This document shows positions 1 to 50,858 of a stretch of 50,858 nt of DNA, one piece after another. The number at the start of each line of letters is the position of its first letter. Position 1 is the first letter of the stretch. The notes under the pieces were generated by a model, which was not told the origin of the DNA, did no database searches, and saw nothing but the letters and a program-made list of their open reading frames with translations. The translations under genes were made by a program, and so were the position numbers. This DNA comes from a virus. Where the stretch lies: the IMG/VR virus record IMGVR_UViG_3300020215_000011; one strand, given 5' to 3'.

Positions 1-127
1 AGTCACACTCGCGCGTCCCCGGCGGGACCAGGACGCGGGCCAGCCGGACCAGCGCGGCCCCCAGCCGGAGGTCGTGGGCGCAGTCCGCGCACAGCGTCGC
101 CTCCGGGGAGCGATACACCGGGACCAG
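1..127. repeat. Terminal direct repeat, left copy (identical to 50732..50858)
   Basis: Read directly: bases 1-127 equal the last 127 bases; unit length 50731 bp. Confidence 0.95.
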
Positions 128-154
128 CGGGCGCCCTTCGGGCGGGGCGCTCAT
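1..154 (-). CDS. Junction-spanning small zinc-ribbon protein (58 aa), 5' part; last 23 nt lie at 50709..50731
   Basis: ATG at 154 overlaps the stop of the 151..297 gene (ATGA). MSAPPEGRPLVPVYRSPEATLCADCAHDLRLGAALVRLARVLVPPGTRECDFCAVRIA closes only if the ends are joined. Two CxxC pairs. Confidence 0.6.
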   Translation of the reverse strand, partial: MSAPPEGRPLVPVYRSPEATLCADCAHDLRLGAALVRLARVLVPPGTRECD

Positions 155-297
155 CGCAGCACCCGGAAGACATTGCCGGCGACGATCAGCCCGACGATGG
201 CGGTCCACGTCTGCCACGACCACGGATCGAACTTCGTGATGGCCGACACGACCACGCCGACGAGCACCCCGAACGCGGCGCCGAGCAGAACGCTCAT
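151..297 (-). CDS. Small membrane protein (48 aa)
   Basis: Internal ATG of ORF 151..429; MSVLLGAAFGVLVGVVVSAITKF... is hydrophobic; ATGA overlaps at both ends. Confidence 0.55.
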   Translation of the reverse strand: MSVLLGAAFGVLVGVVVSAITKFDPWSWQTWTAIVGLIVAGNVFRVLR

Positions 298-623
298 GCG
301 TGCCTCCCCGTCGCGAAGCGACGCCCCTGCGGTTTCCACTTCGACACCCGCCCCTCGGTCATCACGTAGGCGAGCGCCCGCGCCGTCGTCCACGCGAGCC
401 GTTCCCGCCCCGCCTCGGCCCTGACCCAACTGAGCACCGCGTCGTCGTCCATCGGCACCGGCCCCTCGGGGACTTGCGACGAGGGCGCGGGGCGGAAATG
501 GGCGATGTGCGCGAGCGCCTCACGCATGCGCTGCTGGCCGGGCGCTGACAGCGGCGTCGCCGGACGGGCGCCGCCGAGCGTCGTGGAGAAGCGCACCTTG
601 GTCCGGGCGTAGCGGCCGCTCAT
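294..623 (-). CDS. Hypothetical protein (109 aa)
   Basis: ORF track; ATGA coupling to both neighbours; normal composition. Confidence 0.6.
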   Translation of the reverse strand: MSGRYARTKVRFSTTLGGARPATPLSAPGQQRMREALAHIAHFRPAPSSQVPEGPVPMDDDAVLSWVRAEAGRERLAWTTARALAYVMTEGRVSKWKPQGRRFATGRHA

Positions 624-787
624 GTGAGGCCATCCTCGGGGAGCGGGCTAACCACTACGTAGGAGCCGTCCTCCAGTTTGCGGATCACGCGATAACCGCA
701 CCGAGTCATCAACCCGTTCGCGAACACGCAAAACCCCGCCTCCAACTGCTCGGGCGTCACAATGCGGATGTGCTCCTGCGTGCTCAC
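620..787 (-). CDS. Hypothetical small protein (55 aa)
   Basis: Hand-translated (below the 60-aa track cutoff): VSTQEHIRIVTPEQLEAGFCVFANGLMTRCGYRVIRKLEDGSYVVVSPLPEDGLT; GTG with GGAGGG 7 nt upstream; ATGA onto the next gene. Confidence 0.5.
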   Translation of the reverse strand: MSTQEHIRIVTPEQLEAGFCVFANGLMTRCGYRVIRKLEDGSYVVVSPLPEDGLT

Positions 788-897
788 GCATTCCCTCCGC
801 CCGTTAGGCGAGCCGGCTGTCCGGTTCCGCGCGTCACCGTCAAGGCGTAGCTTTCATCCGGGCGGACCTTCGTGGGGACCATCCCGCCGGCCCTCAT
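784..897 (-). CDS. Possible 37-aa peptide
   Basis: C-terminal part of ORF 784..1230 from an internal ATG; ATGA/GTGA overlaps at both ends; no other support. Confidence 0.3.
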   Translation of the reverse strand: MRAGGMVPTKVRPDESYALTVTRGTGQPARLTGGGNA

Positions 898-1049
898 CGG
901 CGGCCATCCAGCAGCGCGACGAGCGCGGTGAAGCACGCGACCGCGGTAGCCGACGCCGCGCTCGCCGGGAATCCGGTCAGCGCGCAATAGACGGCCCCCG
1001 CCGCAGCGACGGCCGACCACATCGCCCACAAGAACGCGAGCCAGCTCAC
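894..1049 (-). CDS. Small membrane protein (51 aa)
   Basis: GTG start preceded by GGAGGGGG; VSWLAFLWAMWSAVAAAGAVYCALTG... is hydrophobic; GTGA overlap with the upstream stop. Confidence 0.5.
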   Translation of the reverse strand: MSWLAFLWAMWSAVAAAGAVYCALTGFPASAASATAVACFTALVALLDGRR

Positions 1050-1240
1050 GCCGCCCCCTCCGAGTCGCTGGACGACTTCTGGCGGGACTTGTGCGACCGG
1101 ATGCCCTGTTCCTTGCGGGCCGCCCGTTTCGACGGCTCCACGGACGCGCAGCGGACGCACACGTACCCGGCGGGCCGATACGGCAGGCTCGGCCACCGCA
1201 TCTCGCCGCACGCGGTACAGCGGGTCTCAAACGTCGGCAT
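1046..1240 (-). CDS. Zinc-ribbon small protein (64 aa)
   Basis: ORF track; CTAC...CVRC cysteine pairs. Confidence 0.65.
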   Translation of the reverse strand: MPTFETRCTACGEMRWPSLPYRPAGYVCVRCASVEPSKRAARKEQGIRSHKSRQKSSSDSEGAA

Positions 1241-2328
1241 CAGAACGGCACCTCCGTCTGCGTCCGCCGCTGCTCCCGCCAGTCCTTCACGCCCTGCTCG
1301 TCGCCCATCGCGAGGTACAGGGCGCGCAGCTTCTTGAGGTCCGTGTCCTTCGCGTTGAACAACTGGCCGCCGAGGAAGTCACGCGAGAGCGCGTCCCGCT
1401 CGTCGGTCGTGAAGTTGTGGCGCTTGAGGCCGCGGGCGATGCCGCCCTGGAACCGGACGCGGTTCCGCTCCTCGGGGGCGTCGTCGTCTGGCGCATCGAG
1501 CGCGGACGCCGGCACCGTCTCCACGCGCCGCCCCGCCGTCGCGAGCGGGGAGACGCCCTTGGCGGCGACGCCCTCGTACTCGAACGGCGGATCCGCGTTG
1601 ACGTCGTGCGGAATGTCGCCGTCCGACTCGAGCCCGACGAGGTTCGTGTTGCGCCCGTTCGTCTCGATGGCCGGCGTCACCGCCACCTTGGCGTCGCACA
1701 TCTTTTCCGCTCGCCCGGCGAGCGCCAGATCGAACGTGCTGGCCTTGCGCCCGTCGCTGAACTCCACGTCGAAGCGCGTCCACGCCTTCCCGGTCTTGGC
1801 GCTGGTGCCCTTCTGGGTGTGGACGGCGACGATGCGGAGGGCGCCGGATGGCTCGGGCGCGGTGGCAGGCGCGGCCTTCGGGCGCTCGGCGCGCTCCTTC
1901 TTCGGCGGGGCGTCCTCGCGCTCGGGATCGTCCCCGGTCGGCATCAGGAACGTCTTGAGCAGGAAGTACTTCTCCCCGCCCGTCATCGCCTTGTAGAGCC
2001 CCTTGTCCTCCTTGTCCGTGCCGGCGCCCGCCCACTTCCGCGTCAGTTCCTCGCCCGACTCGCCGTCGAGGAACGTGAACGACATGGCGAGCGTCGTCAG
2101 GACCGAGCCCTTGTCCCCGACCGGGACGCGATCCGCGGACTCCACGGAAGGAATCAGCATCACCTTCCGGTCGGCGAGCTCCTTGCGGATGACGCCGGCA
2201 ATGTCGGCCTCGGTCGCGTAGTCGTAGCCGTGGAAGTCGTTGCGCCCCCGCTTCGGGACGCGCTCGACGGCGGCCATGACTTCGGCCAGCTTCGTGACGA
2301 GGGTTTTGGGCGTGCCGTTGGCGCTCAT
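1240..2328 (-). CDS. erf: ERF-family single-strand annealing recombinase with C-terminal extension
   Basis: N-terminal 150 aa match the ERF pattern (KLAEVMAAV..VPKRGRNDFHGYDYATEADI ... KAMTGGEKYFLLKTFLMPTGDDPE) recalled from P22 Erf. Confidence 0.8.
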   Translation of the reverse strand: MSANGTPKTLVTKLAEVMAAVERVPKRGRNDFHGYDYATEADIAGVIRKELADRKVMLIPSVESADRVPVGDKGSVLTTLAMSFTFLDGESGEELTRKWAGAGTDKEDKGLYKAMTGGEKYFLLKTFLMPTGDDPEREDAPPKKERAERPKAAPATAPEPSGALRIVAVHTQKGTSAKTGKAWTRFDVEFSDGRKASTFDLALAGRAEKMCDAKVAVTPAIETNGRNTNLVGLESDGDIPHDVNADPPFEYEGVAAKGVSPLATAGRRVETVPASALDAPDDDAPEERNRVRFQGGIARGLKRHNFTTDERDALSRDFLGGQLFNAKDTDLKKLRALYLAMGDEQGVKDWREQRRTQTEVPF

Positions 2329-2633
2329 GCGGCGTCCCCGGACACCCCGCCGACCTTGCGCGCGATGGTCAGGAAGTCGAACCGGTGCGTGTCGTTGAGG
2401 TGGATCAGCAGGAGGGCTTCGTCGGTCGCCGACCAGTCACACACGCTGCACCGCTGCGGAGTGCGTGACAGGTCATACGCCGTATAGATGTCCGCGTTGA
2501 CTGGGATCGCGTCGCTGAGAGCGATCACGGCGCACTTGGCCCTGTCGCCCGCCGTGGTAGGTACCCCGCGGAACCACTGCGGCACCCCGTCGAGCGCCGC
2601 CTTCACCAGCACTTCTCTCGCTCGTTCGTTCAT
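2325..2633 (-). CDS. Hypothetical protein (102 aa)
   Basis: Internal ATG of ORF 2325..2921 with ATGA overlap on the upstream stop; the R-rich N-terminal extension is rejected. Confidence 0.6.
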   Translation of the reverse strand: MNERAREVLVKAALDGVPQWFRGVPTTAGDRAKCAVIALSDAIPVNADIYTAYDLSRTPQRCSVCDWSATDEALLLIHLNDTHRFDFLTIARKVGGVSGDAA

Positions 2634-2809
2634 CGCACCCTCTCTTTCGTCAATCCCTCGTACTCGGCGGCATCGGACGGACTCAGCGACACCCGCAGGC
2701 GCAGCGTCTGATCCCGCAGCGACGCCTTTTTCTTTTCCAGCGCGTGCTGCGTCGCGCTGATCTGCTTCAGCGCCAGTTCCAGGGCGTGCAGGCGGGCTCC
2801 GGGAGTCAT
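2630..2809 (-). CDS. Small coiled-coil protein (59 aa)
   Basis: ATG 2809 overlaps the upstream stop (ATGA) and sits 1 nt after a GC hairpin (2811-2825). Confidence 0.55.
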   Translation of the reverse strand: MTPGARLHALELALKQISATQHALEKKKASLRDQTLRLRVSLSPSDAAEYEGLTKERVR

Positions 2810-3135
2810 GGGCGCCCTGCGGGCGAGTCGCCTTCGGCCAGCGCGAGAGCTCGTTCGGCGTCGTCGTATTCCCGACACGTGCAGTCCGGCCGGTCGCGGA
2901 AGTGCGCGAGCCGCATCGCACGCAGCGCTGCGACCAGCGCGTCGTGCGCGTTTACCGCGCGGACGATCAGGTCGGCGTTGGCCTCCATGACCGGCAGCCG
3001 CGACAGGACGCATTCATGCGCGACGACAGCCACCAGCGAGCCATCACCGCCTTTAACCGTGGCTTGGTCGTTACGGTCGGGGTTGCCGACCTGCCAAGGT
3101 CGCGCCGTCGCCTCTCCGCCCGTCTCGGGCGCCAT
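2806..3135 (-). CDS. Ead/Ea22-like phage protein (paralog 1)
   Basis: ..ARPWQV..GSLVAVV..MEANADLIVRAVNAHDAL.. pattern typical of Ead/Ea22-like proteins; GGGGAG 6 nt before ATG 3135. Confidence 0.6.
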   Translation of the reverse strand: MAPETGGEATARPWQVGNPDRNDQATVKGGDGSLVAVVAHECVLSRLPVMEANADLIVRAVNAHDALVAALRAMRLAHFRDRPDCTCREYDDAERALALAEGDSPAGRP

Positions 3136-3218
3136 CACACGCTCCCCAGCGCGAGCAGGAGGTAGAGCGCCCCCGTCACCAGCAGGGACAGGACGGCGGA
3201 GAGGAGAACGTCACGCAT
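3135..3218 (-). CDS. Possible 27-aa hydrophobic peptide
   Basis: Hand-translated MRDVLLSAVLSLLVTGALYLLLALGSV; hairpin 3225-3241 6 nt upstream; stop overlaps the next ATG (TGATG). Confidence 0.3.
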   Translation of the reverse strand: MRDVLLSAVLSLLVTGALYLLLALGSV

Positions 3219-3486
3219 CAGGGGCACTCCCTTCGGGAGTGGCTGCCGCTGGTGCCGACACGGCGCGTCGAGGAACGAACATCTTGTGTAGCGCGACGGC
3301 GCACTTACAGCACTGGGCGTGCGCGGCCTTGTACGGGTGGTCTTCGCAGTAGCAGTGCTCGCAAGGCGAAAACACGCGCGGCCTCCAGTCTTGCGGCGGC
3401 GGGAAAAACGACCCGCGCGCGCACTCAGCGCAGCGACAGCGGCAATTCGTGGGGTGCGGACAGCCGATGCAGTTGCACACGCCCAT
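3211..3486 (-). CDS. Cys-rich protein (91 aa, 19 Cys)
   Basis: Internal ATG of ORF 3211..3753; MGVCNCIGCPHPTNCRCRCAEC...; TGATG coupling. Confidence 0.6.
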   Translation of the reverse strand: MGVCNCIGCPHPTNCRCRCAECARGSFFPPPQDWRPRVFSPCEHCYCEDHPYKAAHAQCCKCAVALHKMFVPRRAVSAPAAATPEGSAPDA

Positions 3487-3683
3487 CACGCGCCACCGTC
3501 CTTTCGTCTCGACGTCACGGGTGCCGCGACGTAGGCGCCCTCCGGGCGTTGCGGCTGCGCCGCGCTCGGCGTGGAGCCGGCCCGAGTGGCCGACTCCATC
3601 GCGGCAAGCGCGTCTTCCAGTTCGCGGATGCGATCCACCGCGCACCGGTCCACGATGGTGTTGCCGCACTTGCAGCGGATCAC
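3486..3683 (-). CDS. Small protein (65 aa) with CKC..C motif
   Basis: GTG start in a GTGA overlap with the 3680..4129 stop. Confidence 0.5.
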   Translation of the reverse strand: MIRCKCGNTIVDRCAVDRIRELEDALAAMESATRAGSTPSAAQPQRPEGAYVAAPVTSRRKDGGA

Positions 3684-4129
3684 CCCTGCGAGGAACCGAG
3701 CGCGGCGCGCACGCCGGGGACGCTGTGACGGGTGCGGGCGACGCGGCGGGCACTCCGCTTCCCCGCCGGCACCGCCGTGCGCGAACCGAGCCGCTGCTGC
3801 CCGCCGGGAGGGTTCAGCCAGTAGTCGCCCGGCTTGAACTCCACGCCGCGGTCGAACGACACGATCTCGCGCTGCACGGACGGCGGGACGACGTAGCGCG
3901 TGGCGCGCGGCCCTTTGACGAGATACGCCACGGAGTGCGACAGGAGCACGCCATCGAGGTTGAACTTCCGCCGGCAGGCCACCGCCATCGCACACGTCTG
4001 ATGGCTCTTGCGCCGCCCCTTCCGCGCATCGGCCGGCGTCACTTCGATCTCGATGGGACCGTGCGCGTCCGTGACCTTCTTCACGCCCGGAAAGTGCTTC
4101 TGAACGATGCCGAGACTATTCATTGCCAC
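3680..4129 (-). CDS. Hypothetical protein (149 aa)
   Basis: ORF track; normal composition. Confidence 0.65.
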   Translation of the reverse strand: MAMNSLGIVQKHFPGVKKVTDAHGPIEIEVTPADARKGRRKSHQTCAMAVACRRKFNLDGVLLSHSVAYLVKGPRATRYVVPPSVQREIVSFDRGVEFKPGDYWLNPPGGQQRLGSRTAVPAGKRSARRVARTRHSVPGVRAALGSSQG

Positions 4130-4343
4130 CCTGGACTCCCCCTTCAGTTGGTGTTGTGTTGACTGCTTCTCCGCGCGCCTCGCGCGCCCCCCGCCCCGGA
4201 CAGGGCTTCGTCCACTGGCTCCCCGGATAGATGCGGTCGCACCGGGCGCAGTGGAACCAGCCCTCGGGCAGCTCCCCGTCCGGGTGGAGGAACGACACCG
4301 CGTGCGTCATCCGCTCGTCCTCGATCCACACCGCGTCGTCCAT
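4116..4343 (-). CDS. Hypothetical protein (75 aa)
   Basis: ATG 4343 overlaps the upstream stop (TGATG), 2 nt after hairpin 4346-4360. Confidence 0.55.
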   Translation of the reverse strand: MDDAVWIEDERMTHAVSFLHPDGELPEGWFHCARCDRIYPGSQWTKPCPGRGAREARGEAVNTTPTEGGVQGGNE

Positions 4344-4747
4344 CAGGCGCCCTTCGGGCGTTGCGGCTTCGCCGCGCTTCGGTAGCCGGCGTATTCCGCG
4401 ACCAGCGCGGCCTCGCACTCGTCGGTGCAGGCCGACCGGCCGCCGTACGTGTATTCGCCGCAGTTGAGACACTTCCCCGTCGGCTCTGGCGCGCCCTCGG
4501 GCCACGGCTCGTACTCGCCGGTGCCGCGAGACGGGAACTGCGCGACGGTCGGATCGACTACGCGCCCGTCTGGCGCCACGAGCCACCAATGCGCGCGGCG
4601 TCCCCACATCGGGCAGTGGTAGTGCCCGCGCACCCGGCGTAGTTCGGGAAACTCCTCCGCCATCGTCGCGGTGATTGCCGCGCACAGGCCGATGGGGTCC
4701 GCCGGCACCTCGGCGCGAATCCAGTCCTCGTACCGCTCGTCACTCAT
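4343..4747 (-). CDS. Hypothetical protein (134 aa), Cys-rich C-terminus
   Basis: Internal ATG with ATGA overlap; ..CLNCGEYTYGGRSACTDEC.. Confidence 0.6.
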   Translation of the reverse strand: MSDERYEDWIRAEVPADPIGLCAAITATMAEEFPELRRVRGHYHCPMWGRRAHWWLVAPDGRVVDPTVAQFPSRGTGEYEPWPEGAPEPTGKCLNCGEYTYGGRSACTDECEAALVAEYAGYRSAAKPQRPKGA

Positions 4748-4941
4748 CGCGGACTCCACCGGACCCGCTGCCCGGCCAAGCGCGTCCGCGGCTCCGTCAG
4801 GGGATAGGCACGTGGCGCCATCGCGTCCTGCCGGCGGCACCCGCCACACCGCGCAGCGGTGCCCACGTAGCCGGTCTCCGCATCCGGGACCATCTCCGTG
4901 TCCTCGAGGGCGTCCGGGGCGCCGCAGCGGTCGCACCTCAT
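4744..4941 (-). CDS. Zinc-ribbon small protein (65 aa)
   Basis: MRCDRCG...CGGC; ATGA overlaps at both ends; 17-mer hairpin 2 nt upstream. Confidence 0.55.
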   Translation of the reverse strand: MRCDRCGAPDALEDTEMVPDAETGYVGTAARCGGCRRQDAMAPRAYPLTEPRTRLAGQRVRWSPR

Positions 4942-5294
4942 CGGGCGCCCTCGACGGGCGTTGCGCCTTCGGCGCGCTCCTGCTCCCACTCGCGGGTGAC
5001 GAGCGCCTTATGGGCGCGGATCAGTAGCAGGTGCTCGCGCTCGGTCTCAGCCTTCGCCCGCTCAAGCCGCTTCTCGGTGGCACGCAGAAACGCCTGCCAC
5101 GCGCTCTCGGGGGTGAAGTGGCACTCCTGCGGGTCGTGATGCGTGCGGCAGTAGAAGGCCAAGCCGCTCCGCTCCGTCGTCACCCGCTTGTCCGTCTGCT
5201 TGATGACGCGCGCCCGCTCCAACGTCGCGCGGCCGTCGAAGACGTCCACCGCGTAGATCCACACCGCCGCTTCTCCGCCCGCCTCGGGCGCCAT
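4938..5294 (-). CDS. Hypothetical protein (118 aa)
   Basis: Starts MAPEAGGEA (hairpin just 3' of the ATG); ends ..PVEGAR inside a 17-mer hairpin. Confidence 0.6.
   Translation of the reverse strand: MAPEAGGEAAVWIYAVDVFDGRATLERARVIKQTDKRVTTERSGLAFYCRTHHDPQECHFTPESAWQAFLRATEKRLERAKAETEREHLLLIRAHKALVTREWEQERAEGATPVEGAR
4944..4960 (-). promoter_or_regulatory. Start-associated hairpin, identical 17-mer GGCGCCCTCGACGGGCG
   Basis: 2 nt upstream (minus strand) of ATG 4941. Confidence 0.7.
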
Positions 5295-5482
5295 CAGGAG
5301 GCCCCGCCATACGGAGGCCGCGGAGGATGCGCCTTGTGCGCCTTGGAGGCCCGGCCCCGCCCGCAGACGGTGCACCGGGGATACTTCTGGTAGTCGAGCG
5401 CCCGCCCGAACGGGCTCTGCCCCTTGGCGTCCGACAGGATGCGGTCGTACTTCTTCTGCTGGAGGCCCGAGCGGTCCTTCAT
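5294..5482 (-). CDS. Small protein (62 aa) with CTVC motif
   Basis: ATG 5482 two nt after the 17-mer hairpin; ATGA/TGATG coupling. Confidence 0.55.
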   Translation of the reverse strand: MKDRSGLQQKKYDRILSDAKGQSPFGRALDYQKYPRCTVCGRGRASKAHKAHPPRPPYGGAS

Positions 5483-5827
5483 CGGGCGCCCTCGACGGGC
5501 GGCGAAGCGCAGCCGTCCACGTGGGCCAGCAGGGCCTTTGCGCGCTCGGCCCAATACTCGTGGGCGAGCGTCGCGCCGTCGTCGTACGAGCACGTCGCCG
5601 CCTGCGCCATCAGGTCGTGGATGAACGCCCGCATCGCGTCGTGGTGGTTCACCGCGCGAACGATGAACTCGGCGTCCGCCGCCGGGACGACTTGCAGATG
5701 GCTTCTGCGGGTGACGCTGGCTGAGCGGCAGATCCGCGCCGCGCAGCAGGATCGCGCCGCCCTGACTACAGGGACTCAGACTCCACGGTCGCGGCGTCGC
5801 TTCACCCGCCGCGTCTCGCGGCGCCAT
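5479..5827 (-). pseudogene. Ead/Ea22-like paralog 2 with an apparent +1 frameshift near 5690-5720
   Basis: The frame from ATG 5827 gives MAPRDAAGEATPRPWSLSPCSQGGAILLRGADLPLSQ. The +1 frame gives ..HLQVVPAADAEFIVRAVNHHDAMRAF...PPVEGAR, ending in an ATGA overlap with the next gene. Both halves align with paralog 1. Confidence 0.55.
5485..5501 (-). promoter_or_regulatory. Start-associated hairpin, identical 17-mer
   Basis: 2 nt upstream of ATG 5482. Confidence 0.7.
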
Positions 5828-6048
5828 CACTGCGCCTCCCGGAGCGCCGCGACGCCCGCACACCGCGGACACCGTCCCCCGTACCCGTGCCCTGCCGGGA
5901 GACGGTGACACCGGAGGCAGAGGCGGGTGTTCTCGCTACTCTGTCGAACTACACTCAGCGGGGGGTCCGCGCGCTCCGTAACCCCGCGAAATGATGCACA
6001 CGGCTGAGTAATCCTCTTCTCGGATCGGACGTCGCTAGTGCCCGTCAT
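5827..6048 (-). CDS. Zinc-ribbon small protein (73 aa)
   Basis: ORF track; CLRC...CPRC; stop overlaps the next ATG (TGATG); start uncertain. Confidence 0.5.
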   Translation of the reverse strand: MTGTSDVRSEKRITQPCASFRGVTERADPPLSVVRQSSENTRLCLRCHRLPAGHGYGGRCPRCAGVAALREAQ

Positions 6049-7087
6049 TCCTCACCTTTTGATCGTTCGATTGCTCTGTCTGCGGCCCGTTACCCTGCGG
6101 GACAGTGAAGTCGTTACCGAGGTACCGATCCAGGCCGACGTACTGCTGCTGGCGGGCGGCGTGGAGCTCGTCCGGGACGATGTGGTCGTACGCCTGAATC
6201 GAGTGCGGATTGGCGTGGCCCATCATCCGCGAGCGGATCGACGGGTCGATCCCACCCCGGCGCCGGACGACTTCCATCGTGTGCCGGATCGTGTGAGCCC
6301 CGACGCGGAACCGCGTGATGCCGGCGCGCTTCGCGATCGCCGTCGCCAGGTGGGTCAGGCTCGAGGTCGTCATTGCCTCGCCGCGGCTGTTCGTCAGCAG
6401 CGGCTGATCGGGATGCACCCGCCCCTCGTTCAGCATCGTCGTGTGCAGCATCTCCACGACGGACGGCGACACCGGGATGTCCAGCTTCCGGCGGTTGCGC
6501 CCCCGGCCCTTCACGACGACGGACAGGTAATAGAGGCCGTTCACGTCGTGGAGATCCCCGACCTTCGCGCGCGTCAGTTCCAGCGACCGCAGGCCGGTGT
6601 CCACGAGCAGGGCGCGGGCGTTGCGCTGCCACGGCTCCGTCAACTCGACCGCGAGGAACGCCGCGAGTTCCTTCGGGTAGAGGTACTTCCGCTCGCGCTT
6701 GACCGCCTGCGGCCACTCAAACGCGGCCGTCGGGTTCGTCGTCATGTACGGCTTGCCCGTCCGGCTGTTCTTGTGCTGCATCCCGTACTTCGCCAGCGTG
6801 GACAGGGCGGCCAGCTTCGTGATGATGACGTTGATGCTGACCCCGAGTTTCGCCAGCTCCTCCGCGAACCCGAGGGCCGTGTCCTCGTTGAAGGACCGCA
6901 CCTCGTCCCGGAGCCCCGCCGTCTTCGTCACGTAGTCCACGAATTGGCGCCACGTGCGCTCGTACGAGCGGATCGTCAGCGGCGAGTAGTCCTTGTAGGT
7001 GAGCAGATGGGTCGAGCAGGCTTTGTAGAGGTCGGTAATCATGGCGTCGGGGGCCTCCAGGCCGTACGGGATGCGAACCCGCGGCAT
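6035..7087 (-). CDS. int: Tyrosine recombinase / phage integrase (350 aa)
   Basis: R (LRSLELTRAKV), HxxR (GAHTIRHT) and H..Y (GHANPHSIQAYDH) catalytic pattern; ATG 7087 with GAGAGGGG upstream; the 87-aa R-rich extension is rejected. Confidence 0.85.
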   Translation of the reverse strand: MPRVRIPYGLEAPDAMITDLYKACSTHLLTYKDYSPLTIRSYERTWRQFVDYVTKTAGLRDEVRSFNEDTALGFAEELAKLGVSINVIITKLAALSTLAKYGMQHKNSRTGKPYMTTNPTAAFEWPQAVKRERKYLYPKELAAFLAVELTEPWQRNARALLVDTGLRSLELTRAKVGDLHDVNGLYYLSVVVKGRGRNRRKLDIPVSPSVVEMLHTTMLNEGRVHPDQPLLTNSRGEAMTTSSLTHLATAIAKRAGITRFRVGAHTIRHTMEVVRRRGGIDPSIRSRMMGHANPHSIQAYDHIVPDELHAARQQQYVGLDRYLGNDFTVPQGNGPQTEQSNDQKVRNDGH

Positions 7088-7125
7088 GGTACCCCTCTCG
7101 CCCGGTTGCCGATTTACCAGCAGGC

Positions 7126-7329
7126 TCACGCCTGTCCCCTCATCCACCGCGCGAACGCCGCCACCTCTGCGTCGTCGGCAACGTCGGCGGCCTTGTCGCC
7201 TGCCATCGCGGCGAACAGCGCGTGGACACTCTCCTCGGCGATCACACGCCGGCCGTCCTCGAGCACGTGGCACAGCACGTCCACGCCGAACAAGCGGAAC
7301 GACGCCGACCGCACGGCCTGCGTGCTCAC
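7126..7329 (-). CDS. Hypothetical protein (67 aa)
   Basis: GTG start, GAAGGGG upstream, GTGA overlap. Confidence 0.5.
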   Translation of the reverse strand: MSTQAVRSASFRLFGVDVLCHVLEDGRRVIAEESVHALFAAMAGDKAADVADDAEVAAFARWMRGQA

Positions 7330-7478
7330 GCCCGCCCCTTCCGCGCATCGCGCTCGCGCCGCCACACCTCGAGCGGGTCCGCCGTCCCGCGCGCAGCGCG
7401 CCCCTTCGGCCGCTGAAGCCCCGCCAGCGTCACCACGGAGCAACTGGCGAGGACGAACAGCAGGAGGAGGTACTTCAT
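7326..7478 (-). CDS. Small lipoprotein (50 aa)
   Basis: MKYLLLLFVLASC lipobox; hairpin 7480-7494 1 nt upstream. Confidence 0.55.
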   Translation of the reverse strand: MKYLLLLFVLASCSVVTLAGLQRPKGRAARGTADPLEVWRRERDARKGRA

Positions 7479-7651
7479 GGGCGCCCTTCGGGCGAGGCGG
7501 CGCGCTCGTGCCGCACCGTCGCGTCCCACGCCTCGTTGTAGGAGTCGTGCGGCCCGCCTTCGTCGCCGCAGGAGCACGCCCACCAGTAGTGCTGCCGACA
7601 TCCAGGCTTCGGCTCGCGAATCTCGGTGGCGTGCGCGTTGTCCGACGTCAT
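7475..7651 (-). CDS. Hypothetical protein (58 aa)
   Basis: ATGA overlaps at both ends. Confidence 0.5.
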   Translation of the reverse strand: MTSDNAHATEIREPKPGCRQHYWWACSCGDEGGPHDSYNEAWDATVRHERAASPEGRP

Positions 7652-7824
7652 CGCACGCGCCGGTAGTCGAGTAACGCCACCACGGGCACCGTGCCGTACG
7701 GCACCCACTCCTGAATCATCCGCTCCAGCTTGACGAGCGTCGCCGTCGCGCCATCGACCTTAACGACACGCATGAGGCCGACAGACGTTTCAAACCTGTC
7801 CCCGACACGCACGGTGGCGTTCAC
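7648..7824 (-). CDS. Hypothetical protein (58 aa)
   Basis: GTG start in a GTGA overlap. Confidence 0.5.
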   Translation of the reverse strand: MNATVRVGDRFETSVGLMRVVKVDGATATLVKLERMIQEWVPYGTVPVVALLDYRRVR

Positions 7825-8069
7825 GCCCGGCTCCACGTCTCGAAGATCAGCCGGGCGGCGTCTTCGGCCGAGATCCAGCCCCACGCGGCCGGCGCGTTAA
7901 TCAGACGACGCGGCCGACCAATCGGAGTGTCGAAGGCCGTCTCATGAGCCCTCGGGGCGCAGCGAAGGTCTGCAACCTGTACTTGAAAGTCGCCGCGCTC
8001 CGCCCGATCACCCGTCAGCCACAGATACTCCGGCTTGACCTCGATCGACACGTACGGAGTCCAGTTCAT
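7821..8069 (-). CDS. Hypothetical protein (82 aa)
   Basis: ORF track; GGAGGG upstream of the ATG. Confidence 0.6.
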   Translation of the reverse strand: MNWTPYVSIEVKPEYLWLTGDRAERGDFQVQVADLRCAPRAHETAFDTPIGRPRRLINAPAAWGWISAEDAARLIFETWSRA

Positions 8070-8072
8070 GTC

Positions 8073-8342
8073 TCACGCCCTCCGTCGGGACGTCTGAGGT
8101 TTTCCGTCGCGCAGCGACGCCCGCATGAGGGGCTTCCGCACGTCGAGCCGCTTCCAGGCGTCGTACGAGTGAATGCGGAACACATTGGAGACGTGGGACG
8201 GGGCGCCGGCCTCGCCGCTCGGCACAAGCACGCCTGCGGGCGAGGTCGTCACCGCACCGGCCGATTCCGGCCCGCTTCTTCGGGGCGACGTCCCGTGAGG
8301 TCCGTATGACGATGACGCACGCGTATGACGTCGTGTGCTCAT
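8073..8342 (-). CDS. Hypothetical protein (up to 89 aa; true start may be internal)
   Basis: The first ~15 codons have low GC3; coding-like GC3 only from about 8250 downward. Confidence 0.4.
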   Translation of the reverse strand: MSTRRHTRASSSYGPHGTSPRRSGPESAGAVTTSPAGVLVPSGEAGAPSHVSNVFRIHSYDAWKRLDVRKPLMRASLRDGKPQTSRRRA

Positions 8343-8345
8343 GGA

Positions 8346-8588
8346 TTACAGCCGCCCCATTCCCGTAATCCCGACGTGCGCTGGCGCAGCATCCTGTGCT
8401 TCCACGATGCTGAGGGCGTACATGGTGAGTTTCCGAGCGAACCGCGAGGGTTCTTCCGACCGCCGCCGCGCCGCCGCGACGATCCGGCGCCAGTCCGACG
8501 GCGTGTACCGGATCGAGTGCGGCTCCATCGACTCCATCGGCGGCAGCGCCTCGGCACGCGCGAGCGGCTTACGGTCAGCGTTCGCCAT
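8346..8588 (-). CDS. Ribbon-helix-helix-like DNA-binding protein (80 aa)
   Basis: ..IRYTPSDWRRIVAAARRRSEEPSRFARKLTMYAL.. resembles RHH/MobC-type folds; TGATG coupling. Confidence 0.5.
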   Translation of the reverse strand: MANADRKPLARAEALPPMESMEPHSIRYTPSDWRRIVAAARRRSEEPSRFARKLTMYALSIVEAQDAAPAHVGITGMGRL

Positions 8589-8824
8589 CACGCCGCTCGC
8601 GTCCGTGAACGCCGACGTTCCTCGCGCAGCAGCGCCCGCTCAGCCGCGATCCACGTCGGTGCCGCGACGAGCAGCCCGCGCAACACACGCGAGAAGTGGC
8701 CGACGTCCTTCTTGGCCTTGCGCGCAAGCGTGTTCTGCGACCAGCCGAGGGCACGCGCGCGGGCCACCAGCTCCAAGCGTTTTGCGTCGATCTCAGCGGG
8801 TGTTCGGGGTACTGTTGCGGTCAT
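8588..8824 (-). CDS. Cro-like HTH protein, first gene of the leftward arc (78 aa)
   Basis: ..LGWSQNTLARKAKKDVGHFSRVLRG.. HTH-like; ATG lies 9 nt after a -10-like hexamer with no SD (near-leaderless). Confidence 0.6.
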   Translation of the reverse strand: MTATVPRTPAEIDAKRLELVARARALGWSQNTLARKAKKDVGHFSRVLRGLLVAAPTWIAAERALLREERRRSRTRAA

Positions 8825-8833
8825 CGTTGGGGG

Positions 8834-8862
8834 AGTATCTACGAATCTTCCGTAGGTGTCAA
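8834..8862 (-). promoter_or_regulatory. Candidate leftward early promoter (TTGACA-17 nt-GATACT)
   Basis: Minus strand reads TTGACA (8862-8857), a 17-nt spacer, then GATACT (8839-8834), 9 nt before ATG 8824. Confidence 0.45.
8839..8855. promoter_or_regulatory. Operator-like palindrome O1 (CTACGAATCTTCCGTAG)
   Basis: Fills the promoter spacer; core ACGAA-N3-TCCGT is one mismatch from O2. Confidence 0.5.
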
Positions 8863-8874
8863 CGAAAAATTCGT
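8862..8874. promoter_or_regulatory. Operator-like perfect palindrome O2 (ACGAAAAATTCGT)
   Basis: 13-bp perfect palindrome abutting the -35 and overlapping the GTG 8873 start of the plus-strand gene. Confidence 0.5.
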
Positions 8875-9352
8875 GGGAGAGCGTCTGTCCCGAAAATCGC
8901 GGGAGTACACGGCCTCGGTCCCTTGGGCCGCCGCAGTCGCTCTCGCCGGGAGCGAGGAGACGCTGAAGGCTGGCGTCCCTTACTCGACGTGGAAGGGCTG
9001 GGAGAACGATGACCGGGTGCCGGCCTACGTCATCCTACCGATCGTTCTCCAGAGGTACGTCCCGCAGCACGGCACCGATAGTGGGCAATCATCTACCCAT
9101 TCGGCTCAGAAGTTGCCTGACTCCGCCCCGACCGATCCAGCCTACGCCGAATGGGAGCGAAACATGGCCGATGTGGCGTACCAACACATCTGGAGGCAGG
9201 TGTCGCTGATCTATCGGTTAAGACAAACCGACCATCTGAGATGGGATCTGCTGCAAGGGATGCTCGCGAACCTGACCGCCGGTCTTGACAAGACAATCGA
9301 CGACAATCGTAAAGTAGAAACTCCGGGGAAATCTGGCACGACCGGGGATTAA
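8873..9352 (+). CDS. Putative CI-like repressor (159 aa)
   Basis: Divergent from the cro-like gene; ..LKAGVPYSTWKGWENDDRVPAYVILPIVL.. HTH-like; GTG is the first start codon after the switch region, with no SD; lower GC3 than the rest of the genome. Confidence 0.5.
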   Translation: MGERLSRKSREYTASVPWAAAVALAGSEETLKAGVPYSTWKGWENDDRVPAYVILPIVLQRYVPQHGTDSGQSSTHSAQKLPDSAPTDPAYAEWERNMADVAYQHIWRQVSLIYRLRQTDHLRWDLLQGMLANLTAGLDKTIDDNRKVETPGKSGTTGD

Positions 9353-9387
9353 CTGGCTGGGCGTTCATTCACCGGGGAGGGGGCGAC

Positions 9388-9639
9388 ATGATGACGCTGA
9401 CCATCCTTCTCTGCACCGTCGTTCTGCTATCAGGATGTGCCGCCGCGCTGACGCCCGCCCAGCAGCGCGGCCACCTCTTTGCCGAGGCCTGTACGAAAGA
9501 GACCGGCTACGCGATGAACTACGCGGTTTACCCCGATGGCAGCGTCCGAACCCTCGAGGGCAGTAACGCAGGCGCCCACGATCGCTGGATGCGCTGCATG
9601 AACCGGAGCGGGTACAACTTCCCGGGGGTCGGGCGATGA
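9388..9639 (+). CDS. Lipoprotein (83 aa)
   Basis: MMTLTILLCTVVLLSGC lipobox; GGGGAGGGGG upstream. Confidence 0.7.
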   Translation: MMTLTILLCTVVLLSGCAAALTPAQQRGHLFAEACTKETGYAMNYAVYPDGSVRTLEGSNAGAHDRWMRCMNRSGYNFPGVGR

Positions 9640-9791
9640 AGATCAACGCAGACGTCGGGACGGCGCTGTTCTGGGGACTAGTGTTCGCCCTGATCGTGTT
9701 CCTGTCGGGCTGTGCGTCACGCGACATGGCGACACACAAGTGTGCCGATGCGCCCCGGGATTCCGCCTGGGCGCGGTCGAACTGCCGCTAG
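9636..9791 (+). CDS. Small lipoprotein (51 aa)
   Basis: Hand-translated MKINADVGTALFWGLVFALIVFLSGCASRD...; ATGA overlap with the previous gene. Confidence 0.55.
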   Translation: MKINADVGTALFWGLVFALIVFLSGCASRDMATHKCADAPRDSAWARSNCR

Positions 9792-10003
9792 GGCTGCTGG
9801 CAGCGGGCGGGGTCCTCGCCCCGCATGACGCTCAGCGTTAAGCAGTTCCGCACGTAGGCGTCCACGACGCCGATCACCCAGCTCTGGAACGACGCCGCGT
9901 CATTCGCCCGGGGGGCGAGGGTCAGCGGGGGCTTGACGCTTGAGTTCCCGGCGCAGGAGGTCAACCACAGCGCGCTGACGAGCAGCGCGCACGTCGTCGT
10001 CAC
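9788..10003 (-). CDS. o-spanin-like outer-membrane lipoprotein (71 aa), overlapped architecture
   Basis: VTTTCALLVSALWLTSC lipobox; starts inside the i-spanin gene in another frame and ends beyond it. Confidence 0.6.
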   Translation of the reverse strand: MTTTCALLVSALWLTSCAGNSSVKPPLTLAPRANDAASFQSWVIGVVDAYVRNCLTLSVMRGEDPARCQQP

Positions 10004-10157
10004 GCGCCAGCGTCTCCGCGATCTTTCGCTCGGTCTCGAGCGCGGCCTGGGCGTCGTCACGCTGCTGGCTCGTGCGTCCGTGCCGGTGCTGCTGCCACGC
10101 CGCCAGGAGCGGCATGACGAACCCTTCGACCAGTGCCCTGAGCCATCCCCAGGTCAC
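9900..10157 (-). CDS. i-spanin-like protein (85 aa)
   Basis: N-terminal hydrophobic segment then a charged helical region; GTGA overlap with the holin-like gene. Confidence 0.55.
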   Translation of the reverse strand: MTWGWLRALVEGFVMPLLAAWQQHRHGRTSQQRDDAQAALETERKIAETLARDDDVRAARQRAVVDLLRRELKRQAPADPRPPGE

Positions 10158-10333
10158 TTCTTGTCGCGGGTCAGGATGCCGACGAGCGCCGGCACTGCCA
10201 GCAGGAACCAATCGCCCCAGCTCGCGGGCGCCTGGCACCCGAACGAGTTCCAGAGCCACACGGCGACGGCTGTGCCCGTCACCCCGATCGTCGTCGTTCT
10301 CCAGCCCGTCAGCCGCGTCATCACACCGTTCAT
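10154..10333 (-). CDS. Holin-like two-TMD protein (59 aa)
   Basis: Hand-translated MNGVMTRLTGWRTTTIGVTGTAVAVWLWNSFGCQAPASWGDWFLLAVPALVGILTRDKK; AAAGGGGAG upstream. Confidence 0.5.
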   Translation of the reverse strand: MNGVMTRLTGWRTTTIGVTGTAVAVWLWNSFGCQAPASWGDWFLLAVPALVGILTRDKK

Positions 10334-10569
10334 GGTTTCTCCCCTTTCGGTTGTCGGTCAGAAGCAAGGTCGCGGGACGCCTCGCCGACGCCCAGCACCT
10401 CGATCACGGGGGTCGTGGGGTGTTCGCCCTTGCTGTATTCGGTCGCGAGTTCCCCGATCAGCGTGCTGAGGTTGGCGAGCGCGCCGGCGATCCCGTCGCG
10501 GTTGTCATCGGCCAGCGGAAGGAACTCCGCGTTGAACTGGAAGCGCATCAGGAGTTGCGGGACGGGCAT
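10330..10569 (-). CDS. Hypothetical protein (79 aa)
   Basis: Internal ATG; ATGA overlap downstream. Confidence 0.55.
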   Translation of the reverse strand: MPVPQLLMRFQFNAEFLPLADDNRDGIAGALANLSTLIGELATEYSKGEHPTTPVIEVLGVGEASRDLASDRQPKGEKP

Positions 10570-10643
10570 TAGTGGCACTCCCGGCAGCGGCCGCATTTCA
10601 CACAGGTCAGCGTCCGGCGTTCGCAGCGGAAACACTCGCTCAC
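10569..10643 (-). CDS. Cys-rich micro-ORF A (24 aa, 7 Cys)
   Basis: VSECFRCERRTLTCVKCGRCRECH; GTGA overlap upstream, TAATG overlap downstream; GC3 about 20/24. Confidence 0.35.
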   Translation of the reverse strand: MSECFRCERRTLTCVKCGRCRECH

Positions 10644-10798
10644 AGGCCGTTCACCAGGGCGCAGGCGGTCGGGTGCTCCTGCCGGTAGGCGACGAGCGCG
10701 GTAATCACGGCATCGACCGACTTGGCGTCGAGCCCCGTGCGCTCCGCGACGATCATCAGCATCTGCCCGTACACGCGGTCCTCCGGGTCATCGGTCAC
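10640..10798 (-). CDS. Hypothetical protein (52 aa)
   Basis: GTG in a GTGA overlap with the phosphoesterase stop. Confidence 0.5.
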   Translation of the reverse strand: MTDDPEDRVYGQMLMIVAERTGLDAKSVDAVITALVAYRQEHPTACALVNGL

Positions 10799-11685
10799 AC
10801 CGTCACCTCGATCTCTGGCGCCCATGTCGCGCCGTCCGGGCGGCCGTGGCCGTGGCGCGAGCAGTCCAGCCGCGGCGTGATGTAGACGAGCGGGGCGCCG
10901 AGCGTGGCCGGGCGCATCATGCCCTGCTCGACATACCCGCCCATCGGCACGTTCCCCTGCTTCGACTTGTGCATCCAGCCGCGGGAGAAGCCGCCCGTGT
11001 TCACCAGATGCACCCGCTTGTGGACGAGGGCCGGGCCGCCCCGCCCCTTCCACCGGACGATCACCCGTTCGATGGGGGCCACCGACGACTTCGTGGTGTG
11101 GCCCATCAGGTAGATGTCCGCGGATGGGAACGACGCCGCCATGTCCTCGATCTTCCCGAGCGGCCCGCCCGCCTTCTGACCGCCGCCGCAGCCGTGGTGC
11201 GCCCAGAGCGTCACCGGGAGCCGCGCCCCGCCGATCGAGAATTGCAGCCGGACATAGGCGCTCGTCCCGAGGAACGGGGCGTCGAGAAGCTGGCACAGCC
11301 GCTGGTCCGTCGTCTCCCCCGTCTTCATCAGCGTGTAGTGGTGGCCGTGCAGCAGGCCGAGCCACCGCCCCTTGGTCGGCTTCAGGTAGAGCTCGAACAG
11401 CTCGAGCACGAGATCCAGCGCCTTGTCGTCGATCACGTCCTCGGCGGTGTCGTAGAGGGCCGCCGAGCGCAGGCGCTGGCGGTTGGACGGACTGGCGAAG
11501 TCGATGTAGTCCCCGAGGCCGACGAACCACGCATTCCGCTCCATGCAGCGGTCGATGTGCCGCTTCAGGAGATCCTTGGCCGTCGAGCCCCGAGGCCCCG
11601 CCCACTGGATGTCACCGATCGGCGCGATGACGACCGGGGTGTGGTCGCCCTGCTTCCTTTTGATGTCAAAGGACGCGAGCTCCAC
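10795..11685 (-). CDS. Calcineurin-like metallophosphoesterase (296 aa)
   Basis: GDIQW.., GLGDYID, LLHGHH, LMGHT metal-ligand-like motifs in the expected order. Confidence 0.7.
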   Translation of the reverse strand: MELASFDIKRKQGDHTPVVIAPIGDIQWAGPRGSTAKDLLKRHIDRCMERNAWFVGLGDYIDFASPSNRQRLRSAALYDTAEDVIDDKALDLVLELFELYLKPTKGRWLGLLHGHHYTLMKTGETTDQRLCQLLDAPFLGTSAYVRLQFSIGGARLPVTLWAHHGCGGGQKAGGPLGKIEDMAASFPSADIYLMGHTTKSSVAPIERVIVRWKGRGGPALVHKRVHLVNTGGFSRGWMHKSKQGNVPMGGYVEQGMMRPATLGAPLVYITPRLDCSRHGHGRPDGATWAPEIEVTV

Positions 11686-11826
11686 CTACTTCGGCTTCTT
11701 CTTCCGGCGGCGGTGCTGATGCGGGCAGTCCGACTCGGCGTGGCACTCGTCCACAGCGTCGGCGGGATCGGTGCTCACCACGCGGTAATCAAGCGGACAT
11801 GGGGCCGTCATCCCGTCCTCCGTCAT
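11686..11826 (-). CDS. Hypothetical small protein (46 aa)
   Basis: Internal ATG with ATGA overlap. Confidence 0.45.
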   Translation of the reverse strand: MTEDGMTAPCPLDYRVVSTDPADAVDECHAESDCPHQHRRRKKKPK

Positions 11827-11987
11827 CGCGAACACCGGACTTCGATCTCCACGCCCTTGTCGCCACCGAGCCACGTCATGGACATCCGCACGCGGTCCTC
11901 GGGACACCCCGCCGCCACGACGGCCTGCCGCAGCAGCTTGGTAGCCTCGTCGAGCCCGTCGTTCACCGGGAACGTCGCCTGGATCAT
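11823..11987 (-). CDS. Hypothetical protein (54 aa; alternative start 12011)
   Basis: ATG 11987 overlaps the stop of micro-ORF B (TGATG); GC3 favours the micro-ORF frame upstream of it. Confidence 0.5.
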   Translation of the reverse strand: MIQATFPVNDGLDEATKLLRQAVVAAGCPEDRVRMSMTWLGGDKGVEIEVRCSR

Positions 11988-12073
11988 CAGCGCGAGGAGC
12001 AGTGCCCGCATCGCTTCTCCCGGCACCGCTGGCAGAGGATGCGGCGGTCGCAGCCGCACGCGGAGCACTTCAT
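11987..12073 (-). CDS. Cys-rich micro-ORF B (28 aa, 7 Cys)
   Basis: MKCSACGCDRRILCQRCREKRCGHCSSR; ATGA and TGATG coupling; GC3 27/28; resembles micro-ORF A. Confidence 0.4.
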   Translation of the reverse strand: MKCSACGCDRRILCQRCREKRCGHCSSR

Positions 12074-12144
12074 AGCCACCGGAGCACCATCCACGAGATG
12101 AACCCGGTGACGGCCCCAGTGAGCGCGCACCGCCACAGGCTCAA
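12070..12144 (-). CDS. Possible 24-aa hydrophobic peptide (TTG start)
   Basis: TTGA overlap upstream, ATGA downstream; GC3 22/24. Confidence 0.3.
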   Translation of the reverse strand: MSLWRCALTGAVTGFISWMVLRWL

Positions 12145-12344
12145 AACATCCCCGCGTCGCTGGAGGCCCAGAAGTCGTCCGCGCGCTCCTGCTCCGTCAG
12201 CCGCTCGGAGACCTTCCCGCGGTGGAAGAAGTCGCAGTAGATGCGGTTCGCCGCCGCCCAGTCCTCGCCGGCCGTGGCGACGTGATGCGGACACAGCGCG
12301 GTGTCGCTGTAGAGCTCCAGCCCGCAGGCGGCGCAGAGGCTCAC
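12141..12344 (-). CDS. Cys/His-containing small protein (67 aa)
   Basis: GTG in a GTGA overlap; VSLCAACGLELYSDTALCPHH.. Confidence 0.5.
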   Translation of the reverse strand: MSLCAACGLELYSDTALCPHHVATAGEDWAAANRIYCDFFHRGKVSERLTEQERADDFWASSDAGMF

Positions 12345-12745
12345 GCCGACTCCCAGACGTTCTCGATGACGAGCCAGTGCGGCTTGCGCGCCTGCCGGAA
12401 CTTCTCCATCAGGGCGTCGAGCGCCAGCTTCGATCCGAGGATCTTGCCGTCCCCGCGGATGCGCCCGACGAGGATGCACCCCGAGGTGTCCTCCGGGACG
12501 TTGCCGGCGTGGATGCGGATGCCCTCGAAGGCGGGGACGTTCAGGACGTGCGGCAGCGGCTGCTTGAAGCGCGGGGAGTAGTCCACCACCACCTCGTAGC
12601 GCCCCTCCGGGATCGCCGTCTTCCCCGGAATCTTTACGTCGCGCACGACGTCCTCGAGCGTGAAGCACTCCCACACGCCGTCCAGATAGAGCTCGCCGAT
12701 CGTGGCGTCCTTCTCCACCCAGCGACGCTTGACCGAGAGGTTCAC
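12341..12745 (-). CDS. DUF5675-like protein with YkuD-like ..IHAGN..DTSGCILVG motif; candidate cell-wall enzyme
   Basis: TIGELYLDG..CFTLED...IPEGRYEV...VPAFEGIRIHAGNVPEDTSGCILVG pattern recalled for DUF5675. Confidence 0.6.
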   Translation of the reverse strand: MNLSVKRRWVEKDATIGELYLDGVWECFTLEDVVRDVKIPGKTAIPEGRYEVVVDYSPRFKQPLPHVLNVPAFEGIRIHAGNVPEDTSGCILVGRIRGDGKILGSKLALDALMEKFRQARKPHWLVIENVWESA

Positions 12746-13032
12746 CGGCCGCGCTCCTCCAGGATCGGACAGTGCCGTTGGAGGTGGTGCAGATCACGCT
12801 CGAGCACCGCCACTTTCGTCACGAGCGGCTGCAACTGATCACGGATCTCGTGGCGGCTCTCCACGAGTTCCTTGCGGAGTTCCTTGATGTCCTCACGCAG
12901 ATCAGCGAGCGGGGACGGCCCCGTTTTCGTGCGGCCCCGGACGAGGACGGTGACAAGCGAGCCGAGCGCGGTCACGAAACCGGCGACGCCGTACCAGCCG
13001 CCTTCAGGGGGCACCACGGATGGGTCACTCAT
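12742..13032 (-). CDS. Membrane-anchored coiled-coil protein (96 aa)
   Basis: ORF track; one hydrophobic segment then heptad-like charged sequence. Confidence 0.6.
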   Translation of the reverse strand: MSDPSVVPPEGGWYGVAGFVTALGSLVTVLVRGRTKTGPSPLADLREDIKELRKELVESRHEIRDQLQPLVTKVAVLERDLHHLQRHCPILEERGR

Positions 13033-14972
13033 TCCGTCCTCTGGGGCGTCGCCGGCTGATTGGCGTCCGCGGCCGTGAACCGCAAGAGATGCTTCGCCAC
13101 CGTTTCGCCCGTCTGCGCGTCCAGCCGGCCTTCCCGAATGGCCGCCGCGATGATCCGGGAGGTCGTCGGGTCGGTCAGCGCCTTGCCGAGCACGTACGGC
13201 ATGATCGTCGTCGCGCCGAGCATCGCCGTGTTCGCGGCGCCGACGCCCTGACTCGCCATGTCGCTGAGAGCCGCGCCCGCGCCGCCGCCCTGCACGAAGA
13301 CGCCGATGGCGCCCGTCGTGAAGTCGCGAATGCGCGTCACGGACATCGTGGGCGCGGCCGCCCGGACGACCTTGGCGAGCTCGCCCAGCGCCTTCGTCTG
13401 CTCGGGGTCGAACAGCACCTTGAGGACGTTCGTGTCGCGCTGAATGCGGTCGGCGAACTTCTGCCCGAGGAACATCGGCACGATGTCCTGCGGGGCTTCC
13501 TTGATCGCCTCGCTGAACACGTCGTCGAAGTACTGCTGCTGGACCATCTTCCAGCCGGCCGGGGACACCGTGGCCTTGGCGTCCATCAGCAGGCCGGGGT
13601 CGCGCGGGTTGAACAGCTGCTTGGAGAACGAGCCGAGCTGCTTTTCCGAGGCGAGGATCGCCTTGTAGAAGTTCGAGTCCAGCGCGTCCGCCACGCTCGT
13701 CTTGTAGAACTGGTTTGCTTCCTTGAGCATCGTGAGCGTGCCGGCGCGGTCGGCCGTCTCCTCGAGCGCCTGCGTCATCGCGCCGTAGAGCTGGCGGGCC
13801 TGCCCGATCGGGACGTCCGAGACGGCGGCACCCGCCAGTCGATCGGGGTACGCGATCTCCCCAAGCGCCGTGCGGATGTTCCGCAGTTCCGAGATCGGCA
13901 CCGGGCGCTTGATCGGCTGTCCAAGGATGTCCGTCTGGGGACCGAGCGCCGGCCGGTCGAGGCGGGCGATGTCATCAAGCACCGCGGTGAGCTTGCTGTT
14001 CCGCAGGCTCGGCGTGCTCGGCATCTGAGCCTTGAGGCCCTGCGCCGTCGCCACCAAGCTGCCGATCTCGACCGGCGTCTCCGGTCCCGTCGTGGACAGC
14101 CACTGATCGAACTTGTCGCCCGCCTGCTTCTTCAGGTCATCCACGCGCGCCGACAGCGCCGTCAGGAAACGGTTGCTCCGCGTCGTGGTGTCCAGCATCG
14201 GCCCCGTCGTGGCGTCGCTGATGCCCTTGGCGGCCTTCACCGCTTGATCCGTCTGCCGCAGGCCGATGTCCCGGAACGAGCCCGAGCCGAAGAACGACCG
14301 CGAGGTGATCGCCTCGATGCCGCGCAGCATCGGCGTGCCGGCCTGCTCCCCCGCCGTCAGTTCGATGCCGAAGGCACGGGCGCTGTTCATCACCGCCTGC
14401 CTGGACGCCTGCTCGACGTTCCGCGAGGCGAGGAACTGGATCGCCTGCGGGGAGCCGACGAGACCGAGCGTGGCCTGGCCGAGGCCTCCGAGCACATCCG
14501 TCGCCATCCGCCCCTGCGCCGCGCGCGCGAGGCCGCCGGCAATCGCTCCCGGAGGCGTCGATTCCAGCCCCGCGCGCCCGCCGCCGAGGACGACGTTCGA
14601 GACGACCTCGCTGGTCGGCTTCGGCGGCTGGCCGGTCGCCATTCGCGAGCCGAGATCGACCGCTTCGTTCGCGGCGAACCCCGCCATCCCGCCGAGGACC
14701 GCACCGCCGACCATCCCCGCAGGCCCCAGCGGGGCGCCTGCGACGGTGCCCCGGGCGATCCCAGCCATCGGCGCGATGACCGGCCCGAGGGTCTGCATCG
14801 CCCGCTTGCCGCCTTCCAGCACGATCTCGCCGGCTGACGGGGTGACCGGGGTGTAGTTCCCCGACTGGAGGGCGTCGTCAATGAGCTGGTTACGTTCCTT
14901 CAGGTTCGTCGGAACGCGCCCGAGGTTGACCCTGACCTTGCCCTTGTCGGTCGGGACGATGAACTCGGCCAC
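13029..14972 (-). CDS. Large virion/ejection protein (647 aa)
   Basis: ORF track; Gly/Ala-rich hydrophobic stretches; last of a 245/494/647-aa trio paralleling P22 gp7/gp20/gp16 in size and order (inference). Confidence 0.6.
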   Translation of the reverse strand: MAEFIVPTDKGKVRVNLGRVPTNLKERNQLIDDALQSGNYTPVTPSAGEIVLEGGKRAMQTLGPVIAPMAGIARGTVAGAPLGPAGMVGGAVLGGMAGFAANEAVDLGSRMATGQPPKPTSEVVSNVVLGGGRAGLESTPPGAIAGGLARAAQGRMATDVLGGLGQATLGLVGSPQAIQFLASRNVEQASRQAVMNSARAFGIELTAGEQAGTPMLRGIEAITSRSFFGSGSFRDIGLRQTDQAVKAAKGISDATTGPMLDTTTRSNRFLTALSARVDDLKKQAGDKFDQWLSTTGPETPVEIGSLVATAQGLKAQMPSTPSLRNSKLTAVLDDIARLDRPALGPQTDILGQPIKRPVPISELRNIRTALGEIAYPDRLAGAAVSDVPIGQARQLYGAMTQALEETADRAGTLTMLKEANQFYKTSVADALDSNFYKAILASEKQLGSFSKQLFNPRDPGLLMDAKATVSPAGWKMVQQQYFDDVFSEAIKEAPQDIVPMFLGQKFADRIQRDTNVLKVLFDPEQTKALGELAKVVRAAAPTMSVTRIRDFTTGAIGVFVQGGGAGAALSDMASQGVGAANTAMLGATTIMPYVLGKALTDPTTSRIIAAAIREGRLDAQTGETVAKHLLRFTAADANQPATPQRTE

Positions 14973-16457
14973 TTACTTCACTCTCGTCACGTCGCCCGTG
15001 CGCTTGAGCGCCGGCTTCGGAGGATCGGTCGCCTTCGGCTTGTCCGCCTCTCTCGAGCGCAGGCCACCCACGAAGTCCGGCACCGCGTCCTTGACGTTCA
15101 CGCCCTGGCGGGTGGCGATGTCCTTGAACTGCGTCTCGATCTCCTCGTGGCCGGAGAGCTGCGACTGGAACAGCGCCTTGGCGTTCTGCACGAGATCCTT
15201 GCGGGCCTCGTCCGCGAGCCGGCCGTCCGACGTGAGGTTCTTGCTGTACCAAGCCTGGATGCGCTGCCCGATCGGGCCGAGGTTCTGCGCGGTCGCGAAC
15301 TCCGACTCGCGCACGACGGAGCCGGGGTCGAGCATCTTCATGTAGTTGAAGACGATGGACAGGTCCCCGGCGGGCGACGGCTTGTCCTTCGCCATGTTGA
15401 TGCGCGACCACGAGTCCTTGATGGTGCGGAAGTCCTTCGTGACGTTCGTGAAGTCGTCGCGGATCGTGTTGGCGAGGTTCGCCGTCTGCTGGGGCTGTGC
15501 GTACTTCGCCTTGATGGCTTCGACCGCCTCGGCCTGCTTCGTGACCTTGGCGAGTTCCGCCTTCTGGATGTTCGGGTCGAGGCCCGCTTGCAGTTCGGCC
15601 GTCTTGACGGCCGCCGCCTGCTCGGCTTTGCCCTTCGTGACCTCGGGCGTCAGACCGGCCTGAATCTTCGCGGTCTCCTGCTGGCCGGCGAGAGCCGCCG
15701 CCCCGCTCTGCACGCCGTACTGCGCCATCAGCTTGTCGTCCGCGAGCAGGGACTGGAACGCCGCCCGTACCGCCGGACTCTTGGACAGTTCCGGGAACTC
15801 CTTGCGCGCGACCGCCACCACTTCCTGCTGCGTGATGTTCGTGCGGCCGGGGAACCGCGCCGGGATCAGCGCGAGCGCCTGACTCACGAAGTCCTTGGCC
15901 TTCTGGTCCGCTTTCGCCTGCCACGCCTGGGCGACCTTCAGCCGGTCCTCCGGCGTCTTCGTCGCGGCGAAGTCCTTCGCGGCCACCTCGCGCTCGGTGT
16001 CGAGGATCGGGTCGAGCAGCGCCGTCGCCGCTTCCGCGTAGCCCTTCACCCGGAACGTCGTGTCGATGTCCTTCGGGTCGAACTGGTAGCCGCCGACCTT
16101 GGCCGCCGTGGAGAACAGGCGGATGTTCATGTCGCGCGTCGCGTTCTGGACGTCCTCGGGCTGGCCGTGGAAGTCCGTCGCGAACGTCTTCAGGAGCGTG
16201 GCGAAGTCGCGGTGCGCGTTCATCAGGTCGCGCGCCGCCGTCATCTCCTGCGTCTTCTGGGCGCGCGTCTCGCGCTCGTGCGAGAGTCCGAGATTGAGCA
16301 GCGGGGCCGCCCGCTGGGCTTCGCGCATGACGTCGCCCTGCGTCTGCGGACCACCGAACATCGACCGCAGATCGTTGATCGGTCCCGACGGCTGCGCGGC
16401 GCGGTAGCGCGTCAGGAGCTCGGTGAACAGGTCGGTCGCGCTCTGAGGCTCAGGCAT
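14973..16457 (-). CDS. Virion/ejection protein (494 aa)
   Basis: ORF track; position in the trio. Confidence 0.6.
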   Translation of the reverse strand: MPEPQSATDLFTELLTRYRAAQPSGPINDLRSMFGGPQTQGDVMREAQRAAPLLNLGLSHERETRAQKTQEMTAARDLMNAHRDFATLLKTFATDFHGQPEDVQNATRDMNIRLFSTAAKVGGYQFDPKDIDTTFRVKGYAEAATALLDPILDTEREVAAKDFAATKTPEDRLKVAQAWQAKADQKAKDFVSQALALIPARFPGRTNITQQEVVAVARKEFPELSKSPAVRAAFQSLLADDKLMAQYGVQSGAAALAGQQETAKIQAGLTPEVTKGKAEQAAAVKTAELQAGLDPNIQKAELAKVTKQAEAVEAIKAKYAQPQQTANLANTIRDDFTNVTKDFRTIKDSWSRINMAKDKPSPAGDLSIVFNYMKMLDPGSVVRESEFATAQNLGPIGQRIQAWYSKNLTSDGRLADEARKDLVQNAKALFQSQLSGHEEIETQFKDIATRQGVNVKDAVPDFVGGLRSREADKPKATDPPKPALKRTGDVTRVK

Positions 16458-17194
16458 TACCGGGCCAGCCCCCCGCCCCAGCCGCTGCCCTGCTGGTAGC
16501 TCGCGCCGCCGCCGTAGTTGAAGCCCGTCATCCCCGTCGTCCCGCGGTTCGCGGCGAAGATGTTCGGCTGCGCCCGCCGCTCCGCCGACTGCATCCCCGC
16601 GAACTGCGTGAACCCGGGCTGGAGACCGCCGAGGGCGAGCCGGTTCTGGAACGCCTGCTGCCGAAGCTGCTCCCGGAAGCCGGCGAGGTTGGACGCGAAC
16701 TCCTGCCCGGCGCTCCCGAGATCGAGCGCCGACTTCGCGCGGGCCGTCTCCAGCCCCTCGCCGAACTCGCCGCGCTGACGGATGAGTTCACTGCCGATCG
16801 GGGAGTCCGTCACGTTCATCCCGCGCCCCGCCGCCATCTGCTGCCCGAAGCGCATCAGGTCGGCCTCGCCGCGCTTCAGAGCGGTGCCGTAGATCTGGTC
16901 GAGGTACGCCTGCTGATCGGGCGTCAGGACCGGGGCCGTTCCCTTGAGCCGGTTCAGGATGTTGGTGCTCGCGAGTTCTTCGATCTCGCGCTGCGTCTGC
17001 GCCAGCGGGGACTTCGCGAAGTCCTCGCGCTCCTTCGCCGCGCCCTGGATCTCCGACTTCTGGAGCTGCGCGAGCTCGAGCTGGAGCTTTTCCAGTTCCT
17101 TCTGCGTCTCCGTGGCCGCCGGCAGGGTGATCTGCTGCTGCGTCGTGCCACGGTCACGTCGGGTCGAGGACGAGCCACCGAAATTGAAACTCAT
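16457..17194 (-). CDS. Virion/ejection protein (245 aa)
   Basis: Internal ATG with ATGA overlap on the GNAT stop; the long R-rich extension is rejected. Confidence 0.6.
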   Translation of the reverse strand: MSFNFGGSSSTRRDRGTTQQQITLPAATETQKELEKLQLELAQLQKSEIQGAAKEREDFAKSPLAQTQREIEELASTNILNRLKGTAPVLTPDQQAYLDQIYGTALKRGEADLMRFGQQMAAGRGMNVTDSPIGSELIRQRGEFGEGLETARAKSALDLGSAGQEFASNLAGFREQLRQQAFQNRLALGGLQPGFTQFAGMQSAERRAQPNIFAANRGTTGMTGFNYGGGASYQQGSGWGGGLAR

Positions 17195-17574
17195 GTCAGC
17201 CTCTTGGCGAAGGCGTGGCCCGTGCCCTGCACCTGCACGGCGTAGCGATCGAGAATGTGCGCGGCGTCCGACTTCGTGCCGGTGAACGCCATCCAGGCCT
17301 GCACGCCGTACTCGCGCAGGACCGTCTCCATGTGTTGCAGCAGCCGGATGCCGTACCCCTGATGCTGGAACCGCGGATCGATGGCCGCCTCGGTGATGAC
17401 GGCGTAGGGCGCCCCGAGAAGGGCCTGGACGACGCCGATGATTTCGCCCTTGCGCTCGCACACGAGCGTGACCGGCCCCCACTTGTCGTACGCGATGCCT
17501 TCGACGGCGAGCCCGCAGTCGTGGATCAGTTCGTTCAACCGCGGGAAGTCCTCGGGCTTCGCCGGACGGATCAC
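17191..17574 (-). CDS. GNAT-family N-acetyltransferase (127 aa)
   Basis: ..IDPRFQHQGYGIRLLQHME.. acetyl-CoA-binding Q/RxxGxG/A motif and typical size. Confidence 0.75.
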   Translation of the reverse strand: MIRPAKPEDFPRLNELIHDCGLAVEGIAYDKWGPVTLVCERKGEIIGVVQALLGAPYAVITEAAIDPRFQHQGYGIRLLQHMETVLREYGVQAWMAFTGTKSDAAHILDRYAVQVQGTGHAFAKRLT

Positions 17575-17885
17575 AGGAGCCTCCGCAGGGCGGCCTTGAG
17601 GTCCGCCACCGTCGTTGCTTGATCGAGCGCCTGCCGGGCGGCGTCGCGGTCACTGACGGGCGCCGGCTCCACAACAATCCGGGTGCCTCGGCGTCGCCAC
17701 CGCGTGAGGTCCGATCCGTCCTTCGGCCGCATGGCTTCGTAGGCGTCGTTGGAGTAGTCCTCGGGCGTCGCGTCGGGGTACTTGGCCGCCAGGACCGCAT
17801 TAACGGCCTCGACGGCCGCTGGGGATTCGTCGGCGTACACCGTTTCCGCGAACGAGCCATCGGGGCGGACCCAGAGGCGGATCAA
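17571..17885 (-). CDS. Hypothetical protein (104 aa)
   Basis: TTG start in a TTGA overlap with the tail-fiber stop. Confidence 0.5.
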   Translation of the reverse strand: MIRLWVRPDGSFAETVYADESPAAVEAVNAVLAAKYPDATPEDYSNDAYEAMRPKDGSDLTRWRRRGTRIVVEPAPVSDRDAARQALDQATTVADLKAALRRLL

Positions 17886-18997
17886 GCCTGCCGTCCGATG
17901 GCGGCGACGCACGCAATCTGCGGCGCGGTCAGGGCGTTGCCGTTGTTGCGAATGCGGATCTCCGCCGTCGTCGAGGAGAGCGGTTCGGTATCACTGAGAC
18001 ACACGTCCACCCCCTGCCCTCCGTCCTGCGTCGCGGTTCCCAGCACAAGATAGGGTGTGGCCGCGAAGGCTCGCGACCACGTGAGCGTGTAATTGCCGTC
18101 GGCATTGCGGGTCACGGACGTCACGCCGAACGAGCCGTAGATCGAAGCCGCCGAGGTGGCCTTGAAGTTCACCCACGCCGCGATCCCGTTTTCCTTGTAG
18201 AGCGCGTTGGCTAGAGGGACATTCGCGACCGCCGAGCCACTGCCGAGGCTCGCCGGGATCAGGGCCGTCGCCAGCGTCACGCTCGCCGTATCGGCGGAGC
18301 CGAGCGTCAGCGTCCCCGTGCCCTTCGTGTCGATCGTCAGGCCGGTGTTCGTGTCCCCGCCGGCCGCCGTGATCGTCGGCGCGTTGCCCGCCGCCGCCGG
18401 CACGATCTGCACGTAGTTCGTCGCGTCCGCGTAGGCGGAGGCCTGGAGGACGCGGCGGCCTCCCGCGATCAGGTCAAGCGTCCCCGCGGCGATCTGCATG
18501 ACGCCCGCGACGCCCGCGCGCCCGTGCTCCTCGTAGAACCCGAACGACGGCCAGAACGTCTCGCCCGTCGAACGCCCGCGGCGCGCTGCGACGTAGGAGG
18601 TGCCCTTCGGCTCGAGCCGAATCCCCAGACTCGCGTCCTCGCCCTGTGCCGAGAGCGTCGGCCAGACGGCGGCGGCGGCCGGCGTCGCTTGCAGCCAGTT
18701 GACGGCCGAGGACGCCGAGGCGATCTGGAAGCCCCGCGCGCCCGACGTGACGAGCTCCAGGACATCCGGGGTCAGCGAGGCGAACCCGGTGTTCGAGTCG
18801 TTGTTGAACGCGAACCCCGGCGCGCTGAGTGTCCCCGGCGCGAAGTTCGTGACCGCGAACCCGTTGGCGTTCAGGTTCCCGGTGAGGGGGGAGATCAGCG
18901 CCAGGGCGTTGTCCAGGATGTTGTTGAACTCGCCGTTCAGGGCGCTGGCGGTGAGGGTGTTGCCGGGGCTCCACGTCGTGACTCGACTCAGGGCCAT
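17882..18997 (-). CDS. Tail fiber protein (371 aa)
   Basis: N-terminus ..TTWSPGNTLTASALNGEFNNILDN.. and ..DSNTGFASLTPDVLELVTSG.. typical of phage tail fibers. Confidence 0.7.
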   Translation of the reverse strand: MALSRVTTWSPGNTLTASALNGEFNNILDNALALISPLTGNLNANGFAVTNFAPGTLSAPGFAFNNDSNTGFASLTPDVLELVTSGARGFQIASASSAVNWLQATPAAAAVWPTLSAQGEDASLGIRLEPKGTSYVAARRGRSTGETFWPSFGFYEEHGRAGVAGVMQIAAGTLDLIAGGRRVLQASAYADATNYVQIVPAAAGNAPTITAAGGDTNTGLTIDTKGTGTLTLGSADTASVTLATALIPASLGSGSAVANVPLANALYKENGIAAWVNFKATSAASIYGSFGVTSVTRNADGNYTLTWSRAFAATPYLVLGTATQDGGQGVDVCLSDTEPLSSTTAEIRIRNNGNALTAPQIACVAAIGRQA

Positions 18998-19189
18998 CTA
19001 TTCCTCCGTGACCCCGCCGATGGTGACGTGCATCTCGATCCAGTGGATTTCCATGTCCTCGCCGGTCCCGGCCTGCGCGCACCGGATCTGAAGATCCTGG
19101 AACTCCCCTTCCGTCCGGTAGAACTCGGTGCTGAACTGCGAGCCGCCGAGGACCCCGAGCGTCGAGTCATCGAGCACGAAATCAGGCAA
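18998..19189 (-). CDS. Hypothetical virion-module protein (63 aa)
   Basis: ORF track; TTG start in the 8-nt overlap TTGCCTGA. Confidence 0.5.
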   Translation of the reverse strand: MPDFVLDDSTLGVLGGSQFSTEFYRTEGEFQDLQIRCAQAGTGEDMEIHWIEMHVTIGGVTEE

Positions 19190-20591
19190 GGGTCGAGGCC
19201 CCTCCCCCCTGGTTGATCATCGTCGTCGTCTCCGCGTTCCCATCGCGCGTGTAGCCGAACGTGAACGTGTAGTTCCCCTTCGGTTGGAAGGAGAACCACG
19301 CGCCCTCGAGCGTCTTGAGATGGGCGCTCGAGCCGAAGTTCAGGAACGGCGACTTCCACGCCGCCGTGTACGCGGACGCCGTGCTCACCGTCCGGTTCGC
19401 GATGTCGCACTCGTAGGCGTAGCCGTCCACGGTGCCGGCGAACAGCCGATGCTTCCGCGCCGCGTTCTGAACGATCGCCAGGCAGTTACCGATGAGCCAC
19501 GGTGAGTCCCAGCCCCACGTGGACCACCGGCCCGGCTGGAAGCGATAGTCGTAGACGAGGTAGACGTTCTTCTGCGTCCCGCCGGACTTCGCGAACAGCC
19601 AGATCGCGAGGCCGCGGGCCTGGTAGTTGACGCCCCAGCCCTCTTTCAGGACGGAGTGGTTCAGGTCGTCCTGATAGCGGCTCAGGATCGGCCGGGCCAA
19701 GAACGCCTCGATGTAGTCGCCGTAGGCCGCCGTCGCCGCCAGCGAGTGCAGCCCGCGGGGCGAGGCGAACACGATGTCATCGCCGATGCCGAAGATCGTG
19801 TTGTGGTTGATGCCGCCGACGCCGCTCACGAACGGCAGGCGCGCGAAGTCGCTCGGGTCCGAGCCGGTGATGCGGTGGACGCTCAGACGGTTCGGCCCCT
19901 TGAAGACGATGAGTTCGTTCTTGTGGGACCACAGCCCGGTGATGCGGTCGCCGTCGTCCGGGTCAATGTCGATCGACCCCGACCCGGCCCCCGTCCAGTC
20001 CTCGGCGTTGCCGAACGCGGAGTAGTAGAGCCGCGAGGCGTTGCTGGCGACCCCCGCCGCCCACATGCGTCCCTTGTGCTTGCGCATGAACGCGAAGTTC
20101 GGCGGCGACCCGCCGACCACCGACGTCGAGGCCGACGAGCCGTCCCACGTGCGCGGCACATCGACCGTGGACGTCGAGGCCCAGAACACGCGGTCCCCGA
20201 ACACCTCGAACGCGGGCTGGCGGTTGTCCTCGAGGCCCGTGGTGAGCTCGTCCCACGTGCCGTCCACATCTTCCTTCATCAGCCGCGTGCCGACATAGGC
20301 GAACCGCTTCTGCGTCTCCGATCCGCCGGTTCCCTGGAACCAGACATCGGTGAGCCCGTGGAACGCCTTCGGCGTGCCCGATTCCGTGACCTGAACCGCG
20401 TTCACGCGCGAGGCCCCGCCGATCTTGTGCGGGGCGCCGTCGAGCTCGTAATAGATGTTGTCCGCCTGCAAGAGGAACGGCAGGGCGAGGGCGCCGTTCT
20501 GCGGGGCACCGGGGAACGACGGGCCGAAGTCCGTCGCGAGTCCTCCGTTGAAGGACACGATGGCCTTGGCTTTCCCGGGACGATCAGGCAC
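19182..20591 (-). CDS. Tail hub/structural protein (469 aa)
   Basis: ORF track; size and position comparable to P22 gp10 (inference only). Confidence 0.55.
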   Translation of the reverse strand: MPDRPGKAKAIVSFNGGLATDFGPSFPGAPQNGALALPFLLQADNIYYELDGAPHKIGGASRVNAVQVTESGTPKAFHGLTDVWFQGTGGSETQKRFAYVGTRLMKEDVDGTWDELTTGLEDNRQPAFEVFGDRVFWASTSTVDVPRTWDGSSASTSVVGGSPPNFAFMRKHKGRMWAAGVASNASRLYYSAFGNAEDWTGAGSGSIDIDPDDGDRITGLWSHKNELIVFKGPNRLSVHRITGSDPSDFARLPFVSGVGGINHNTIFGIGDDIVFASPRGLHSLAATAAYGDYIEAFLARPILSRYQDDLNHSVLKEGWGVNYQARGLAIWLFAKSGGTQKNVYLVYDYRFQPGRWSTWGWDSPWLIGNCLAIVQNAARKHRLFAGTVDGYAYECDIANRTVSTASAYTAAWKSPFLNFGSSAHLKTLEGAWFSFQPKGNYTFTFGYTRDGNAETTTMINQGGGASTLA

Positions 20592-20904
20592 CGCTCTGCT
20601 CGATCTGCGCGTTCACCGTAACGGTGTTCGAGGCCCCGGCCGCCGAGCCGGTGACCGTCATCGTGTTCCCGGGCTGGCCTTCCAGCGGACGGGTCCACGT
20701 CACGGCCAGTCGGGAGGTGGTGGCCTCGCCGGACGCACTGCGCCAGATGACGGTGGCTCCATCGGAGACGGTGACGGTGGACGTGCCCGCCGAGGTGAAG
20801 GCGTCCAGCCGGTAGAGGCGACAGATCTGTCCCGCTGCTCCGGTGACCGTGACGGTCGCCGCGGCGTTCGCACTGCTCACCGCCGACTGGCTGCGGCTTG
20901 CCAT
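20584..20904 (-). CDS. Virion-module protein (106 aa)
   Basis: Internal ATG, TAATG coupling. Confidence 0.55.
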   Translation of the reverse strand: MASRSQSAVSSANAAATVTVTGAAGQICRLYRLDAFTSAGTSTVTVSDGATVIWRSASGEATTSRLAVTWTRPLEGQPGNTMTVTGSAAGASNTVTVNAQIEQSGA

Positions 20905-21947
20905 TACCGGAGCTGGTCCCAGCGGTCGGCGTTCGCCGTGTACCGACCCCCGCGGGAGCGGAACGGCCCGGCGACCCCGGCCATGTAGGGCGCGCGGGCG
21001 GGGCGCAAACGCGGGGTATCGCGCTCGGGGAACGAGTCGTTCTTCATCCGCTTCACGAGGTCGGCGTACTCGGCGTTCGCCTCCTGGCTCCGCGCGTCGT
21101 CCTTGCGGTCGCGATACCACTCGCGGATCGCGTAGTAGACAAGGACGTGCCGGTAGCGCAGCGGGATGATCGGCTCATCCGTCGCGGCCGAGAGATCCGT
21201 CGCCCCGACCCCCGCCGACGAGACGGCGAGATGGTTGGTCACGTACCGATACGGGATCGTGTAGACGCGATCGGGCGGCGGATGGAACACCACGCGCGGA
21301 CGCATCGCGACGGAGCCCGCGGGGCCGAGCTCGATGATCGTGCACTGCTGCGGCGTCCCCGGCGTGTCGTTCCGGGGATAGTGCTTGTAGAACTCCGAGC
21401 GCCCCAGCACTTCGATCGCGAGCGAGTCCGAGAAGCTGCGCGTGTCGATCAGCCGCCAGAAGTCGGACGCCAGCGCGTACTCGTCCTCGAAGTACGAGTA
21501 GGACCCGTAGGCGACGGCATAGGCGGAGGCGACGTCCACGTTGCCCGTGTAACGGCTCTGGAGCGTGATCGCCGTGTCGCTGCCCACGGACGAGACGACG
21601 TAGACGTCCGACTCGCCCGCGATCTGGATCTTCCCGCCCGCCCGGGCGTTGGCGAATCCCATGCCCGAGACCGTCGTATTCCAGAGCGTGTTCGAGCCCT
21701 CGAGCGCCGTGCGCGACGTGGACGCGATACTCAGCGACCCCGTGGTGTATTCGGCGTGCGTCTGGATGACGTCGCGCCGCTCGCTCCACGGCCACGGCTC
21801 CTGGACGTGGAGATCGGAGAGCCCCTGGTTGATCAGCCGCTTCGCCACTGTCTCGTCGGACCCAGAGGCCGTGGTCGAGCCGCGTACCGCATTGAGGACC
21901 GCGGTGATCAGGTCCGAGAACGTGGTTGGCGTCGTGGACGTGGACAT
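20904..21947 (-). CDS. Virion structural protein (347 aa), possible adaptor/neck
   Basis: ORF track; position. Confidence 0.55.
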   Translation of the reverse strand: MSTSTTPTTFSDLITAVLNAVRGSTTASGSDETVAKRLINQGLSDLHVQEPWPWSERRDVIQTHAEYTTGSLSIASTSRTALEGSNTLWNTTVSGMGFANARAGGKIQIAGESDVYVVSSVGSDTAITLQSRYTGNVDVASAYAVAYGSYSYFEDEYALASDFWRLIDTRSFSDSLAIEVLGRSEFYKHYPRNDTPGTPQQCTIIELGPAGSVAMRPRVVFHPPPDRVYTIPYRYVTNHLAVSSAGVGATDLSAATDEPIIPLRYRHVLVYYAIREWYRDRKDDARSQEANAEYADLVKRMKNDSFPERDTPRLRPARAPYMAGVAGPFRSRGGRYTANADRWDQLR

Positions 21948-22106
21948 CTAGAGCCAGGCCAACGCTTCGATGACGAGGCCGGTGAGGAAGCGCCCGAACT
22001 CGGCGTCCGTCAGCCAAAGGACGAAGAAGGCCAGCCCCACGAGCCAGCCGAACAGGCCGCGAAAGGTCTGGTCCGTCTGCTCCCGGTCACACGTCGGGCA
22101 GTTCAG
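21948..22106 (-). CDS. Possible 52-aa membrane peptide with non-canonical (CTG) start or frameshift extension
   Basis: GC3 about 47/51 in this frame; ..NCPTCDREQTDQTFRGLFGWLVGLAFFVLWL..; CTGA overlap with the upstream stop; no ATG, GTG or TTG available. Confidence 0.3.
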   Translation of the reverse strand: MNCPTCDREQTDQTFRGLFGWLVGLAFFVLWLTDAEFGRFLTGLVIEALAWL

Positions 22107-22405
22107 AGCCGCCCTCCGTCGATCGCGTGCGTCTCGTCCGGGACGCCGTGAAGCTGCGAGAGCACGTGATTCAGCTCGTGCGCGAGCGCCCGGCCCTGCC
22201 GCTTGGTGAGTGCGATCTTCGGCCCGAAGTGCAGCGCCACGCGCGGCGGCACCTGATCGCGCACGATGACCGAGGCCGCCACGGTGTCCCCGCCTTGCGC
22301 GAGGTCCCCGAGCGCCGTGATCTCCGCCTGCGTGACGCTGTTCACCGTCACGAGGGGGTACGCGATTGAGAACCGGGCGGGACCGAACCAGTCCCAGACA
22401 CTCAA
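22103..22405 (-). CDS. Hypothetical virion-module protein (100 aa)
   Basis: ORF track; TTG start in a TTGA overlap. Confidence 0.55.
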   Translation of the reverse strand: MSVWDWFGPARFSIAYPLVTVNSVTQAEITALGDLAQGGDTVAASVIVRDQVPPRVALHFGPKIALTKRQGRALAHELNHVLSQLHGVPDETHAIDGGRL

Positions 22406-22689
22406 TCGGGGGTCCCGCTCACCGTACCGGCGGGCAGCTTCCCGTCCGCCACGAGCTGGTTGAGCACGCGCTTGTGCAAGGAGGTGGTGCTGAGGTTCGC
22501 CTTGTTCAGCGTCACCATCAGGTTCGTCGCCGCCGCGCCCGTATACCCTTCGGTGCGGAGTTCTCCGTTCGGCCCCTTCAAACCGACGGCGATGCGGGCG
22601 CCGTCCCAGTCAAGCAGCAGGCGGGACACGCGATAGTCGGTGACGCTCGGGGCCGTGATTGCACTGGTGAGGTCGAGTTTTTCCGCCAT
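22402..22689 (-). CDS. Hypothetical virion-module protein (95 aa)
   Basis: Internal ATG with AAGGGGGAG upstream. Confidence 0.55.
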   Translation of the reverse strand: MAEKLDLTSAITAPSVTDYRVSRLLLDWDGARIAVGLKGPNGELRTEGYTGAAATNLMVTLNKANLSTTSLHKRVLNQLVADGKLPAGTVSGTPD

Positions 22690-22700
22690 CGCGCTCCCCC

Positions 22701-23318
22701 TTACGGCCTCGTCGCGGAATTGGTCCAGGTCGTGGTGCTGCCGTCGAGCGTCGCCGCGAGGTAGCGCATGGAGCCGCCGAGGTTGTAGGCGATGACGAAC
22801 TTCGTGGCCTGACCGTCGTGGGTCTGCTGGGTGTACATCGCGACCCCGGCCCCGGCGTTCAGATGCGCGGTGGTCGGCGTCCCGCCGGCCCCGGAGACGC
22901 CTTCGATGAACAGGTAGGACGACGCCGGCATCGACGGGTGCGAGCTCGTGCCGACGAGAAACGCGCCCGCAACGTTGGAGTTCGACCCGCACGCCATGAC
23001 GCCGCTGCCGCGGTCCACGAGCATCGCGTTGGGGGTCGCGCCGAGACCCCACTGCACGAACCAGCCGCTCTTGATCTCAACGCCGCGCGACGAGGAGAGT
23101 CGCACATACTCGGTGTCGTCGGAGAGATCGACCACACCTACGGCGTTGCCGGCGCCGGTATCGTAGAGCCCCATCCCCGTGCCGACGTGCAGCGAGGGAT
23201 TCGCCGCCGTCCCCGCCGGGAGGATCATCGCCCCGCTCGAGAGCGTGACGTTGCCGCCGCCCTCGGTCAGGAGCGTGAACTGCGAGCCGCCGCCTGAGAA
23301 CCATTTGACGTCAGGCAT
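22701..23318 (-). CDS. Virion-module protein (205 aa)
   Basis: ORF track; TAATG coupling. Confidence 0.6.
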   Translation of the reverse strand: MPDVKWFSGGGSQFTLLTEGGGNVTLSSGAMILPAGTAANPSLHVGTGMGLYDTGAGNAVGVVDLSDDTEYVRLSSSRGVEIKSGWFVQWGLGATPNAMLVDRGSGVMACGSNSNVAGAFLVGTSSHPSMPASSYLFIEGVSGAGGTPTTAHLNAGAGVAMYTQQTHDGQATKFVIAYNLGGSMRYLAATLDGSTTTWTNSATRP

Positions 23319-23794
23319 TACGCCTCCGAGATCAGGCCGGCGCGGAGGTGGATGTACCCGAACTGGATGCCGGTGCCGGCCGGGGAGGTCGTCCCGAGCG
23401 CCGCCTTCGTCTGCGAGCTCTCGTTGACGAGGCCGAGGTGCAGGCTGCCGGTCCCCTCCTCGTCAATCACCGGGATCTTCATGCCCGTCACGGCATAGAT
23501 CCACTGCGTGCCCTGGGCGAGGGCGTCCGTCGTGTCGAACTTCCAGTAGTCGATGACGCTCGACTTGTACGGCGTCGCCGCCAGCTGGTCCGGCGAGCCG
23601 GAGCGCGACTTCACCATGATCGTGAAGGCGTGGTTCGTTGCCGTCGTCAGCGTCAGGGACGTGAGGTACGTCTTGTTCGGGCCGGTCTGGTGGATGGCGA
23701 TCGTCTCGTACTCGGAGGCGTACTGGACGAGCGCGTCCGTGAACTGCGTTAGCCGGTTCGACTCGACGTAGAAGAAGTTCTCTTTGACGATCAA
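23318..23794 (-). CDS. Virion-module protein (158 aa)
   Basis: ORF track; TTG start with AGGAGG upstream. Confidence 0.6.
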   Translation of the reverse strand: MIVKENFFYVESNRLTQFTDALVQYASEYETIAIHQTGPNKTYLTSLTLTTATNHAFTIMVKSRSGSPDQLAATPYKSSVIDYWKFDTTDALAQGTQWIYAVTGMKIPVIDEEGTGSLHLGLVNESSQTKAALGTTSPAGTGIQFGYIHLRAGLISEA

Positions 23795-23803
23795 TGGAGC
23801 CTC

Positions 23804-24007
23804 CTACCCCGAGCCAGTCGGGTCCGGGTGGTCCAGTTCAGCGAGCCGGCCCTGGATGCGGAACATCTCGGCTTCGCAGTTCTTGACGCCCTGCTCGTGC
23901 TGGAGTTTCTGGTTCAGCAGACGGCAGAACTCCGTTTCGAGTACCCGTCTGCGGTCGGCCTTCTTCGCCGCCACGAGGTCCAGCACGCCCATGTGCGTCT
24001 CAGCCAC
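23804..24007 (-). CDS. Small coiled-coil protein (67 aa)
   Basis: ORF track. Confidence 0.5.
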   Translation of the reverse strand: MAETHMGVLDLVAAKKADRRRVLETEFCRLLNQKLQHEQGVKNCEAEMFRIQGRLAELDHPDPTGSG

Positions 24008-24722
24008 CCGCCGCCCGCTTCTCGGCCTGCTTCTGCCGAGCGACGGCGAGACGGTCGCGAAGCGCCTGCTTCCGCTCCTCGCTCATCGGCGCCCGCGGCT
24101 TCTTCTCCTTCTGCTCCCGGGCCTGCACCTGGGCGAGCGGCGAGTTCACCGTCCCCTGCGCCGGCATCTCGGCCGGCCAGTTCGCCTTCGCCTGCGGGGT
24201 CATGGCGAACACACCCGGGATCTGGGCGTCAGCCATGAACGTCGAGGCGCCGGACTGCGGACCGATCTCGGGCCGGAAGCGTTCCAGGTTCGTGTGGTCC
24301 GGGTCCTTCGACTCGGGGTCGATGGCCCACATCGCGCGCTTCCACTCGCGGATCGCGCGCTTCGTCTCCGGCCCCTGCTCCTGGCGCAGGAAGGCCCCGA
24401 CCGCGCCTGAGGGATTCCGCCGCATGACCTCGCGCGGCAGCATCGCCGGCTTGATCTGGCGCTCGAGCACTTCGTCGGCGAGGCGCTTGATCTCGTTCAC
24501 GCGATCGCTGCGCCGGGGCGCCTGCTCGGCCAGCATCTTGTCGAGGTTCCGGTGCCGCTTCGTCGCCTGCCCGCGGTCACCTTCGATCCACGACGGCGCG
24601 TGGATGATCTCGTCCAGGCGCTTCTTCTCCTCGGCGTAGGACTCCACCTGGTGCGGACGCAGCGGGTTCGACGGCTGGCGTTCGGTGTCAAGCAGAGTCT
24701 GGAGCTGGTCAACCGCGCTCAT
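24000..24722 (-). CDS. Hypothetical virion-module protein (240 aa)
   Basis: Internal ATG with GAGGAA upstream. Confidence 0.6.
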   Translation of the reverse strand: MSAVDQLQTLLDTERQPSNPLRPHQVESYAEEKKRLDEIIHAPSWIEGDRGQATKRHRNLDKMLAEQAPRRSDRVNEIKRLADEVLERQIKPAMLPREVMRRNPSGAVGAFLRQEQGPETKRAIREWKRAMWAIDPESKDPDHTNLERFRPEIGPQSGASTFMADAQIPGVFAMTPQAKANWPAEMPAQGTVNSPLAQVQAREQKEKKPRAPMSEERKQALRDRLAVARQKQAEKRAAGG

Positions 24723-24933
24723 GGATTCCTCGATCGGGCAGCGCCGGAGGGCGGCCCGTGCGCAGCGCGGGCACATGCCGCGCCGCGGTAATGAGAACGT
24801 TGCGGAAGGCTTCATCGGGGACGTCCCCCGCGAGGCCGGTGAACTGCCAGCCGACCGTCTGGTTGTCGTAGGCCGTCAGCGTGATCTCGAAGACGGGATG
24901 CGGTCCCAGCAGCGGCGAGGGGCCACCGTTCAT
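24709..24933 (-). CDS. Hypothetical protein (74 aa)
   Basis: ATGA overlap with the oxygenase stop. Confidence 0.5.
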   Translation of the reverse strand: MNGGPSPLLGPHPVFEITLTAYDNQTVGWQFTGLAGDVPDEAFRNVLITAARHVPALRTGRPPALPDRGIHERG

Positions 24934-25694
24934 CGCACGAGCCTCCCCACCCACTTCCGGAACCGGGCGACGTACTCCCACGGCCGGGGCCGGTAGTCCG
25001 TCGTCGGCACGAAGGGGTCGTCCTCGCGTCGCGGCCGGTAGTAGTAGAGGGCGAGCGACGCGCGGCTCGGCCCGCGGAACGGATCGGGGTGGCCGTGGAA
25101 GCTGGTCGCGTGCGTCTCGAACAGGACCGCGCGATTGAACGTCGGCGCGATCGACCGGACGCACTGCCGAACCTTCGCGTCCCACAGTTCCAGATCACCG
25201 CCCCACGCGACGTCCCAGTCCTCGGTGAGGTAGATCAGGAGATTCAGGGCCCGCTGCTGGCCCGTCTTCGGATGCCGGGAGAAGTCGGCGTGGACGTCGA
25301 GGAACCCGCCGGGCGGCGAGCAGTGCAGCCCACCGCCGAACAGCGCGTCGTCGCCCGCGACGTCACGCTGGCCGGTGACCCGCTCAAGCCAGCGGAGGAA
25401 CGACGGGGCGTGGAGCGCGTCGATGACGTCCCGCGCGACCGGCCCCACGCGTGTCAGCGTCAACTTGTGCGAATGCCGGTGAATGCGCCGCGTCCAGCGT
25501 GGGGACGACGGAGACGGGATCTCGCGGGCGAGGGCGCGGGCCACCGCCGGAGCGAGGAACCCGTCCATGACGACGTGGCCGTACGGGCGGGCGGCGGCGA
25601 ACGTGCGGCGGAGTGCGGCCCACCGGAGATCGGAACGGAAGGCAGAGAACGGCGCGGCCACCACGGACTCGATGACCGCGCCGTTCGCCGTCAT
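24930..25694 (-). CDS. 2OG-Fe(II) oxygenase, prolyl-hydroxylase/Tpa1-like (254 aa)
   Basis: HxD (FLDVHADF), distal His (SFHGHPDP), RxS (RASLALYYY), ..GGDLELWD.. Confidence 0.65.
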   Translation of the reverse strand: MTANGAVIESVVAAPFSAFRSDLRWAALRRTFAAARPYGHVVMDGFLAPAVARALAREIPSPSSPRWTRRIHRHSHKLTLTRVGPVARDVIDALHAPSFLRWLERVTGQRDVAGDDALFGGGLHCSPPGGFLDVHADFSRHPKTGQQRALNLLIYLTEDWDVAWGGDLELWDAKVRQCVRSIAPTFNRAVLFETHATSFHGHPDPFRGPSRASLALYYYRPRREDDPFVPTTDYRPRPWEYVARFRKWVGRLVR

Positions 25695-25696
25695 GG

Positions 25697-26686
25697 TTAG
25701 TTGATCGCCGTCAGCGCCGTGCCGGAGCCTTCCTGGTAGCACTCCGTCAGCTGCGCTTCGTTGGCGCCGAAGTTGTCCACGACGAGGCCCGAAGTGATGA
25801 CGCCCGTCCGCGGGAACAGACACCGGACGATGTGAACGCCATCCGCGACCGAGGCGGTCGTGCCGTCGATGCAGGAACCCATCGTGCCGGAGGTGATCCA
25901 CACCGAGTTCTCGATCACGCAGCCGTCCGCGGCGGTCGCCACGGCGAAGGGCGTGGCCCACGCACCCGACGTGTTGTGGAACAGGCAGTTCTCGACGTGG
26001 ACCATTGCCGTCGCGATGTCCACCGCCCGCCCCTGCGCGCCCTCGGCCACGAACGTGCAGTCCTTGATGTAAGCCGTGGCGAGCGTGGTCGTGTTGGAGT
26101 GCTTCGCGATGGAGGCCCCGCCCGCGGTCGAGGAGTCGGCCCGGTAGCCGAAGTCGATCCCGTAGGTGCCGACCGAGGGGTCCGGCGTCTGGAGATCGAA
26201 GTAGCAGCGGTAGAAGATCGTGCTGTTCGGGCTGGCGTTGCGGAACTGCACGGCCGAGAACCCCGAGGTCGGTGTGATCGTCAGCCACGAGACGAGGATG
26301 TTGTTCGCCTCGATGGAGAGCGTCGCCGTGCTCGTCCCCGTGCTCGCGAGGACCGACTTCGGCTTGAACGCGCGCACGGCGAAGTCGGCGTACGGGTTGT
26401 GGACACCGACGACCGTGAGCCCGGCCTTCGTGAGCCGCTGCACCGCGGTGACGGTGTGCGTGCCCTCGAGCATCACGGCGACGTCGCCGGCATTCGCGGA
26501 GGCCAGCGCGTTGAAGCGGTTCAGGTCCCGGATCGCCCGCTCGGGCGAGAGACCGTCGTTGTCGTTGCTGGCCGAGTACGTGCGCCCCTCGATCGTGTAG
26601 CTGTCCGAGGGGGCGATGTAGAACACGCGCCCCGTCTGCACGACCGGCAGGCCGTACAGCGAGCCGTATTTCGTGAGGTAGCTCAT
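25697..26686 (-). CDS. Right-handed beta-helix (pectate-lyase-fold-like) protein (329 aa)
   Basis: Periodic ..I.NC.F / V.NS.W.. turns, Gly/Thr/Ser/Ala-rich rungs; immediately downstream of the capsid gene. Confidence 0.5.
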   Translation of the reverse strand: MSYLTKYGSLYGLPVVQTGRVFYIAPSDSYTIEGRTYSASNDNDGLSPERAIRDLNRFNALASANAGDVAVMLEGTHTVTAVQRLTKAGLTVVGVHNPYADFAVRAFKPKSVLASTGTSTATLSIEANNILVSWLTITPTSGFSAVQFRNASPNSTIFYRCYFDLQTPDPSVGTYGIDFGYRADSSTAGGASIAKHSNTTTLATAYIKDCTFVAEGAQGRAVDIATAMVHVENCLFHNTSGAWATPFAVATAADGCVIENSVWITSGTMGSCIDGTTASVADGVHIVRCLFPRTGVITSGLVVDNFGANEAQLTECYQEGSGTALTAIN

Positions 26687-26816
26687 GCGAGCCTCGTGCG
26701 GCGGGCTGGCACCTCTGCCCGGATGATTCCCGCCGCGAAGGAGAAATCAGCCGGCCGGGCGCAGTGGGGCGAGCACCGCGTTTCCAGGAGGGTCTGGACC
26801 CGGCCGGCCGACGGGA

Positions 26817-26879
26817 TCACTTGCCGCGCTTCTGCTTGACGTTCTTCGACTTGGCCCAGGTGAACGGGGGCTTCTTCAT
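26817..26879 (-). CDS. Possible 20-aa Lys-rich peptide after the capsid gene
   Basis: MKKPPFTWAKSKNVKQKRGK; ATG overlaps the capsid stop (TGATG); GC3 20/20. Confidence 0.3.
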   Translation of the reverse strand: MKKPPFTWAKSKNVKQKRGK

Positions 26880-27808
26880 CACGACACCTGGTTGCCGAAG
26901 ATCCAGCGCCAGTCCGACCACCCGAGCGAGATGCGGCAGTACTTCCGCCACTTCGCCACGAGCGTGTCGAAGTCCTCCACCATCGCGAGCGGCTGATCCT
27001 CCCGCGTGATCCAGTGGAGGAACTGCTTCATGTAGGTCGTGTCGATCATGAACCAGTCGTTCGCATCGGTCAGGCGGATCCACCCGCCCGGCATCAGCGA
27101 CGTCATCACGCCGTGCAGCGCGTTGATGTTGTTGTTCGGCGTGTCCAGCTTGCCGGTCGTGCGGATGATCTCCTCCGCCGGCTCCCAGAGGTCGATGGGG
27201 TACAGCAGCGCGGTGCAGTCCACCTCGAAGGGGTGCCCGCGGTCGTCCTTGAACTTCCGCGCGAGCACCCGCGCCGCCGACACGCTGACGGCCGAGAGGG
27301 ACGCCGTGCCGAGGTTGTCGAAGCCGGACGCGGTGGAGACGCCCGGCGCCCGCGTGGTGTGCGAGTTCGAGCAGAGCGGCTGGCCGTCACCGCCCGTCTG
27401 CCACGTGTTGTCGTTGTGGAAGGCGTTGACGAACGTCTGGGCCGCCCACTTCTGGCGGGTCCGGGCGTACGCCATGCCGAGGCCGCGCGGCTTGCCGTCG
27501 ATGATGCTGTAGAGCTCGTCCTGGGCGAGCGTGTGCTCGACCGAGAAGCCCTTCGCGTACTGCACGTGCGTGAGGGTCGTGTCGTACCCCTCGTACACGT
27601 CGTCGTACTTCACGGACCCGGTGAAGGTCTCAAAGTCGCCGAACGTGCCGACCTGCGAGAACCGGGTCTGGTCCTTCATCGGCCCGAGGTCGCCGTCCGT
27701 GTTGTAGAACGTCGGCACGGCGTCCGGGATCTGCTTGTAGGCGTCGTTGAAGATCCGCTTGATCCGCGGATCGAGGAGGTCGGGGAACTGACCGGGGATC
27801 AGAGTCAT
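26879..27808 (-). CDS. Major capsid protein (309 aa)
   Basis: Size, position after the scaffold gene, composition typical of HK97-fold coat proteins. Confidence 0.7.
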   Translation of the reverse strand: MTLIPGQFPDLLDPRIKRIFNDAYKQIPDAVPTFYNTDGDLGPMKDQTRFSQVGTFGDFETFTGSVKYDDVYEGYDTTLTHVQYAKGFSVEHTLAQDELYSIIDGKPRGLGMAYARTRQKWAAQTFVNAFHNDNTWQTGGDGQPLCSNSHTTRAPGVSTASGFDNLGTASLSAVSVSAARVLARKFKDDRGHPFEVDCTALLYPIDLWEPAEEIIRTTGKLDTPNNNINALHGVMTSLMPGGWIRLTDANDWFMIDTTYMKQFLHWITREDQPLAMVEDFDTLVAKWRKYCRISLGWSDWRWIFGNQVS

Positions 27809-27817
27809 GGCGTCTCC

Positions 27818-28531
27818 TTACGTGCCCTGCGTCAGCACGTGGCTGACGAGCGCCGCATAGACGTAGGAATTCCGCCGGGCGTTCGCCTGGCTGGTGGTGT
27901 CGAATTCGAGGGCGAGGGGACGGAAGTCCGCGCCCGTGCCGACCGCGACGTCCTGCTCGGCGTTCGCGAGGTCCGCCGAGAGGTTGATGTTGTCGCCGGC
28001 CGTGTCGTTCGGGGTCCACGGCACGAGAATGAAGACGTCCCCCGCCGCGATGTCCCGCGGGAACGGCACCGTGACCGTCGCCGACGTGGCGCCGACCGCG
28101 GTGATCTTGCGGGTGTGCCCGTAGTTCGCGCCGCCGACGCAGACGATCGTGCCCTCATCCATCGTCGGGGAGTTCGGGGCCGGGTCGCCCGTGGTGATCG
28201 TCACGACGGTGCCCGCCGTCTCGGCGACGGAGTTGGTCGTGAGCGTGAGCTGGGCGTTGTCCTCGTCGCCCACCATCAGCATCCGGTAGACGGCGTAGGG
28301 GTTGGTGATGACCGTGACGACGCCCTCGGCGTCACCCTGCGTCGTGGAGTACGTGCCCGTATCGACGGTCACGCCGACCTGCTCGGTGGCGGTGGTGCGC
28401 AGGCCGACGACGATGCCCGCCCCGTTGGAGGCGCCCACCGTCGCGTAGATGCCGGGGGTGGCGAAGGTCGCCGAGATCTTCATCTTGCGGAGCACCTGCT
28501 GCCCGCCGATTTCGTCCCATGCGTAGTTCAT
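27818..28531 (-). CDS. Head-module protein (237 aa), possible decoration/second capsid protein
   Basis: ORF track; position between the scaffold and capsid genes. Confidence 0.55.
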   Translation of the reverse strand: MNYAWDEIGGQQVLRKMKISATFATPGIYATVGASNGAGIVVGLRTTATEQVGVTVDTGTYSTTQGDAEGVVTVITNPYAVYRMLMVGDEDNAQLTLTTNSVAETAGTVVTITTGDPAPNSPTMDEGTIVCVGGANYGHTRKITAVGATSATVTVPFPRDIAAGDVFILVPWTPNDTAGDNINLSADLANAEQDVAVGTGADFRPLALEFDTTSQANARRNSYVYAALVSHVLTQGT

Positions 28532-28574
28532 CGCGGATCTTTCTGCCGTGGACTCTCAGGCCCCATCGGCTGGC

Positions 28575-28919
28575 CTAACGGATTCGCGCCCAGCGACCTT
28601 TGCCGGGAATCCGGCGCTCGTCGCCGACCGCATCGTGAAAAGCGGAGTGAATGAACGCCGCGGCGTGGAGGCTGTGCTTGCCGCAGTCGTCGCAGAAGGC
28701 GTTCATCGTGGTTCGTCGGTAGAGCTCGTAGCCGACCTTCCGCGGGTTGAACTTCGACACGCAGAAGTCGCAGAGGATGACGCACTGCCGGAGGCCGATC
28801 TTGTCCGCGATCCATCCCCCGGCGGTGCGCCCGCTTGGACGGCCGTGCCCGCGAATGACGGCGGCGGCGGCGCGGCGCTGCGCGGTGTCGGGTTTGGGAA
28901 CGTGGAGGGTGACCGTCAT
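28575..28919 (-). CDS. Cys-containing head-module protein (114 aa)
   Basis: ORF track; ATGA overlap with the scaffold stop. Confidence 0.55.
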   Translation of the reverse strand: MTVTLHVPKPDTAQRRAAAAVIRGHGRPSGRTAGGWIADKIGLRQCVILCDFCVSKFNPRKVGYELYRRTTMNAFCDDCGKHSLHAAAFIHSAFHDAVGDERRIPGKGRWARIR

Positions 28920-29680
28920 CCGTGACGGCGCTTCCAGCGGTCGAGGTTCACGTAGGGCAGTTCTGCCTTCCGCTGCTCGACCGAATAGCCCAGCCGGTCC
29001 CAGTGGTCCTTGAGGGGCTGGGGAACGTCCTTGAACGGATCGGCCTTCGGGGGCACGCGACCGCCGCCCCCTCGGGTCTCGACCGTGGTATCGGCGTGTT
29101 CCCGGGCGTACTCCCGGGTTTTCGTCGCATCGGCCAGACGATCGAGCGTGCCGAACGCCTGGCGCAGGGCCTGACGCTGCACGCGGGGATCACGAACGTC
29201 CCAGCCCATCTCCTCGGCGATCTCCGAGGCGATGCGGGACGCTTTCAGGAACTCCTTGGAGGACGGGTCCGCCAGGGCCGGGATGCGGTCGAGGTACTGA
29301 TTCACTTCCGTGGTGGCCGAGGCGCGCTTCTGTCGCAGATCGAGGTCGTTGACCGTCTGGAGACGCGCCTGCTCCGCCCGCTGCCACGCCAGCTGATCCG
29401 CCATCTGCGCGGGGCTGATGCGTCCCGCATCGACAGCCTGCTGGAGCTGTTCAGCGGTGTAGAACTGCGGCTTGGGGGCCGGCGGCTCCTTCGGGGCTTC
29501 CTGCTGGCGGGCGAGTTGGGCGCGAAGCGCGGCAGCTTCCGCCTTGAGCTCGTTCTTCTCGCGCACGACGTCCTCGAAGCGGACCCCTCCGGGCTCGAGC
29601 GGATGTTTCCGCTCCTCCGGGGTGGGGACCTCGGGAACCTCGGGCGTTTCGACTTCCGGAGTTTCGATCTCGCCTGCCAT
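28916..29680 (-). CDS. Scaffolding-like protein (254 aa)
   Basis: Acidic PEV repeats then long charged helical sequence; upstream of the capsid gene. Confidence 0.55.
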   Translation of the reverse strand: MAGEIETPEVETPEVPEVPTPEERKHPLEPGGVRFEDVVREKNELKAEAAALRAQLARQQEAPKEPPAPKPQFYTAEQLQQAVDAGRISPAQMADQLAWQRAEQARLQTVNDLDLRQKRASATTEVNQYLDRIPALADPSSKEFLKASRIASEIAEEMGWDVRDPRVQRQALRQAFGTLDRLADATKTREYAREHADTTVETRGGGGRVPPKADPFKDVPQPLKDHWDRLGYSVEQRKAELPYVNLDRWKRRHG

Positions 29681-29792
29681 GTGGTGTCCTTTTCCTTCTC
29701 GCTCCGCCCGTTAGCGTCGGCGTCACGCGCGTTCCGCGCCTTTTCGCGTTGTCAGGCTGCGTCGGCCAGCCACTGCGACCGTGCGAGCGGAC

Positions 29793-29831
29793 AAAGAAAA
29801 AGCCCCCGGGGCGCTTAGCGTCCCGGGGGCT
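29793..29831 (-). terminator. Rho-independent terminator (minus strand)
   Basis: Minus strand: AGCCCCCGGGACG-CUAA-GCGCCCCGGGGGCU followed by UUUUUCUUUG. Confidence 0.75.
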
Positions 29832-29897
29832 CTCCGTGTCGAGGTCGCCCGCTTCTATGTGACTTCGGTGTTACATGGTCAGAATCCTAGCACACTG

Positions 29898-30080
29898 TCA
29901 TTTCCGCACATAGGCGCTTGCGTAGACGTGCGGGGTGTCCCCCGCGATCACGCGCCCGTGCTCCTTGAAGTCGTAGGACTCAATCCGGCCTTCGTTGACG
30001 TGCAGCACGATGTCCCCGGTGTGCTTGGCGGCCAGCCACGCCCGGATCTTGACGTCGAGCTCCGCGGCGGTAACCTTCAC
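29898..30080 (-). CDS. Hypothetical protein (60 aa)
   Basis: GC3 rises to about 90% only from GTG 30080 (GGAG 8 nt upstream); the longer ORF to 30158 has low GC3. Confidence 0.5.
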   Translation of the reverse strand: MKVTAAELDVKIRAWLAAKHTGDIVLHVNEGRIESYDFKEHGRVIAGDTPHVYASAYVRK

Positions 30081-30216
30081 TCCGCCGGCTCCGTGACCAG
30101 CGCTCGCCACCAGCACACAAGACACTGACCCGGGCCGAACTCCTCTTCCAGCGAGCATGACTCACCATGCGGATGGTAAAGTTCCCCGAACACGTCGCGG
30201 CCCGCCTCGTCGATCG

Positions 30217-30558
30217 TCACTCCTGGCCCGCCTTGACGACCTCCGGGAGCGTGGTGAGCGCCGCGTCCAGCCCCGCCAGCCAGCCGGCGCAGTTGGCGAT
30301 GTCCTCCCGGAGGAAGCGCATCTCGTCCGCGGTGACGCCCCGCCCGCGCGTCAGCCGGTGCTCGAGCCCCTTGAGCCGGCCCTGCTCACGTTCGCGGAGT
30401 TTGGTCAGCGCGTCCTGGAGGATGGCGAAGCCCGGGTGATTGATCGCCTGCGCGGCGCGCTCGGCCGAAGCCCGCTGCTCGTTCGTGACGGGCGGGCGTG
30501 GGGCTGTGGGCTGCTTCTCGTCGAGGTACTTCTGCCAGTCGTCCAGCGTGATCGTCAT
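30217..30558 (-). CDS. Hypothetical protein (113 aa)
   Basis: ATGA overlap with the ligase stop. Confidence 0.55.
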   Translation of the reverse strand: MTITLDDWQKYLDEKQPTAPRPPVTNEQRASAERAAQAINHPGFAILQDALTKLREREQGRLKGLEHRLTRGRGVTADEMRFLREDIANCAGWLAGLDAALTTLPEVVKAGQE

Positions 30559-31616
30559 GCCACCCTCCGGGCCAGCATCACGGCGACCATGAGGGCCACC
30601 GTGGCCAGCGTGGCCACGCGCGTTGGGAAGTTCGCCAGACACGCCACGCCGAGCGCCAGCGCGGCGCCCGTCAGCGGGTCGGACAGGCCCAGGGCTGGTC
30701 CGTAGCGGTACGCCCACCAGCCGAGGACGAGGACACCGAGCAGTCCGTACTCGTAGAACATCTCGAGGTAGTCGTTGTGCGCCTCGTTGTAGACCTCGCC
30801 CGTCATCACGTTCTCCGACCGGACCCACGTCCGGGCGCGCTGCTGGAAGGCACCGTGGCCGGCGCCCACGAGGATCTGCGACCACGAGGCCACGCATTTT
30901 CGGGCCGTCACTTCCCAGATGCGGCGCCGGGCGAACACCGAGTCGCCGAGGTGACGGAACTTCCACCCGCGAGGATGGTGGCCGATCTTGACCATCCGGT
31001 AGCCCATCGCGCCGAGGATGACCGGCAGGGCGTAGAGCCACGCTTCAGGAATCACCCAGAGGACGCCAGCGGACGCGGCGGCGGTCGCCACGCTGGAGCG
31101 CGAGAGGAACACGCCGACCGCGTAGACGAGCGCGAGCGGGACGCCGTAGTCCGTCAGGAACCCGAGCGGGATCAGGAGGGCGAGGTAGATGCCGAGGCCC
31201 GTCCGGTGGCCGAACGTCCCGTGGATGTTCGTCCCGTCGAGGAACACCGGCAGCTTGAAGTACTGGCAGACGCCGAGGGCGGTCTGGACGACGCCGAACA
31301 CGAGGAGCGCGGTGAGCCAGAGGTCGATCGCCCACTGCGGCGCCGTCGTGCCGAGGAGGACGCCCATTGCGACGAACGGCCAGAGGAGTCCGCCTGAGAT
31401 GCGGGGCCAGCCCTTGATCCACCACCAGACGCAGCCGGCGGCGGCGAGGACGCCGAGGCCCGGATCGACCCAGCCGGCGAACAGCGTGCCCGTCAGCATC
31501 CGGTAGAGGTCGCTCGGGACGTCACGGGTGGAGAACGGGCGACCGGGAAAGAGGGCGGCGAGGCCGAACGCGGCGATCGGCAGGAGGACGAGAACGATGA
31601 GCCAGGCGAGCGTCAT
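30555..31616 (-). CDS. O-antigen ligase/polymerase (Wzy_C-like) polytopic membrane protein (353 aa)
   Basis: About 10 hydrophobic segments and the ..AHNDYLEMFYEYGLLG.. hallmark of Wzy_C/WaaL-type proteins. Confidence 0.7.
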   Translation of the reverse strand: MTLAWLIVLVLLPIAAFGLAALFPGRPFSTRDVPSDLYRMLTGTLFAGWVDPGLGVLAAAGCVWWWIKGWPRISGGLLWPFVAMGVLLGTTAPQWAIDLWLTALLVFGVVQTALGVCQYFKLPVFLDGTNIHGTFGHRTGLGIYLALLIPLGFLTDYGVPLALVYAVGVFLSRSSVATAAASAGVLWVIPEAWLYALPVILGAMGYRMVKIGHHPRGWKFRHLGDSVFARRRIWEVTARKCVASWSQILVGAGHGAFQQRARTWVRSENVMTGEVYNEAHNDYLEMFYEYGLLGVLVLGWWAYRYGPALGLSDPLTGAALALGVACLANFPTRVATLATVALMVAVMLARRVA

Positions 31617-31622
31617 ATACTC

Positions 31623-31901
31623 GTGGGCGTGAAGTGCCGCTTCTGCCAAGACGACGAGGGCCACCCGATCACCGCGGCCTGCTTCAACGCCCAAGCCGAG
31701 TCGGTGCTGGCGACGCTCTCCGTCGTCGCGCTGGCACCGATGAACGCGGTTCCGCTGTCGTGGTCCGTGATGGCAGATTCAGGGGAGTCGGGGCGCTGGA
31801 TCGAGTTCCACGAGGGGCGGATCATCGACGCCCAGCCGCACGATGACGGCGTAATCGTCACGGTCGAGAACGGCAAGCAGTACATCATCCGTCCGACGTA
31901 G
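31623..31901 (+). CDS. Plus-strand small protein (92 aa; CRFC motif)
   Basis: Shares codon third positions with minus ORF 31613..31888. The minus product is S/T/P/W-rich like known shadow ORFs in that frame (e.g. 32354..32719, 33371..33886). The plus product has normal composition and a G-rich first codon position. Confidence 0.5.
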   Translation: MGVKCRFCQDDEGHPITAACFNAQAESVLATLSVVALAPMNAVPLSWSVMADSGESGRWIEFHEGRIIDAQPHDDGVIVTVENGKQYIIRPT

Positions 31902-34272
31902 CCCCCGCCAGTTCATCACTCGACGGGGCTTCCGTCTGCATCCCCGGCGCCTCTCCCGCGGACGGCTGGCTCCCCTGCCCCTGTCCGCTGTTGCCGAGCG
32001 ACGACGAGAAGTCGGCCGCCGCCTGCGCGAGCTGCTGCGCCTTCATCTGCTCCTGAATCAGGATGCTCACCTGCTGGAGATAGGCACGGAACAGCCCGGC
32101 CTGCGGCGCCGTCAGGAATCCGAAGTTGTCCGACTGCATGAACTTCTGAAGGTTCATCAGGTGCTCGGTCGGCTCCTCAAGCGGCGTGCCCACCGGCAGG
32201 GCGTTCGTCTCCATGATCGCGAGGATGGCCTCCTCGGCGGTGATCTTCGGCCCCGAGGTCACGCCGAGCGGCTTCTTGATGTACCGCGAGGGATCGAGCG
32301 TCGCCGCTTTGATGAGGTCGGTCTGCCAGTTGTAGTACTGCTCGGCGCTGACCGTGCCGACCTGGAAGGACAGCGGGTTGAACACCGCCATGCCGATCGC
32401 CTGGAGCGCCTGCTGCACGAGCCCCTTGTTCGTGTTCAGCAGCGTCGGCTGCCAGTCCCACGCGATCGGGATGGCGACGTCGAGCGGGTCCGCGATCTCG
32501 CGATACGGGTCCTCGTGCTCCTCCAGTTGCCCCGAGGCGAGGTACTGCTTGCGCTTCTTGAGGAACCGCCCGTTCAGGAGGTGGAACTGCTCCCACACCT
32601 GCCGGAGCCCCATGAACAGCCTGCGAAGAATTTGCTCCGGCATCGCCGCGCCCTGCTGGAGGATCGCCATCGTCGTCCCGAGCGTGCGGAGCGCCGACGC
32701 CTTGCCCTGCGGCACCTGACCACGCTGGATCGGGCCGATCTGCGTCACGTCGTCCATGAACTGCTTGGCGAGGCCCACCATGTTGAACCCGAACGTCTGG
32801 TCCGCGTGCGGCAGCGTCGGGAAGAACACGTCCTGCTGCGGGTTGTCGATCGGGTAGAGATCGCCCGGCCACAGCTTGATCGCTTCGGGCTTCATGCCAC
32901 TGGACGCCCGGTAGAACCCGAACGGACGGTTGGCGAGGTCGCCGTTGTCCGTCATCTGGTTCAACATGACGTGCAGGAAGTCGTGCAGCCCCTCCATCAC
33001 CTCGAGGAGCGAGATGCCGTAGATCTGGCCCTCGACGGGGATGTAACACGTATGCGACATGGGCCGGGTCAGCGGGATGCCGGGGGAGAGCTCCGTCAGG
33101 TACTTCGCGCGGATCAGGGTTTCGGATTCGCGGAGCACCCAGAAGATCACTTCTTCCTGGAGGCCGTCGTCATCGACGTCCCATCCCCCGAACCACTGGA
33201 TCAGCGTGAGCCACTGCTTGTCGTAGTCGTGGGGGCCGGACGGCTGGATGCCGGCGGCGTCTTCCTTCTGCTGCTTCGGCCCGTCGTCCGTCTCCCCGCC
33301 GTCGGTCGGGACGCGCCCCTCGGCCGCCGCCAGGATCTGCTTCCAGTCGTCGTCGGTGATGAGGTCGTAGATGCCGTCTTTCTCACCGCGCTTGAGTTCA
33401 TCGACGGTGATGCGGCTCATGCGCGCGACCCACGGGGCGCCCTTCGGATTGTGCGGCGTGACGGGCTGCGGGTTCTCGCAGCGCACCGGCACCACGACGT
33501 CCTCGAGGTCGTCCACGATGGCGGTGGGGCCATCGAACGTCGTCGCGTCCCAGACGGCGACGAGCTCCAGGCGTTCCTCGTCCTTCTCCCAGACGGTGAA
33601 GTCCACTTCCGTCCGCTGCTGGTCGTCGTTGACGAAGGCGCCCGCCCAGACGGTGCCGTGTTCGTTCTTCGCGACGAGTTCGGTGACCTGGGGGAACAGG
33701 TCAGGGATCGCCACGGCCATCGATTCGATCAGCGGCCGGTCGTCCTTGGGCAGGACCCGAACGTCGGTGAGTCGCGAAGAATGCTTGACCCACGGCTGGA
33801 AGCTGAAGACCGCGGGGTCCTTGCAGAACTGCGCGATGTACTTCTGGATGAACTGCTCGCCGTTGCCTTCCACGAACAGCTGGTAGTCGATCAGCTGATT
33901 GGCGGCCTCGGCCTTGTCGCGGAGATCCTTGCGCACCTTCGGCTCGAACGGCGGGCGAATGCCCATGACGGCGTTGAACAGGCCGGCCTCGACGCGCAGC
34001 TCGTTCGCCATCATCGCGGGATAGTGGTGATTGGAGCAGCCGTCCCACGGCGGGGACTCGCGCTGCGTCCAGCCGCGGAACTTGGCGTAGCGTTCCATGC
34101 GCTTGTCGAGCCACGTCTGGCGCTCGCCCATCGCGTCGTCCACTCGCTCGATGACGCCCTGCACGACGTCGGTGGCGTCGACCGACATGCGACGCTTGCG
34201 AAGCCTCGGGCCGGGCTCGGGCTTCTCGTCGGGAGCAGCGAGGTTCAGCGGGTTCGCGTAGTCGTCGGCCAT
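31885..34272 (-). CDS. Portal protein (795 aa)
   Basis: Large acidic protein downstream of terL; size and position. Confidence 0.75.
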   Translation of the reverse strand: MADDYANPLNLAAPDEKPEPGPRLRKRRMSVDATDVVQGVIERVDDAMGERQTWLDKRMERYAKFRGWTQRESPPWDGCSNHHYPAMMANELRVEAGLFNAVMGIRPPFEPKVRKDLRDKAEAANQLIDYQLFVEGNGEQFIQKYIAQFCKDPAVFSFQPWVKHSSRLTDVRVLPKDDRPLIESMAVAIPDLFPQVTELVAKNEHGTVWAGAFVNDDQQRTEVDFTVWEKDEERLELVAVWDATTFDGPTAIVDDLEDVVVPVRCENPQPVTPHNPKGAPWVARMSRITVDELKRGEKDGIYDLITDDDWKQILAAAEGRVPTDGGETDDGPKQQKEDAAGIQPSGPHDYDKQWLTLIQWFGGWDVDDDGLQEEVIFWVLRESETLIRAKYLTELSPGIPLTRPMSHTCYIPVEGQIYGISLLEVMEGLHDFLHVMLNQMTDNGDLANRPFGFYRASSGMKPEAIKLWPGDLYPIDNPQQDVFFPTLPHADQTFGFNMVGLAKQFMDDVTQIGPIQRGQVPQGKASALRTLGTTMAILQQGAAMPEQILRRLFMGLRQVWEQFHLLNGRFLKKRKQYLASGQLEEHEDPYREIADPLDVAIPIAWDWQPTLLNTNKGLVQQALQAIGMAVFNPLSFQVGTVSAEQYYNWQTDLIKAATLDPSRYIKKPLGVTSGPKITAEEAILAIMETNALPVGTPLEEPTEHLMNLQKFMQSDNFGFLTAPQAGLFRAYLQQVSILIQEQMKAQQLAQAAADFSSSLGNSGQGQGSQPSAGEAPGMQTEAPSSDELAGATSDG

Positions 34273-34445
34273 CAGTAGAACAGCCTGAAGTGACGGATCT
34301 CGCTGTAGTCAGCGTCGTGCGCGACGAGATGCGCTGCGCGGCGCAGCCACGACACGAGCGCGGCGCGCTCCTTCGCGTTCATCTTGCCGTGCAGACTGAT
34401 ACGGCACCGCAGGCGTTCACCTTTACGCGGACGTGCTTGCTTCAT
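34272..34445 (-). CDS. Hypothetical protein (57 aa)
   Basis: ATGA and TGATG coupling. Confidence 0.5.
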   Translation of the reverse strand: MKQARPRKGERLRCRISLHGKMNAKERAALVSWLRRAAHLVAHDADYSEIRHFRLFY

Positions 34446-34705
34446 CCCAACACCAGTCCTTCCAGCGCGCGCGGACGGCGCGGCAAGTCTTGCGGCACGA
34501 GGAGCAGCGGGACCCGCTCCCGGATGGCGGCGATCTCTTGATCGAGGAGCCGGTTGTAGCGTTCCTCCGTCACGAGACACGCCGCGGCGAACTGCTTGTA
34601 CTGCTCGTGGCAGCCGGCGCAGTAGCGGGCTTCGTGGCCGTCGGCGTTCACGAACGTCAGCGCGTCGGGAGCGACGGGTTCGCGGCAACCATCACAGGCG
34701 ATCAT
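34442..34705 (-). CDS. Zinc-ribbon protein (87 aa)
   Basis: CDGC...CAGC. Confidence 0.6.
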   Translation of the reverse strand: MIACDGCREPVAPDALTFVNADGHEARYCAGCHEQYKQFAAACLVTEERYNRLLDQEIAAIRERVPLLLVPQDLPRRPRALEGLVLG

Positions 34706-34875
34706 CGGCAGATCTTCGACACTTCGTCCGCGTGCGTCTTACACGTCAGGACGGCTTGGCCTTGCGCGAGATTCACGAACCAGCAGCCGCAGGTTCGGAT
34801 CTCGCAGATCGGTATCGTTCTGAGCGAGTCGGCCATCGTCATGTTGCCGGCGAACAAGTCGCGACCGTCGATCAT
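34702..34875 (-). CDS. Cys-containing small protein (57 aa)
   Basis: ATGA overlaps at both ends. Confidence 0.5.
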   Translation of the reverse strand: MIDGRDLFAGNMTMADSLRTIPICEIRTCGCWFVNLAQGQAVLTCKTHADEVSKICR

Positions 34876-35183
34876 CGGAACACCCTCGTCATGGCTTCTC
34901 CGCAGCAGGACGGCGTGTGCCCCGTGAACGGCGGGCTGCCATCGCACGGCTCGAACCCGTTGAAGTAATGGCCGGGCTGGTGCCGGAACTCGTGGAGGAT
35001 GACGCGGTAGGCGCGCCCCCCACACTTCCGGCACGTCAGCCACGCATCGTGTTCGTGCCGCCCGGAACAGTGCTGGGCGCACGTAGGACCTTCCGGCGGC
35101 AGCGGAAGCGTGCGCGGCGCCGTCCCGGGCAGCACGAGGCGTTGCTTCTGCGCGAAGATCTGGTCCCAGCGTTCGTCGCTCAT
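34872..35183 (-). CDS. Cys/His-rich protein (103 aa)
   Basis: ORF track; ATGA overlap with the terL stop. Confidence 0.6.
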   Translation of the reverse strand: MSDERWDQIFAQKQRLVLPGTAPRTLPLPPEGPTCAQHCSGRHEHDAWLTCRKCGGRAYRVILHEFRHQPGHYFNGFEPCDGSPPFTGHTPSCCGEAMTRVFR

Positions 35184-36874
35184 CCGCGTCTCCGATGCTG
35201 GAACACCATCCCGCGCGTGTAGCCGGTGAACGACGGCCGGTCGAGCGCGAAGTAGCGGACGAGATCCGGGAAGTCCTTGTGACGGTCCCTAACCTTCTCC
35301 TTCGGCTCCTTGTCGCCGCCGCGCGTCCACTCGTCCCACGTCCAGTGGGTCATCCCGTAGATGAACTTCGGGCACGTGTTGAACACCGCGAACCGTGGAC
35401 GGCGGGTCCGGGGATCGGGACGCAGGAGTTCGTTGACCTGCGAGATGCCGGCGTTGATCTCGTCGTTCGCGAGATCGCAGCGGATGCCTTCTTGGTCGTA
35501 CTCCTTGCGGATCGTCCACCCGCGCTGCATCCGGTCGTTCGTCTCGGTGGCGATGTTCGGGTCCATCAACCGCTTCACCGGACGCATCCGATGGCGCTCC
35601 TCGAAGGAGCGGATTTCGCGCGCGACGTCCTTCGCGGTGCCCGTCGCCTCGAGCTCCCCGACCATGAACACGTCGTCTGACGGCGCCACCGCGAACCAGC
35701 CGATCGCGTCTGCCTTTCGAGGATGCGGGTCGATCACCATGACGACGGGCCAGCCGGCGGGAATCGGGAACGGCTCGATCACGTGCGAGAACTGCGAGAG
35801 ATCGTCGCCCTTGCACGTCGGGCACGACCCGTCGATGCCGAGCACGCGCTTCTGGCAGCGGTAGCACCACGTCGCGTAGGTGCGCTCGAACATCGAGTAC
35901 ACGACGCCCGAGAGATGGATGAACCGGCCGTAGAGTCGAACGGCCCGCTGCTCGTCGGTCAGTCGTTCCGCGATCGCCTGCACGTCCTCCGGAGAGAGGA
36001 TCGTGTTGCGCTCGGTGAACAACTGGATGGTGTCGATCTCCGGGTGCTGGTTCGGCCCCGGGAGTCCTGGTTCATAGATCTCGTCGAAGAACCACGCGGC
36101 ATCGACCTGGGCGGACCCGGCTTCGTCCGGGGGCGTGAACGCCGTGTAGAGCTGGCCGCGGACGTCGAGCGTGCGTAGCCGGTTTTCCCGGTAGATGTCC
36201 GAGGGTGGCAATTCGTCGTGGCCGACCCAGTGCAGCGAGGACCCCGCGAACGCCGAGAGGTCCTGGTCGTAGGACATCAGCTGAATCGTGGACGTGCCGC
36301 TGACGGAGTTGATGGAGCCGTCCGCCCCCCGCCAGTACGAGTCCACGCTGACGTGGAGGGTCCGATAGCGTTCGGAGTACGCCTTTTCCCACGACCCGCC
36401 GGCCAGACAGTGCCGGGGAATCCATCCCCAGTGACCGCGGCCGTCGTTCGGGTCGCCGACGCCGTTCCACTGATCCCAGCGCAGCTTCGGCTTGATGACG
36501 GGCTCGATCGTGTCCGTCAGCGAGTTGCACACGAGGCGGGCGCGGATCGGGGCGCGGATCTTCTCGCGCGGATACGTCCCCATCAGAGACACCGGGATGT
36601 GGCCCGTCGCCTGAATCGCCAGTTCCGCCAGCATCGTGTCCGTCTTGCTCGAGCGGTTGCCGCCGACGATGGCGACCTCGCGCTTCATGCTCGTGTGCGC
36701 CTTGAGCGCGTCGGGATTGCGGACCTGGTAGTAGGCGAGCTGCGTGCCCTTGCGGTCCTCCTGCAAGGCCTGGGTGGTCTGCATCAGGACCGTGCGGAAC
36801 CACGCCGGATTCTCCCGCGCCCTCGCGATCAGCTCGTCCTGCGAGAGCTCGGAGAGATCCTTGAGGTCGATCAC
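35180..36874 (-). CDS. terL: Terminase large subunit (564 aa)
   Basis: Walker A-like VGGNRSSKTDT, Walker B-like LHWVGHDELP, C-terminal nuclease-like acidic motifs; GTG in a GTGA overlap. Confidence 0.85.
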   Translation of the reverse strand: MIDLKDLSELSQDELIARARENPAWFRTVLMQTTQALQEDRKGTQLAYYQVRNPDALKAHTSMKREVAIVGGNRSSKTDTMLAELAIQATGHIPVSLMGTYPREKIRAPIRARLVCNSLTDTIEPVIKPKLRWDQWNGVGDPNDGRGHWGWIPRHCLAGGSWEKAYSERYRTLHVSVDSYWRGADGSINSVSGTSTIQLMSYDQDLSAFAGSSLHWVGHDELPPSDIYRENRLRTLDVRGQLYTAFTPPDEAGSAQVDAAWFFDEIYEPGLPGPNQHPEIDTIQLFTERNTILSPEDVQAIAERLTDEQRAVRLYGRFIHLSGVVYSMFERTYATWCYRCQKRVLGIDGSCPTCKGDDLSQFSHVIEPFPIPAGWPVVMVIDPHPRKADAIGWFAVAPSDDVFMVGELEATGTAKDVAREIRSFEERHRMRPVKRLMDPNIATETNDRMQRGWTIRKEYDQEGIRCDLANDEINAGISQVNELLRPDPRTRRPRFAVFNTCPKFIYGMTHWTWDEWTRGGDKEPKEKVRDRHKDFPDLVRYFALDRPSFTGYTRGMVFQHRRRG

Positions 36875-38148
36875 GCGGGCTGGTGCTTCAACTGTCCGAG
36901 GCGGCGACAGACCGCCATCCCGACCCGCATCAGCCCCTTGCCGACCACCGAGTCCCCGTGGGCCATCTCGCGCGTCCACGGCTCCGCCACGACCCACACG
37001 AGGCGGGTGACGACCGAGGACCGGCGCATCGCGCGCACGACGGTCGGCGCCCAGCGGTAGTAGCCGGCGAGGACGACGGGATCGACCGTGCGGCCGAACG
37101 CCTCGTCCGCCTTCCACGTCGCCTCATCGAGGTAGCCCTGGCGGTAGAGCTCCGTGCAGATGACGGTGGCCCCGCCGGCACCTCCCCCTCCGCCGCCCGC
37201 GGCCCCCCCGTCGCTCTCGTCGCCGCTGCCGCTCGGGCCCGCCGTCCCGGTCCCCGAAGACGTCCCACCGCCATCCGTTTCGTCGCCGCTCGGTGCCGGC
37301 CCGGTGCCGGTCGGCCCCATCCCCGTGTCTTCGCTGAAGGTGACCGGCGCGGTGGTCGTCGTGTCCGGCATCCCGCCGCGGACCCCTGACGAGAACAAGC
37401 CCGGCTGACCCTGAAGGCCCGTCACGGCGGTGGTCGGCGCCGCGGTGAACGACGGGTTCGACAGATCCCCGAAGGTCGGCGACGGGATGCCGGACTCACT
37501 CAGCGGCCCCGTCCCGAGCGCCCCGACCGCGATCCCGCTGCTGTTCGGCGTCGAGGTGGTCGTCGGAGACGTCGTGCCGCTCAGGAACCCCTCCAGCCCG
37601 TTCACGACGCCTTGCAGCCCGCTCACCGTCGCCTGGGACGCCGGGGGGGCCGGCCCGAACGCCCCGAGGCCGAAGTTCGCCAGGCTCGCGGCCAGCCCCA
37701 GTCCCGGCACCGCGGCGTTCGCGATCGTCCCGACGAGGCCGTTCGCCACCGTCGAGGGAATGCCGAACTGCGCGCCGAGCTGGGCCGCCGGGGTCGCGGA
37801 CGCGATCGTCCCCAGATCCCCGAGCAGACCGCCGGAGTTCCCGTGCCCGCCGGAGACCCCGGAGCCCGCGCCCGGCGCCGATGGAGCGCCCGCTTCTCCG
37901 GTTGGCCCGCCGGGGGTCCCTGGCGAATTGATCTGCCCGGTTACGGATTCGGCGTTGCCGATCGCCCCCTCAAAGAACCCGATGCCGGGGTTGTACGGGG
38001 CCGGGGACGCCGCCGGCATGAACGTGGACGGCTGCCCCGGAAACGCCGTGTCCGACCCCTGGACGCCCGGCAGCGTCACCGGCTGGCCTGACGGACGCCC
38101 GGGATAGGCAATGTCCAGCCCGGCCAGACTCAGCGGAGCCGTCAGCAT
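36871..38148 (-). CDS. Gly/Ser/Thr/Pro-rich low-complexity protein with a ~95-aa globular C-terminal domain (425 aa)
   Basis: Single ORF coupled to terS (TGATG) and terL (GTGA); G-rich first codon positions argue it is the true frame; C-terminus ..VICTELYRQGYLDEATWKADEAFGR.. Confidence 0.6.
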   Translation of the reverse strand: MLTAPLSLAGLDIAYPGRPSGQPVTLPGVQGSDTAFPGQPSTFMPAASPAPYNPGIGFFEGAIGNAESVTGQINSPGTPGGPTGEAGAPSAPGAGSGVSGGHGNSGGLLGDLGTIASATPAAQLGAQFGIPSTVANGLVGTIANAAVPGLGLAASLANFGLGAFGPAPPASQATVSGLQGVVNGLEGFLSGTTSPTTTSTPNSSGIAVGALGTGPLSESGIPSPTFGDLSNPSFTAAPTTAVTGLQGQPGLFSSGVRGGMPDTTTTAPVTFSEDTGMGPTGTGPAPSGDETDGGGTSSGTGTAGPSGSGDESDGGAAGGGGGGAGGATVICTELYRQGYLDEATWKADEAFGRTVDPVVLAGYYRWAPTVVRAMRRSSVVTRLVWVVAEPWTREMAHGDSVVGKGLMRVGMAVCRRLGQLKHQPA

Positions 38149-38594
38149 CAGCGCGCCTCCTTCGGCATCTCCGCCTCGATGATCCGGGCCACCTGCCCGA
38201 GCCGTGATACCAGCTCCGGCATCGACACCCGGACCTCGTGGAGGTTCGCCACCAACTGCGTCGGCTGCCCGCTCAGGAGCTGCACCTTCTCCGTCGAGAT
38301 CCCCATCGTGATCGCCAGCGCCTGCCGGTCCTTCGGGCTCAGATCCGCCTTCCGCATCCCGTCATAGGCCCCGAAGAACGTGTCATGCCACGCCGCCAGC
38401 ATCTCCGGCACGTGCGACTTCTTCAGCGCGTCGATCTCCGGTCCCAGATGCGAGAGGATGTCCCGCACCGTCCGGCGCGGAACCCCCGTCTCGGAGGCAA
38501 TGGACGGCGTACAGGCCTCTCCCCGAAGCGCCAGGTTCCGCGCCGCCGCTTCCGCTACGGCCCGGACCTGTTCCGGCTGAACCCGGGTAGCCAC
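38148..38594 (-). CDS. terS: Terminase small subunit-like protein (148 aa)
   Basis: N-terminal HTH-like ..TPSIASETGVPRRTVRDIL..; position at the head of the packaging module. Confidence 0.5.
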   Translation of the reverse strand: MATRVQPEQVRAVAEAAARNLALRGEACTPSIASETGVPRRTVRDILSHLGPEIDALKKSHVPEMLAAWHDTFFGAYDGMRKADLSPKDRQALAITMGISTEKVQLLSGQPTQLVANLHEVRVSMPELVSRLGQVARIIEAEMPKEAR

Positions 38595-38609
38595 GGCCGA
38601 ATCGTATCA

Positions 38610-38639
38610 CGCTATTCCCGACCGGAAATAGTGCCTTTT
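38610..38639 (-). promoter_or_regulatory. 30-nt promoter/activator-site-like element, copy 1 (upstream of terS)
   Basis: CGCTATTCCCGACCGGAAATAGTGCCTTTT matches 39344..39373 at about 25/30 positions, in a low-GC intergenic gap. Confidence 0.45.
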
Positions 38640-38643
38640 ACAC

Positions 38644-39087
38644 TCACGGGTGCGCGCACCCCACTTTCCCGCACCGCCCCGGCCCCCCGCAGTTCTTCCC
38701 GATCCGCCCCTCGTAGACCGGCTCTTTGACCGGCCACACCCCCTTCCGCGCCTCCGCCAGCTCCCCCTTCAACCGCCCCACGTCCAGCCGCAGCATCTCG
38801 ATCTCAGGCACCAGCAGCCGAAGGCGCGCCACCTCCGCCAGCAGCACCGCGCAATGCGGGCACTCGCCCTTCTGAATCGCCTTCCGTCGCCGGACGCTGT
38901 TCGACTCGGGAACCCGGTCCACCGATACGTTGAACCCGGCATACGCGGGATCGACGCTCAACGTCGCGTTCTCCCCCCGGGAACGTTCCCCCTCTTGTTC
39001 TCCCCCCGGCGTTCTCCCCTTCCGGCACCGGGAACACCACCGCTGCTTGCCGGCCTCGCGTTCTCCGCACTTCGTACAGGTCGCCAT
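38644..39087 (-). CDS. Zinc-finger plus coiled-coil protein (147 aa), candidate late regulator
   Basis: CTKC..CSRC, CPHC; sits between the two copies of the 30-nt element. Confidence 0.6.
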   Translation of the reverse strand: MATCTKCGEREAGKQRWCSRCRKGRTPGGEQEGERSRGENATLSVDPAYAGFNVSVDRVPESNSVRRRKAIQKGECPHCAVLLAEVARLRLLVPEIEMLRLDVGRLKGELAEARKGVWPVKEPVYEGRIGKNCGGPGRCGKVGCAHP

Positions 39088-39343
39088 TTGTTCCTCCCGC
39101 GTGGGGCTAAACGTCCCTTGACCTCGTTTGTCTCAGCGCTCTGTCGGTAGGGAACCCGTCACCGTGCCCCACATGACGGCCGGGCTGCCCCCAGGCCCCC
39201 CTCCCACCCAGCTCCACCCCAAATCGGGTGCCCTCGTACCCACAACGGGTGGTGTTCGGGCCCATCTGCCCCCGAGAGGCGTGCTGCAAGTACGCGAGAA
39301 GGCTCGCTTGACAGACTAGTGCGGTTCTCTGTCATCATCTTGT

Positions 39344-39373
39344 CGCAAATCCCGACCGGAAATGGTGCGATTT
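39344..39373 (-). promoter_or_regulatory. 30-nt promoter/activator-site-like element, copy 2
   Basis: CGCAAATCCCGACCGGAAATGGTGCGATTT; flanked by the 8-bp inverted repeat CGCAAATC/GATTTGCG (39345-39377). Confidence 0.45.
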
Positions 39374-39415
39374 GCGCGTGGCGCGTTGGATCAGCGACGG
39401 GTAGCGTCCTGCGCC

Positions 39416-39562
39416 CTAGAATCGGAGCCTGAAGCGTCGCCAGCGATACAGCGACATGAGCCGTCGCCAGAACCCTGCATGGAGGAGCGGGGAGCGGAGG
39501 CAGGTTTCGCAGTGCCAGCCGTTGCCGCAGCCCGGGGAGATGTAGCAGTCGCAGGCGCTCAT
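39416..39562 (-). CDS. Cys-rich small protein with basic/hydrophobic tail (48 aa)
   Basis: Hand-translated MSACDCYISPGCGNGWHCETCLRSPLLHAGFWRRLMSLYRWRRFRLRF; hairpin 39565-39580 2 nt upstream. Confidence 0.5.
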   Translation of the reverse strand: MSACDCYISPGCGNGWHCETCLRSPLLHAGFWRRLMSLYRWRRFRLRF

Positions 39563-39587
39563 CTGGCGCCCTGACGGGCGGGGTGGT

Positions 39588-40571
39588 TCATCGTCCGCGC
39601 TCCAGTAGGTCCAAGAGGCGGGCTGAGGCGTTCGAGGGGCCGAGGTAGCGGGCGCGGTAGATGCCTAAGGCGTCGGGATCTATGGCGAATGGCTCGGGGT
39701 TGGTGACGAGCGGGCGGATGACGCCGGGCCAGTAGCCAAAGGTATACGGCATCCCGGAGTAGCACTCGTGCGTCGTCCTGTGGCCGTCCAGATGCGGCTG
39801 GGGCAGGGTCACGGAATACTGAGGCACGCCAGCGTGCGCGAGCTCCATCGCGGCGCCTGACTGGAAGTGGACGGCGACGGTCGCTGACCGGATGAGCCGG
39901 AGAGACATCGGTGGGTAGAGTTCCGTGTCCTCGTACACGGCATCAGCGAGCTGTCTCACATACGCAGGGTCCGCGTGCTTACGCCTCGTCTTGATGACGA
40001 GGCGTAACTTCTCCGTGTCACACCAGCGCCGCAATCTCGTCAGGAGCCGGCGATAGCCCGCGTAGCGGTACACGAAGCGTCGCCAGCCGCCGACTCGGAG
40101 CTTGCACGAGAACAGCAGGAGCATGGGTGAGGACTCACTGGGCAGCGGGCGGGCGGCGGCCCAGGCGTCGAGCTGCGTTGAGCCGAGCGTCGGGGCCCAC
40201 CAGTCAGACCGATGGCGGTCGGCCAGTCGGTATTGATAATCCGACACGTAGCATTGCAGCATCCCGGGGATGACGGGCGCATTCGCCTGCTCCCAGCTGT
40301 AATCCAAGCTCACGAGGCGGGCTGAGGACCAGGCGCTCACATCGTGGGTGTGCAACGTGGGGCCGATGAAGGCATCGGCCGGGGACGGGTCGGTGATAAC
40401 CGTCGTCGACCACCAGCGGTGCGAGACGTCAGCGTAACGGGCCTGCTCCCCCGGCTTGCGGTCGCGGGTCCAGTACAACAGGACCGTGTGCTTGCGGCGT
40501 AACGCTTCCTCGATGACGGGGCCGATGACCTTGAAGTAGCCGATCCGTGCCGCCGGGAAGGCGAGGATCAC
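39588..40571 (-). CDS. Glycosyltransferase-like (GT-B/TagF-like) protein (327 aa)
   Basis: Weak pattern resemblance only; GTG start overlaps the upstream TAG (TAGTG). Confidence 0.4.
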   Translation of the reverse strand: MILAFPAARIGYFKVIGPVIEEALRRKHTVLLYWTRDRKPGEQARYADVSHRWWSTTVITDPSPADAFIGPTLHTHDVSAWSSARLVSLDYSWEQANAPVIPGMLQCYVSDYQYRLADRHRSDWWAPTLGSTQLDAWAAARPLPSESSPMLLLFSCKLRVGGWRRFVYRYAGYRRLLTRLRRWCDTEKLRLVIKTRRKHADPAYVRQLADAVYEDTELYPPMSLRLIRSATVAVHFQSGAAMELAHAGVPQYSVTLPQPHLDGHRTTHECYSGMPYTFGYWPGVIRPLVTNPEPFAIDPDALGIYRARYLGPSNASARLLDLLERGR

Positions 40572-40684
40572 TAGCGGCGCGCACGGAGGGTGCGCTTGAA
40601 CGCCCTCTCTGCCACCCACACCGCCAGACACATGCCGATCAGCGAGCCGACCACGAGCCCGAGCAGCGTCATCAGTAGTGTCAT
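40571..40684 (-). CDS. Single-TMD peptide (37 aa)
   Basis: Hand-translated MTLLMTLLGLVVGSLIGMCLAVWVAERAFKRTLRARR; ATGA coupling. Confidence 0.4.
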   Translation of the reverse strand: MTLLMTLLGLVVGSLIGMCLAVWVAERAFKRTLRARR

Positions 40685-40764
40685 CGACTCGTCAGCGCCA
40701 TGATCAGCACACCGGCCAGCCCACAAATCGCGGCGGTTATAAAGAACGCCGTCGAGAGCCTCAT
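40681..40764 (-). CDS. Single-TMD peptide (27 aa)
   Basis: MRLSTAFFITAAICGLAGVLIMALTSR; GAGGAGG upstream. Confidence 0.4.
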   Translation of the reverse strand: MRLSTAFFITAAICGLAGVLIMALTSR

Positions 40765-40814
40765 TCCACCTGCCTCCTCAAATGCCACCCCTATGCCGTC
40801 TCGCCGCCACTCGG

Positions 40815-40988
40815 TCACGACTCCCGCTTCTTGTACTTCATCCCCCGATGCGCCCGACCACCGCGGCGCCCGCCTCGGCGCAGCTTCGCCTTGATGTACT
40901 CTTGCGCCTCGGCCTTGCTCATGCCGGTGCGCTTGCACAGATTCCAGATCTGCCAGCCCTCGAAACTCGGGAAGTCGAAGGCGGCCAT
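40815..40988 (-). CDS. Small basic protein (57 aa)
   Basis: Hand-translated MAAFDFPSFEGWQIWNLCKRTGMSKAEAQEYIKAKL...; TGATG coupling. Confidence 0.5.
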   Translation of the reverse strand: MAAFDFPSFEGWQIWNLCKRTGMSKAEAQEYIKAKLRRGGRRGGRAHRGMKYKKRES

Positions 40989-41176
40989 CAGCCGTAGCTC
41001 ACGATGAGTTCGGGTGAGGTCGAGGACAGGTGCGCGTCTAGGGACGCGATCGTGGCGTCCCGTTGCTCGGTCGTCGCCCCGTTCAGACCCATTCCGTCAG
41101 CCTCCACGAAGTCAATCCAACGGCAGCGGCGGGGAGCCCCAGTGTTCCAGCCGGCGCGGCGCAGCAGGGTCCTCAT
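40988..41176 (-). CDS. Hypothetical protein (62 aa)
   Basis: ATGA overlap. Confidence 0.5.
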   Translation of the reverse strand: MRTLLRRAGWNTGAPRRCRWIDFVEADGMGLNGATTEQRDATIASLDAHLSSTSPELIVSYG

Positions 41177-42495
41177 CGGTCCAGCACGGTCCGCATGGCG
41201 GTGATCCACGAGTCGAGACGCTGGCGCTGCGCGCGGGAGCCGGCCTTGAACGCGGACGCGCCGATCGTCCCGCCGCCGAGATGGACGTAGAACGGAATCG
41301 CCCGGTCATCGCACGCAACGTCGCAGGTATGCCCTCTGAAGGCGGCCTGATACAGCATGGTCGCCCGCCAGCCTGGTTCAACACTCTCGGCAACGTCGTA
41401 CTCCGGCATCTTCGGCGCGAGATTCATCGTGGCAAACGTAGCCACATCGAACAGCGTCCCGGCGGAATGACCGCGCTGGCTCCGCCGGCTCACGATCGCC
41501 GCCGCGGGCAATGGCTGCCGCAGGAGATAGGACAGCCAGCCGGCGCGGACGGGCAGCGCGTCGTCGTGCATGATGAAAACGTGCGAATATCCCGCAGCCC
41601 CGGCCCGATCGAGCGCGCCGCGCAGCATGCGGAGCGCGAGCGCGTTAGCCTCGCCGCCGCGTTCGTCCCACGGCCCGTGATCCAGCAGGAACACGTCGTG
41701 GGGGACGTCCTGCGTGAACCGCGCTATCGCATCGCGGGCGAGGTTCGCCAGCGCGCGCTCGCCTGAAGACGGGATCAGGATGGCGACACGCCTCGCCGCG
41801 GCCTTGATTTGCAGCGCCTCCAGCATGGCCGTAAGCGTGTCGTTCATCGCCACGTCGCACGCGCGGCCGGCAGCCGCAGCGGCCCTGGCGGCCGTCCCGA
41901 AGGATGCAGAGGTCGCGGCCGTGGCCGCGGCCGACGTGACGGCGGCGTTAATGGCCATGAAGACGGCGAGGGCGGGGTCAGGCGAGGTGACCACGTTCGC
42001 CGCCGCGATGGCCGCGTGAGCGGTTGCCGACCAGTAGCGTTCATAAAACGTCCTCCGTGCGGCCCACGCTCCGTGGGCCGCCGCGTCGAGATCCACCCGA
42101 CTAGCCTCGCCATGCCGGTACGCCTCCGCGGCCCGCAACACCTCATACGCGCGTCGGTCCACCGTGAGGCCGCGCGCCGCAGCCCGGTCCAGCGCCTGCG
42201 TCCCCACCACCAGCGCGAACGCGCGCAGCGTATCCGTGCAGTCGGCGGCCCAGAGCACCCGGCGCTCGCTCGCGCACACCTTGTCCTCGTCGCGCTCGAT
42301 CGCCCCTGACAGTTCCACGCGGGACACGACGCACGGCATTCCGGGCGGCGCATAGCGCAGCGCATCCAGGGCGCGCTCGCTGGCGTGTAGACCGCGCGCG
42401 CCCAAGGCTAGGGGCGGCAGCACGGTGTACGTAGCGACGTCGAGCGGCTGGCCATCGCGGAGTTTCCAGTTCGCGGCGAAATGCCAGCCGATCAT
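41173..42495 (-). CDS. Two-domain protein: unknown N-domain plus GT2-like glycosyltransferase C-domain (440 aa)
   Basis: ..VAILIPSSGER.. and ..FIMHDDALP.. (DxD-like) in the C-terminal half. Confidence 0.5.
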   Translation of the reverse strand: MIGWHFAANWKLRDGQPLDVATYTVLPPLALGARGLHASERALDALRYAPPGMPCVVSRVELSGAIERDEDKVCASERRVLWAADCTDTLRAFALVVGTQALDRAAARGLTVDRRAYEVLRAAEAYRHGEASRVDLDAAAHGAWAARRTFYERYWSATAHAAIAAANVVTSPDPALAVFMAINAAVTSAAATAATSASFGTAARAAAAAGRACDVAMNDTLTAMLEALQIKAAARRVAILIPSSGERALANLARDAIARFTQDVPHDVFLLDHGPWDERGGEANALALRMLRGALDRAGAAGYSHVFIMHDDALPVRAGWLSYLLRQPLPAAAIVSRRSQRGHSAGTLFDVATFATMNLAPKMPEYDVAESVEPGWRATMLYQAAFRGHTCDVACDDRAIPFYVHLGGGTIGASAFKAGSRAQRQRLDSWITAMRTVLDR

Positions 42496-43565
42496 CCGAC
42501 GAGCTCCGTGTAGACCGCCATCGTCCCGCGCACGCACCGCTCCCACCGGAAGTGGCGGTCGATCCGCTCGCGGGCCGCCTCGCCGAACAGGCGCCGCACC
42601 GGAGCGTGGTCGATCAGGAGTCGCAGCGCACGCACATAGTCGTCCTTCGTCCGGCAGACGAATCCCGCGTCGCCGACGAGCTCCGGTAGTGACCCCGCGT
42701 CCGAGGTCACAACCGGCAGCCCGGAGGACATGGCTTCCCCGACCGCTAGGCCGAAACCCTCCATCGACGACGGGAACACGAAGATGTCCGCGCGCTGATA
42801 CCACGCCGGCTTGTCCGCCTCCGGGATGTACCCGCTGCACGAGAAACCTTGCGCCTCGAGCATGGCGCGGTCCGGGCCGTCGCCCGCGATCACGAGCGAC
42901 GCGCTCGGGCGCTCGACCGCGCGCCACACGTCGAGAAGCAGGCCTAGGTTCTTTCTCGGCTTCAACCCGCCGAGGAACAGGACGCGGACTTTTCCGTCAT
43001 GCGGGACCTGCCGCGGCGTGAAGCGGCGATCGATCCCGTAAGGAACGACCCGCACGTGATCCGTCCTGAACCCTTCCGCCGCCATCTGGCGCCGAGCGAA
43101 CTCGCTGCCGACGATCACCCGGTCCACCAAGCGGACGACTTGCCGCTCGACCGGCCACGGCCCCGCGTCAAGGTGGTGGTGATGGGCCACGATGGGAACG
43201 GACCACCCATAGCGGCGCTTCGCGATCAAGCACGCCGGCCCCATGAACTTGAGGCTGTGGACGCGGAGCACATCGAACGGGTGGAGATGCCGGAGGGCCC
43301 GGGGAACGACGAACGGGGCGATCGTCCAGTGCAGTCCTCGCGCAACCGGAAATCGCGTCACAGCCCGCCCGAGGCTCGCAGGATGCGGCTTCCCGTGGGC
43401 CAGCAGGATCTTCTGCTGGGCTGGCAGGCGCGTCAGCAGATCGACCTCGTAGCGTTCGCCCCCGGAGTTCGTTTCCGGGTCGAGACCACAGTGGGGGGAA
43501 CAGACGACTATCAGGGGGGTCCCTCCGGCCGTCCGCCGCGCCCGTCGTCGTCTTCGTCCGTCCAC
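42492..43565 (-). CDS. GT4-family (GT-B) glycosyltransferase; true start probably near 43514
   Basis: ..FPSSMEGFGLAVGEAMSSGLPVVTSD.. EX7E motif; GC3 favours the upstream gene frame for 43514-43565; a CTGA junction lies at 43511-43514. Confidence 0.7.
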   Translation of the reverse strand: MDGRRRRRARRTAGGTPLIVVCSPHCGLDPETNSGGERYEVDLLTRLPAQQKILLAHGKPHPASLGRAVTRFPVARGLHWTIAPFVVPRALRHLHPFDVLRVHSLKFMGPACLIAKRRYGWSVPIVAHHHHLDAGPWPVERQVVRLVDRVIVGSEFARRQMAAEGFRTDHVRVVPYGIDRRFTPRQVPHDGKVRVLFLGGLKPRKNLGLLLDVWRAVERPSASLVIAGDGPDRAMLEAQGFSCSGYIPEADKPAWYQRADIFVFPSSMEGFGLAVGEAMSSGLPVVTSDAGSLPELVGDAGFVCRTKDDYVRALRLLIDHAPVRRLFGEAARERIDRHFRWERCVRGTMAVYTELVG

Positions 43566-43858
43566 GGCCTGATGTGCGGCTTACGCGCCCCGAGCAGTTG
43601 GGGCAGATGCTTCCCGCACGCCGGATTCACGAGCTCGTCGCCGCAGACAGAGCAGCGCGCTTCGCCCGTCTCGGGCGCCTTCGGGCCTGCGGCGTGCAGC
43701 GCGGCCGCGAACGGTCGCAGCGCGTCGCGGACTTCGTTGCAGTGGAAGTTGTGGCGCTCGTCCCCGGGACAGGCGTAGTCGCCGCAATGCGCGTAGCACG
43801 AGTCCGGGTCGTCAGGATCACCGAGCAGGTCGATTAGCTTCCGCCGCGCCGTCTCCAT
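43511..43858 (-). CDS. Cys/His-rich protein (115 aa)
   Basis: Internal ATG; multiple C..C/H pairs; contains an internal hairpin copy at 43663-43679. Confidence 0.55.
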   Translation of the reverse strand: METARRKLIDLLGDPDDPDSCYAHCGDYACPGDERHNFHCNEVRDALRPFAAALHAAGPKAPETGEARCSVCGDELVNPACGKHLPQLLGARKPHIRPWTDEDDDGRGGRPEGPP

Positions 43859-43860
43859 GC

Positions 43861-44601
43861 TCAGTCCCCTTCGCGCCGACGTGTCCAGCGGTAGGCGTTG
43901 TTCATCGCGTCCTCGTCGATCATTCCGGCATACAGGTGGTTCGCGCGCGACGGTTCGACGTACGTCCTCACCCACTTCCCGCCTTGCAGCGGGTGTTGCA
44001 GGTGCTCCACGTACCGCCGCGCGATCGGCTCGGTCAGCGCGACGGCGCTCAACACGGTCGCGCCAGATTTAGCGAGGCTCCACACGAGCCAGATGGGGAT
44101 CTCCCGCTCCAGTACGGCGCCCTCGCTGGCGCCCGAGGCGGGCGTTGCGCCTCCGGCGCGAAGGCGGGCGCGCTCGTCGAAGGCATTCGCGGCGGCGACG
44201 ATGAACTCGGCGGTTGCGCGGCCCGCTACGAGCGCGACGGGGCCACTCTCACCCAGCGGCGGATAGATGCCGTACTCGTCGTCCAGTTCGCCCTCGTACG
44301 GCGCGTCGGGGAAGTGGTGCTCGACGTACCTCCACCGCTTCGGGTGCCCGATCGTCTCGCCCTTGCCGTGAGGCCCGGACACCTCCCACGGTCGCGCCGG
44401 CACCTCGCCCGCCTCGGACGCCATCGGTGGCGGTGGGGCGACGAGGGCGGCGGCCGTCAGGCGTCGCGCTTCGACTTCCCGCCGGGCCTTTTCTTGGATC
44501 GCCTCGTGGATGGTGTAGCCCTCGCGCTGGATATCGTCGTAGGTCACATCCGCGCGCTGCCACGCCAGCAGGGCGGCTCTCAGTCGCTCCTCGGGGGTCA
44601 T
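43861..44601 (-). CDS. Ead/Ea22-like domain protein (246 aa), paralog 3
   Basis: ..ARPWEV..GPVALVAGRATAEFIVAAANAFDE..; 17-mer hairpin 5 nt upstream. Confidence 0.55.
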   Translation of the reverse strand: MTPEERLRAALLAWQRADVTYDDIQREGYTIHEAIQEKARREVEARRLTAAALVAPPPPMASEAGEVPARPWEVSGPHGKGETIGHPKRWRYVEHHFPDAPYEGELDDEYGIYPPLGESGPVALVAGRATAEFIVAAANAFDERARLRAGGATPASGASEGAVLEREIPIWLVWSLAKSGATVLSAVALTEPIARRYVEHLQHPLQGGKWVRTYVEPSRANHLYAGMIDEDAMNNAYRWTRRREGD

Positions 44602-44810
44602 CGTCGGGCGCCCTCGACGGGCGGGGTGTCGTGCCTCAGCACGCACCGCTGGCCGACCTCGGCGTGCGCTCGCGCGGCTCGGAAATCGAACACGTTGAGG
44701 GACGCCAGCACGAGGTCAAAGTCCTTCGCCGCCTGCCGCAGCGCGCTTCGCAGCGTCTCGGCGCACGCCCCGCACAGGCTTCCGCTCCCTAGATCACACC
44801 AGCTACACAT
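44598..44810 (-). CDS. Zinc-ribbon small protein (70 aa)
   Basis: MCSWCD..CGAC; ends ..PPVEGARR in a 17-mer hairpin. Confidence 0.55.
   Translation of the reverse strand: MCSWCDLGSGSLCGACAETLRSALRQAAKDFDLVLASLNVFDFRAARAHAEVGQRCVLRHDTPPVEGARR
44607..44623 (-). promoter_or_regulatory. Start-associated hairpin, identical 17-mer
   Basis: 5 nt upstream of ATG 44601. Confidence 0.7.
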
Positions 44811-45318
44811 GGGGAGTCTCCTTGGCGCCCTCGACGGGCGTACCCGCAGCCTTCGGGAGCAGTTCGGCCAGCGCGTAGCGGAGCAGGCACACCGCGTCCA
44901 CCTCGTTGTCGTCGTACTCGCGCTTCCCGAGCCATCCTCGAGCTATGGCAGACTCGGTCATAGCGAACTTGTCGCCGCGGCCTGAGCCCGTCGCGAACTT
45001 CTTGAGCGTGGCCGAATGCACAGCGGCGTGCTCGATCTCCCACTCAGCGCAAAACTCCTGCACGCGGGTCGCGAACCCCGCCGCCACCTCGGTCGCGGCA
45101 CCGCCGCGATGGTGCGTCTGCTCGTACACGACGAGATTGAACGAACGGCCCAACGACAGACGGTTCACCTCGTCCAGCCAGCGGTTGAAGCGCAGGTAGC
45201 GCATCCCCGGCGACTCGCCACGCTTCACGTCGAACACCTGCACACCCGACGTCATCACCGACCCGACGCGAGTTGCCCAGCCCGTCTTCGTCCCGAGATC
45301 CAACGCCAGTACGTTCAC
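44803..45318 (-). CDS. ruvC: RuvC-like Holliday junction resolvase (171 aa)
   Basis: MNVLALDLGTKTGWA.., ..VVYEQ.., ..DDNEVDAVCLL.. acidic catalytic pattern. Confidence 0.75.
   Translation of the reverse strand: MNVLALDLGTKTGWATRVGSVMTSGVQVFDVKRGESPGMRYLRFNRWLDEVNRLSLGRSFNLVVYEQTHHRGGAATEVAAGFATRVQEFCAEWEIEHAAVHSATLKKFATGSGRGDKFAMTESAIARGWLGKREYDDNEVDAVCLLRYALAELLPKAAGTPVEGAKETPHV
44824..44840 (-). promoter_or_regulatory. Start-associated hairpin, identical 17-mer
   Basis: 13 nt upstream of ATG 44810. Confidence 0.7.
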
Positions 45319-45725
45319 CGCGCGCTCCTTTCGTTCCCTTCGGACACCGCGTCGAGGGCCGCCAGCGCGGCGACCAATTCGTCGGCGCCGACCGCTCGCG
45401 TCTCTCCGTCCGCGACCTTGCGCGCCAGCCCCGCGTACGTCGCATAGACCTGCGCCGCTTCCGCGACCGCCAAGAGCGCCTTGTACGTGTTCCGGGCGGT
45501 GGCGATGAACTCGGCGTTGGCTTTAGCCTCGGCCATTGGGATCGGCGGGGTGCCGGGTGTGCAGACCGCGCTACCAGCCGTGCGCCCGTACGTCTTGGCG
45601 ATCATCGCCAAGCCCTTCACCGATATGGCGACGTGATGCTGCCCGCTACCGCTCAGGTTTCCTGCGCGCCACTCGCCCGCCGTCGCGGCCGCTTCCAGGG
45701 CTTTCAGCCGGTCAAGGGCACTCAC
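45315..45725 (-). CDS. Ead/Ea22-like protein (136 aa), paralog 4
   Basis: ..GEWRAG.. ..EAKANAEFIATARNTYKALL.. Confidence 0.55.
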   Translation of the reverse strand: MSALDRLKALEAAATAGEWRAGNLSGSGQHHVAISVKGLAMIAKTYGRTAGSAVCTPGTPPIPMAEAKANAEFIATARNTYKALLAVAEAAQVYATYAGLARKVADGETRAVGADELVAALAALDAVSEGNERSAR

Positions 45726-46090
45726 GCGGGCGTCCCTTCGGGACGAGGGTCGCGGCGAACCAGCAGGTAGCCGCCGTAGTAGCCGTTGCTGTCGTTGCGA
45801 TAGTCGATCGTCGCCGTCCCGTGCTCGGTCGTGATCGCCAGCCCGTAGTACGCGCGCGTCGTGTGTTCGTCGGGATCACCGAGCTCCGGCATCTCCGCTT
45901 CCTGAACGTTCGTCACCGTGCCGCACAGCGCCGTCTCGTTGAGCACCTGCTCAACCCATGTGTTCGAGCATCAGTCCCCTTCGGGGATCAACTGCACCGC
46001 GCCCTCATCGGTCAGCAGCGTGATGCCGTCCGCGTCGATCGTGACTTCACGAATCGTCATGCCCACGAGCGTGTTGAGATCGCTACGCAT
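45722..46090 (-). CDS. 122-codon gene interrupted by an in-frame TGA (45971-45973) at codon 40
   Basis: ATG 46090 (GAGGGAG upstream) ...LIPEGD-TGA-CSNTWVEQVLNETALCG...NDSNGYYGGYLLV.. all in one frame; ends in a GTGA overlap. Confidence 0.5.
45938..45955 (-). other. Perfect 7-bp hairpin GUUGAGC-AGGU-GCUCAAC, 15 nt 3' of the in-frame UGA
   Basis: Read directly; the loop contains the GTG 45946 restart candidate. Confidence 0.8.
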
Positions 46091-46325
46091 AGTTCGCGTC
46101 TCCCTCGGGTGAGTTGTTCACTTCGCGCCGCCGGTCCCCGCCGAGGCGGCCACGCCCGTCCTGCACCCCGTACAGCCGGAGGAGCCGCACGAAGTACGTG
46201 CGCTGCATCCCGAGCGATGCGGCCGCGCGCGTGCGATGCCCGTCGTGCGCGGCCAGCGCCTCCGCCAGCAGATCGCGCTTGAAGGCGAGCACCCGGCGCT
46301 CGTAGGCGTTGATACCAGGCGTCAT
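46083..46325 (-). CDS. Fis-type HTH DNA-binding protein (80 aa; possible GTG 46517 extension)
   Basis: ..RDLLAEALAAHDGHRTRAAASLGMQRTYFVRLLRLYG.. matches the Fis/NtrC C-terminal HTH pattern. Confidence 0.6.
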   Translation of the reverse strand: MTPGINAYERRVLAFKRDLLAEALAAHDGHRTRAAASLGMQRTYFVRLLRLYGVQDGRGRLGGDRRREVNNSPEGDANYA

Positions 46326-46513
46326 CAGCGTGATCCGGGGCGTCTGGCGGCGACGAGCTCCGCCGGCCGGCACAGACGCCGCGTGTGGACTCGCCGGGCT
46401 GGCGTGGAGGCCACTTTTCTTCCGGCCCAATACCCTACTGGCGGGGTCGGGCCGATCGCCCGCCACAGCGCCTTGTAGCTCGTCACACGCGGGGACGGTG
46501 GATAACTGGCGTC

Positions 46514-47239
46514 TCACGGGCGTCGCTCCGCGACGGGCTCGCCCGCGAACAGGACTTCTTGGCGAAGTCTTTTGACCGCGATCTCGCAGTACCTCGGCTC
46601 GATCTCGATCCCGATGGCGCGCCGGCCGAGGTTCTTGGCGGCGTGCAGGGTCGTGCCCGACCCCGAGAAGGGCTCTAGGATCAGATCGCCGGGACCGCTT
46701 TCGCGGATGATCCGCTCGATGAGCGCAATCGGCTTTTCGGCGGCGTGGCCGTTGGGGCGGGCACTCGCCCACTGAGCGCGCCAGATGTCTGGAAGGCCAC
46801 GGTTCGGAATCGCGAAGCCGTCATGCGCGAACAGCGCGACGAGTTCATACGATGGCCGCAGCCCCTGCACGCCGCCGGGGCCGATCCACTCCTTGTCCCA
46901 CACGAGCAGAGATTCGATCGGCCACAGCGCCTCGTAGGCGGCTCTGGCGAGGATCGGGAAGCTGCGCCACGAGTTGAAGATCCACGCCGCGCCTTGCCGT
47001 GATTGCGTGAGACGGTACGCCTCACGAATCCATGAGGCGTACCACCGCGCCCCGTTCATCAGGTCGCCCCACCCGCCCGCCTTGCCCTCCTGCGCGGTCG
47101 ATGCGAGGCCGAAGGAGTACGGCGGGTCCGTGACGACCAGATCGACGCTCGGCAGTAACGGCATGATGTCGAGCGCGTCCCCGCAGTAGAGCGTGATCCC
47201 CGGCTCCTCGTGAAACAGGTAGTCGCGGAGGGACTTCAT
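46514..47239 (-). CDS. Beta-class DNA methyltransferase, probably N6-adenine (241 aa)
   Basis: DPPY (..LVVTDPPYSF..) precedes FxGxG (..EPFSGSGTT..). Confidence 0.8.
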   Translation of the reverse strand: MKSLRDYLFHEEPGITLYCGDALDIMPLLPSVDLVVTDPPYSFGLASTAQEGKAGGWGDLMNGARWYASWIREAYRLTQSRQGAAWIFNSWRSFPILARAAYEALWPIESLLVWDKEWIGPGGVQGLRPSYELVALFAHDGFAIPNRGLPDIWRAQWASARPNGHAAEKPIALIERIIRESGPGDLILEPFSGSGTTLHAAKNLGRRAIGIEIEPRYCEIAVKRLRQEVLFAGEPVAERRP

Positions 47240-47664
47240 GCGAACTGCGTCCGCTTGAAGCTGCCCGCCGCCGTCAGCGAGTGCGCCTCTTTCGCCAGCA
47301 GGCTCGGCGTGCGGGCGCCGCCGGCTCCGCGCCGCGAGCGCATCTCGATCCCGTCCTTCCGCATCCGCGAGACCTGGTGATCGAGCGTCCCCGGCCGCAC
47401 CTTGAAGTCCCGGCAGATCGCCGCCACCGCGTCGCCGGCATTCCACCGCTGCGCCAGCAGCGCCGTCCGCTCCTCGGTCCACACGACGCGCCGCCCGATC
47501 TTCGCCACCGGCCCGAGCGGCACCGCCGCCGCAGGCGGCGCCCAGGAAGGCGTGAGGACCGCCGTGACGCTCTTGCCGTGGATGCAACTGACCACCCGGA
47601 CCTGCTGGTAGCCGTCCGAGTCCGTCGCTTCGCGGATGATTCCGCAGGCCATGACGTCGTGCAT
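47236..47664 (-). CDS. GcrA-like DNA-binding domain protein (142 aa)
   Basis: ..VVWTEERTALLAQRWNAGDAVAAICRDF.. resembles the GcrA N-terminus (WTDERVELLKKLWSEG..). Confidence 0.45.
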   Translation of the reverse strand: MHDVMACGIIREATDSDGYQQVRVVSCIHGKSVTAVLTPSWAPPAAAVPLGPVAKIGRRVVWTEERTALLAQRWNAGDAVAAICRDFKVRPGTLDHQVSRMRKDGIEMRSRRGAGGARTPSLLAKEAHSLTAAGSFKRTQFA

Positions 47665-48071
47665 CAGGCGCCCTCGACGGGCGAAGAAACGGCGGCGTGT
47701 TCACGCTGTGCGTCGATCAGGCGCTTGGCTTCGTCGAGCGCGGCTTTCGTGCCGACCAGCCAGCCGCCCGCCTCGCGGTACACCATGCAGGCGTGGCCCG
47801 CCGGCATATCCGCGAGCACGATGCCGTCGCCGCGCCAGAACACGGCGTTGCCGAGTCTGAGCAGCGTCGGCTTCGCGTCCTCGCCGTCGTCGTCCTCGTC
47901 GAAGCCGGCCGCCTTAACCAGCGCCGAGTAGATCGCATTCCCGAGCTTCGTGCGCTCCTGCTCGGCTTCCGCGCGCGCCTCGGGACCGAGCCACGAGAAC
48001 CACTGCGTGACAATGTCGAGCGCCGTGTCGTGCAGCGAGTCCATCGCCGCGCGCGCCATCGCGTCGTTCAT
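47664..48071 (-). CDS. Hypothetical protein (135 aa)
   Basis: Internal ATG with GGAGGGCAGGGGA upstream. Confidence 0.55.
   Translation of the reverse strand: MNDAMARAAMDSLHDTALDIVTQWFSWLGPEARAEAEQERTKLGNAIYSALVKAAGFDEDDDGEDAKPTLLRLGNAVFWRGDGIVLADMPAGHACMVYREAGGWLVGTKAALDEAKRLIDAQREHAAVSSPVEGA
47667..47683 (-). promoter_or_regulatory. Start-associated hairpin, identical 17-mer
   Basis: 2 nt upstream of ATG 47664. Confidence 0.7.
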
Positions 48072-48127
48072 TCCCCTGCCCTCCGTCCGTTCGTCGTTCA
48101 CCACCACGCCCCGCGCGCAGCGCGCCC

Positions 48128-48523
48128 TCACAAGGCCACCGCCCGCGCAGCAATCTGCCGCATGTACTCCCGGAACAACTCCCGGTGCCCCTGGATCTCG
48201 AGCGCGCACCGCCCGCACGTCTCCCCGTTCCGCCGCCCCGCCGCCCACTCGTGCGGACACGTCGCCCGCCGCCGCAGCGCCGGAATCTGGCACCCGGAGC
48301 ACAGCCGCTTGCCGCGGTCCTCGAGACAGGGCGTGTCGTCCTCGAATGCGCGGACGGACGAGTCGTGCGAGCCGCAGGCGTAGCAGTGCTGCACGGGCGT
48401 CCACGCGCCGCGGCTGCGCTCGTCGCGGATCTTGATGCACGCCAGGCACCGCTCCGGGTCCGGGTGTGTCTCGCTCTCGGGCTCGAGCGCAGGCGCTTCC
48501 GTGTCGCGTCGAATGCGGCTCAT
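48128..48523 (-). CDS. Cys-rich protein (131 aa)
   Basis: ATGA overlap; CLAC, CYAC, CSGC, CGRC pairs. Confidence 0.55.
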   Translation of the reverse strand: MSRIRRDTEAPALEPESETHPDPERCLACIKIRDERSRGAWTPVQHCYACGSHDSSVRAFEDDTPCLEDRGKRLCSGCQIPALRRRATCPHEWAAGRRNGETCGRCALEIQGHRELFREYMRQIAARAVAL

Positions 48524-49134
48524 CGGCGCACCGCCTTTCGCTCCTCGCCGTTCTGACGCCACATGTCGGCCTTCGCGACCCAGCGGCGCAAACGCTCCCG
48601 AAGGTTCAGCCGCGCGATCTGCGCTGGCGTGAACTTGCCTTGTACGTGCGCCATGTTTTTGCTGGCTTGCACGAGCAGGTCGAGCTTCGGATAGCCGTCC
48701 CGCAGACTGATCCACCAGTCCGGGACCGATAGCCACTCGGTACGAAAGGGCTCAGGACAGGCTTGCAAGAACTCGAAGTCGGCTGAAAGCAACAGCCCTT
48801 TCGCCTTGTCCAAGTCTTCCTGAGACAACGTCCTTGGCGTCTTAGAACTGCTCTTTGGAGCTTCTAGAAACTTAGAACCAACAGCACTTGCTGCTTTAAG
48901 GGTCGAAAAGACCCCACCGTTTTGTGACACGTCACGTGACTCGTCACGTGACCTATGCCTCTGCTGCCGCTCCCGATCGTTGGCGCGTCGAGCCTCGATC
49001 TCTGCTTCGACGGACGAAAAGTAGCCACCGGCATACAGGCGAGCGATGTGCGCTCCAGCCGTTGCCTGGGTGTCTTTGTCGTACCGCTCGAACAGCTCGA
49101 CGGCCTTCAAGAGCAGTTCGACCTCTGGCTTCAC
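48520..49134 (-). CDS. Hypothetical protein (204 aa) carrying a low-GC, repeat-bearing linker; candidate replication initiator
   Basis: ORF track; contains the palindrome and iteron cluster at 48841-48952. Confidence 0.55.
   Translation of the reverse strand: MKPEVELLLKAVELFERYDKDTQATAGAHIARLYAGGYFSSVEAEIEARRANDRERQQRHRSRDESRDVSQNGGVFSTLKAASAVGSKFLEAPKSSSKTPRTLSQEDLDKAKGLLLSADFEFLQACPEPFRTEWLSVPDWWISLRDGYPKLDLLVQASKNMAHVQGKFTPAQIARLNLRERLRRWVAKADMWRQNGEERKAVRR
48931..48952. repeat. Tandem 10-bp perfect palindromes GTCACGTGAC-TC-GTCACGTGAC
   Basis: Read directly; CTTAGAAC also occurs twice at 48841 and 48871. Confidence 0.9.
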
Positions 49135-49481
49135 TCAGCCACCGTTGGCAGCCGGGCGCCCTTGCGTCGATTGCACGGGCCGCAGAGGGCCTGAAGGTTC
49201 TCGAGGTCGTCACTGCCGCCGCGGGACCACGCGATGATGTGGTCCATCTGGAGGTCGTGGGTTCGCCCGCAGTGCTGACACACGCGGTCACGTTCGATCA
49301 CCGCGTCTCGCACGGACTCCGGGATCGGTGGCCGAGATGGTCGCGGTCGGGAGCAGCGCGGCCGGCGGTTCCGGCAGTAGAACCGGAACATCTCGGTGAC
49401 GACGAGGGCGCGGTCCTCGGGCGAGAGCGTCAGTAGCAGCCGCTCGACCTTGGCATGTACGGCGGTCGCTCGCGGCGTCAC
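49131..49481 (-). CDS. HNH endonuclease (116 aa)
   Basis: ..CQHCGRTHDLQMDHIIAWSRGGSDDLENLQALCGPCNRRKG.. Confidence 0.8.
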   Translation of the reverse strand: MTPRATAVHAKVERLLLTLSPEDRALVVTEMFRFYCRNRRPRCSRPRPSRPPIPESVRDAVIERDRVCQHCGRTHDLQMDHIIAWSRGGSDDLENLQALCGPCNRRKGARLPTVAE

Positions 49482-49548
49482 GCGGCCACCGGGGTAACTG
49501 GCTGCCCGAACTGACTATGAAAATGCACTCGGATTCTAAAAAAGGGGG

Positions 49549-49920
49549 TCATTGCGCCTCCCGCGCCGCGAACTTGTTGGCGGCGGTCACGATGCGGAAA
49601 TCAAATCGCTCGGCGCCGAGCGGGGTGACGACGAGGCGGCCCGTCGCATAGTCGAAGTCCGTCCGGTCATGGCAGGCACGACAAACGGCCACGAGATTCG
49701 ACGGGTCGGAGAGCGGGCCACCAGCCGATCGTTTGACGACGTGATGCGGGTCCACGGCGATCGCACGGCAGCGGCGGCCCTCGAGGACGACTTCGCAGCG
49801 GCCGGCGGCCCGCTGGAACACGAGCGCGACGGCCTGCTTGTAGGGGCGGTCCTGGCGTCTCCGCTTCCGGCTGACCGGACGGAGCGGGCGCCCTCGACGG
49901 GCGGGCGCTGCGCGCCTCAC
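49549..49920 (-). CDS. HNH endonuclease (123 aa)
   Basis: ..DPHHVVKRSAGGPLSDPSNLVAVCRACHD..; GTG in a GTGA overlap. Confidence 0.7.
   Translation of the reverse strand: MRRAAPARRGRPLRPVSRKRRRQDRPYKQAVALVFQRAAGRCEVVLEGRRCRAIAVDPHHVVKRSAGGPLSDPSNLVAVCRACHDRTDFDYATGRLVVTPLGAERFDFRIVTAANKFAAREAQ
49887..49903 (-). promoter_or_regulatory. Identical 17-mer hairpin inside the 5' end of the HNH gene (read in a different frame)
   Basis: 14 nt downstream of GTG 49920. Confidence 0.6.
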
Positions 49921-50446
49921 GGATTCGCCTCGAAGAACGCGCGGGCGAAGTTCGGCGGGGTGATCGCGTCCCGCGGGCTGGCGTTCTCCAGCTTCGTCTG
50001 CCAGGTGGACGGCTTCGTGCGGCGCCCGACGGTGTACATCGGCGGCGTGAAGCGGCCCCAGAGGCCGGTCGGCTTCTCTCCCGCGTCGCCGTACTCCCAC
50101 TGGCGGAACTTCCACGCGGGCGGGCCGAGATAGCGCCGCAGTTTGTTCATCGGGTTCTCGAGCGCCCACCACACCGGCCGGTAGATCACCACCGCACGCA
50201 GGCAGGCATCCACGACCGACAGGGCGGCCCGGAGCTCGTCCTCCGTCGGTTCGTAGCGGTTGCGCGCGTACGAGAACACCGTGCAGGGCGGCGCCGCGAG
50301 GATGCCGTGGACCCGCAGGCGCTCGTACCGCAGCAGGCGAACATCGTTCGGGAGATCGAATCCCCGGACGTCGTACCCCGCCAGCTTGTAGGGTCCGACC
50401 ACAAGCCCGTCCCCGCACACAGATCGAGCACCACGCGGTGTCTCAC
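49917..50446 (-). pseudogene. Small C5-cytosine-methyltransferase-like gene needing a -1 frameshift near 50390-50392
   Basis: Frame A (GTG 50446, GTGA-coupled) encodes motif I VVLDLCAGTGLWSDP. Frame B encodes YKLAGYDV..PPCTVFS (motif IV)..ALENP (VI)..ITPPNFARAFFEA (X-like). Confidence 0.6.
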
Positions 50447-50712
50447 CGCCGCGCCCCGCCGTTCGACGGCGCCGACGGCGTCCCTTCGGGACGGGCGTTC
50501 TCCCGACGCAGGGCGCGAATCGCGGCGACGCGCACGTTCTCGGGCAGGCGCCCGAACAGCTCGACGCACAGCCGCTCGAGATCGCCGATCGCGTTGCCGG
50601 TGCCGCCCATGATCTCGATGGCCTTGAAGGCCACGCGGATCTGCGCTTCCTGCTCCGGTGTCGCGCAGGACGCCACGATCTTCCGCCAGAGGGCGTCCGC
50701 CTGATGGCTCAC
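50443..50712 (-). CDS. Hypothetical protein (89 aa)
   Basis: ORF track; GTG start in a GTGA overlap with the junction gene. Confidence 0.6.
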   Translation of the reverse strand: MSHQADALWRKIVASCATPEQEAQIRVAFKAIEIMGGTGNAIGDLERLCVELFGRLPENVRVAAIRALRRENARPEGTPSAPSNGGARR

Positions 50713-50858
50713 GCGATCCTCACCGCGCAGAAGTCACACTCGCGCGTCCCCGGCGGGACCAGGACGCGGGCCAGCCGGACCAGCGCGGCCCCCAGCCGGA
50801 GGTCGTGGGCGCAGTCCGCGCACAGCGTCGCCTCCGGGGAGCGATACACCGGGACCAG
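50709..50858 (-). CDS. Same junction-spanning zinc-ribbon gene, 3' part (5'-truncated by window end)
   Basis: Stop TGA 50709-50711 overlaps the GTG start of the 50443..50712 gene (GTGA). Confidence 0.6.
   Translation of the reverse strand: MVPVYRSPEATLCADCAHDLRLGAALVRLARVLVPPGTRECDFCAVRIA
50732..50858. repeat. Terminal direct repeat, right copy (identical to 1..127)
   Basis: Read directly; 127 nt is also a common assembler k-mer overlap for circular contigs. Confidence 0.95.

Follow-up and report, generated by a model that had tools for sequence, protein, structure and literature searches.

The early operons of an uncultivated, temperate phage are punctuated by a family of short hairpins, most of which lie where one open reading frame stops and the next begins. 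We propose with moderate confidence that, in the mRNA, the hairpin occludes the ribosome-binding site and so makes the next gene dependent upon ribosomes arriving from the upstream gene, and that the cassette serves secondarily as a portable point of recombination. Coupling of this type follows a known principle; what is unusual is that it is employed as a standard, repeated part.

The phage genome

The window, the whole stretch of 50,858 nucleotides that was analyzed, is a complete circular phage genome of ~50.7 kb, and its minus strand carries nearly all the genes. A 127-bp assembly overlap joins the ends of the window, and the early arc of about 22 kb is therefore a single contiguous stretch; the late (structural) arc comprises 28.6 kb. 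The phage encodes an integrase, ERF, an HNH nuclease and a RuvC-like resolvase. No real ORF is larger than that of the 795-amino acid portal, and the ~30 early proteins scanned are for the most part ORFans. Gene starts and stops were taken from a public annotation pipeline, run independently on identical ENA/Logan assemblies. Since the other assemblies of the phage are identical to the window, there is no micro-variation to draw on.

No close relative among deposited phages emerged from megablast of 4-9 kb or from tblastn with the portal, and the ERF-based relatives carry no hairpins of the family. Collections of genomes, metagenomes and viruses were scanned with the integrase, and those of viruses and genomes also with two hairpin patterns; one true relative was found, the other matches being isolated and due to chance. 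Rfam gave no matches at the gathering score on either strand, and a tRNA scan returned nothing.

A hairpin family confined to the early arc

There are 27 perfectly paired hairpins at 22 sites, and every one lies in the early arc. The stems are of 5-7 bp and the C-G pair closing the loop is invariant. All stems are perfectly Watson-Crick paired, with no G.U pair in any copy and no imperfect members, and the four outer pairs vary only by changes on both sides. The loops are mostly of the form G..A, with lengths from 3 to 5 nt, and fall into the discrete classes GAA, GCA, GGA, GUCA and GUCGA. Five of the main hairpins are preceded at 0-2 nt by another, of the type GCGNC-GNA-GNCGC, creating tandem pairs. 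The copies were compared in an N-padded, structure-true alignment. As they were selected by pairing, any figure for the percentage paired is circular, and we have relied upon orthologous junctions instead.

A preliminary description of the sequence had noted about 20 GC hairpins, six of them identical 17-mers, and had seen none in the structural arc. All were found where it had placed them, and the 17-mer GGCGCCCTCGACGGGCG is present at exactly those six positions and in none of 100 shuffles. The strict family occurs 16 times on the sense strand of the early arc, compared with 0.26 ± 0.49 expected from shuffles, and has no copy on either strand of the 28.6-kb late arc. The pattern search that had been suggested, CGCCC-N3-5-GGGCG, gave 19 matches against 2.15 ± 1.31 expected; three loose matches in the late arc (9905, 21635 and 26534) have different loops and are at chance level. 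A loop-agnostic census of generic GC hairpins revealed no enrichment in the early arc (113 vs 93.8 ± 8.9) or in the late arc (89 vs 109 ± 11). The enrichment is confined to a specific hairpin family, and does not extend to GC hairpins generally.

The antisense strand of the early arc has seven GNA-loop hairpins where 0.33 are expected; none has the CGCCC stem, and most lie within genes. Copies in opposite orientation just after ATGs had also been described. These are indeed present, but have stems of 6-7 bp with AGA or AGG loops, and start at +4 of ATGG. In sequence this inverted type is close to a reversed 17-mer, and it co-varies both between paralogues and between orthologues. The individual elements are collected in Table 1.

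Table 1. Hairpins and cassettes of the early arc, in window coordinates
Element	Position	Strand	Context
Main type CGCCC-GAA-GGGCG, post-start	132..144	-	begins 10 nt after called start w154 (ATGA)
Main type CGCCC-GCA-GGGCG	2813..2825	-	3 nt before called start w2809 (ATGA)
Inverted type CGCCCG-AGA-CGGGCG	3117..3131	-	begins +4 of called start w3135 (UGAUGG)
Main-type variant CACUCCC-GAA-GGGAGUG	3225..3241	-	6 nt before ATG w3218 (27-aa ORF, called in relative)
Tandem pair GCGGC-GCA-GCCGC, AA, CGCCC-GGA-GGGCG	3536..3563	-	47 nt before stop of uncalled ORF; 34-nt block 94% identical to 4345-4378
Tandem pair GCGGC-GAA-GCCGC (4363-4375), AA, CGCCC-GAA-GGGCG (4348-4360)	4348..4375	-	4 nt before called start w4343 (TGATG)
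Tandem pair GCGCC-GAA-GGCGC (4963-4975), AA, main 17-mer (4944-4960)	4944..4975	-	ends 4 nt before called start w4941 (ATGA)
Inverted type CGCCCG-AGG-CGGGCG	5276..5290	-	begins +4 of called start w5294 (UGAUGG)
Main-type 17-mer CGCCC-GUCGA-GGGCG-CC	5485..5501	-	ends 4 nt before called start w5482 (ATGA)
Inverted type, co-varied stem CGCCGCG-AGA-CGCGGCG	5807..5823	-	after UGAUGG, uncalled stretch
Main type CGCCC-GAA-GGGCG	7482..7494	-	3 nt before called start w7478 (ATGA), 4 nt before upstream stop
10-codon mini-ORF (AUGA ... AUGA)	39559..39591	-	spans CGCCC-GUCA-GGGCG (39567-39580); links stop of w40571-39588 to start w39562
Inverted type CGCCCG-AGA-CGGGCG	43663..43677	-	within gene w43858-43511
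Tandem pair GCGCC-GGA-GGCGC, AA, CGCCCG-CCU-CGGGCG	44130..44159	-	within gene w44601-43861
Main 17-mer	44607..44623	-	7 nt before called start w44601 (ATGA)
Main 17-mer	44824..44840	-	15 nt before called start w44810; separate AAGGAG between hairpin and start
Variant CGUCCC-GAA-GGGACG	45731..45745	-	5 nt before called start w45725 (GUGA)
Variant UCCCC-GAA-GGGGA	45975..45987	-	1 nt before stop of w46090-45971, then UGAUG
Variant CGUCGC-GGA-GCGACG	46521..46535	-	4 nt before stop of DNA methylase gene, then cccGUGA
Main 17-mer	47667..47683	-	ends 4 nt before called start w47664 (TGATG)
44-nt portable cassette: GAAUCC-GUGA, GGCGC-GCA-GCGCC (49904-49916), 17-mer hairpin (49887-49903), CGCU	49883..49926	-	hairpins form codons 2-11 of HNH endonuclease gene w49920-49549
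Variant CGUCCC-GAA-GGGACG	50479..50493	-	within gene w50712-50443, 33 nt before stop

Position of the hairpins at gene junctions

At ten called starts the end of a main-type hairpin lies 3-15 nt upstream, and nine of these ten starts overlap the upstream stop. Ten main hairpins end 1-8 nt before a called upstream stop. Five more are post-start, beginning 4-17 nt after a called start, main-type copies being found also directly after overlapped starts (w144; w49916/49903), and about five are internal to ORFs. Eleven starts had been listed as lying just downstream of a hairpin. The pipeline independently called ten of them (2809, 4343, 4941, 5482, 7478, 39562, 44601, 44810, 45725 and 47664), and the eleventh (3218) is called at the orthologous site in the relative. 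Twelve of the 14 hairpin-linked starts overlap the upstream stop, and 12 of the 14 are ATG. The proposed association with stop/start junctions of the early arc only is borne out by the presence of a hairpin at 12/33 early overlap junctions and at 0/24 late ones (Fisher p = 6e-4), and none of the 43 late-arc junctions has one. The 21 early and 24 late overlap junctions without a hairpin indicate that coupling as such does not need it. The distance from hairpin to ATG is tight, although the bases of the linker differ. At w39580 the upstream gene ends before the hairpin, and the gap is bridged by the ATGA-to-ATGA mini-ORF of ten codons.

Across the copies, the hairpin bases are translated in each of the three frames or fall outside ORFs altogether, and changes in one arm of a stem are matched in the other. 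This is therefore a nucleic acid element, as had been suggested from the sequence, and a protein motif is rejected because three reading frames are used.

As there is a hairpin at the 3' end of each upstream cistron, the elements might mark processed 3' ends of early mRNA or stop 3' exonucleases, in the manner of REP elements or of the hairpins that remain from T7 RNase III sites, or act as weak terminators. The tandem pair w49916-49889 directly follows a stop, with a terminator-like hairpin and T-run ~270 nt downstream. We regard a role of this kind as highly unlikely. Most of the hairpins form part of the upstream ORF and come 1-8 nt ahead of its stop, so that translating ribosomes would melt them; a 5-bp stem is too short for RNase III, the post-start and inverted copies do not fit, and at w39580 the position tracks the start codon. 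No hairpin has a U-tract, and there are no terminator-like sites in 1-10.7 kb. An intrinsic terminator is rejected on the lack of U-tracts, and no family hairpin is among the terminator-like sites.

Conservation and possible mosaic joints in a relative

The sole relative found is a 28.5-kb metagenome contig with the same hairpin architecture. It has eight copies of the strict family, compared to 0.07 expected, with none in its late part, and three of the 17-mer, where the phage has six. Its hairpins are anchored at called starts 13348, 13801, 14312 and 16089. Covariation in related genomes had been proposed as a check, and orthologous junctions of this one relative do exhibit compensatory stem changes. 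The hairpin at 5485..5501 becomes CGUCC-GUCGA-GGACG (CGCCC/GGGCG to CGUCC/GGACG), and that at 3225..3241 becomes CGCUCCC-GAA-GGGAGCG by an A-U to G-C change. The junction at 2813..2825 corresponds to CGUCGC-GGA-GCGACG at equal distance from the ATGA, and that at 4348..4375 has a GUCGA loop. The orthologue of the inverted-type hairpin at w5290 (5276..5290) is CGUCGCG-AGA-CGCGACG, encoding a different peptide. These comparisons point to selection acting on structure rather than on sequence.

In the same comparison several hairpins lie at apparent seams between the genomes. The 44-nt cassette at 49883..49926 is 100% identical in the relative, with unrelated genes on either flank. At w4360 the upstream gene and the loop differ, and conservation begins at the 3' arm and continues onward. 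The genes at w5652 and w5482 are in swapped order, with breakpoints at hairpins. Seven of 22 ends of homology blocks fall within 25 nt of a hairpin, where 1.26 are expected for random positions (P = 4e-4). Such observations would be explained if the repeat existed mainly through copying, either as a patch of homology for the exchange of early genes, comparable to PeSLs and to lambdoid boundary sequences, or as a selfish ssDNA hairpin tolerated only at protein termini. Copies do occupy the first or last codons of ORFs, also in inverted orientation, and ERF, the RuvC-like resolvase and the HNH nuclease are encoded by the phage. As the principal reason for the repeat, however, we find this doubtful. 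A patch of homology needs no hairpin, yet compensatory pairing is kept, and different stems occur at the same distance from the ATG, a distance that is held tightly despite differing linker bases. The frequency of block ends at hairpin starts (3/7) does not clearly exceed that at gene starts without a hairpin (4/18), the 43 late-arc junctions are devoid of copies, no transposase was recognized and no clean empty site was found.

A model for translational coupling

We suggest that the element is a lineage-specific 'junction cassette' of early operons. In the order of the mRNA it would comprise the 5' arm CGCCC, a G..A loop, the 3' arm GGGCG, CC, 0-4 nt, and an ATG overlapping the upstream stop (ATGA or TGATG). 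The loop and 3' arm would hold the sole SD-like purines (GAGG, GAAGG or GGAGG), 4-9 nt from the start. The preliminary description had made this claim for the SD-like purines, and we find them in the loop and 3' arm at canonical spacing, except that start 44810 has its own AAGGAG after the hairpin. The computed stability of the hairpins is -7 to -10 kcal/mol, while that of SD:anti-SD-like duplexes with a spacing of 4-9 is -5.0 to -6.4 kcal/mol. The hairpin is therefore at least as stable as the duplex, so that free 30S subunits should load poorly. A ribosome completing the upstream ORF would have to melt the hairpin, and would then terminate 1-8 nt past it. On termination the SD-like purines would sit at the anti-SD, and the ribosome or a leftover subunit could start the next gene, so that expression of the second gene would depend on that of the first. 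We infer that the element acts as RNA rather than ssDNA, that initiation without coupling is prevented and that ribosomes reinitiate.

Folding of RNA around the junctions, another check that had been proposed, gave a mixed result. The region from -17 to -5 is less accessible at hairpin-linked starts, with P(unpaired) of 0.29 vs 0.42-0.43 (p = 0.003), but the effect is modest and the minimum-energy fold of 75 nt often pairs otherwise.

For copies that lie within the next ORF at +4 to +17, namely those of the inverted type, w144 and the HNH tandem pair, a similar gating or damping of initiation would be expected. Library data suggest that structure just after the stop lowers coupling (PMC12548453), and on that account the post-start copies may reduce initiation instead of coupling genes.

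It is established that hairpins occluding the ribosome-binding site make a downstream cistron depend on upstream translation (f1 VII/IX at -4 spacing, MS2, rpmI-rplT), and that ATGA and TGATG pairs couple through termination-reinitiation (PMC12548453, PMC6728339). In the phage too the hairpin covers the downstream ribosome-binding site, and the upstream ORF continues through it to a stop at -1 or -4 spacing. The structural arrangement for coupling by RNA unfolding is present, with SD-like purines in the loop and 3' arm, and a 3' end 1-8 nt before the start-overlapping stop. The cases described previously (f1 VII/IX, MS2 coat-lysis, rpmI-rplT; PMC12548453, PMC6728339) are individual, idiosyncratic structures, and coupling of this kind is normally described gene pair by gene pair. 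Here, by contrast, a part with an invariant core and a predicted coupling role recurs at about 22 junctions and is common to two mosaic genomes. The phage appears to have standardized hairpin, SD and stop/start as a part of 13-17 nt that moves with genes between genomes, and employs it at roughly one-third of its early overlap junctions. If confirmed, it would be a natural, compact and portable 'coupling cassette' for synthetic operons. The hairpins also help to place the starts of ORFan early genes in annotation.

The uniformity of the elements exceeds what structure and SD require, with identical 17-mers, an invariant closing C-G and G..A, and a conserved CC flank. This excess suggests an additional constraint, either a trans-acting factor or copying. 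An RNA-binding protein or nuclease of the phage or its host could recognize the hairpins in early mRNA, such that one factor switches the whole early set. Models would be a translational repressor of the RegA or MS2-coat type, a Com-type activator or a RegB-type endonuclease. We hold this to be possible rather than probable; it is compatible with coupling. Identity of the 17-mers extends to both genomes, in both of which the elements are restricted to early operons, and each of the discrete loop classes could be closed by a sheared G.A pair, as in GNRA and boxB loops. Nevertheless, no candidate RNA-binding protein or RNase emerged when ~30 early proteins, mostly ORFans, were scanned with Pfam and PHROG, stem and loop length vary in a way that a strict sequence reader would not tolerate, and the comparison rests on two genomes. 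A bolder and rather unlikely form of the idea is that a dedicated factor reads the invariant C-(G..A)-G hairpin as a 'junction code', the hairpin then being more than a thermodynamic plug. The reader might be an unrecognized hairpin-binding early ORFan, or an RNAP-associated reader of mini-hairpins in the non-template strand, in the manner of ops/RfaH. If true, one molecule would gate translation or elongation at ~20 early junctions as a phage-wide post-transcriptional regulon, and this could also explain SAS-type motifs in other phages.

Returning to coupling, the recurrence of the same cassette would make it also a portable unit and a preferred joint in early-gene exchange, and would offer a concrete case of a regulatory repeat doubling as a seam of mosaic evolution. 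This behavior, together with the antisense copies, keeps readings at the level of DNA and of recombination in play.

Relationship to known elements

Cluster A stoperators, which Brown and colleagues reportedly described in 1997, are fixed, asymmetric 13-bp duplex sites across both arms, bound by repressor. They are mentioned in PMC3203893. The phage elements resemble them in being many copies of a single orientation at gene junctions of a temperate phage, as judged by its integrase, and the switch region of the relative has a gene for an HTH_3 protein. Inverted repeats binding a repressor that silences early genes are nonetheless scarcely tenable here. The half-site spacing varies (loops of 3, 4 or 5 nt), stem pairs change in a compensatory manner that a DNA reader does not require, the loop rule is strand-specific, and the copies are limited to the early arc with none in the late arc. 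A double-stranded DNA operator is rejected on the variable spacing and the compensatory changes.

REP/BIME elements (REPIN) are extragenic, imperfect palindromes of ~35 nt with a GTAG head, often in inverted pairs and associated with a RAYT transposase. Our elements are not of this kind, being of 13-17 nt, mostly inside the ends of ORFs, and in tandem rather than inverted pairs. No Y1 transposase was found among the proteins scanned, a subset of the ORFs.

The invariant core matches the extraordinarily stable DNA mini-hairpins GCGNAGC and GCGNNAGC, and CCGAAGG is the loop of RSF1010 ssiA (PMC13037366). Such mini-hairpins act as ssDNA, with few copies per replicon, in N4 virion-RNAP promoters, the G4 origin and RSF1010 ssiA (PMC13037366, PMC4496689). 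The phage family shares the C-G pair closing a G-N(1-2)-A loop, the potential sheared G.A pair and stems of 5-7 bp. C-GNA-G or C-GNNA-G might thus be active as ssDNA, in the non-template strand of the transcription bubble or the lagging-strand template. It could signal pausing or loading in the way of ops/RfaH, mark a site of priming or SSB exclusion like ssi, or serve as a hairpin promoter of the N4 kind. The wholly Watson-Crick stems, the near reverse copy provided by the inverted type, and the early arc's excess of GNA hairpins on either strand (16 sense, 7 antisense), compared with none in the late arc, are all consistent with this. A role at the level of DNA does not readily account for the anchoring to start codons at SD spacing or for the ATG bias, however, and we consider it improbable. 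Around 20 priming or loading sites in 22 kb with none in the other 28 kb is unlike a replication signal, and the antisense copies never have the CGCCC stem and are mostly intragenic. The N4 promoter is a template-strand GNA-loop hairpin used by a phage-encoded giant virion RNAP (PMC4496689), whereas the main family lies on the coding, non-template strand and the 795-residue portal is the largest product. An N4-like promoter is rejected, since G..A loops on the coding strand are on the wrong strand and there is no RNAP-sized gene.

The PeSLs of T4-type phages combine a sigma70 early promoter with a terminator in intergenic DNA (Arbiol et al. 2010, PMC2839356; Comeau et al. 2014, PMC4122927). 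As in those phages, repeated short stem-loop cassettes are concentrated here among small, variable, non-essential early genes; differences between relatives map to the cassettes, and gene exchange may be cassette-like. Unlike the PeSLs, the element of this phage lacks a promoter or U-tract, lies inside the ends of ORFs and is tied to the start codon. Promoter-like sites number 0 and 2 in the two halves of the early arc, with none at hairpins.

A resemblance to the start-associated sequences (SAS) of cluster K mycobacteriophages had been noted, and this is apt in concept. SAS and ESAS are present in 11-19 copies per genome, confined to the non-structural part, in one orientation 3-7 nt before starts with a strong ATG bias. 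They contain SD-like purines with conservation beyond pairing to 16S, about half have a second upstream element, they are linked to genes of differing families, and their function was still unknown in 2025 (Pope et al. 2011, PMC3203893; PMC12699233). The phage hairpins are likewise in the non-structural part only, of one orientation before starts (10 at 3-15 nt) and ATG-biased (12/14), with SD-like purines and sequence kept beyond that need, and some have a second upstream element. Membership of the SAS class fails, however, as the 13-bp consensus GGGATAGGAGCCC has no match in the window at ≤2 mismatches. SAS are non-palindromic, pairing of ESAS is not supported, and the genes with SAS mostly follow gaps >50 bp. 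The phage element in contrast is a true hairpin with compensatory changes, has 12 of 14 copies on stop/start overlaps inside the upstream ORF, and belongs to a family that also has post-start and inverted copies. It thus provides a tractable, hairpin-based analogue for the unexplained SAS of cluster K.

Genome organisation

The window is a complete circular genome with 50,731 bp of unique sequence, because its first 127 bases are identical to its last (1-127 and 50732-50858, an exact direct repeat) and an identical ENA assembly continues unbroken across the ends. The terminal repeat is assembly overlap. GC content is ~68%, and all the confidently coding ORFs lie on the minus strand. Recognisable genes encode an SU10-type portal, ERF recombinase, tyrosine integrase, DNA methylase, GT4 glycosyltransferase, HNH endonuclease and a RuvC-like resolvase. 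No close relative was found among deposited phages, and no Rfam family or tRNA gene was matched in the window. The early arc is a single contiguous stretch along the direction of transcription, running from w10,000 to w1 and then from w50,731 to ~w38,600 (w denotes a position read on the minus strand).

The region 7,800-10,000 has lower GC (0.65) and a weak coding signal. It contains the only three plus-strand ORFs called by the public pipeline, all small (8873-9352, 9388-9639 and 9636-9791, within 8.9-9.8 kb), and its minus strand has a sigma70-like promoter (8834-8862, TTGACA-17-GATACT). Since a related genome has an HTH_3 gene on the opposite strand in the corresponding region, the stretch is probably the lysogeny switch.

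A hairpin family specific to the early arc

The junction hairpins are a real, conserved family that is specific to the early arc. All copies listed in the preliminary description were found, and its 17-mer (CGCCC-GUCGA-GGGCG-CC on the transcribed strand) occurs in six exact copies, with none in shuffled sequences. The pattern CGCCC-N3-5-GGGCG gave 19 matches, compared with 2.15 ± 1.31 in shuffles. The transcribed-strand consensus is CGCCC-G(N1-3)A-GGGCG-CC-(0-4 nt)-ATG. A count of perfect hairpins with a G..A loop found 12 in antisense orientation and 32 in sense orientation, compared with 13.1 ± 3.4 sense hairpins in shuffles; 26 of the 32 lie in the early arc. Strict copies, defined by a stem of at least 5 bp, a closing C-G pair, a G..A loop and a 3′ CC flank, are absent from both strands of the late arc, bearing out the earlier claim for the structural genes. 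There is no enrichment of hairpins as a whole (113 in the early arc vs 94 ± 9 in shuffles, 89 in the late arc vs 109 ± 11); the enrichment is restricted to this specific family.

Strict hairpin copies, orthologous junctions and antisense hairpins
Feature	Location	Window	Comparison
Strict copies	early arc, sense	16	0.26 ± 0.49 in shuffles
Strict copies	late arc (28.6 kb), sense	0	0.41 in shuffles
Strict copies	late arc, antisense	0	0.44 in shuffles
Junction	w5501	CGCCC/GGGCG	relative CGUCC/GGACG
Junction	w3241	CACUCCC/GGGAGUG	relative CGCUCCC/GGGAGCG
Junction	w2825	CGCCC-GCA-GGGCG	relative CGUCGC-GGA-GCGACG, equal distance from ATGA
Junction	w4360	loop GAA	relative loop GUCGA
Junction, inverted type	w5290	CGCCCG-AGG-CGGGCG	relative CGUCGCG-AGA-CGCGACG, other peptide
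Antisense GNA-loop hairpin	309-323, plus	adjoins GGGAGG SD of gene w297	
Antisense GNA-loop hairpin	4847-4861, plus		
Antisense GNA-loop hairpin	7388-7400, plus		
Antisense GNA-loop hairpin	8105-8119, plus	then cccgcATGA on plus strand	
Antisense GNA-loop hairpin	47447-47462, plus		
Antisense GNA-loop hairpin	47524-47540, plus		
Antisense GNA-loop hairpin	48112-48124, plus		

In total there are 27 hairpins at 22 sites. The 17 main-type hairpins have CGCCC/GGGCG stems or the co-varied CGUCCC, CACUCCC, UCCCC or CGUCGC, with GAA, GCA, GGA, GUCA or GUCGA loops. Five partner hairpins (GCGNC-GNA-GNCGC) are each followed, 0-2 nt downstream, by a main or inverted-type hairpin. The five inverted-type hairpins are CGCCCG-AGA/AGG-CGGGCG, one with a CCU loop; their reverse complement is two loop bases away from the 17-mer, and three of them begin at +4 of a UGAUGG start. 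Predicted RNA stabilities are −7 to −10 kcal/mol, and DNA parameters give −4.6 to −6.8 kcal/mol for single hairpins. In a structure-true alignment, which covers 34 copies drawn from the two genomes, no variation occurs in the closing C-G pair or in the G and A of the loop; the four stem pairs that follow change only on both sides together, and beyond five pairs most positions are unpaired. A pairing percentage from this alignment is circular, since the copies were chosen by pairing.

Placement at stop/start junctions

Gene positions were taken from public pipeline calls, made independently of this analysis, on identical copies of the genome (two ENA assemblies and one Logan fragment). A called start lies 3-15 nt 3′ of ten main hairpins (w7478, 5482, 4941, 4343, 2809, 47664, 45725, 44810, 44601 and 39562). 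Ten main hairpins end 1-8 nt 5′ of the called stop of the upstream gene, and these stops share bases with the following start codon (ATGA, TGATG or GTGA). Five hairpins start 4-17 nt past an overlapped start: w5290, w3131, w144 and the two tandem hairpins that occupy codons 2-11 of the HNH gene. About five others are ORF-internal, and an uncalled gap contains three. The hairpin at w39580 has its 3′ end 24 nt beyond the stop of the upstream gene (327 aa) and is spanned by a minus-strand mini-ORF of 10 codons (39559-39591, MNHPARQGAR*) with ATGA at both ends, beginning on the stop of the 327-aa gene and ending on the next start.

A family hairpin is present at 12 of the 33 early-arc junctions where stop and start overlap, and at none of the 24 such junctions of the late arc (Fisher p = 6e-4). 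Starts are overlapped for 12/14 hairpin-linked genes and 21/37 other early genes (p = 0.10), and 12/14 hairpin-linked starts are ATG, compared with ~62% elsewhere. Identical hairpin nucleotides are read as ..PVEGA(R)*, ..SPEGRP*, ..RPKGA* or ..ARRGR.., and in some places they do not code at all. It is therefore the nucleic acid that is constrained, which upholds the initial view that this is not a protein motif.

Two stretches with family hairpins, 3135-3680 (3563/3548 and 3241) and 5652-6035 (5823), have no pipeline gene calls. Both contain plausible small ORFs joined by TGATG overlaps, such as w3486-3211 and w3218-3135, and are likely under-annotated early genes. Genes opening with an inverted-type hairpin (window 2806-3135, 4938-5294 and ~5827; relative 12751-13116) share an N-terminal MA(P/S)..GEAT(A/P)RPW, with co-variation in codons 2-7, which correspond to the hairpin. 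They resemble a small family of paralogues, with w3135-2806 assigned to phrog_1273. A 38-nt repeat with 66-79% identity (2940-2977, 5637-5674, 40340-40377, 44175-44212, 45479-45516 and two places in the relative) probably represents a core conserved among small early paralogues.

Conservation in a related genome

Viral, metagenome and genome collections were scanned by pattern and by protein, and one true relative emerged, the 28.5-kb contig Ga0196964_10000391 (IMGVR_UViG_3300020202_000466), with a 91% identical integrase; the remaining matches were isolated and at chance level. The relationship is mosaic, with patches of 72-87% identity. Downstream of its integrase the relative has eight strict copies (0.07 expected), and its late part has no sense-strand copy. 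Hairpins lie 4-6 nt before pipeline-called starts at 13348, 13801, 14312 and 16089, and post-start copies at +4 of 12751 and +6 of 16642. When orthologous junctions are matched by their flanks rather than by pairing, the sequences differ (Table), and therefore pairing and position are what is kept. This is the strongest evidence that the selected feature is a folded single strand.

A duplex DNA operator was rejected, as spacing is variable and changes are compensatory. A terminator was also rejected, the hairpins having no U-tracts.

Proposed translational coupling

Many genes of the genome use canonical Shine-Dalgarno (SD) sequences (GGAGG, AAGGAG) with the usual spacing. For the pre-start class of hairpins, the SD window has no purine tract other than the one in the loop and 3′ arm (GAGG, GAAGG, GGAGG), 4-9 nt from the ATG. 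The proposal that the hairpins hold the SD purines thus stands for this class, with the exception of w44810, which has its own AAGGAG. Predicted anti-SD duplexes (−5.0 to −6.4 kcal/mol) are weaker than the hairpin. Partition-function folding of −45..+30 windows gave a mean unpaired probability over −17..−5 of 0.29 for hairpin-linked starts, compared with 0.42-0.43 for all others (p = 0.003). The effect is modest, and in this context the hairpin is often outside the minimum-energy fold.

RNA-unfolding and termination-reinitiation coupling are documented for −1/−4 overlaps and RBS-occluding hairpins such as f1 VII/IX (PMC12548453, PMC6728339). The hairpin/stop/start geometry matches these models, and coupling is the main reading of the family. 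Because structure right after an upstream stop is reported to lower coupling (a review among the same two sources), the post-start copies may damp expression, which would suit the HNH nuclease gene with its two such copies. RBS-occluding coupling hairpins are the closest mechanistic analogues, although they are known individually and not as a standard repeated part. The uniformity of the hairpins exceeds the needs of pairing and SD, which leaves room for a trans-acting reader, a live alternative that is partly compatible with coupling.

The closest described phenomenon is the start-associated sequences (SAS) of cluster K mycobacteriophages, whose function is unknown (PMC3203893, PMC12699233). 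The likeness drawn in the preliminary description extends to copy number, restriction to non-structural genes, distance to the start, ATG bias, orientation and an optional upstream element (PMC3203893, PMC12699233). It fails in sequence, form and junction type: the SAS consensus is absent from the window, which excludes membership, SAS is not a hairpin, and it occurs mainly at gaps of >50 bp whereas our hairpins lie on overlaps. The PeSL stem-loops of T4-type phages are likewise cassettes among variable early genes, but are promoter-terminator composites.

A possible role in single-stranded DNA

A function at the DNA level is also live, and again partly compatible with coupling. The invariant core C-GNA-G / C-GNNA-G is a mini-hairpin motif of exceptional stability in DNA and is used at the G4 origin, RSF1010 ssiA (CCGAAGG) and N4 early promoters (PMC13037366, PMC4496689). 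Every copy lacks G.U pairs, and near-miss family members are absent. Moreover, GNA-loop hairpins flanked by CC(C) occur seven times on the antisense strand of the early arc (0.33 expected) and are absent from the late arc. None of the seven has the CGCCC stem, and most lie within genes. An N4-like promoter was rejected, as the coding strand holds the main family and no gene is RNAP-sized, the largest real ORF being the portal.

Portability and possible recombination

A recombination or mobile origin is a further live reading, partly compatible with coupling. A 44-nt block (w49926-49883), made up of the final two codons, GUGA, the two hairpins and CCCGCU, recurs in the relative at 100% identity, with unrelated flanks on both sides. 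Of 22 homology-block ends, seven lie no more than 25 nt from a hairpin (1.26 expected, P = 4e-4), and one local swap in gene order has hairpins at its breakpoints. However, block ends occur at 3/7 hairpin-linked starts vs 4/18 other gene starts, with no clear excess. We read these signs as a by-product of reusing one cassette, because a homology patch needs no compensatory pairing.

Past the tandem hairpin, 48520-49920 looks like an operon boundary or regulatory region. It includes the HNH endonuclease gene (49549-49920), a minus-strand terminator-like hairpin with a T-run (49607-49622), more terminator-like sites (49025-49070) and a 12-bp palindromic tandem, GTGACACGTCAC, repeated 2.4 times at 48924-48952. 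The relative has another repeated junction motif, CGGCGC-AGG-GCGCCG-GAA.., at 16850-16864 and 17229-17243, each 22 nt before a called GTGA start.

Follow-up and report, generated by a model that had tools for sequence, protein, structure and literature searches.

The window analysed here is a stretch of 50,858 nucleotides of viral DNA (IMG/VR record IMGVR_UViG_3300020215_000011). ORF425, designated here gene X, lies in it between terL and the gene of a 148-aa protein which is a candidate terS (Table 1), and an identical 425-aa product is found in a public gene catalogue (P0001). As the preliminary description of this DNA had claimed, X is coupled to both neighbours: the A of its ATG start codon (38148..38146) is common with the TGA of the upstream ORF within TGATG, and its TGA stop codon (36873..36871) overlaps the GTG start codon of terL (36874..36872) within GTGA. 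Both junctions were read from the sequence.

Table 1 Position of gene X, its parts, its neighbours and the putative modification genes in the window
Feature	Coordinates	Strand	Basis or remark
Gene X (ORF425), 425 aa	36871..38148, including stop codon	minus	ORF and frame comparison
Shine-Dalgarno sequence AAGGAGG	38162..38156	minus	7 nt before the ATG of X, within the 3' end of the upstream gene; read from sequence
X N-terminal low-complexity region, residues 1-325	37174..38148	minus	composition and clade-conserved motifs
Gly-rich linker GGGGGGAGGA, X residues 318-327	37168..37197	minus	module boundary; poly-Gly run here in most family members
X C-terminal conserved domain, residues ~329-423	36880..37164	minus	profile search and AlphaFold2; begins VICTELYRQGYL
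terL, 564 aa	35180..36874	minus	phrog_2 match, homologue N-termini; GTG start overlaps X stop
148-aa helical protein with N-terminal HTH, candidate terS	38148..38594	minus	conserved upstream partner of X; stop overlaps X ATG
SU10-type portal gene	31885..34272	minus	directly upstream of the Wzy_C-like gene
Polytopic membrane protein, weak Wzy_C (O-antigen ligase) match	30555..31694	minus	follows the SU10-type portal gene directly
Prolyl-hydroxylase-like 2OG-Fe(II) oxygenase	24930..25700, start approximate; listed ORF to 26288	minus	within structural-gene block
GT4-family glycosyltransferase	42492..43565	minus	Glycos_transf_1 E 7e-29

X is a real phage gene. Its sense frame contains no stop codon in the window or in any of the five orthologous regions and is the only one of the six frames with this property; it also gave the best protein score in four of the five pairwise comparisons with orthologues. 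This comparative stop-codon count over the window and five orthologues was used instead of GC3. The frame had initially been chosen by G-rich first codon positions, and this argument, like GC3, proved to be non-discriminating: the plus-strand ORF 37430..38107 (225 aa) has a GC3 of 0.90, equal to that of X, because an antisense frame sharing the third codon positions mimics both signals. The assignment of the gene to the minus strand, with the plus-strand ORFs as its shadows, was nevertheless borne out by the six-frame comparison, in which the shadow frames were interrupted by stops in most orthologues. The probability that the region lacks a coding function or is part of a gene on the plus strand, as the matching GC3 of the 225-aa ORF might suggest, is practically negligible in view of the single frame open in all six regions, the conservation of the sense-frame protein among relatives, the in-frame C-terminal domain with its 1,669 relatives and the location of nearly all candidate genes of the window on the minus strand (according to a crude codon-position GC filter).

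The downstream gene was correctly taken for terL. Its product matches phrog_2 (E 2.3e-10). Alignments with terminases of Arthrobacter phages and Caudoviricetes, annotated actinophage terminases among them, cover 87-93% of these proteins at 25% identity (E down to 4e-33); the match to Pfam Terminase_6N is below the cutoff. The GTG start agrees with the N-termini of three TerL homologues. It is plausible that the 148-aa protein is TerS. Its Pfam matches to HTH_43 (0.0055) and HTH_23 (0.009) are both sub-threshold, and no terS family in Pfam, PHROGs or NCBIfam matched it. The AlphaFold2 model is all-helical (mean pLDDT 69), and its best non-TetR fold match, a weak one (E 0.4, probability ~0.5), is 2ao9, a B. 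cereus prophage protein cited as a putative terS. Homologues of the 148-aa protein occur in the relatives L013, L132, L133 and L134, and none was found in the part of L002 examined. X always stands between the gene of this protein and terL, and in relatives there are additional genes in between.

The N-terminal part of X is strongly biased in composition. G, S, T, P and A make up 68% of residues 1-325, as compared with 32% in TerL plus portal, which makes X the richest in these residues among the proteins of the window, and acidic residues (18) prevail over basic ones (2). Over stretches of 40 residues, the entropy ranges from 2.5 to 3.5 bits, and its mean in TerL plus portal is 3.77. All peptides quoted in the preliminary description are present; SGDE(T/S)DGG occurs twice, at residues 287 and 308, and GGGGGG stands at residue 318. 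The division proposed there, into an N-terminal stretch of low complexity and a compact domain at the C-terminus, was supported. The label "disordered" suits the biased composition and low entropy of the N-region but is too simple, since long motifs are kept between X and its variant P0002 at 45-46% identity. The motifs conserved in the clade are an N-terminal (F/L)xxP..L.G, ESVTG, LANFGLGAFGPAP and IAVGALGTGPLSESGIPSPT, and their conservation at this level of identity argues for some constraint on the region. X was not classed as a collagen-like or tandem-repeat protein, as TRF gave just three short arrays of 1.9-3.3 copies and the sequence has no sustained period-3 glycine pattern. The variants P0002 and L038 end exactly at the position of the Gly-rich linker.

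The C-domain, which is preceded by GGGGGGAGGAT, occupies residues 329-423 of the 425 residues of X. It is 44-54% identical to its counterparts in L008, L009 and L012. P0003, an independent member of the family, is matched with E 8e-11, and gp49 of phage HMO-2011, by tblastn, with E 7e-7 (31% identity). The match of X to profile A2 (E 3.6e-33) is not independent, X being among the three sequences from which A2 was built. An exhaustive profile search with the C-terminal ~100 aa, a check suggested in the preliminary description, found at least 1,669 cluster representatives (50% identity clusters) carrying the domain, which form an unnamed family. The exhaustive search was required: a word-indexed search with the C-domain alone returned no matches, X's own protein included, and one with full-length X was swamped by low-complexity candidates and gave three relatives only. 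Four residues, Cys7, Asp24, Gly38 and Tyr39 as numbered in the 101-aa domain alignment, are the same in all of 141 diverse domains, and Trp42, Pro66-Trp67, Gly79 and Gly86 are nearly invariant; X has all of these residues. The family signature can be written as ICT...D...GY..WA...PW..MA, and identity between the domains of phages of unrelated phyla is 30-55%. AlphaFold2 predicts a compact five-helix bundle (mean pLDDT 89.7), on which the BFVD model of HMO-2011 gp49 (S4S2E0) superposes with a TM-score of 0.87.

The C-domain thus defines a large, unnamed, cross-phylum family that is absent from Pfam, NCBIfam and the annotated PHROGs. ORF425, the carriers of the C-domain and the variants of X could not be assigned to any family of Pfam, PHROGs or NCBIfam; ORF425 matched nothing in Pfam at E <= 1, and the PDB profile search with the C-domain returned nothing at E <= 10. 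The top Foldseek matches in the PDB (designed helical repeats, sperm lysin and Bcl-xL; best E 2.4, probability <= 0.15) were judged to be noise. The domain accordingly does not fall into a well-known family, and the one to which it belongs is uncharacterised. Its members share an invariant Cys/Asp/Gly-Tyr signature and a fixed architecture, namely a variable N-part, poly-Gly, the domain and sometimes a transmembrane tail, and the fold has no relative in the PDB.

The C-domain is always C-terminal in the family and usually preceded by the poly-Gly linker. Among 80 members, the N-terminal partners are Gly_rich_2 (16/80) and DUF4815 (9/80) besides PA14, He_PIG Ig and CBM5/12, which points to fibre or adhesin-type modules. 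In six family members, a Hint autoprocessing domain abuts the C-domain, an arrangement which fits a C-terminal module removable after assembly. A transmembrane-like hydrophobic tail follows the domain in 83 of the 151 top members; X, which ends a few residues past the domain, belongs to a tail-less short-form subgroup. The members come from marine cyanophages, SAR116 phages, groundwater phages and prophages of cultured Alphaproteobacteria, with Shinella granuli DSM 18401 and Terasakiella sp. A23 among the cultured carriers, and the matches from genome collections have the C-domain in common with the window but not TerL. Counting recognisable genes among the two on each side at 78 IMG/VR loci, we found upstream mostly a portal (16), a phrog_332 adaptor/portal (8), terL (~10), virion structural genes (11) and a baseplate wedge (11), and downstream a major head gene (6), a scaffold (4) and structural and tail fibre genes; unrelated downstream neighbours such as ribonucleotide reductase also occur. 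Two members from cultured phages, both annotated as hypothetical, illustrate this context. Gp49 of the Puniceispirillum phage HMO-2011 (YP_008320311, 762 aa) has the same C-terminal domain as X and is encoded between the portal and coat genes, whereas X of the window stands before terL. SynMITS9220M01_028 of a Synechococcus phage (616 aa), which matches the domain of family member P0006 at E 4e-24, is encoded in the structural module directly after the gene of a 1,963-aa fibre protein. The N-terminal regions of both are unrelated to X, and gp49 is unmentioned in the literature on HMO-2011-type phages.

In about 20 relatives of this TerL clade, an X-like low-complexity protein is encoded upstream of terL, often with start/stop coupling. 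It stands directly upstream in L013/L025 (799 aa), L044 (849 aa), L027-L029, L028, L031, L043, L046 and L008. The genes of the 148-aa protein and X are adjacent in L132 and L133, and the former lies close upstream of X in L134. The idea that X was "inserted" between terS and terL therefore has to be abandoned, since an X homologue precedes terL throughout these relatives, the pair of the 148-aa protein and X is itself conserved, and it is other small genes that intrude between X and terL. The order terS-X-terL, proposed earlier as a synteny check, recurs as far as the position of X upstream of terL is concerned, but strict adjacency fails in several relatives, where 1-3 kb of unrelated small genes lie in between. 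A long low-complexity protein is thus a conserved, translationally coupled neighbour of terL across a clade with SU10-type portals, and the assumption of adjacent candidate terS and terL is corrected for these phages. The C-terminus of X differs among the relatives: it consists of the domain described above, or ends in ...GGIDLYALLRQLGY or ...GPEGGEW, or is missing; L002 and L038, for instance, lack the C-domain. Judged by these comparisons, X is modular, its C-terminus being swapped or lost between relatives. Such exchange is the behaviour of modular structural proteins, and the C-domain, being absent from some relatives, is dispensable for the role of the N-region.

Taken together, these features lead us to favour, with somewhat less than even confidence, a reading in which X is a virion appendage of low copy number and the C-domain its assembly or anchoring module. 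X is on this view a clade-conserved late gene of a temperate phage with an SU10-type portal and adaptor, co-translated at a low level with the terminase genes. Its product consists of two modules, a lineage-specific, acidic, extended N-part and a widespread five-helix C-domain of ~100 aa, joined by a poly-Gly hinge. We infer that it is associated with the virion in low copy, at the head or near the portal, and that the C-domain either registers or oligomerises the chains or docks them to the particle, acting at a membrane in many relatives; the exposed part with the actual function would be the variable N-terminal one. The real, coupled gene, its conserved place upstream of terL and behind the 148-aa protein, the exchanged C-termini, the large family with its domain always at the C-terminus after a Gly-rich linker, the fibre and adhesin-type partners, the structural neighbours, the confident compact model of the helical bundle and the C-domains abutted by Hint all speak for this reading. 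The domain can be likened to the T4 fibritin foldon and to Peptidase_S74 of endosialidase-type tailspikes, modules at the C-terminus of phage fibre proteins that serve in registration or as chaperones. Like them, it is conserved and strictly C-terminal on highly variable proteins, and Hint at the junction would allow its removal in some members. Unlike them, it is an all-helical bundle with no Ser-Lys dyad, and many members have a transmembrane-like tail; no Pfam match to S74 was found in ORF425 or among the families of the 80 members. The family is a concrete target for studying how phage appendages assemble or anchor.

Several observations do not sit well with an appendage. Virion-docking surfaces normally co-evolve with their partners, and 30-55% identity with four invariant residues across unrelated phyla is unusual for such a surface; such a pattern of conservation would be more in keeping with an enzyme or with a protein that binds a membrane or ligand. 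The transmembrane-like tail of more than half of the top members would be odd for a virion fibre. Moreover, X of the window lies in the packaging cassette and not behind the portal, L002 and L038 do without the C-domain altogether, and no link in fold or sequence was found from the C-domain to known anchoring, foldon or chaperone domains.

Some of these observations would be accounted for if X were an ejection (pilot) protein, packaged in the head near the portal and passing unfolded through a short tail into the host membrane, where it would aid DNA entry. The phage has an SU10-type portal (with 795 aa, the largest ORF of the window) and adaptor and no tape-measure-sized ORF; a podovirus is probable, and such a phage would require ejection proteins. 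The gene of X is in the head/packaging module and adjoins the portal in other members, and sequence of low complexity lends itself to threading through a narrow channel. The parts active on the membrane would be the hydrophobic Gly/Ala-rich stretches, the helical C-domain and the transmembrane tail of the relatives: segments resembling glycine zippers are present in X (e.g. GLVGTIANAAVPGLGLAASLANFGLGAFG), those of L013 and L044 being much longer, and lipid, as a target common to all hosts, would explain the conservation across phyla. However, no segment of X reaches the transmembrane hydrophobicity threshold, and PHROGs show no similarity to the ejection proteins of T7, P22 and epsilon15. Internal proteins would not be expected to bear PA14, CBM5/12, Ig or long fibre domains, or to be encoded amid myovirus baseplate and fibre genes, as is the case for many of the family. 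We consider this alternative unlikely.

A more specific form of the appendage reading, which we regard as rather improbable, makes X a mucin- or extensin-like glycoprotein whose Pro/Ser/Thr-rich N-region is hydroxylated by the phage oxygenase and glycosylated by the GT4 enzyme, the C-domain holding it on the virion. A hydroxylase and glycosyltransferases had been mentioned in the preliminary description, and genes of these types are indeed present in the window: the oxygenase ORF, located through its HxD...H...RxS motif, matches 2OG-FeII_Oxy_3 (E 8e-18), OGFOD1 (3e-6) and EGLN2 (2e-3), and the GT4 gene matches Glycos_transf_1 (Table 1). The Wzy_C-like protein, 79% identical in the closest relatives, could possibly join GT4 in glycosylation, and the C-domain, found in >1,600 phage protein clusters, would then be a new pan-phage fold for self-assembly or membrane docking. 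The prolyl 4-hydroxylase of chlorovirus PBCV-1 acts on Pro-rich viral repeats. A search of viral contigs for relatives of the oxygenase found none; in the relatives' regions examined, the Wzy_C-like protein was present, and the oxygenase, GT4 and a 347-aa protein were not found. Glycosylated virion proteins are documented in actinophages, namely the capsids of Che8 and Rita (Freeman et al. 2023, Cell Host Microbe 31:1216, cited in PMC11256854). Like these phages, the phage of the window co-encodes glycosyltransferase(s) and a Ser/Thr/Pro-rich protein of the structural module, and it adds the prolyl-hydroxylase-like oxygenase. It differs from Che8, whose glycans are placed on the major capsid protein (PMC11256854) instead of a separate low-complexity protein. 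The occurrence of X, an oxygenase, a glycosyltransferase and an O-antigen-ligase-like protein in one genome makes hydroxyproline-linked glycosylation of phage virions directly testable.

The place of X, coupled between candidate terS and terL and conserved immediately upstream of terL across the clade, would also suit an accessory factor of DNA packaging that bridges the terminase-DNA complex and the prohead and is no stable component of the virion. The model for such a role is the packaging chaperone gpFI of lambda, which comes from the head/packaging region and pairs a flexible, disordered region with a small folded C-domain, as X does. However, no relation in sequence between the two emerged from Pfam, where ORF425 matched no packaging family, and X is three times larger. 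Relatives with a very similar TerL lack its C-domain, the sole folded part, or have another end in its place, so that it is dispensable there. The intervening genes separate X from terL in several relatives, and elsewhere in the family the domain is borne by fibre-like proteins whose genes are remote from those of terminases. A packaging role appears quite improbable.

The invariant Cys and Asp would gain a function if the C-domain were an enzyme or a host-directed effector and X a delivered or cytoplasmic protein instead of a structural one. The complete invariance of the four residues, the strong conservation in phages of unrelated phyla and the new fold, for which the PDB has no match, are all compatible with this, and Hint before the C-domain recalls polymorphic-toxin architectures. 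However, the domain has neither an invariant His nor any other residue that stands out as a catalytic partner of the Cys and Asp, and with ~100 aa a helical bundle would make a small enzyme. No gene resembling an immunity partner was noticed either, and the neighbouring genes are mostly structural, so we hold an effector to be very improbable. The minor head proteins SPP1 gp7 and Mu gpF, which include the MuF polymorphic toxins, are encoded after the portal gene. Neither Pfam nor PHROGs gave a MuF or gp7 domain in X. Its family has the reverse architecture of the MuF toxins, with the conserved module C-terminal and the variable part N-terminal, and in the window X is located upstream of terL and the Wzy_C-like gene follows the portal. 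The likeness lies in the modular build and in gene order, as many C-domain proteins are encoded in the series portal, (small gene), X-like protein, scaffold and major capsid.

The 425-aa ORF X is coupled to both of its neighbours. Its ATG at 38148, preceded 7 nt upstream by an AAGGAGG Shine-Dalgarno sequence, overlaps by 1 base the TGA that ends the 148-aa ORF on the upstream side (TGATG), and its own TGA (36873..36871) overlaps the GTG at 36874 (GTGA). The large terminase TerL does start at this GTG, because the TerL N-terminus aligns with the N-termini of three homologues; a longer ORF listed from 37117 is an artefact. The window has a G+C content of 68%, and a crude codon-position GC filter places nearly all its candidate genes on the minus strand. 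The preliminary description had chosen the frame of X by G-rich first codon positions. This criterion does not discriminate, since the plus-strand shadow ORF 37430..38107 uses the same third codon positions and has the same GC3 as X (0.90). Orthologous regions were therefore compared, with stops and protein scores recorded in six frames of the window and five relatives. The X sense frame was the only one without a stop in the window and all five relatives, and it gave the best protein score in four of the five comparisons; stop counts for the shadow frame in these regions were 3, 0, 5, 5, 3 and 9. As judged from these alignments, X is a real gene and the minus-strand frame originally assigned to it is borne out.

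The biased composition first described was confirmed as well. Residues 1-325 of X consist of G/S/T/P/A to 68%, versus 32% in TerL plus portal, and are acidic (18 D+E vs 2 K+R); SGDE(T/S)DGG is present in two copies, with a GGGGGG run at residue 318. A repeat-protein reading was ruled out, since Tandem Repeats Finder detected three short arrays only, and X is thus a protein of biased composition. The word "disordered" captures this bias, but the N-terminal part is more constrained than it implies, being 45-46% identical over ~270 residues to P0002, the X orthologue of the related locus L002. Long motifs common to the two include LAN..LGAFGPAP, TVSGL.GVV.GLEG and IAVGALGTGP.SESGIPSPT.

Features of the window considered in this analysis
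Feature	Coordinates	Strand	Remarks
DUF5675 protein	12344..12745	-	E 4e-34
467-aa ORF	16457..17860	-	467-aa product of 16460..17860
GNAT acetyltransferase	17194..17574	-	Acetyltransf_1, E 6e-10; other frame, within 467-aa ORF
Prolyl-hydroxylase-like 2OG-Fe(II) oxygenase	~24930..25700	-	2OG-FeII_Oxy_3, E 8e-18; placed by HxD...H...RxS motif
Wzy_C-like polytopic membrane protein	30555..31694	-	379 aa; directly 3' of portal gene
Cys/His-rich protein	34872..35183	-	103 aa; directly 3' of terL
TerL	35180..36874	-	564 aa
X	36871..38148	-	425 aa; identical 425-aa product in public gene catalogue (P0001)
Candidate terS	38148..38594	-	148 aa
Zinc-ribbon-like protein	38644..39087	-	147 aa
DUF7666-containing protein	41173..42495	-	E 1e-6
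GT4 glycosyltransferase	42492..43565	-	

The C-terminal ~100 aa of X (C-domain) belong to a large family. A profile built from three C-domains and searched against 1.84 billion cluster representatives matched 1,669 proteins at E <= 1e-3, 773 at <= 1e-10 and 80 at <= 1e-30. The domain is C-terminal in all of the 150 matches listed, in proteins of 128 to 1,859 aa; in nearly all cases a poly-Gly run and then (K/S)-I-I-C-T come before it. Cys7, Asp24, Gly38 and Tyr39 (numbering of the 101-aa domain alignment) are invariant in 141 C-domains, in which conservation is at least 98% at Ile6, Gly14, Gly28, Trp42, Ala43, Gly79 and Gly86. The AlphaFold2 model from a 39-sequence alignment is a five-helix bundle (mean pLDDT 89.7, pTM 0.79), for which Foldseek found no credible match in the PDB (best E 2.4) and, in BFVD, uncharacterised phage proteins only, including HMO-2011 gp49. 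A sequence-profile search of the PDB was empty, and Pfam, PHROGs and NCBIfam contain no family model for the domain. The N-terminal partners in 80 members included Gly_rich_2 (16), DUF4815 (9), Hint modules, PA14, He_PIG and CBM5/12; a Hint (intein-like) domain ending in ...VHN(K/C) abuts the C-domain in six members (P0011, P0015, P0021, P0090, P0098 and P0124). Of 151 members, 83 have a transmembrane-like tail after the domain, and X is of a tail-less short form. CNCNCNC runs precede the domain in other family members. X is in no described family; its overall design is an already known one, that of a modular protein from the phage structural region whose terminal module is portable.

Relatives of the window were collected by two routes, TerL and the 148-aa protein, and most of them carry a long low-complexity X protein upstream of terL; about 20 X orthologues came to light in this way. 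It adjoins or overlaps terL in L013/L025 (799 aa), L044 (849 aa), L027-L029, L028, L040, L031 (546 aa), L043 (387 aa) and L008 (P0152, 561 aa), and lies just upstream of it in L046 (412 aa), with one short ORF between. Small genes, among them GNAT, formyltransferase-like and unknown ones, separate the two in L002, L012, L051, L132 and L133. A homologue of the 148-aa protein directly precedes X in L132 and L133 and is close by in L134 and L013. What is conserved is thus X, and the insertions, which vary, fall 3' of it; the proposal that X itself was inserted between terS and terL is thus wrong.

As regards these flanking genes, the terL assignment holds: TerL matches phrog_2 (E 2e-10) and is 25% identical to annotated actinophage terminases over 87-93% of their length. 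The terS assignment is unproven, with no terminase-small family match in any library searched, PHROGs and NCBIfam included, and with sub-threshold HTH matches only. The public gene call for the 148-aa protein comprises 106 aa (P0153); the longer form overlapping the X start is supported by its ten close homologues of 142-162 aa. AlphaFold2 on their alignment gave an all-helical model (mean pLDDT 69), the best fold matches of which are TetR-type regulators and, weakly, 2ao9 (E ~0.4, probability ~0.5). 2ao9 is a B. cereus prophage protein cited as a putative small terminase. The 148-aa protein is a plausible candidate for terS. Other phage genes of the window encode an SU10-type portal and adaptor, an integrase, ERF, a DNA methylase and HNH; the portal (795 aa) is the largest ORF, and none is of tape-measure size.

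The Cys/His-rich protein, which is without family assignment, is kept throughout the TerL clade (29-78% identity, 27 loci examined). The 147-aa protein combines a zinc-ribbon-like CxxC...CxxC motif at its N-terminus with a coiled-coil-like segment (LRLDVGRLKGELAEAR) and a cluster of Cys residues at its C-terminus, and a homologue near X in L134 is 49% identical over the C-terminal part. In some relatives TerL reaches ~890 aa by an intein-like insertion (L132, 6976..9642; 891-aa ORFs in L042 and L043), with weak Intein_splicing and LAGLIDADG matches and an alignment jump from query residue 201 to subject residue 522.

The X proteins have ES(I/V)TG in common and, at the N-terminus, the start motif F(F/Y)GP..L.G; they differ in how they end. 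The C-domain is the C-terminus in the window, L008, L012, L031, L043, L046, L051 and L132-L134; an alternative ending ...GGIDLYALLRQLGY is found in L013, L028, L040 and L044, and ...GPEGGEW in L027 and L029. The X proteins of L002 (P0002, 5807..6841) and L038 (2..544) stop exactly at the linker (...GGGDGGK), and in L002 the stop is followed by a small ORF in opposite orientation. These two truncated forms show that the C-domain was lost or replaced exactly at the module boundary.

Carriers of the C-domain in other genomes mostly lie among structural genes. In HMO-2011, the gp49 gene has portal on one side and, beyond a 289-aa gene that is probably the scaffold, coat on the other. The order in contig L009 is terL-like, portal, 142 aa, C-domain carrier, 378 aa and 320 aa, with an SU10_adaptor gene farther on; in SynMITS9220M01, a cyanomyovirus, the carrier (gp028) comes after a fibre protein of 1,963 aa. 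Across 78 IMG/VR loci, the two genes on the upstream side of the carrier, where recognisable, were mostly portal (16), phrog_332 (8), terL (~10), virion structural (11) and baseplate wedge (11). Those among the two downstream included major head (6), scaffold (4), structural and tail-fibre genes, and also some unrelated ones, e.g. ribonucleotide reductase. In the genome collection the C-domain occurs in Alphaproteobacteria (among them the cultured Shinella granuli DSM 18401, S. daejeonensis JCM 16236, Terasakiella sp. A23 and Thalassospira aquimaris, as prophages), Spirochaetota, Patescibacteria, Acidimicrobiales, Desulfobacterota, Clostridiales, Planctomycetes and one Woesearchaeota MAG; these matches have the C-domain in common with the window, not TerL.

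Our tentative preference is that X is a low-copy virion appendage with a portable C-terminal assembly module, the low copy number being inferred from the coupling with terminase genes. The C-domain would carry a lineage-specific extended N-part and may register or oligomerise the chains, or anchor them. In favour of an appendage are the strictly C-terminal position of the domain on proteins that vary and are fibre- or adhesin-like, the hinge before it, an occasional Hint autoprocessing junction, the module swapping among X relatives and the mostly structural gene neighbours. The dispensability of the C-domain in L002 and L038 and the transmembrane-like tails of family members speak against it. 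Such tails speak for the unlikely alternative that X is an ejected membrane-inserting pilot protein; X itself has no transmembrane segment. The position next to terL brings to mind a gpFI-like packaging accessory factor, which we consider quite improbable. The cross-phyla conservation and the invariant Cys, Asp and Tyr, better suited to an enzyme or a membrane/ligand binder, count against the appendage as well; an enzymatic or effector module is very doubtful. That X is a non-gene, which GC3 would tolerate, has next to no probability after the six-frame comparison.

The S/T/P-rich composition of X had been connected with a phage-encoded hydroxylase and glycosyltransferases, and such genes are indeed encoded in the window. 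The 2OG-Fe(II) oxygenase, which matches the prolyl hydroxylases OGFOD1 (3e-6) and EGLN2 (2e-3), sits amid structural genes, and no close relatives of it were found in IMG/VR. The Wzy_C-like protein has at least five hydrophobic segments and a EAHNDYLEMFYEYGLLG motif, and L012, L017 and L020, the closest relatives, have it at 79% identity; its match to Wzy_C (O-antigen ligase) is weak (E 8e-4) and misses the Pfam cutoff. No protein of the window is richer in G/S/T/P/A than X (0.60 vs 0.52 for the runner-up), and the N-terminus of the 467-aa product is a further S/T/P-rich candidate. Virion glycosylation has an actinophage precedent in the work of Freeman et al. 2023, as cited in PMC11256854. 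X has neither a signal peptide nor a transmembrane segment. That X would be a phage glycoprotein is compatible with the appendage reading, and we regard it as rather unlikely. A Wzy_C-like membrane protein is an unusual gene for the slot right after portal. Because the GNAT gene lies in a different frame inside the 467-aa ORF, this long ORF is probably over-extended or partly spurious.

Follow-up and report, generated by a model that had tools for sequence, protein, structure and literature searches.

Introduction

The closest described counterpart of the locus reported here is fdhF of E. coli, the gene for formate dehydrogenase H, in which an in-frame UGA stands where homologs have cysteine and an intra-ORF stem-loop, the SECIS element, lies directly downstream. 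A bulged U and G23/U24 are determinants of that element. In mammalian thioredoxin reductase, the C-terminal GCUG sequence provides a vicinal Cys-Sec redox centre that may close into an eight-membered selenenylsulfide ring. Phages that read a stop codon as sense throughout their genomes, and bacteria using codes 4 and 25, also exist. Among viruses, selenoproteins have been described in poxviruses, as a GPx1 homolog in molluscum contagiosum virus and a GPx4 homolog in fowlpox virus (PMC8310308; PMC1802603). A 2021 review of recoding names only these two poxviruses among viruses (PMC8310308), phages go unmentioned in the BSepDB paper, and viral sequences in a survey of marine metagenomes proved to be almost devoid of the known selenoprotein families. 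No published phage-encoded selenoprotein was found in the literature searched, although absence there is no proof that there is none.

The protein family concerned here is DUF7448 (PF24240; PHROG 2650), which has 3149 database members (E≤0.001). Forms with cysteine at the position of interest are present in isolated phages of Mycobacterium, Streptomyces, Salmonella, E. coli, Providencia and Pseudomonas, where they are annotated as hypothetical, and, judged by fold, in giant viruses. A literature search for DUF7448 returned no paper mentioning the family.

Here we describe a DUF7448 gene in a phage sequence of 50,858 nucleotides, IMG/VR record IMGVR_UViG_3300020215_000011; this whole stretch is referred to as the window. 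Comparison with its relatives makes it likely that the gene at 46090-45722 encodes one 122-residue DUF7448 protein with selenocysteine at residue 40, inserted under the direction of a SECIS element by way of the host's SelB and tRNA-Sec. Like fdhF, the gene has an in-frame UGA where its homologs have cysteine and a stem-loop within the ORF directly downstream. Unlike fdhF, it is phage-borne rather than cellular and its product belongs to an unrelated family; the bulged U and G23/U24 are not found in all relatives, and the element is a candidate SECIS identified from sequence alone. With the poxvirus genes it shares a viral location, and it would share their full reliance on the host Sec machinery and, with fowlpox virus, a SECIS in the coding region (PMC8310308; PMC1802603). 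The poxviruses are, however, eukaryotic viruses with eukaryotic SECIS elements and host-captured genes, whereas this is a bacteriophage with a bacterial-type hairpin and a viral protein family. The neighbouring Cys and Sec recall thioredoxin reductase by analogy only, in that the order would be U-C and not C-U, the pair lies in a loop inside a small all-beta domain, between beta strands, and not on a flexible C-terminal tail, the folds are unrelated, and a redox role is here something that we infer. The mechanism proposed is the known bacterial one; what is unusual is its bacteriophage carrier.

Results and Discussion

Genome context and organization of the DUF7448 gene

The first 127 nt of the window recur at its end, and the genome is therefore circular or terminally redundant, with a length of ∼50.7 kb. 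The phage is temperate and tailed, and its genes include those for integrase, portal, large terminase, tail fibre and amidase. The large terminase subunit was considered as a guide to the host and rejected, having only ∼25% identity to those of Arthrobacter, Microbacterium and Xylella phages and no more than this to that of any isolated phage. The DUF7448 gene lies within an early or DNA-metabolism block, with genes for an N6/N4 DNA methyltransferase and an HTH_8 protein upstream, and small unknown ORFs and a family-4 glycosyltransferase downstream. This type of neighbourhood is shared with the Cys forms elsewhere, which adjoin primase/helicase, PD-(D/E)XK nuclease and AAA proteins. The features of the gene are as follows.

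45722..46090, minus strand: DUF7448 gene read as one ORF by translation, with 122 sense codons, UGA as codon 40 and terminator TGA at 45724-45722
46100..46106, minus strand: SD-like GAGGGAG, 9 nt 5' of ATG 46090, serving the N-terminal part and with it the whole gene
45971..45973, minus strand: in-frame UGA, candidate selenocysteine codon, aligned to the first Cys of CC(S)xxWxE
45944..45946, minus strand: GTG in the hairpin loop, 8 codons (24 nt) past the TGA, from which gene callers begin the 74-aa fragment P0001

From ATG 46090 on the minus strand the frame reads MRSDLNTLVGMTIREVTIDADGITLLTDEGAVQLIPEGD, a total of 39 codons, and then meets TGA 45973-45971. Past this TGA the same frame runs on for 82 stop-free codons, CSNTWVEQVLNETALCG...YRNDSNGYYGGYLLV..., to the terminator, where the following gene begins with an overlapping GTG (GTGA). 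The initial annotation of this DNA had reported the frame, the TGA, the downstream hairpin and the restart codon, and on re-reading of the sequence the coordinates of all four proved right. The gene calls of the public assemblies place a 39-aa ORF (46090-45971) and a 74-aa ORF (45946-45722) here, and all public copies of genes of this type are annotated similarly, as an ORF of 39–44 aa followed by one of 52–80 aa.

When the two parts are joined, the product matches DUF7448 with E=5.6e-18 and 65.7 bits (the Pfam gathering cut-off for PF24240 is 27 bits), residues 7-108 corresponding to model positions 2-101 of 104 and spanning the TGA. It also matches phrog_2650 (E=3.3e-19), and the C-terminal 74-aa piece alone scores 32.5 bits against PF24240. 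Because the PF24240 match runs across the TGA, we regard this as a single domain and not as two genes.

The homologs are single ORFs of ∼120 aa carrying GDCCSxTWIE and RNDSNGYYGG, and the alignments place cysteine at the TGA column, as the initial annotation had anticipated. The motifs it had named, GDCCS.SW and SNGYYGG, are thus real, and the invariant CCSxxWxE motif has its first Cys in register with TGA 45973-45971. Both cysteines of the pair, including that of the C40 column, are invariant in a 120-sequence alignment, and CC is present at this position in 122 of 129 database proteins. At the DNA level, TGT or TGC occupies the column in ∼90 Cys-form loci from IMG/VR and GTDB genomes (L022 has Met instead), and the relatives inspected that have TGT or TGC there number ∼200. 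The window product retains CCS..W.E, YYG and R.N.SNGYYGG, with the first C of the pair encoded by TGA. By alignment, all characterised genomes have Cys-Cys in DUF7448 where the gene here has UGA-Cys.

AF2 gave a confident model (pLDDT 89.7, pTM 0.79) for P0121, a Cys homolog with 54% identity; it is all-beta, with the CC pair predicted to lie in a loop between strands 3 and 4. Compared with PDB, the model gave no significant match, the best being the N-terminal domain of MutM (E=0.03, TM 0.3), and the family profile likewise matched no solved structure among PDB sequences; PADLOC also gave no match. Against BFVD the model recovered only DUF7448 or uncharacterised proteins, including those of mimivirus, tupanvirus, hokovirus and pithovirus.

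Conservation of the TGA in diverged relatives

Three short C-terminal fragments (P0001, P0002 and P0014) came out of a first protein search, and in the contigs of all three a 39–44-aa ORF is followed by TGA at the Cys column and the remainder of the domain in frame. A DNA pattern written for such genes, TGA-TGY-Ser-N6-TGG ... AAYGGNTAYTAYGG, matched L103 in IMG/VR and four loci in metagenomes (L119, L120, L121 and L128=L132). A profile of the C-terminal fragments, used in a third protein search, gave 12 further fragments, and the four whose DNA was read, P0132, P0134, P0136 and P0140 (loci L166-L173), all have TGA at the same column. TGA is thus found at this one column in 11 distinct sequences from soil, groundwater and IMG/VR that share ∼45–72% amino-acid identity: the window (=L002/L003), L001, L173, L004, L172, L120, L119 (=L166-168), L121, L169-171, L128 (=L132) and L103. 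Both flanks are open in these TGA forms, without other stops or frameshifts, and both halves match the family profile. Residues L8, G10 and I13 upstream and C41, S42, W45 and E47 downstream are invariant among them.

The stop is, moreover, always of one kind. Every truncated homolog whose DNA was read (9/9) is interrupted by TGA and none by TAA or TAG, in a sample of C-terminal fragments from protein search that is unbiased as to stop type. TAA and TAG versions of the DNA pattern, run against IMG/VR, found no family member. Independent recovery is also evident: the window sequence recurs unchanged in L003 and with a single difference over 6225 nt in L002; the TGA is found in both L128 and L132, which were obtained from replicate samples; and the P0136 phage (∼47.8 kb, on 13 contigs, one at 81x coverage) has it as well. 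The TGA is therefore not private to one contig, and its conservation together with its presence in independent assemblies excludes both a sequencing error and the nonsense mutation that the initial annotation had listed as an alternative.

These data bear directly on the proposal that a nonsense mutation has produced a split or decaying gene, whose two ORFs are either translated separately, the second from GTG 45946, or on the way to being lost. Two ORFs are indeed called in every assembly, and a GTG does lie 8 codons past the stop. We nevertheless consider this very improbable, given a stop at one column in 11 sequences down to ∼45% identity, always TGA in the unbiased sample, with no other stops or frameshifts and with both halves still matching the family profile. 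Reinitiation also finds little to act on. The initial annotation was correct that the GTG, 24 nt after the TGA, lacks an SD, only a weak GAG being present upstream, and the genuinely split gene that it considered as an alternative finds little support. Across the relatives the first start codon past the TGA lies anywhere from ∼5 to ∼30 codons downstream, so that no restart is conserved, and the invariant C41, S42, W45 and E47 (C-S-x-x-W-x-E) fall between the stop and any restart. Judged from these sequences, GTG 45946 is most likely an annotation artefact and no true start.

Recoded phages and code 4/25 bacteria offer a precedent for reassignment of UGA to Trp or Gly, by host or phage, and this was weighed together with sequencing or assembly error. 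As in phages that read UAG or UGA as sense genome-wide by means of suppressor tRNAs, a stop would be read as sense in a phage gene; here, in contrast, one codon in one gene is concerned, TGA is the main terminator, ending 31 of the 43 predicted genes in the window, and the window holds no suppressor tRNA. A GC3-based scan for further in-frame TGAs yielded mostly antisense shadows and ordinary gene ends, none of them credible, and in the low-GC relative L103 ORFs are not lengthened under code 4. The aligned residue is Cys, neither Trp nor Gly, and the same TGA recurs in independent assemblies and samples. We regard this explanation as effectively refuted, with a negligible chance of being right; the initial annotation had already thought global reassignment unlikely since TGA serves as a stop elsewhere, and the count of terminators agrees.

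A hairpin downstream of the UGA

The initial annotation also reported a perfect 7-bp hairpin 15 nt past the TGA, and this is present in the sequence as described.

45938..45955, minus strand: perfect hairpin of 7 bp, GUUGAGC-AGGU-GCUCAAC, a candidate for the apical stem-loop of a SECIS; it follows the TGA by 15 nt, and its loop starts 22 nt after the UGA

Taken by itself, the window hairpin is statistically unremarkable. On this strand (68% GC) stems as good as this one are present, within the same range of offsets, at ∼8% of positions, the minimum free energy (MFE) of 45920-45985 does not improve on shuffled sequences (z=+0.45), and shuffling of synonymous codons gives p=0.06. It is the recurrence of TGA and hairpin together in relatives that, from the sequence comparisons, raises the observation far above chance. 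A contiguous stem with a score of at least 7, starting 11–21 nt past the first base of the UGA, is present in 8/8 scored TGA forms and in 4/84 distinct Cys forms (Fisher p=5e-9, kinship ignored), and three TGA forms found later have the same stems. Among all TGA forms scored or read, the contiguous stem is at least 7 bp and the apical loop is 18–25 nt past the UGA. The four nearest Cys relatives for which DNA was fetched have stem scores of 4–6.5; one close Cys form, L161, has an imperfect hairpin of -18 kcal/mol in the same place. Contiguous-stem length and not MFE is used as the discriminator, since TGA forms rank high in MFE but several GC-rich Cys forms fold as stably. The hairpin thus occurs in all relatives carrying the TGA and is rare in Cys forms, which is one of the points on which the initial annotation had let its reading depend.

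The hairpins are in different registers among the TGA forms, and their stems are of five designs.

Stem design 1, GUUGAGC/GCUCAAC: window, L001, L173
Stem design 2, UUGAGGA/UCCUCAA: L004, L172, L120
Stem design 3, GAGGAUC/GAUCCUC: L119, L121, L169
Stem design 4, CUGGAUCG/CGAUCCAG: L128
Stem design 5, AAGUUGGAUA/UAUUCAACUU: L103

The L128 hairpin has swapped one pairing partner, in that its Asp-Pro codons pair with Trp-Ile codons and not with Glu-Asp codons, and the hairpin is kept. Shuffling of synonymous codons in the individual sequences gives p=0.001–0.26, or ∼1e-6 when combined by Fisher's method with relatedness ignored.

Bacterial SECIS elements as modelled in bSECISearch have a loop of 3–14 nt situated 16–37 nt from the UGA and a free energy of -7.5 kcal/mol or lower, and their consensus has a G within the first two loop positions. 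All eight TGA forms that were folded are within these limits of geometry, with loops of 4–7 nt (up to ∼12 nt in alternative folds) and free energies of -10.8 to -16.2 kcal/mol. The G is in the first two loop positions in 5/8 MFE structures, among them the AGGU of the window; in L004, L120 and L128 it is found only under alternative loop definitions or is absent, and loop sequences are not uniform. For the E. coli fdhF SECIS a sequence was used that 5413 E. coli records under fdhF match at 100% identity; folded by the same procedure, it has a loop, GGUC, that begins 18 nt past the UGA, and a free energy of -14.2 kcal/mol. The loops here, at 18–25 nt, and the range of free energies are similar to these values; the window loop AGGU contains the GGU of the fdhF loop, and GCAGGU is present in both. 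A search of Rfam with the entire window was negative at gathering thresholds, as it was at permissive E-values around the hairpin and around the integrase, a result that is uninformative in that no general bacterial SECIS family turned up in Rfam scans.

Nucleotide conservation after the TGA

Conservation at the nucleotide level is concentrated in the same segment. In a three-way nucleotide alignment of the window, L001 and L173, a block enclosing the hairpin is invariant, and the flanks diverge, synonymous sites included.

45936..45958, minus strand: 23-nt block TGGGTTGAGCAGGTGCTCAACGA, every position invariant in the window, L001 and L173, synonymous sites too

Between pairs of TGA forms, nucleotide identity peaks within the 45–60 nt past the TGA, reaching 30/30 and 29/30 in 30-nt windows, compared with ∼60–70% elsewhere. 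The fraction of identical codons at identical amino acids in pairs of TGA forms is 0.71 after the TGA and 0.56 in a control motif, whereas for pairs of Cys forms the corresponding values are 0.38 after the column and 0.44 in the control motif.

Distribution of TGA and Cys forms

A neighbour-joining tree of 220 sequences places the seven TGA forms then known, L103 excepted, in a 30-leaf subclade among 23 Cys forms. L103 itself is in a distant subclade, also among Cys forms, and 10 of the 11 TGA forms belong to one subclade. Because L103 is separate and TGA forms are mixed with Cys forms, the tree, which is that of a 120-residue protein and weakly resolved, suggests at least two switches between Cys and Sec, and more may have occurred.

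Scans for tRNA genes in the window and in the TGA-form loci (the examined parts of related contigs) revealed no tRNA-Sec and no suppressor tRNA; two related phages have only tRNA-Ala and tRNA-His, and the window has no tRNA gene. Nor did the window or the examined parts of related contigs yield any other Sec gene.

Proposed decoding of the UGA

The main rival is read-through of the UGA without Sec, either programmed or tolerated, in which a near-cognate tRNA (Trp or Cys) would be accepted at low frequency, perhaps aided by the hairpin, to give the 39-aa product and a little full-length protein. Of the bacterial stops UGA is the most prone to leak, and structures lying downstream can promote read-through. 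The scans for tRNA and Sec genes link no Sec machinery to these phages, the loop sequences are heterogeneous, and the amino acid inserted is not one that computation can distinguish. Even so, we think read-through improbable, as it provides no reason for a stop exactly on an invariant and presumably catalytic Cys, nor for its recurrence in two subfamilies (L103 and the rest). A U after the stop is a strong context for RF2 and not a leaky one, and the base past this stop is always U, since the next codon is UGY. The distance of the loop from the UGA, 18–25 nt, fits a validated SECIS, and the classic mark of a selenoprotein is alternation of Sec and Cys in a single column (PMC1976440).

For selenocysteine, published computational criteria for a new selenoprotein family consist of an in-frame TGA, at least two Cys homologs, a downstream stem-loop, and a conserved TGA in two or more different sequences (PMC1976440). 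Each of these is found here, with 11 distinct TGA sequences in at least two subfamilies, and on this basis we favour the selenoprotein reading. The leading suggestion of the initial annotation, Sec at the first Cys of a Cys-Cys pair followed by a SECIS-like hairpin, thus gains support from the Cys homologs, the conserved TGA and the hairpins.

We propose that the hairpin 15 nt past the UGA would act as a bacterial-type SECIS inside the ORF when the phage is in a Sec-decoding host. It would recruit SelB-GTP-Sec-tRNA(Sec) to a ribosome with the UGA in its A site, in competition with RF2, and translation would proceed to the stop at 45722, giving a protein in which a vicinal Sec40-Cys41 replaces the Cys-Cys of the family. 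If selenium or SelB were lacking, translation would yield a 39-residue peptide. The phage would contribute the cis element only, with the tRNA and the enzymes being supplied by the host. Sec as a rule stands in for cysteines with a catalytic redox role, which makes it probable that the leading Cys of the CC motif in this virus-wide domain is redox-active or nucleophilic.

Implications

We lean slightly towards regarding DUF7448 as the first selenoprotein family known from bacteriophages, represented by temperate phages of soil and groundwater that would carry their own intra-ORF SECIS and draw on the SelB and tRNA-Sec of their hosts. If confirmed, this would add a new selenoprotein family and extend Sec recoding to bacteriophages. 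It would also expose a systematic annotation error, as these genes are split in all public copies. For DUF7448, which has no literature, solved structure or non-viral fold match, it would provide a first functional handle; Sec almost always takes the place of catalytic redox cysteines, and the CC motif would therefore become a testable active site. If the reading is true, the Sec/Cys pair would mark a catalytic redox residue in a domain common to thousands of phages as well as giant viruses, and expression of the full-length protein would depend on selenium. The UGA would then both limit and reveal the host range of these phages, which would be confined to Sec-decoding bacteria, and it could serve as a host-range marker.

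Gene calls and sequence variation in the DUF7448 family

Public gene calls present the TGA forms of the DUF7448 gene, at all loci checked (the relatives L001, L004, L119–L121, L128 and L166–L173, and 45722–46090 of the window), as two ORFs of 39–44 and 52–80 aa, with an arbitrary start assigned to the 52–80 aa ORF. These two-ORF calls are a systematic annotation artefact, and they hide the TGA-form genes from protein databases.

Stem scores of at least 7 are also found in the Cys-form loci L097, L091, L045 and L083. We note that L161 (54–407; NCBI GCA_900206355.1, OBEQ010004798.1), a close Cys-form relative with TGT TGT codons, has an imperfect but stable hairpin (−18 kcal/mol) directly after the CC codons, which could be a SECIS relic or a pre-adaptation for SECIS.

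Departures from the CC motif are rare. Locus L022 has Met-Cys in its place (ENMCSETW), the homologous proteins P0070 and P0079 have an insertion (EGCSHLDGTSYTW), P0116 retains one Cys only (GDCSSETW), and in P0124 the motif is replaced by C-L-A-C. The first Cys is thus not an absolute requirement. A Cys-form gene in L040 (IMGVR_UViG_3300012927_000010, around 3200) is interrupted by an in-frame stop (VSEVE*IHEEQ) at a non-conserved site that differs from the TGA column; either pseudogenization or a further case of recoding may account for it.

Genome organization

The final 127 nt of the window (50732–50858) are an exact copy of positions 1–127. This repeat is an assembly overlap, and the phage genome is circular or terminally redundant with a length of ∼50.7 kb. 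The minus strand holds 39 of the 43 predicted genes, including the following.

6035–7348, minus strand, integrase
31885–34272, minus strand, portal
35180–37117, minus strand, large terminase
42492–43565, minus strand, family-4 glycosyltransferase
41173–42927, minus strand, 584-aa DUF7666-domain protein

The last two adjoin each other and are separated from the upstream DUF7448 gene by a few genes; together they may constitute a DNA- or surface-modification module. The glycosyltransferase has a further Pfam match, to 'GT4-conflict' (glycosyltransferase in conflict systems).

Two related TGA-form phages carry tRNA genes, for tRNA-Ala(UGC) and tRNA-His(GUG); neither gene encodes tRNA-Sec or a suppressor.

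L166 13623–13697, minus strand, tRNA gene
L169 18533–18607 (the same as L171 10070–10144), minus strand, tRNA gene

Viral distribution of the fold

Matches in BFVD to structure model mdf27bda89629 (TM 0.6–0.7) show that the DUF7448 fold is shared by giant viruses of eukaryotes, namely Acanthamoeba polyphaga mimivirus, Tupanvirus, Hokovirus and Pithovirus. Its presence in both phages and giant viruses is an unusually wide viral range for a domain of unknown function.
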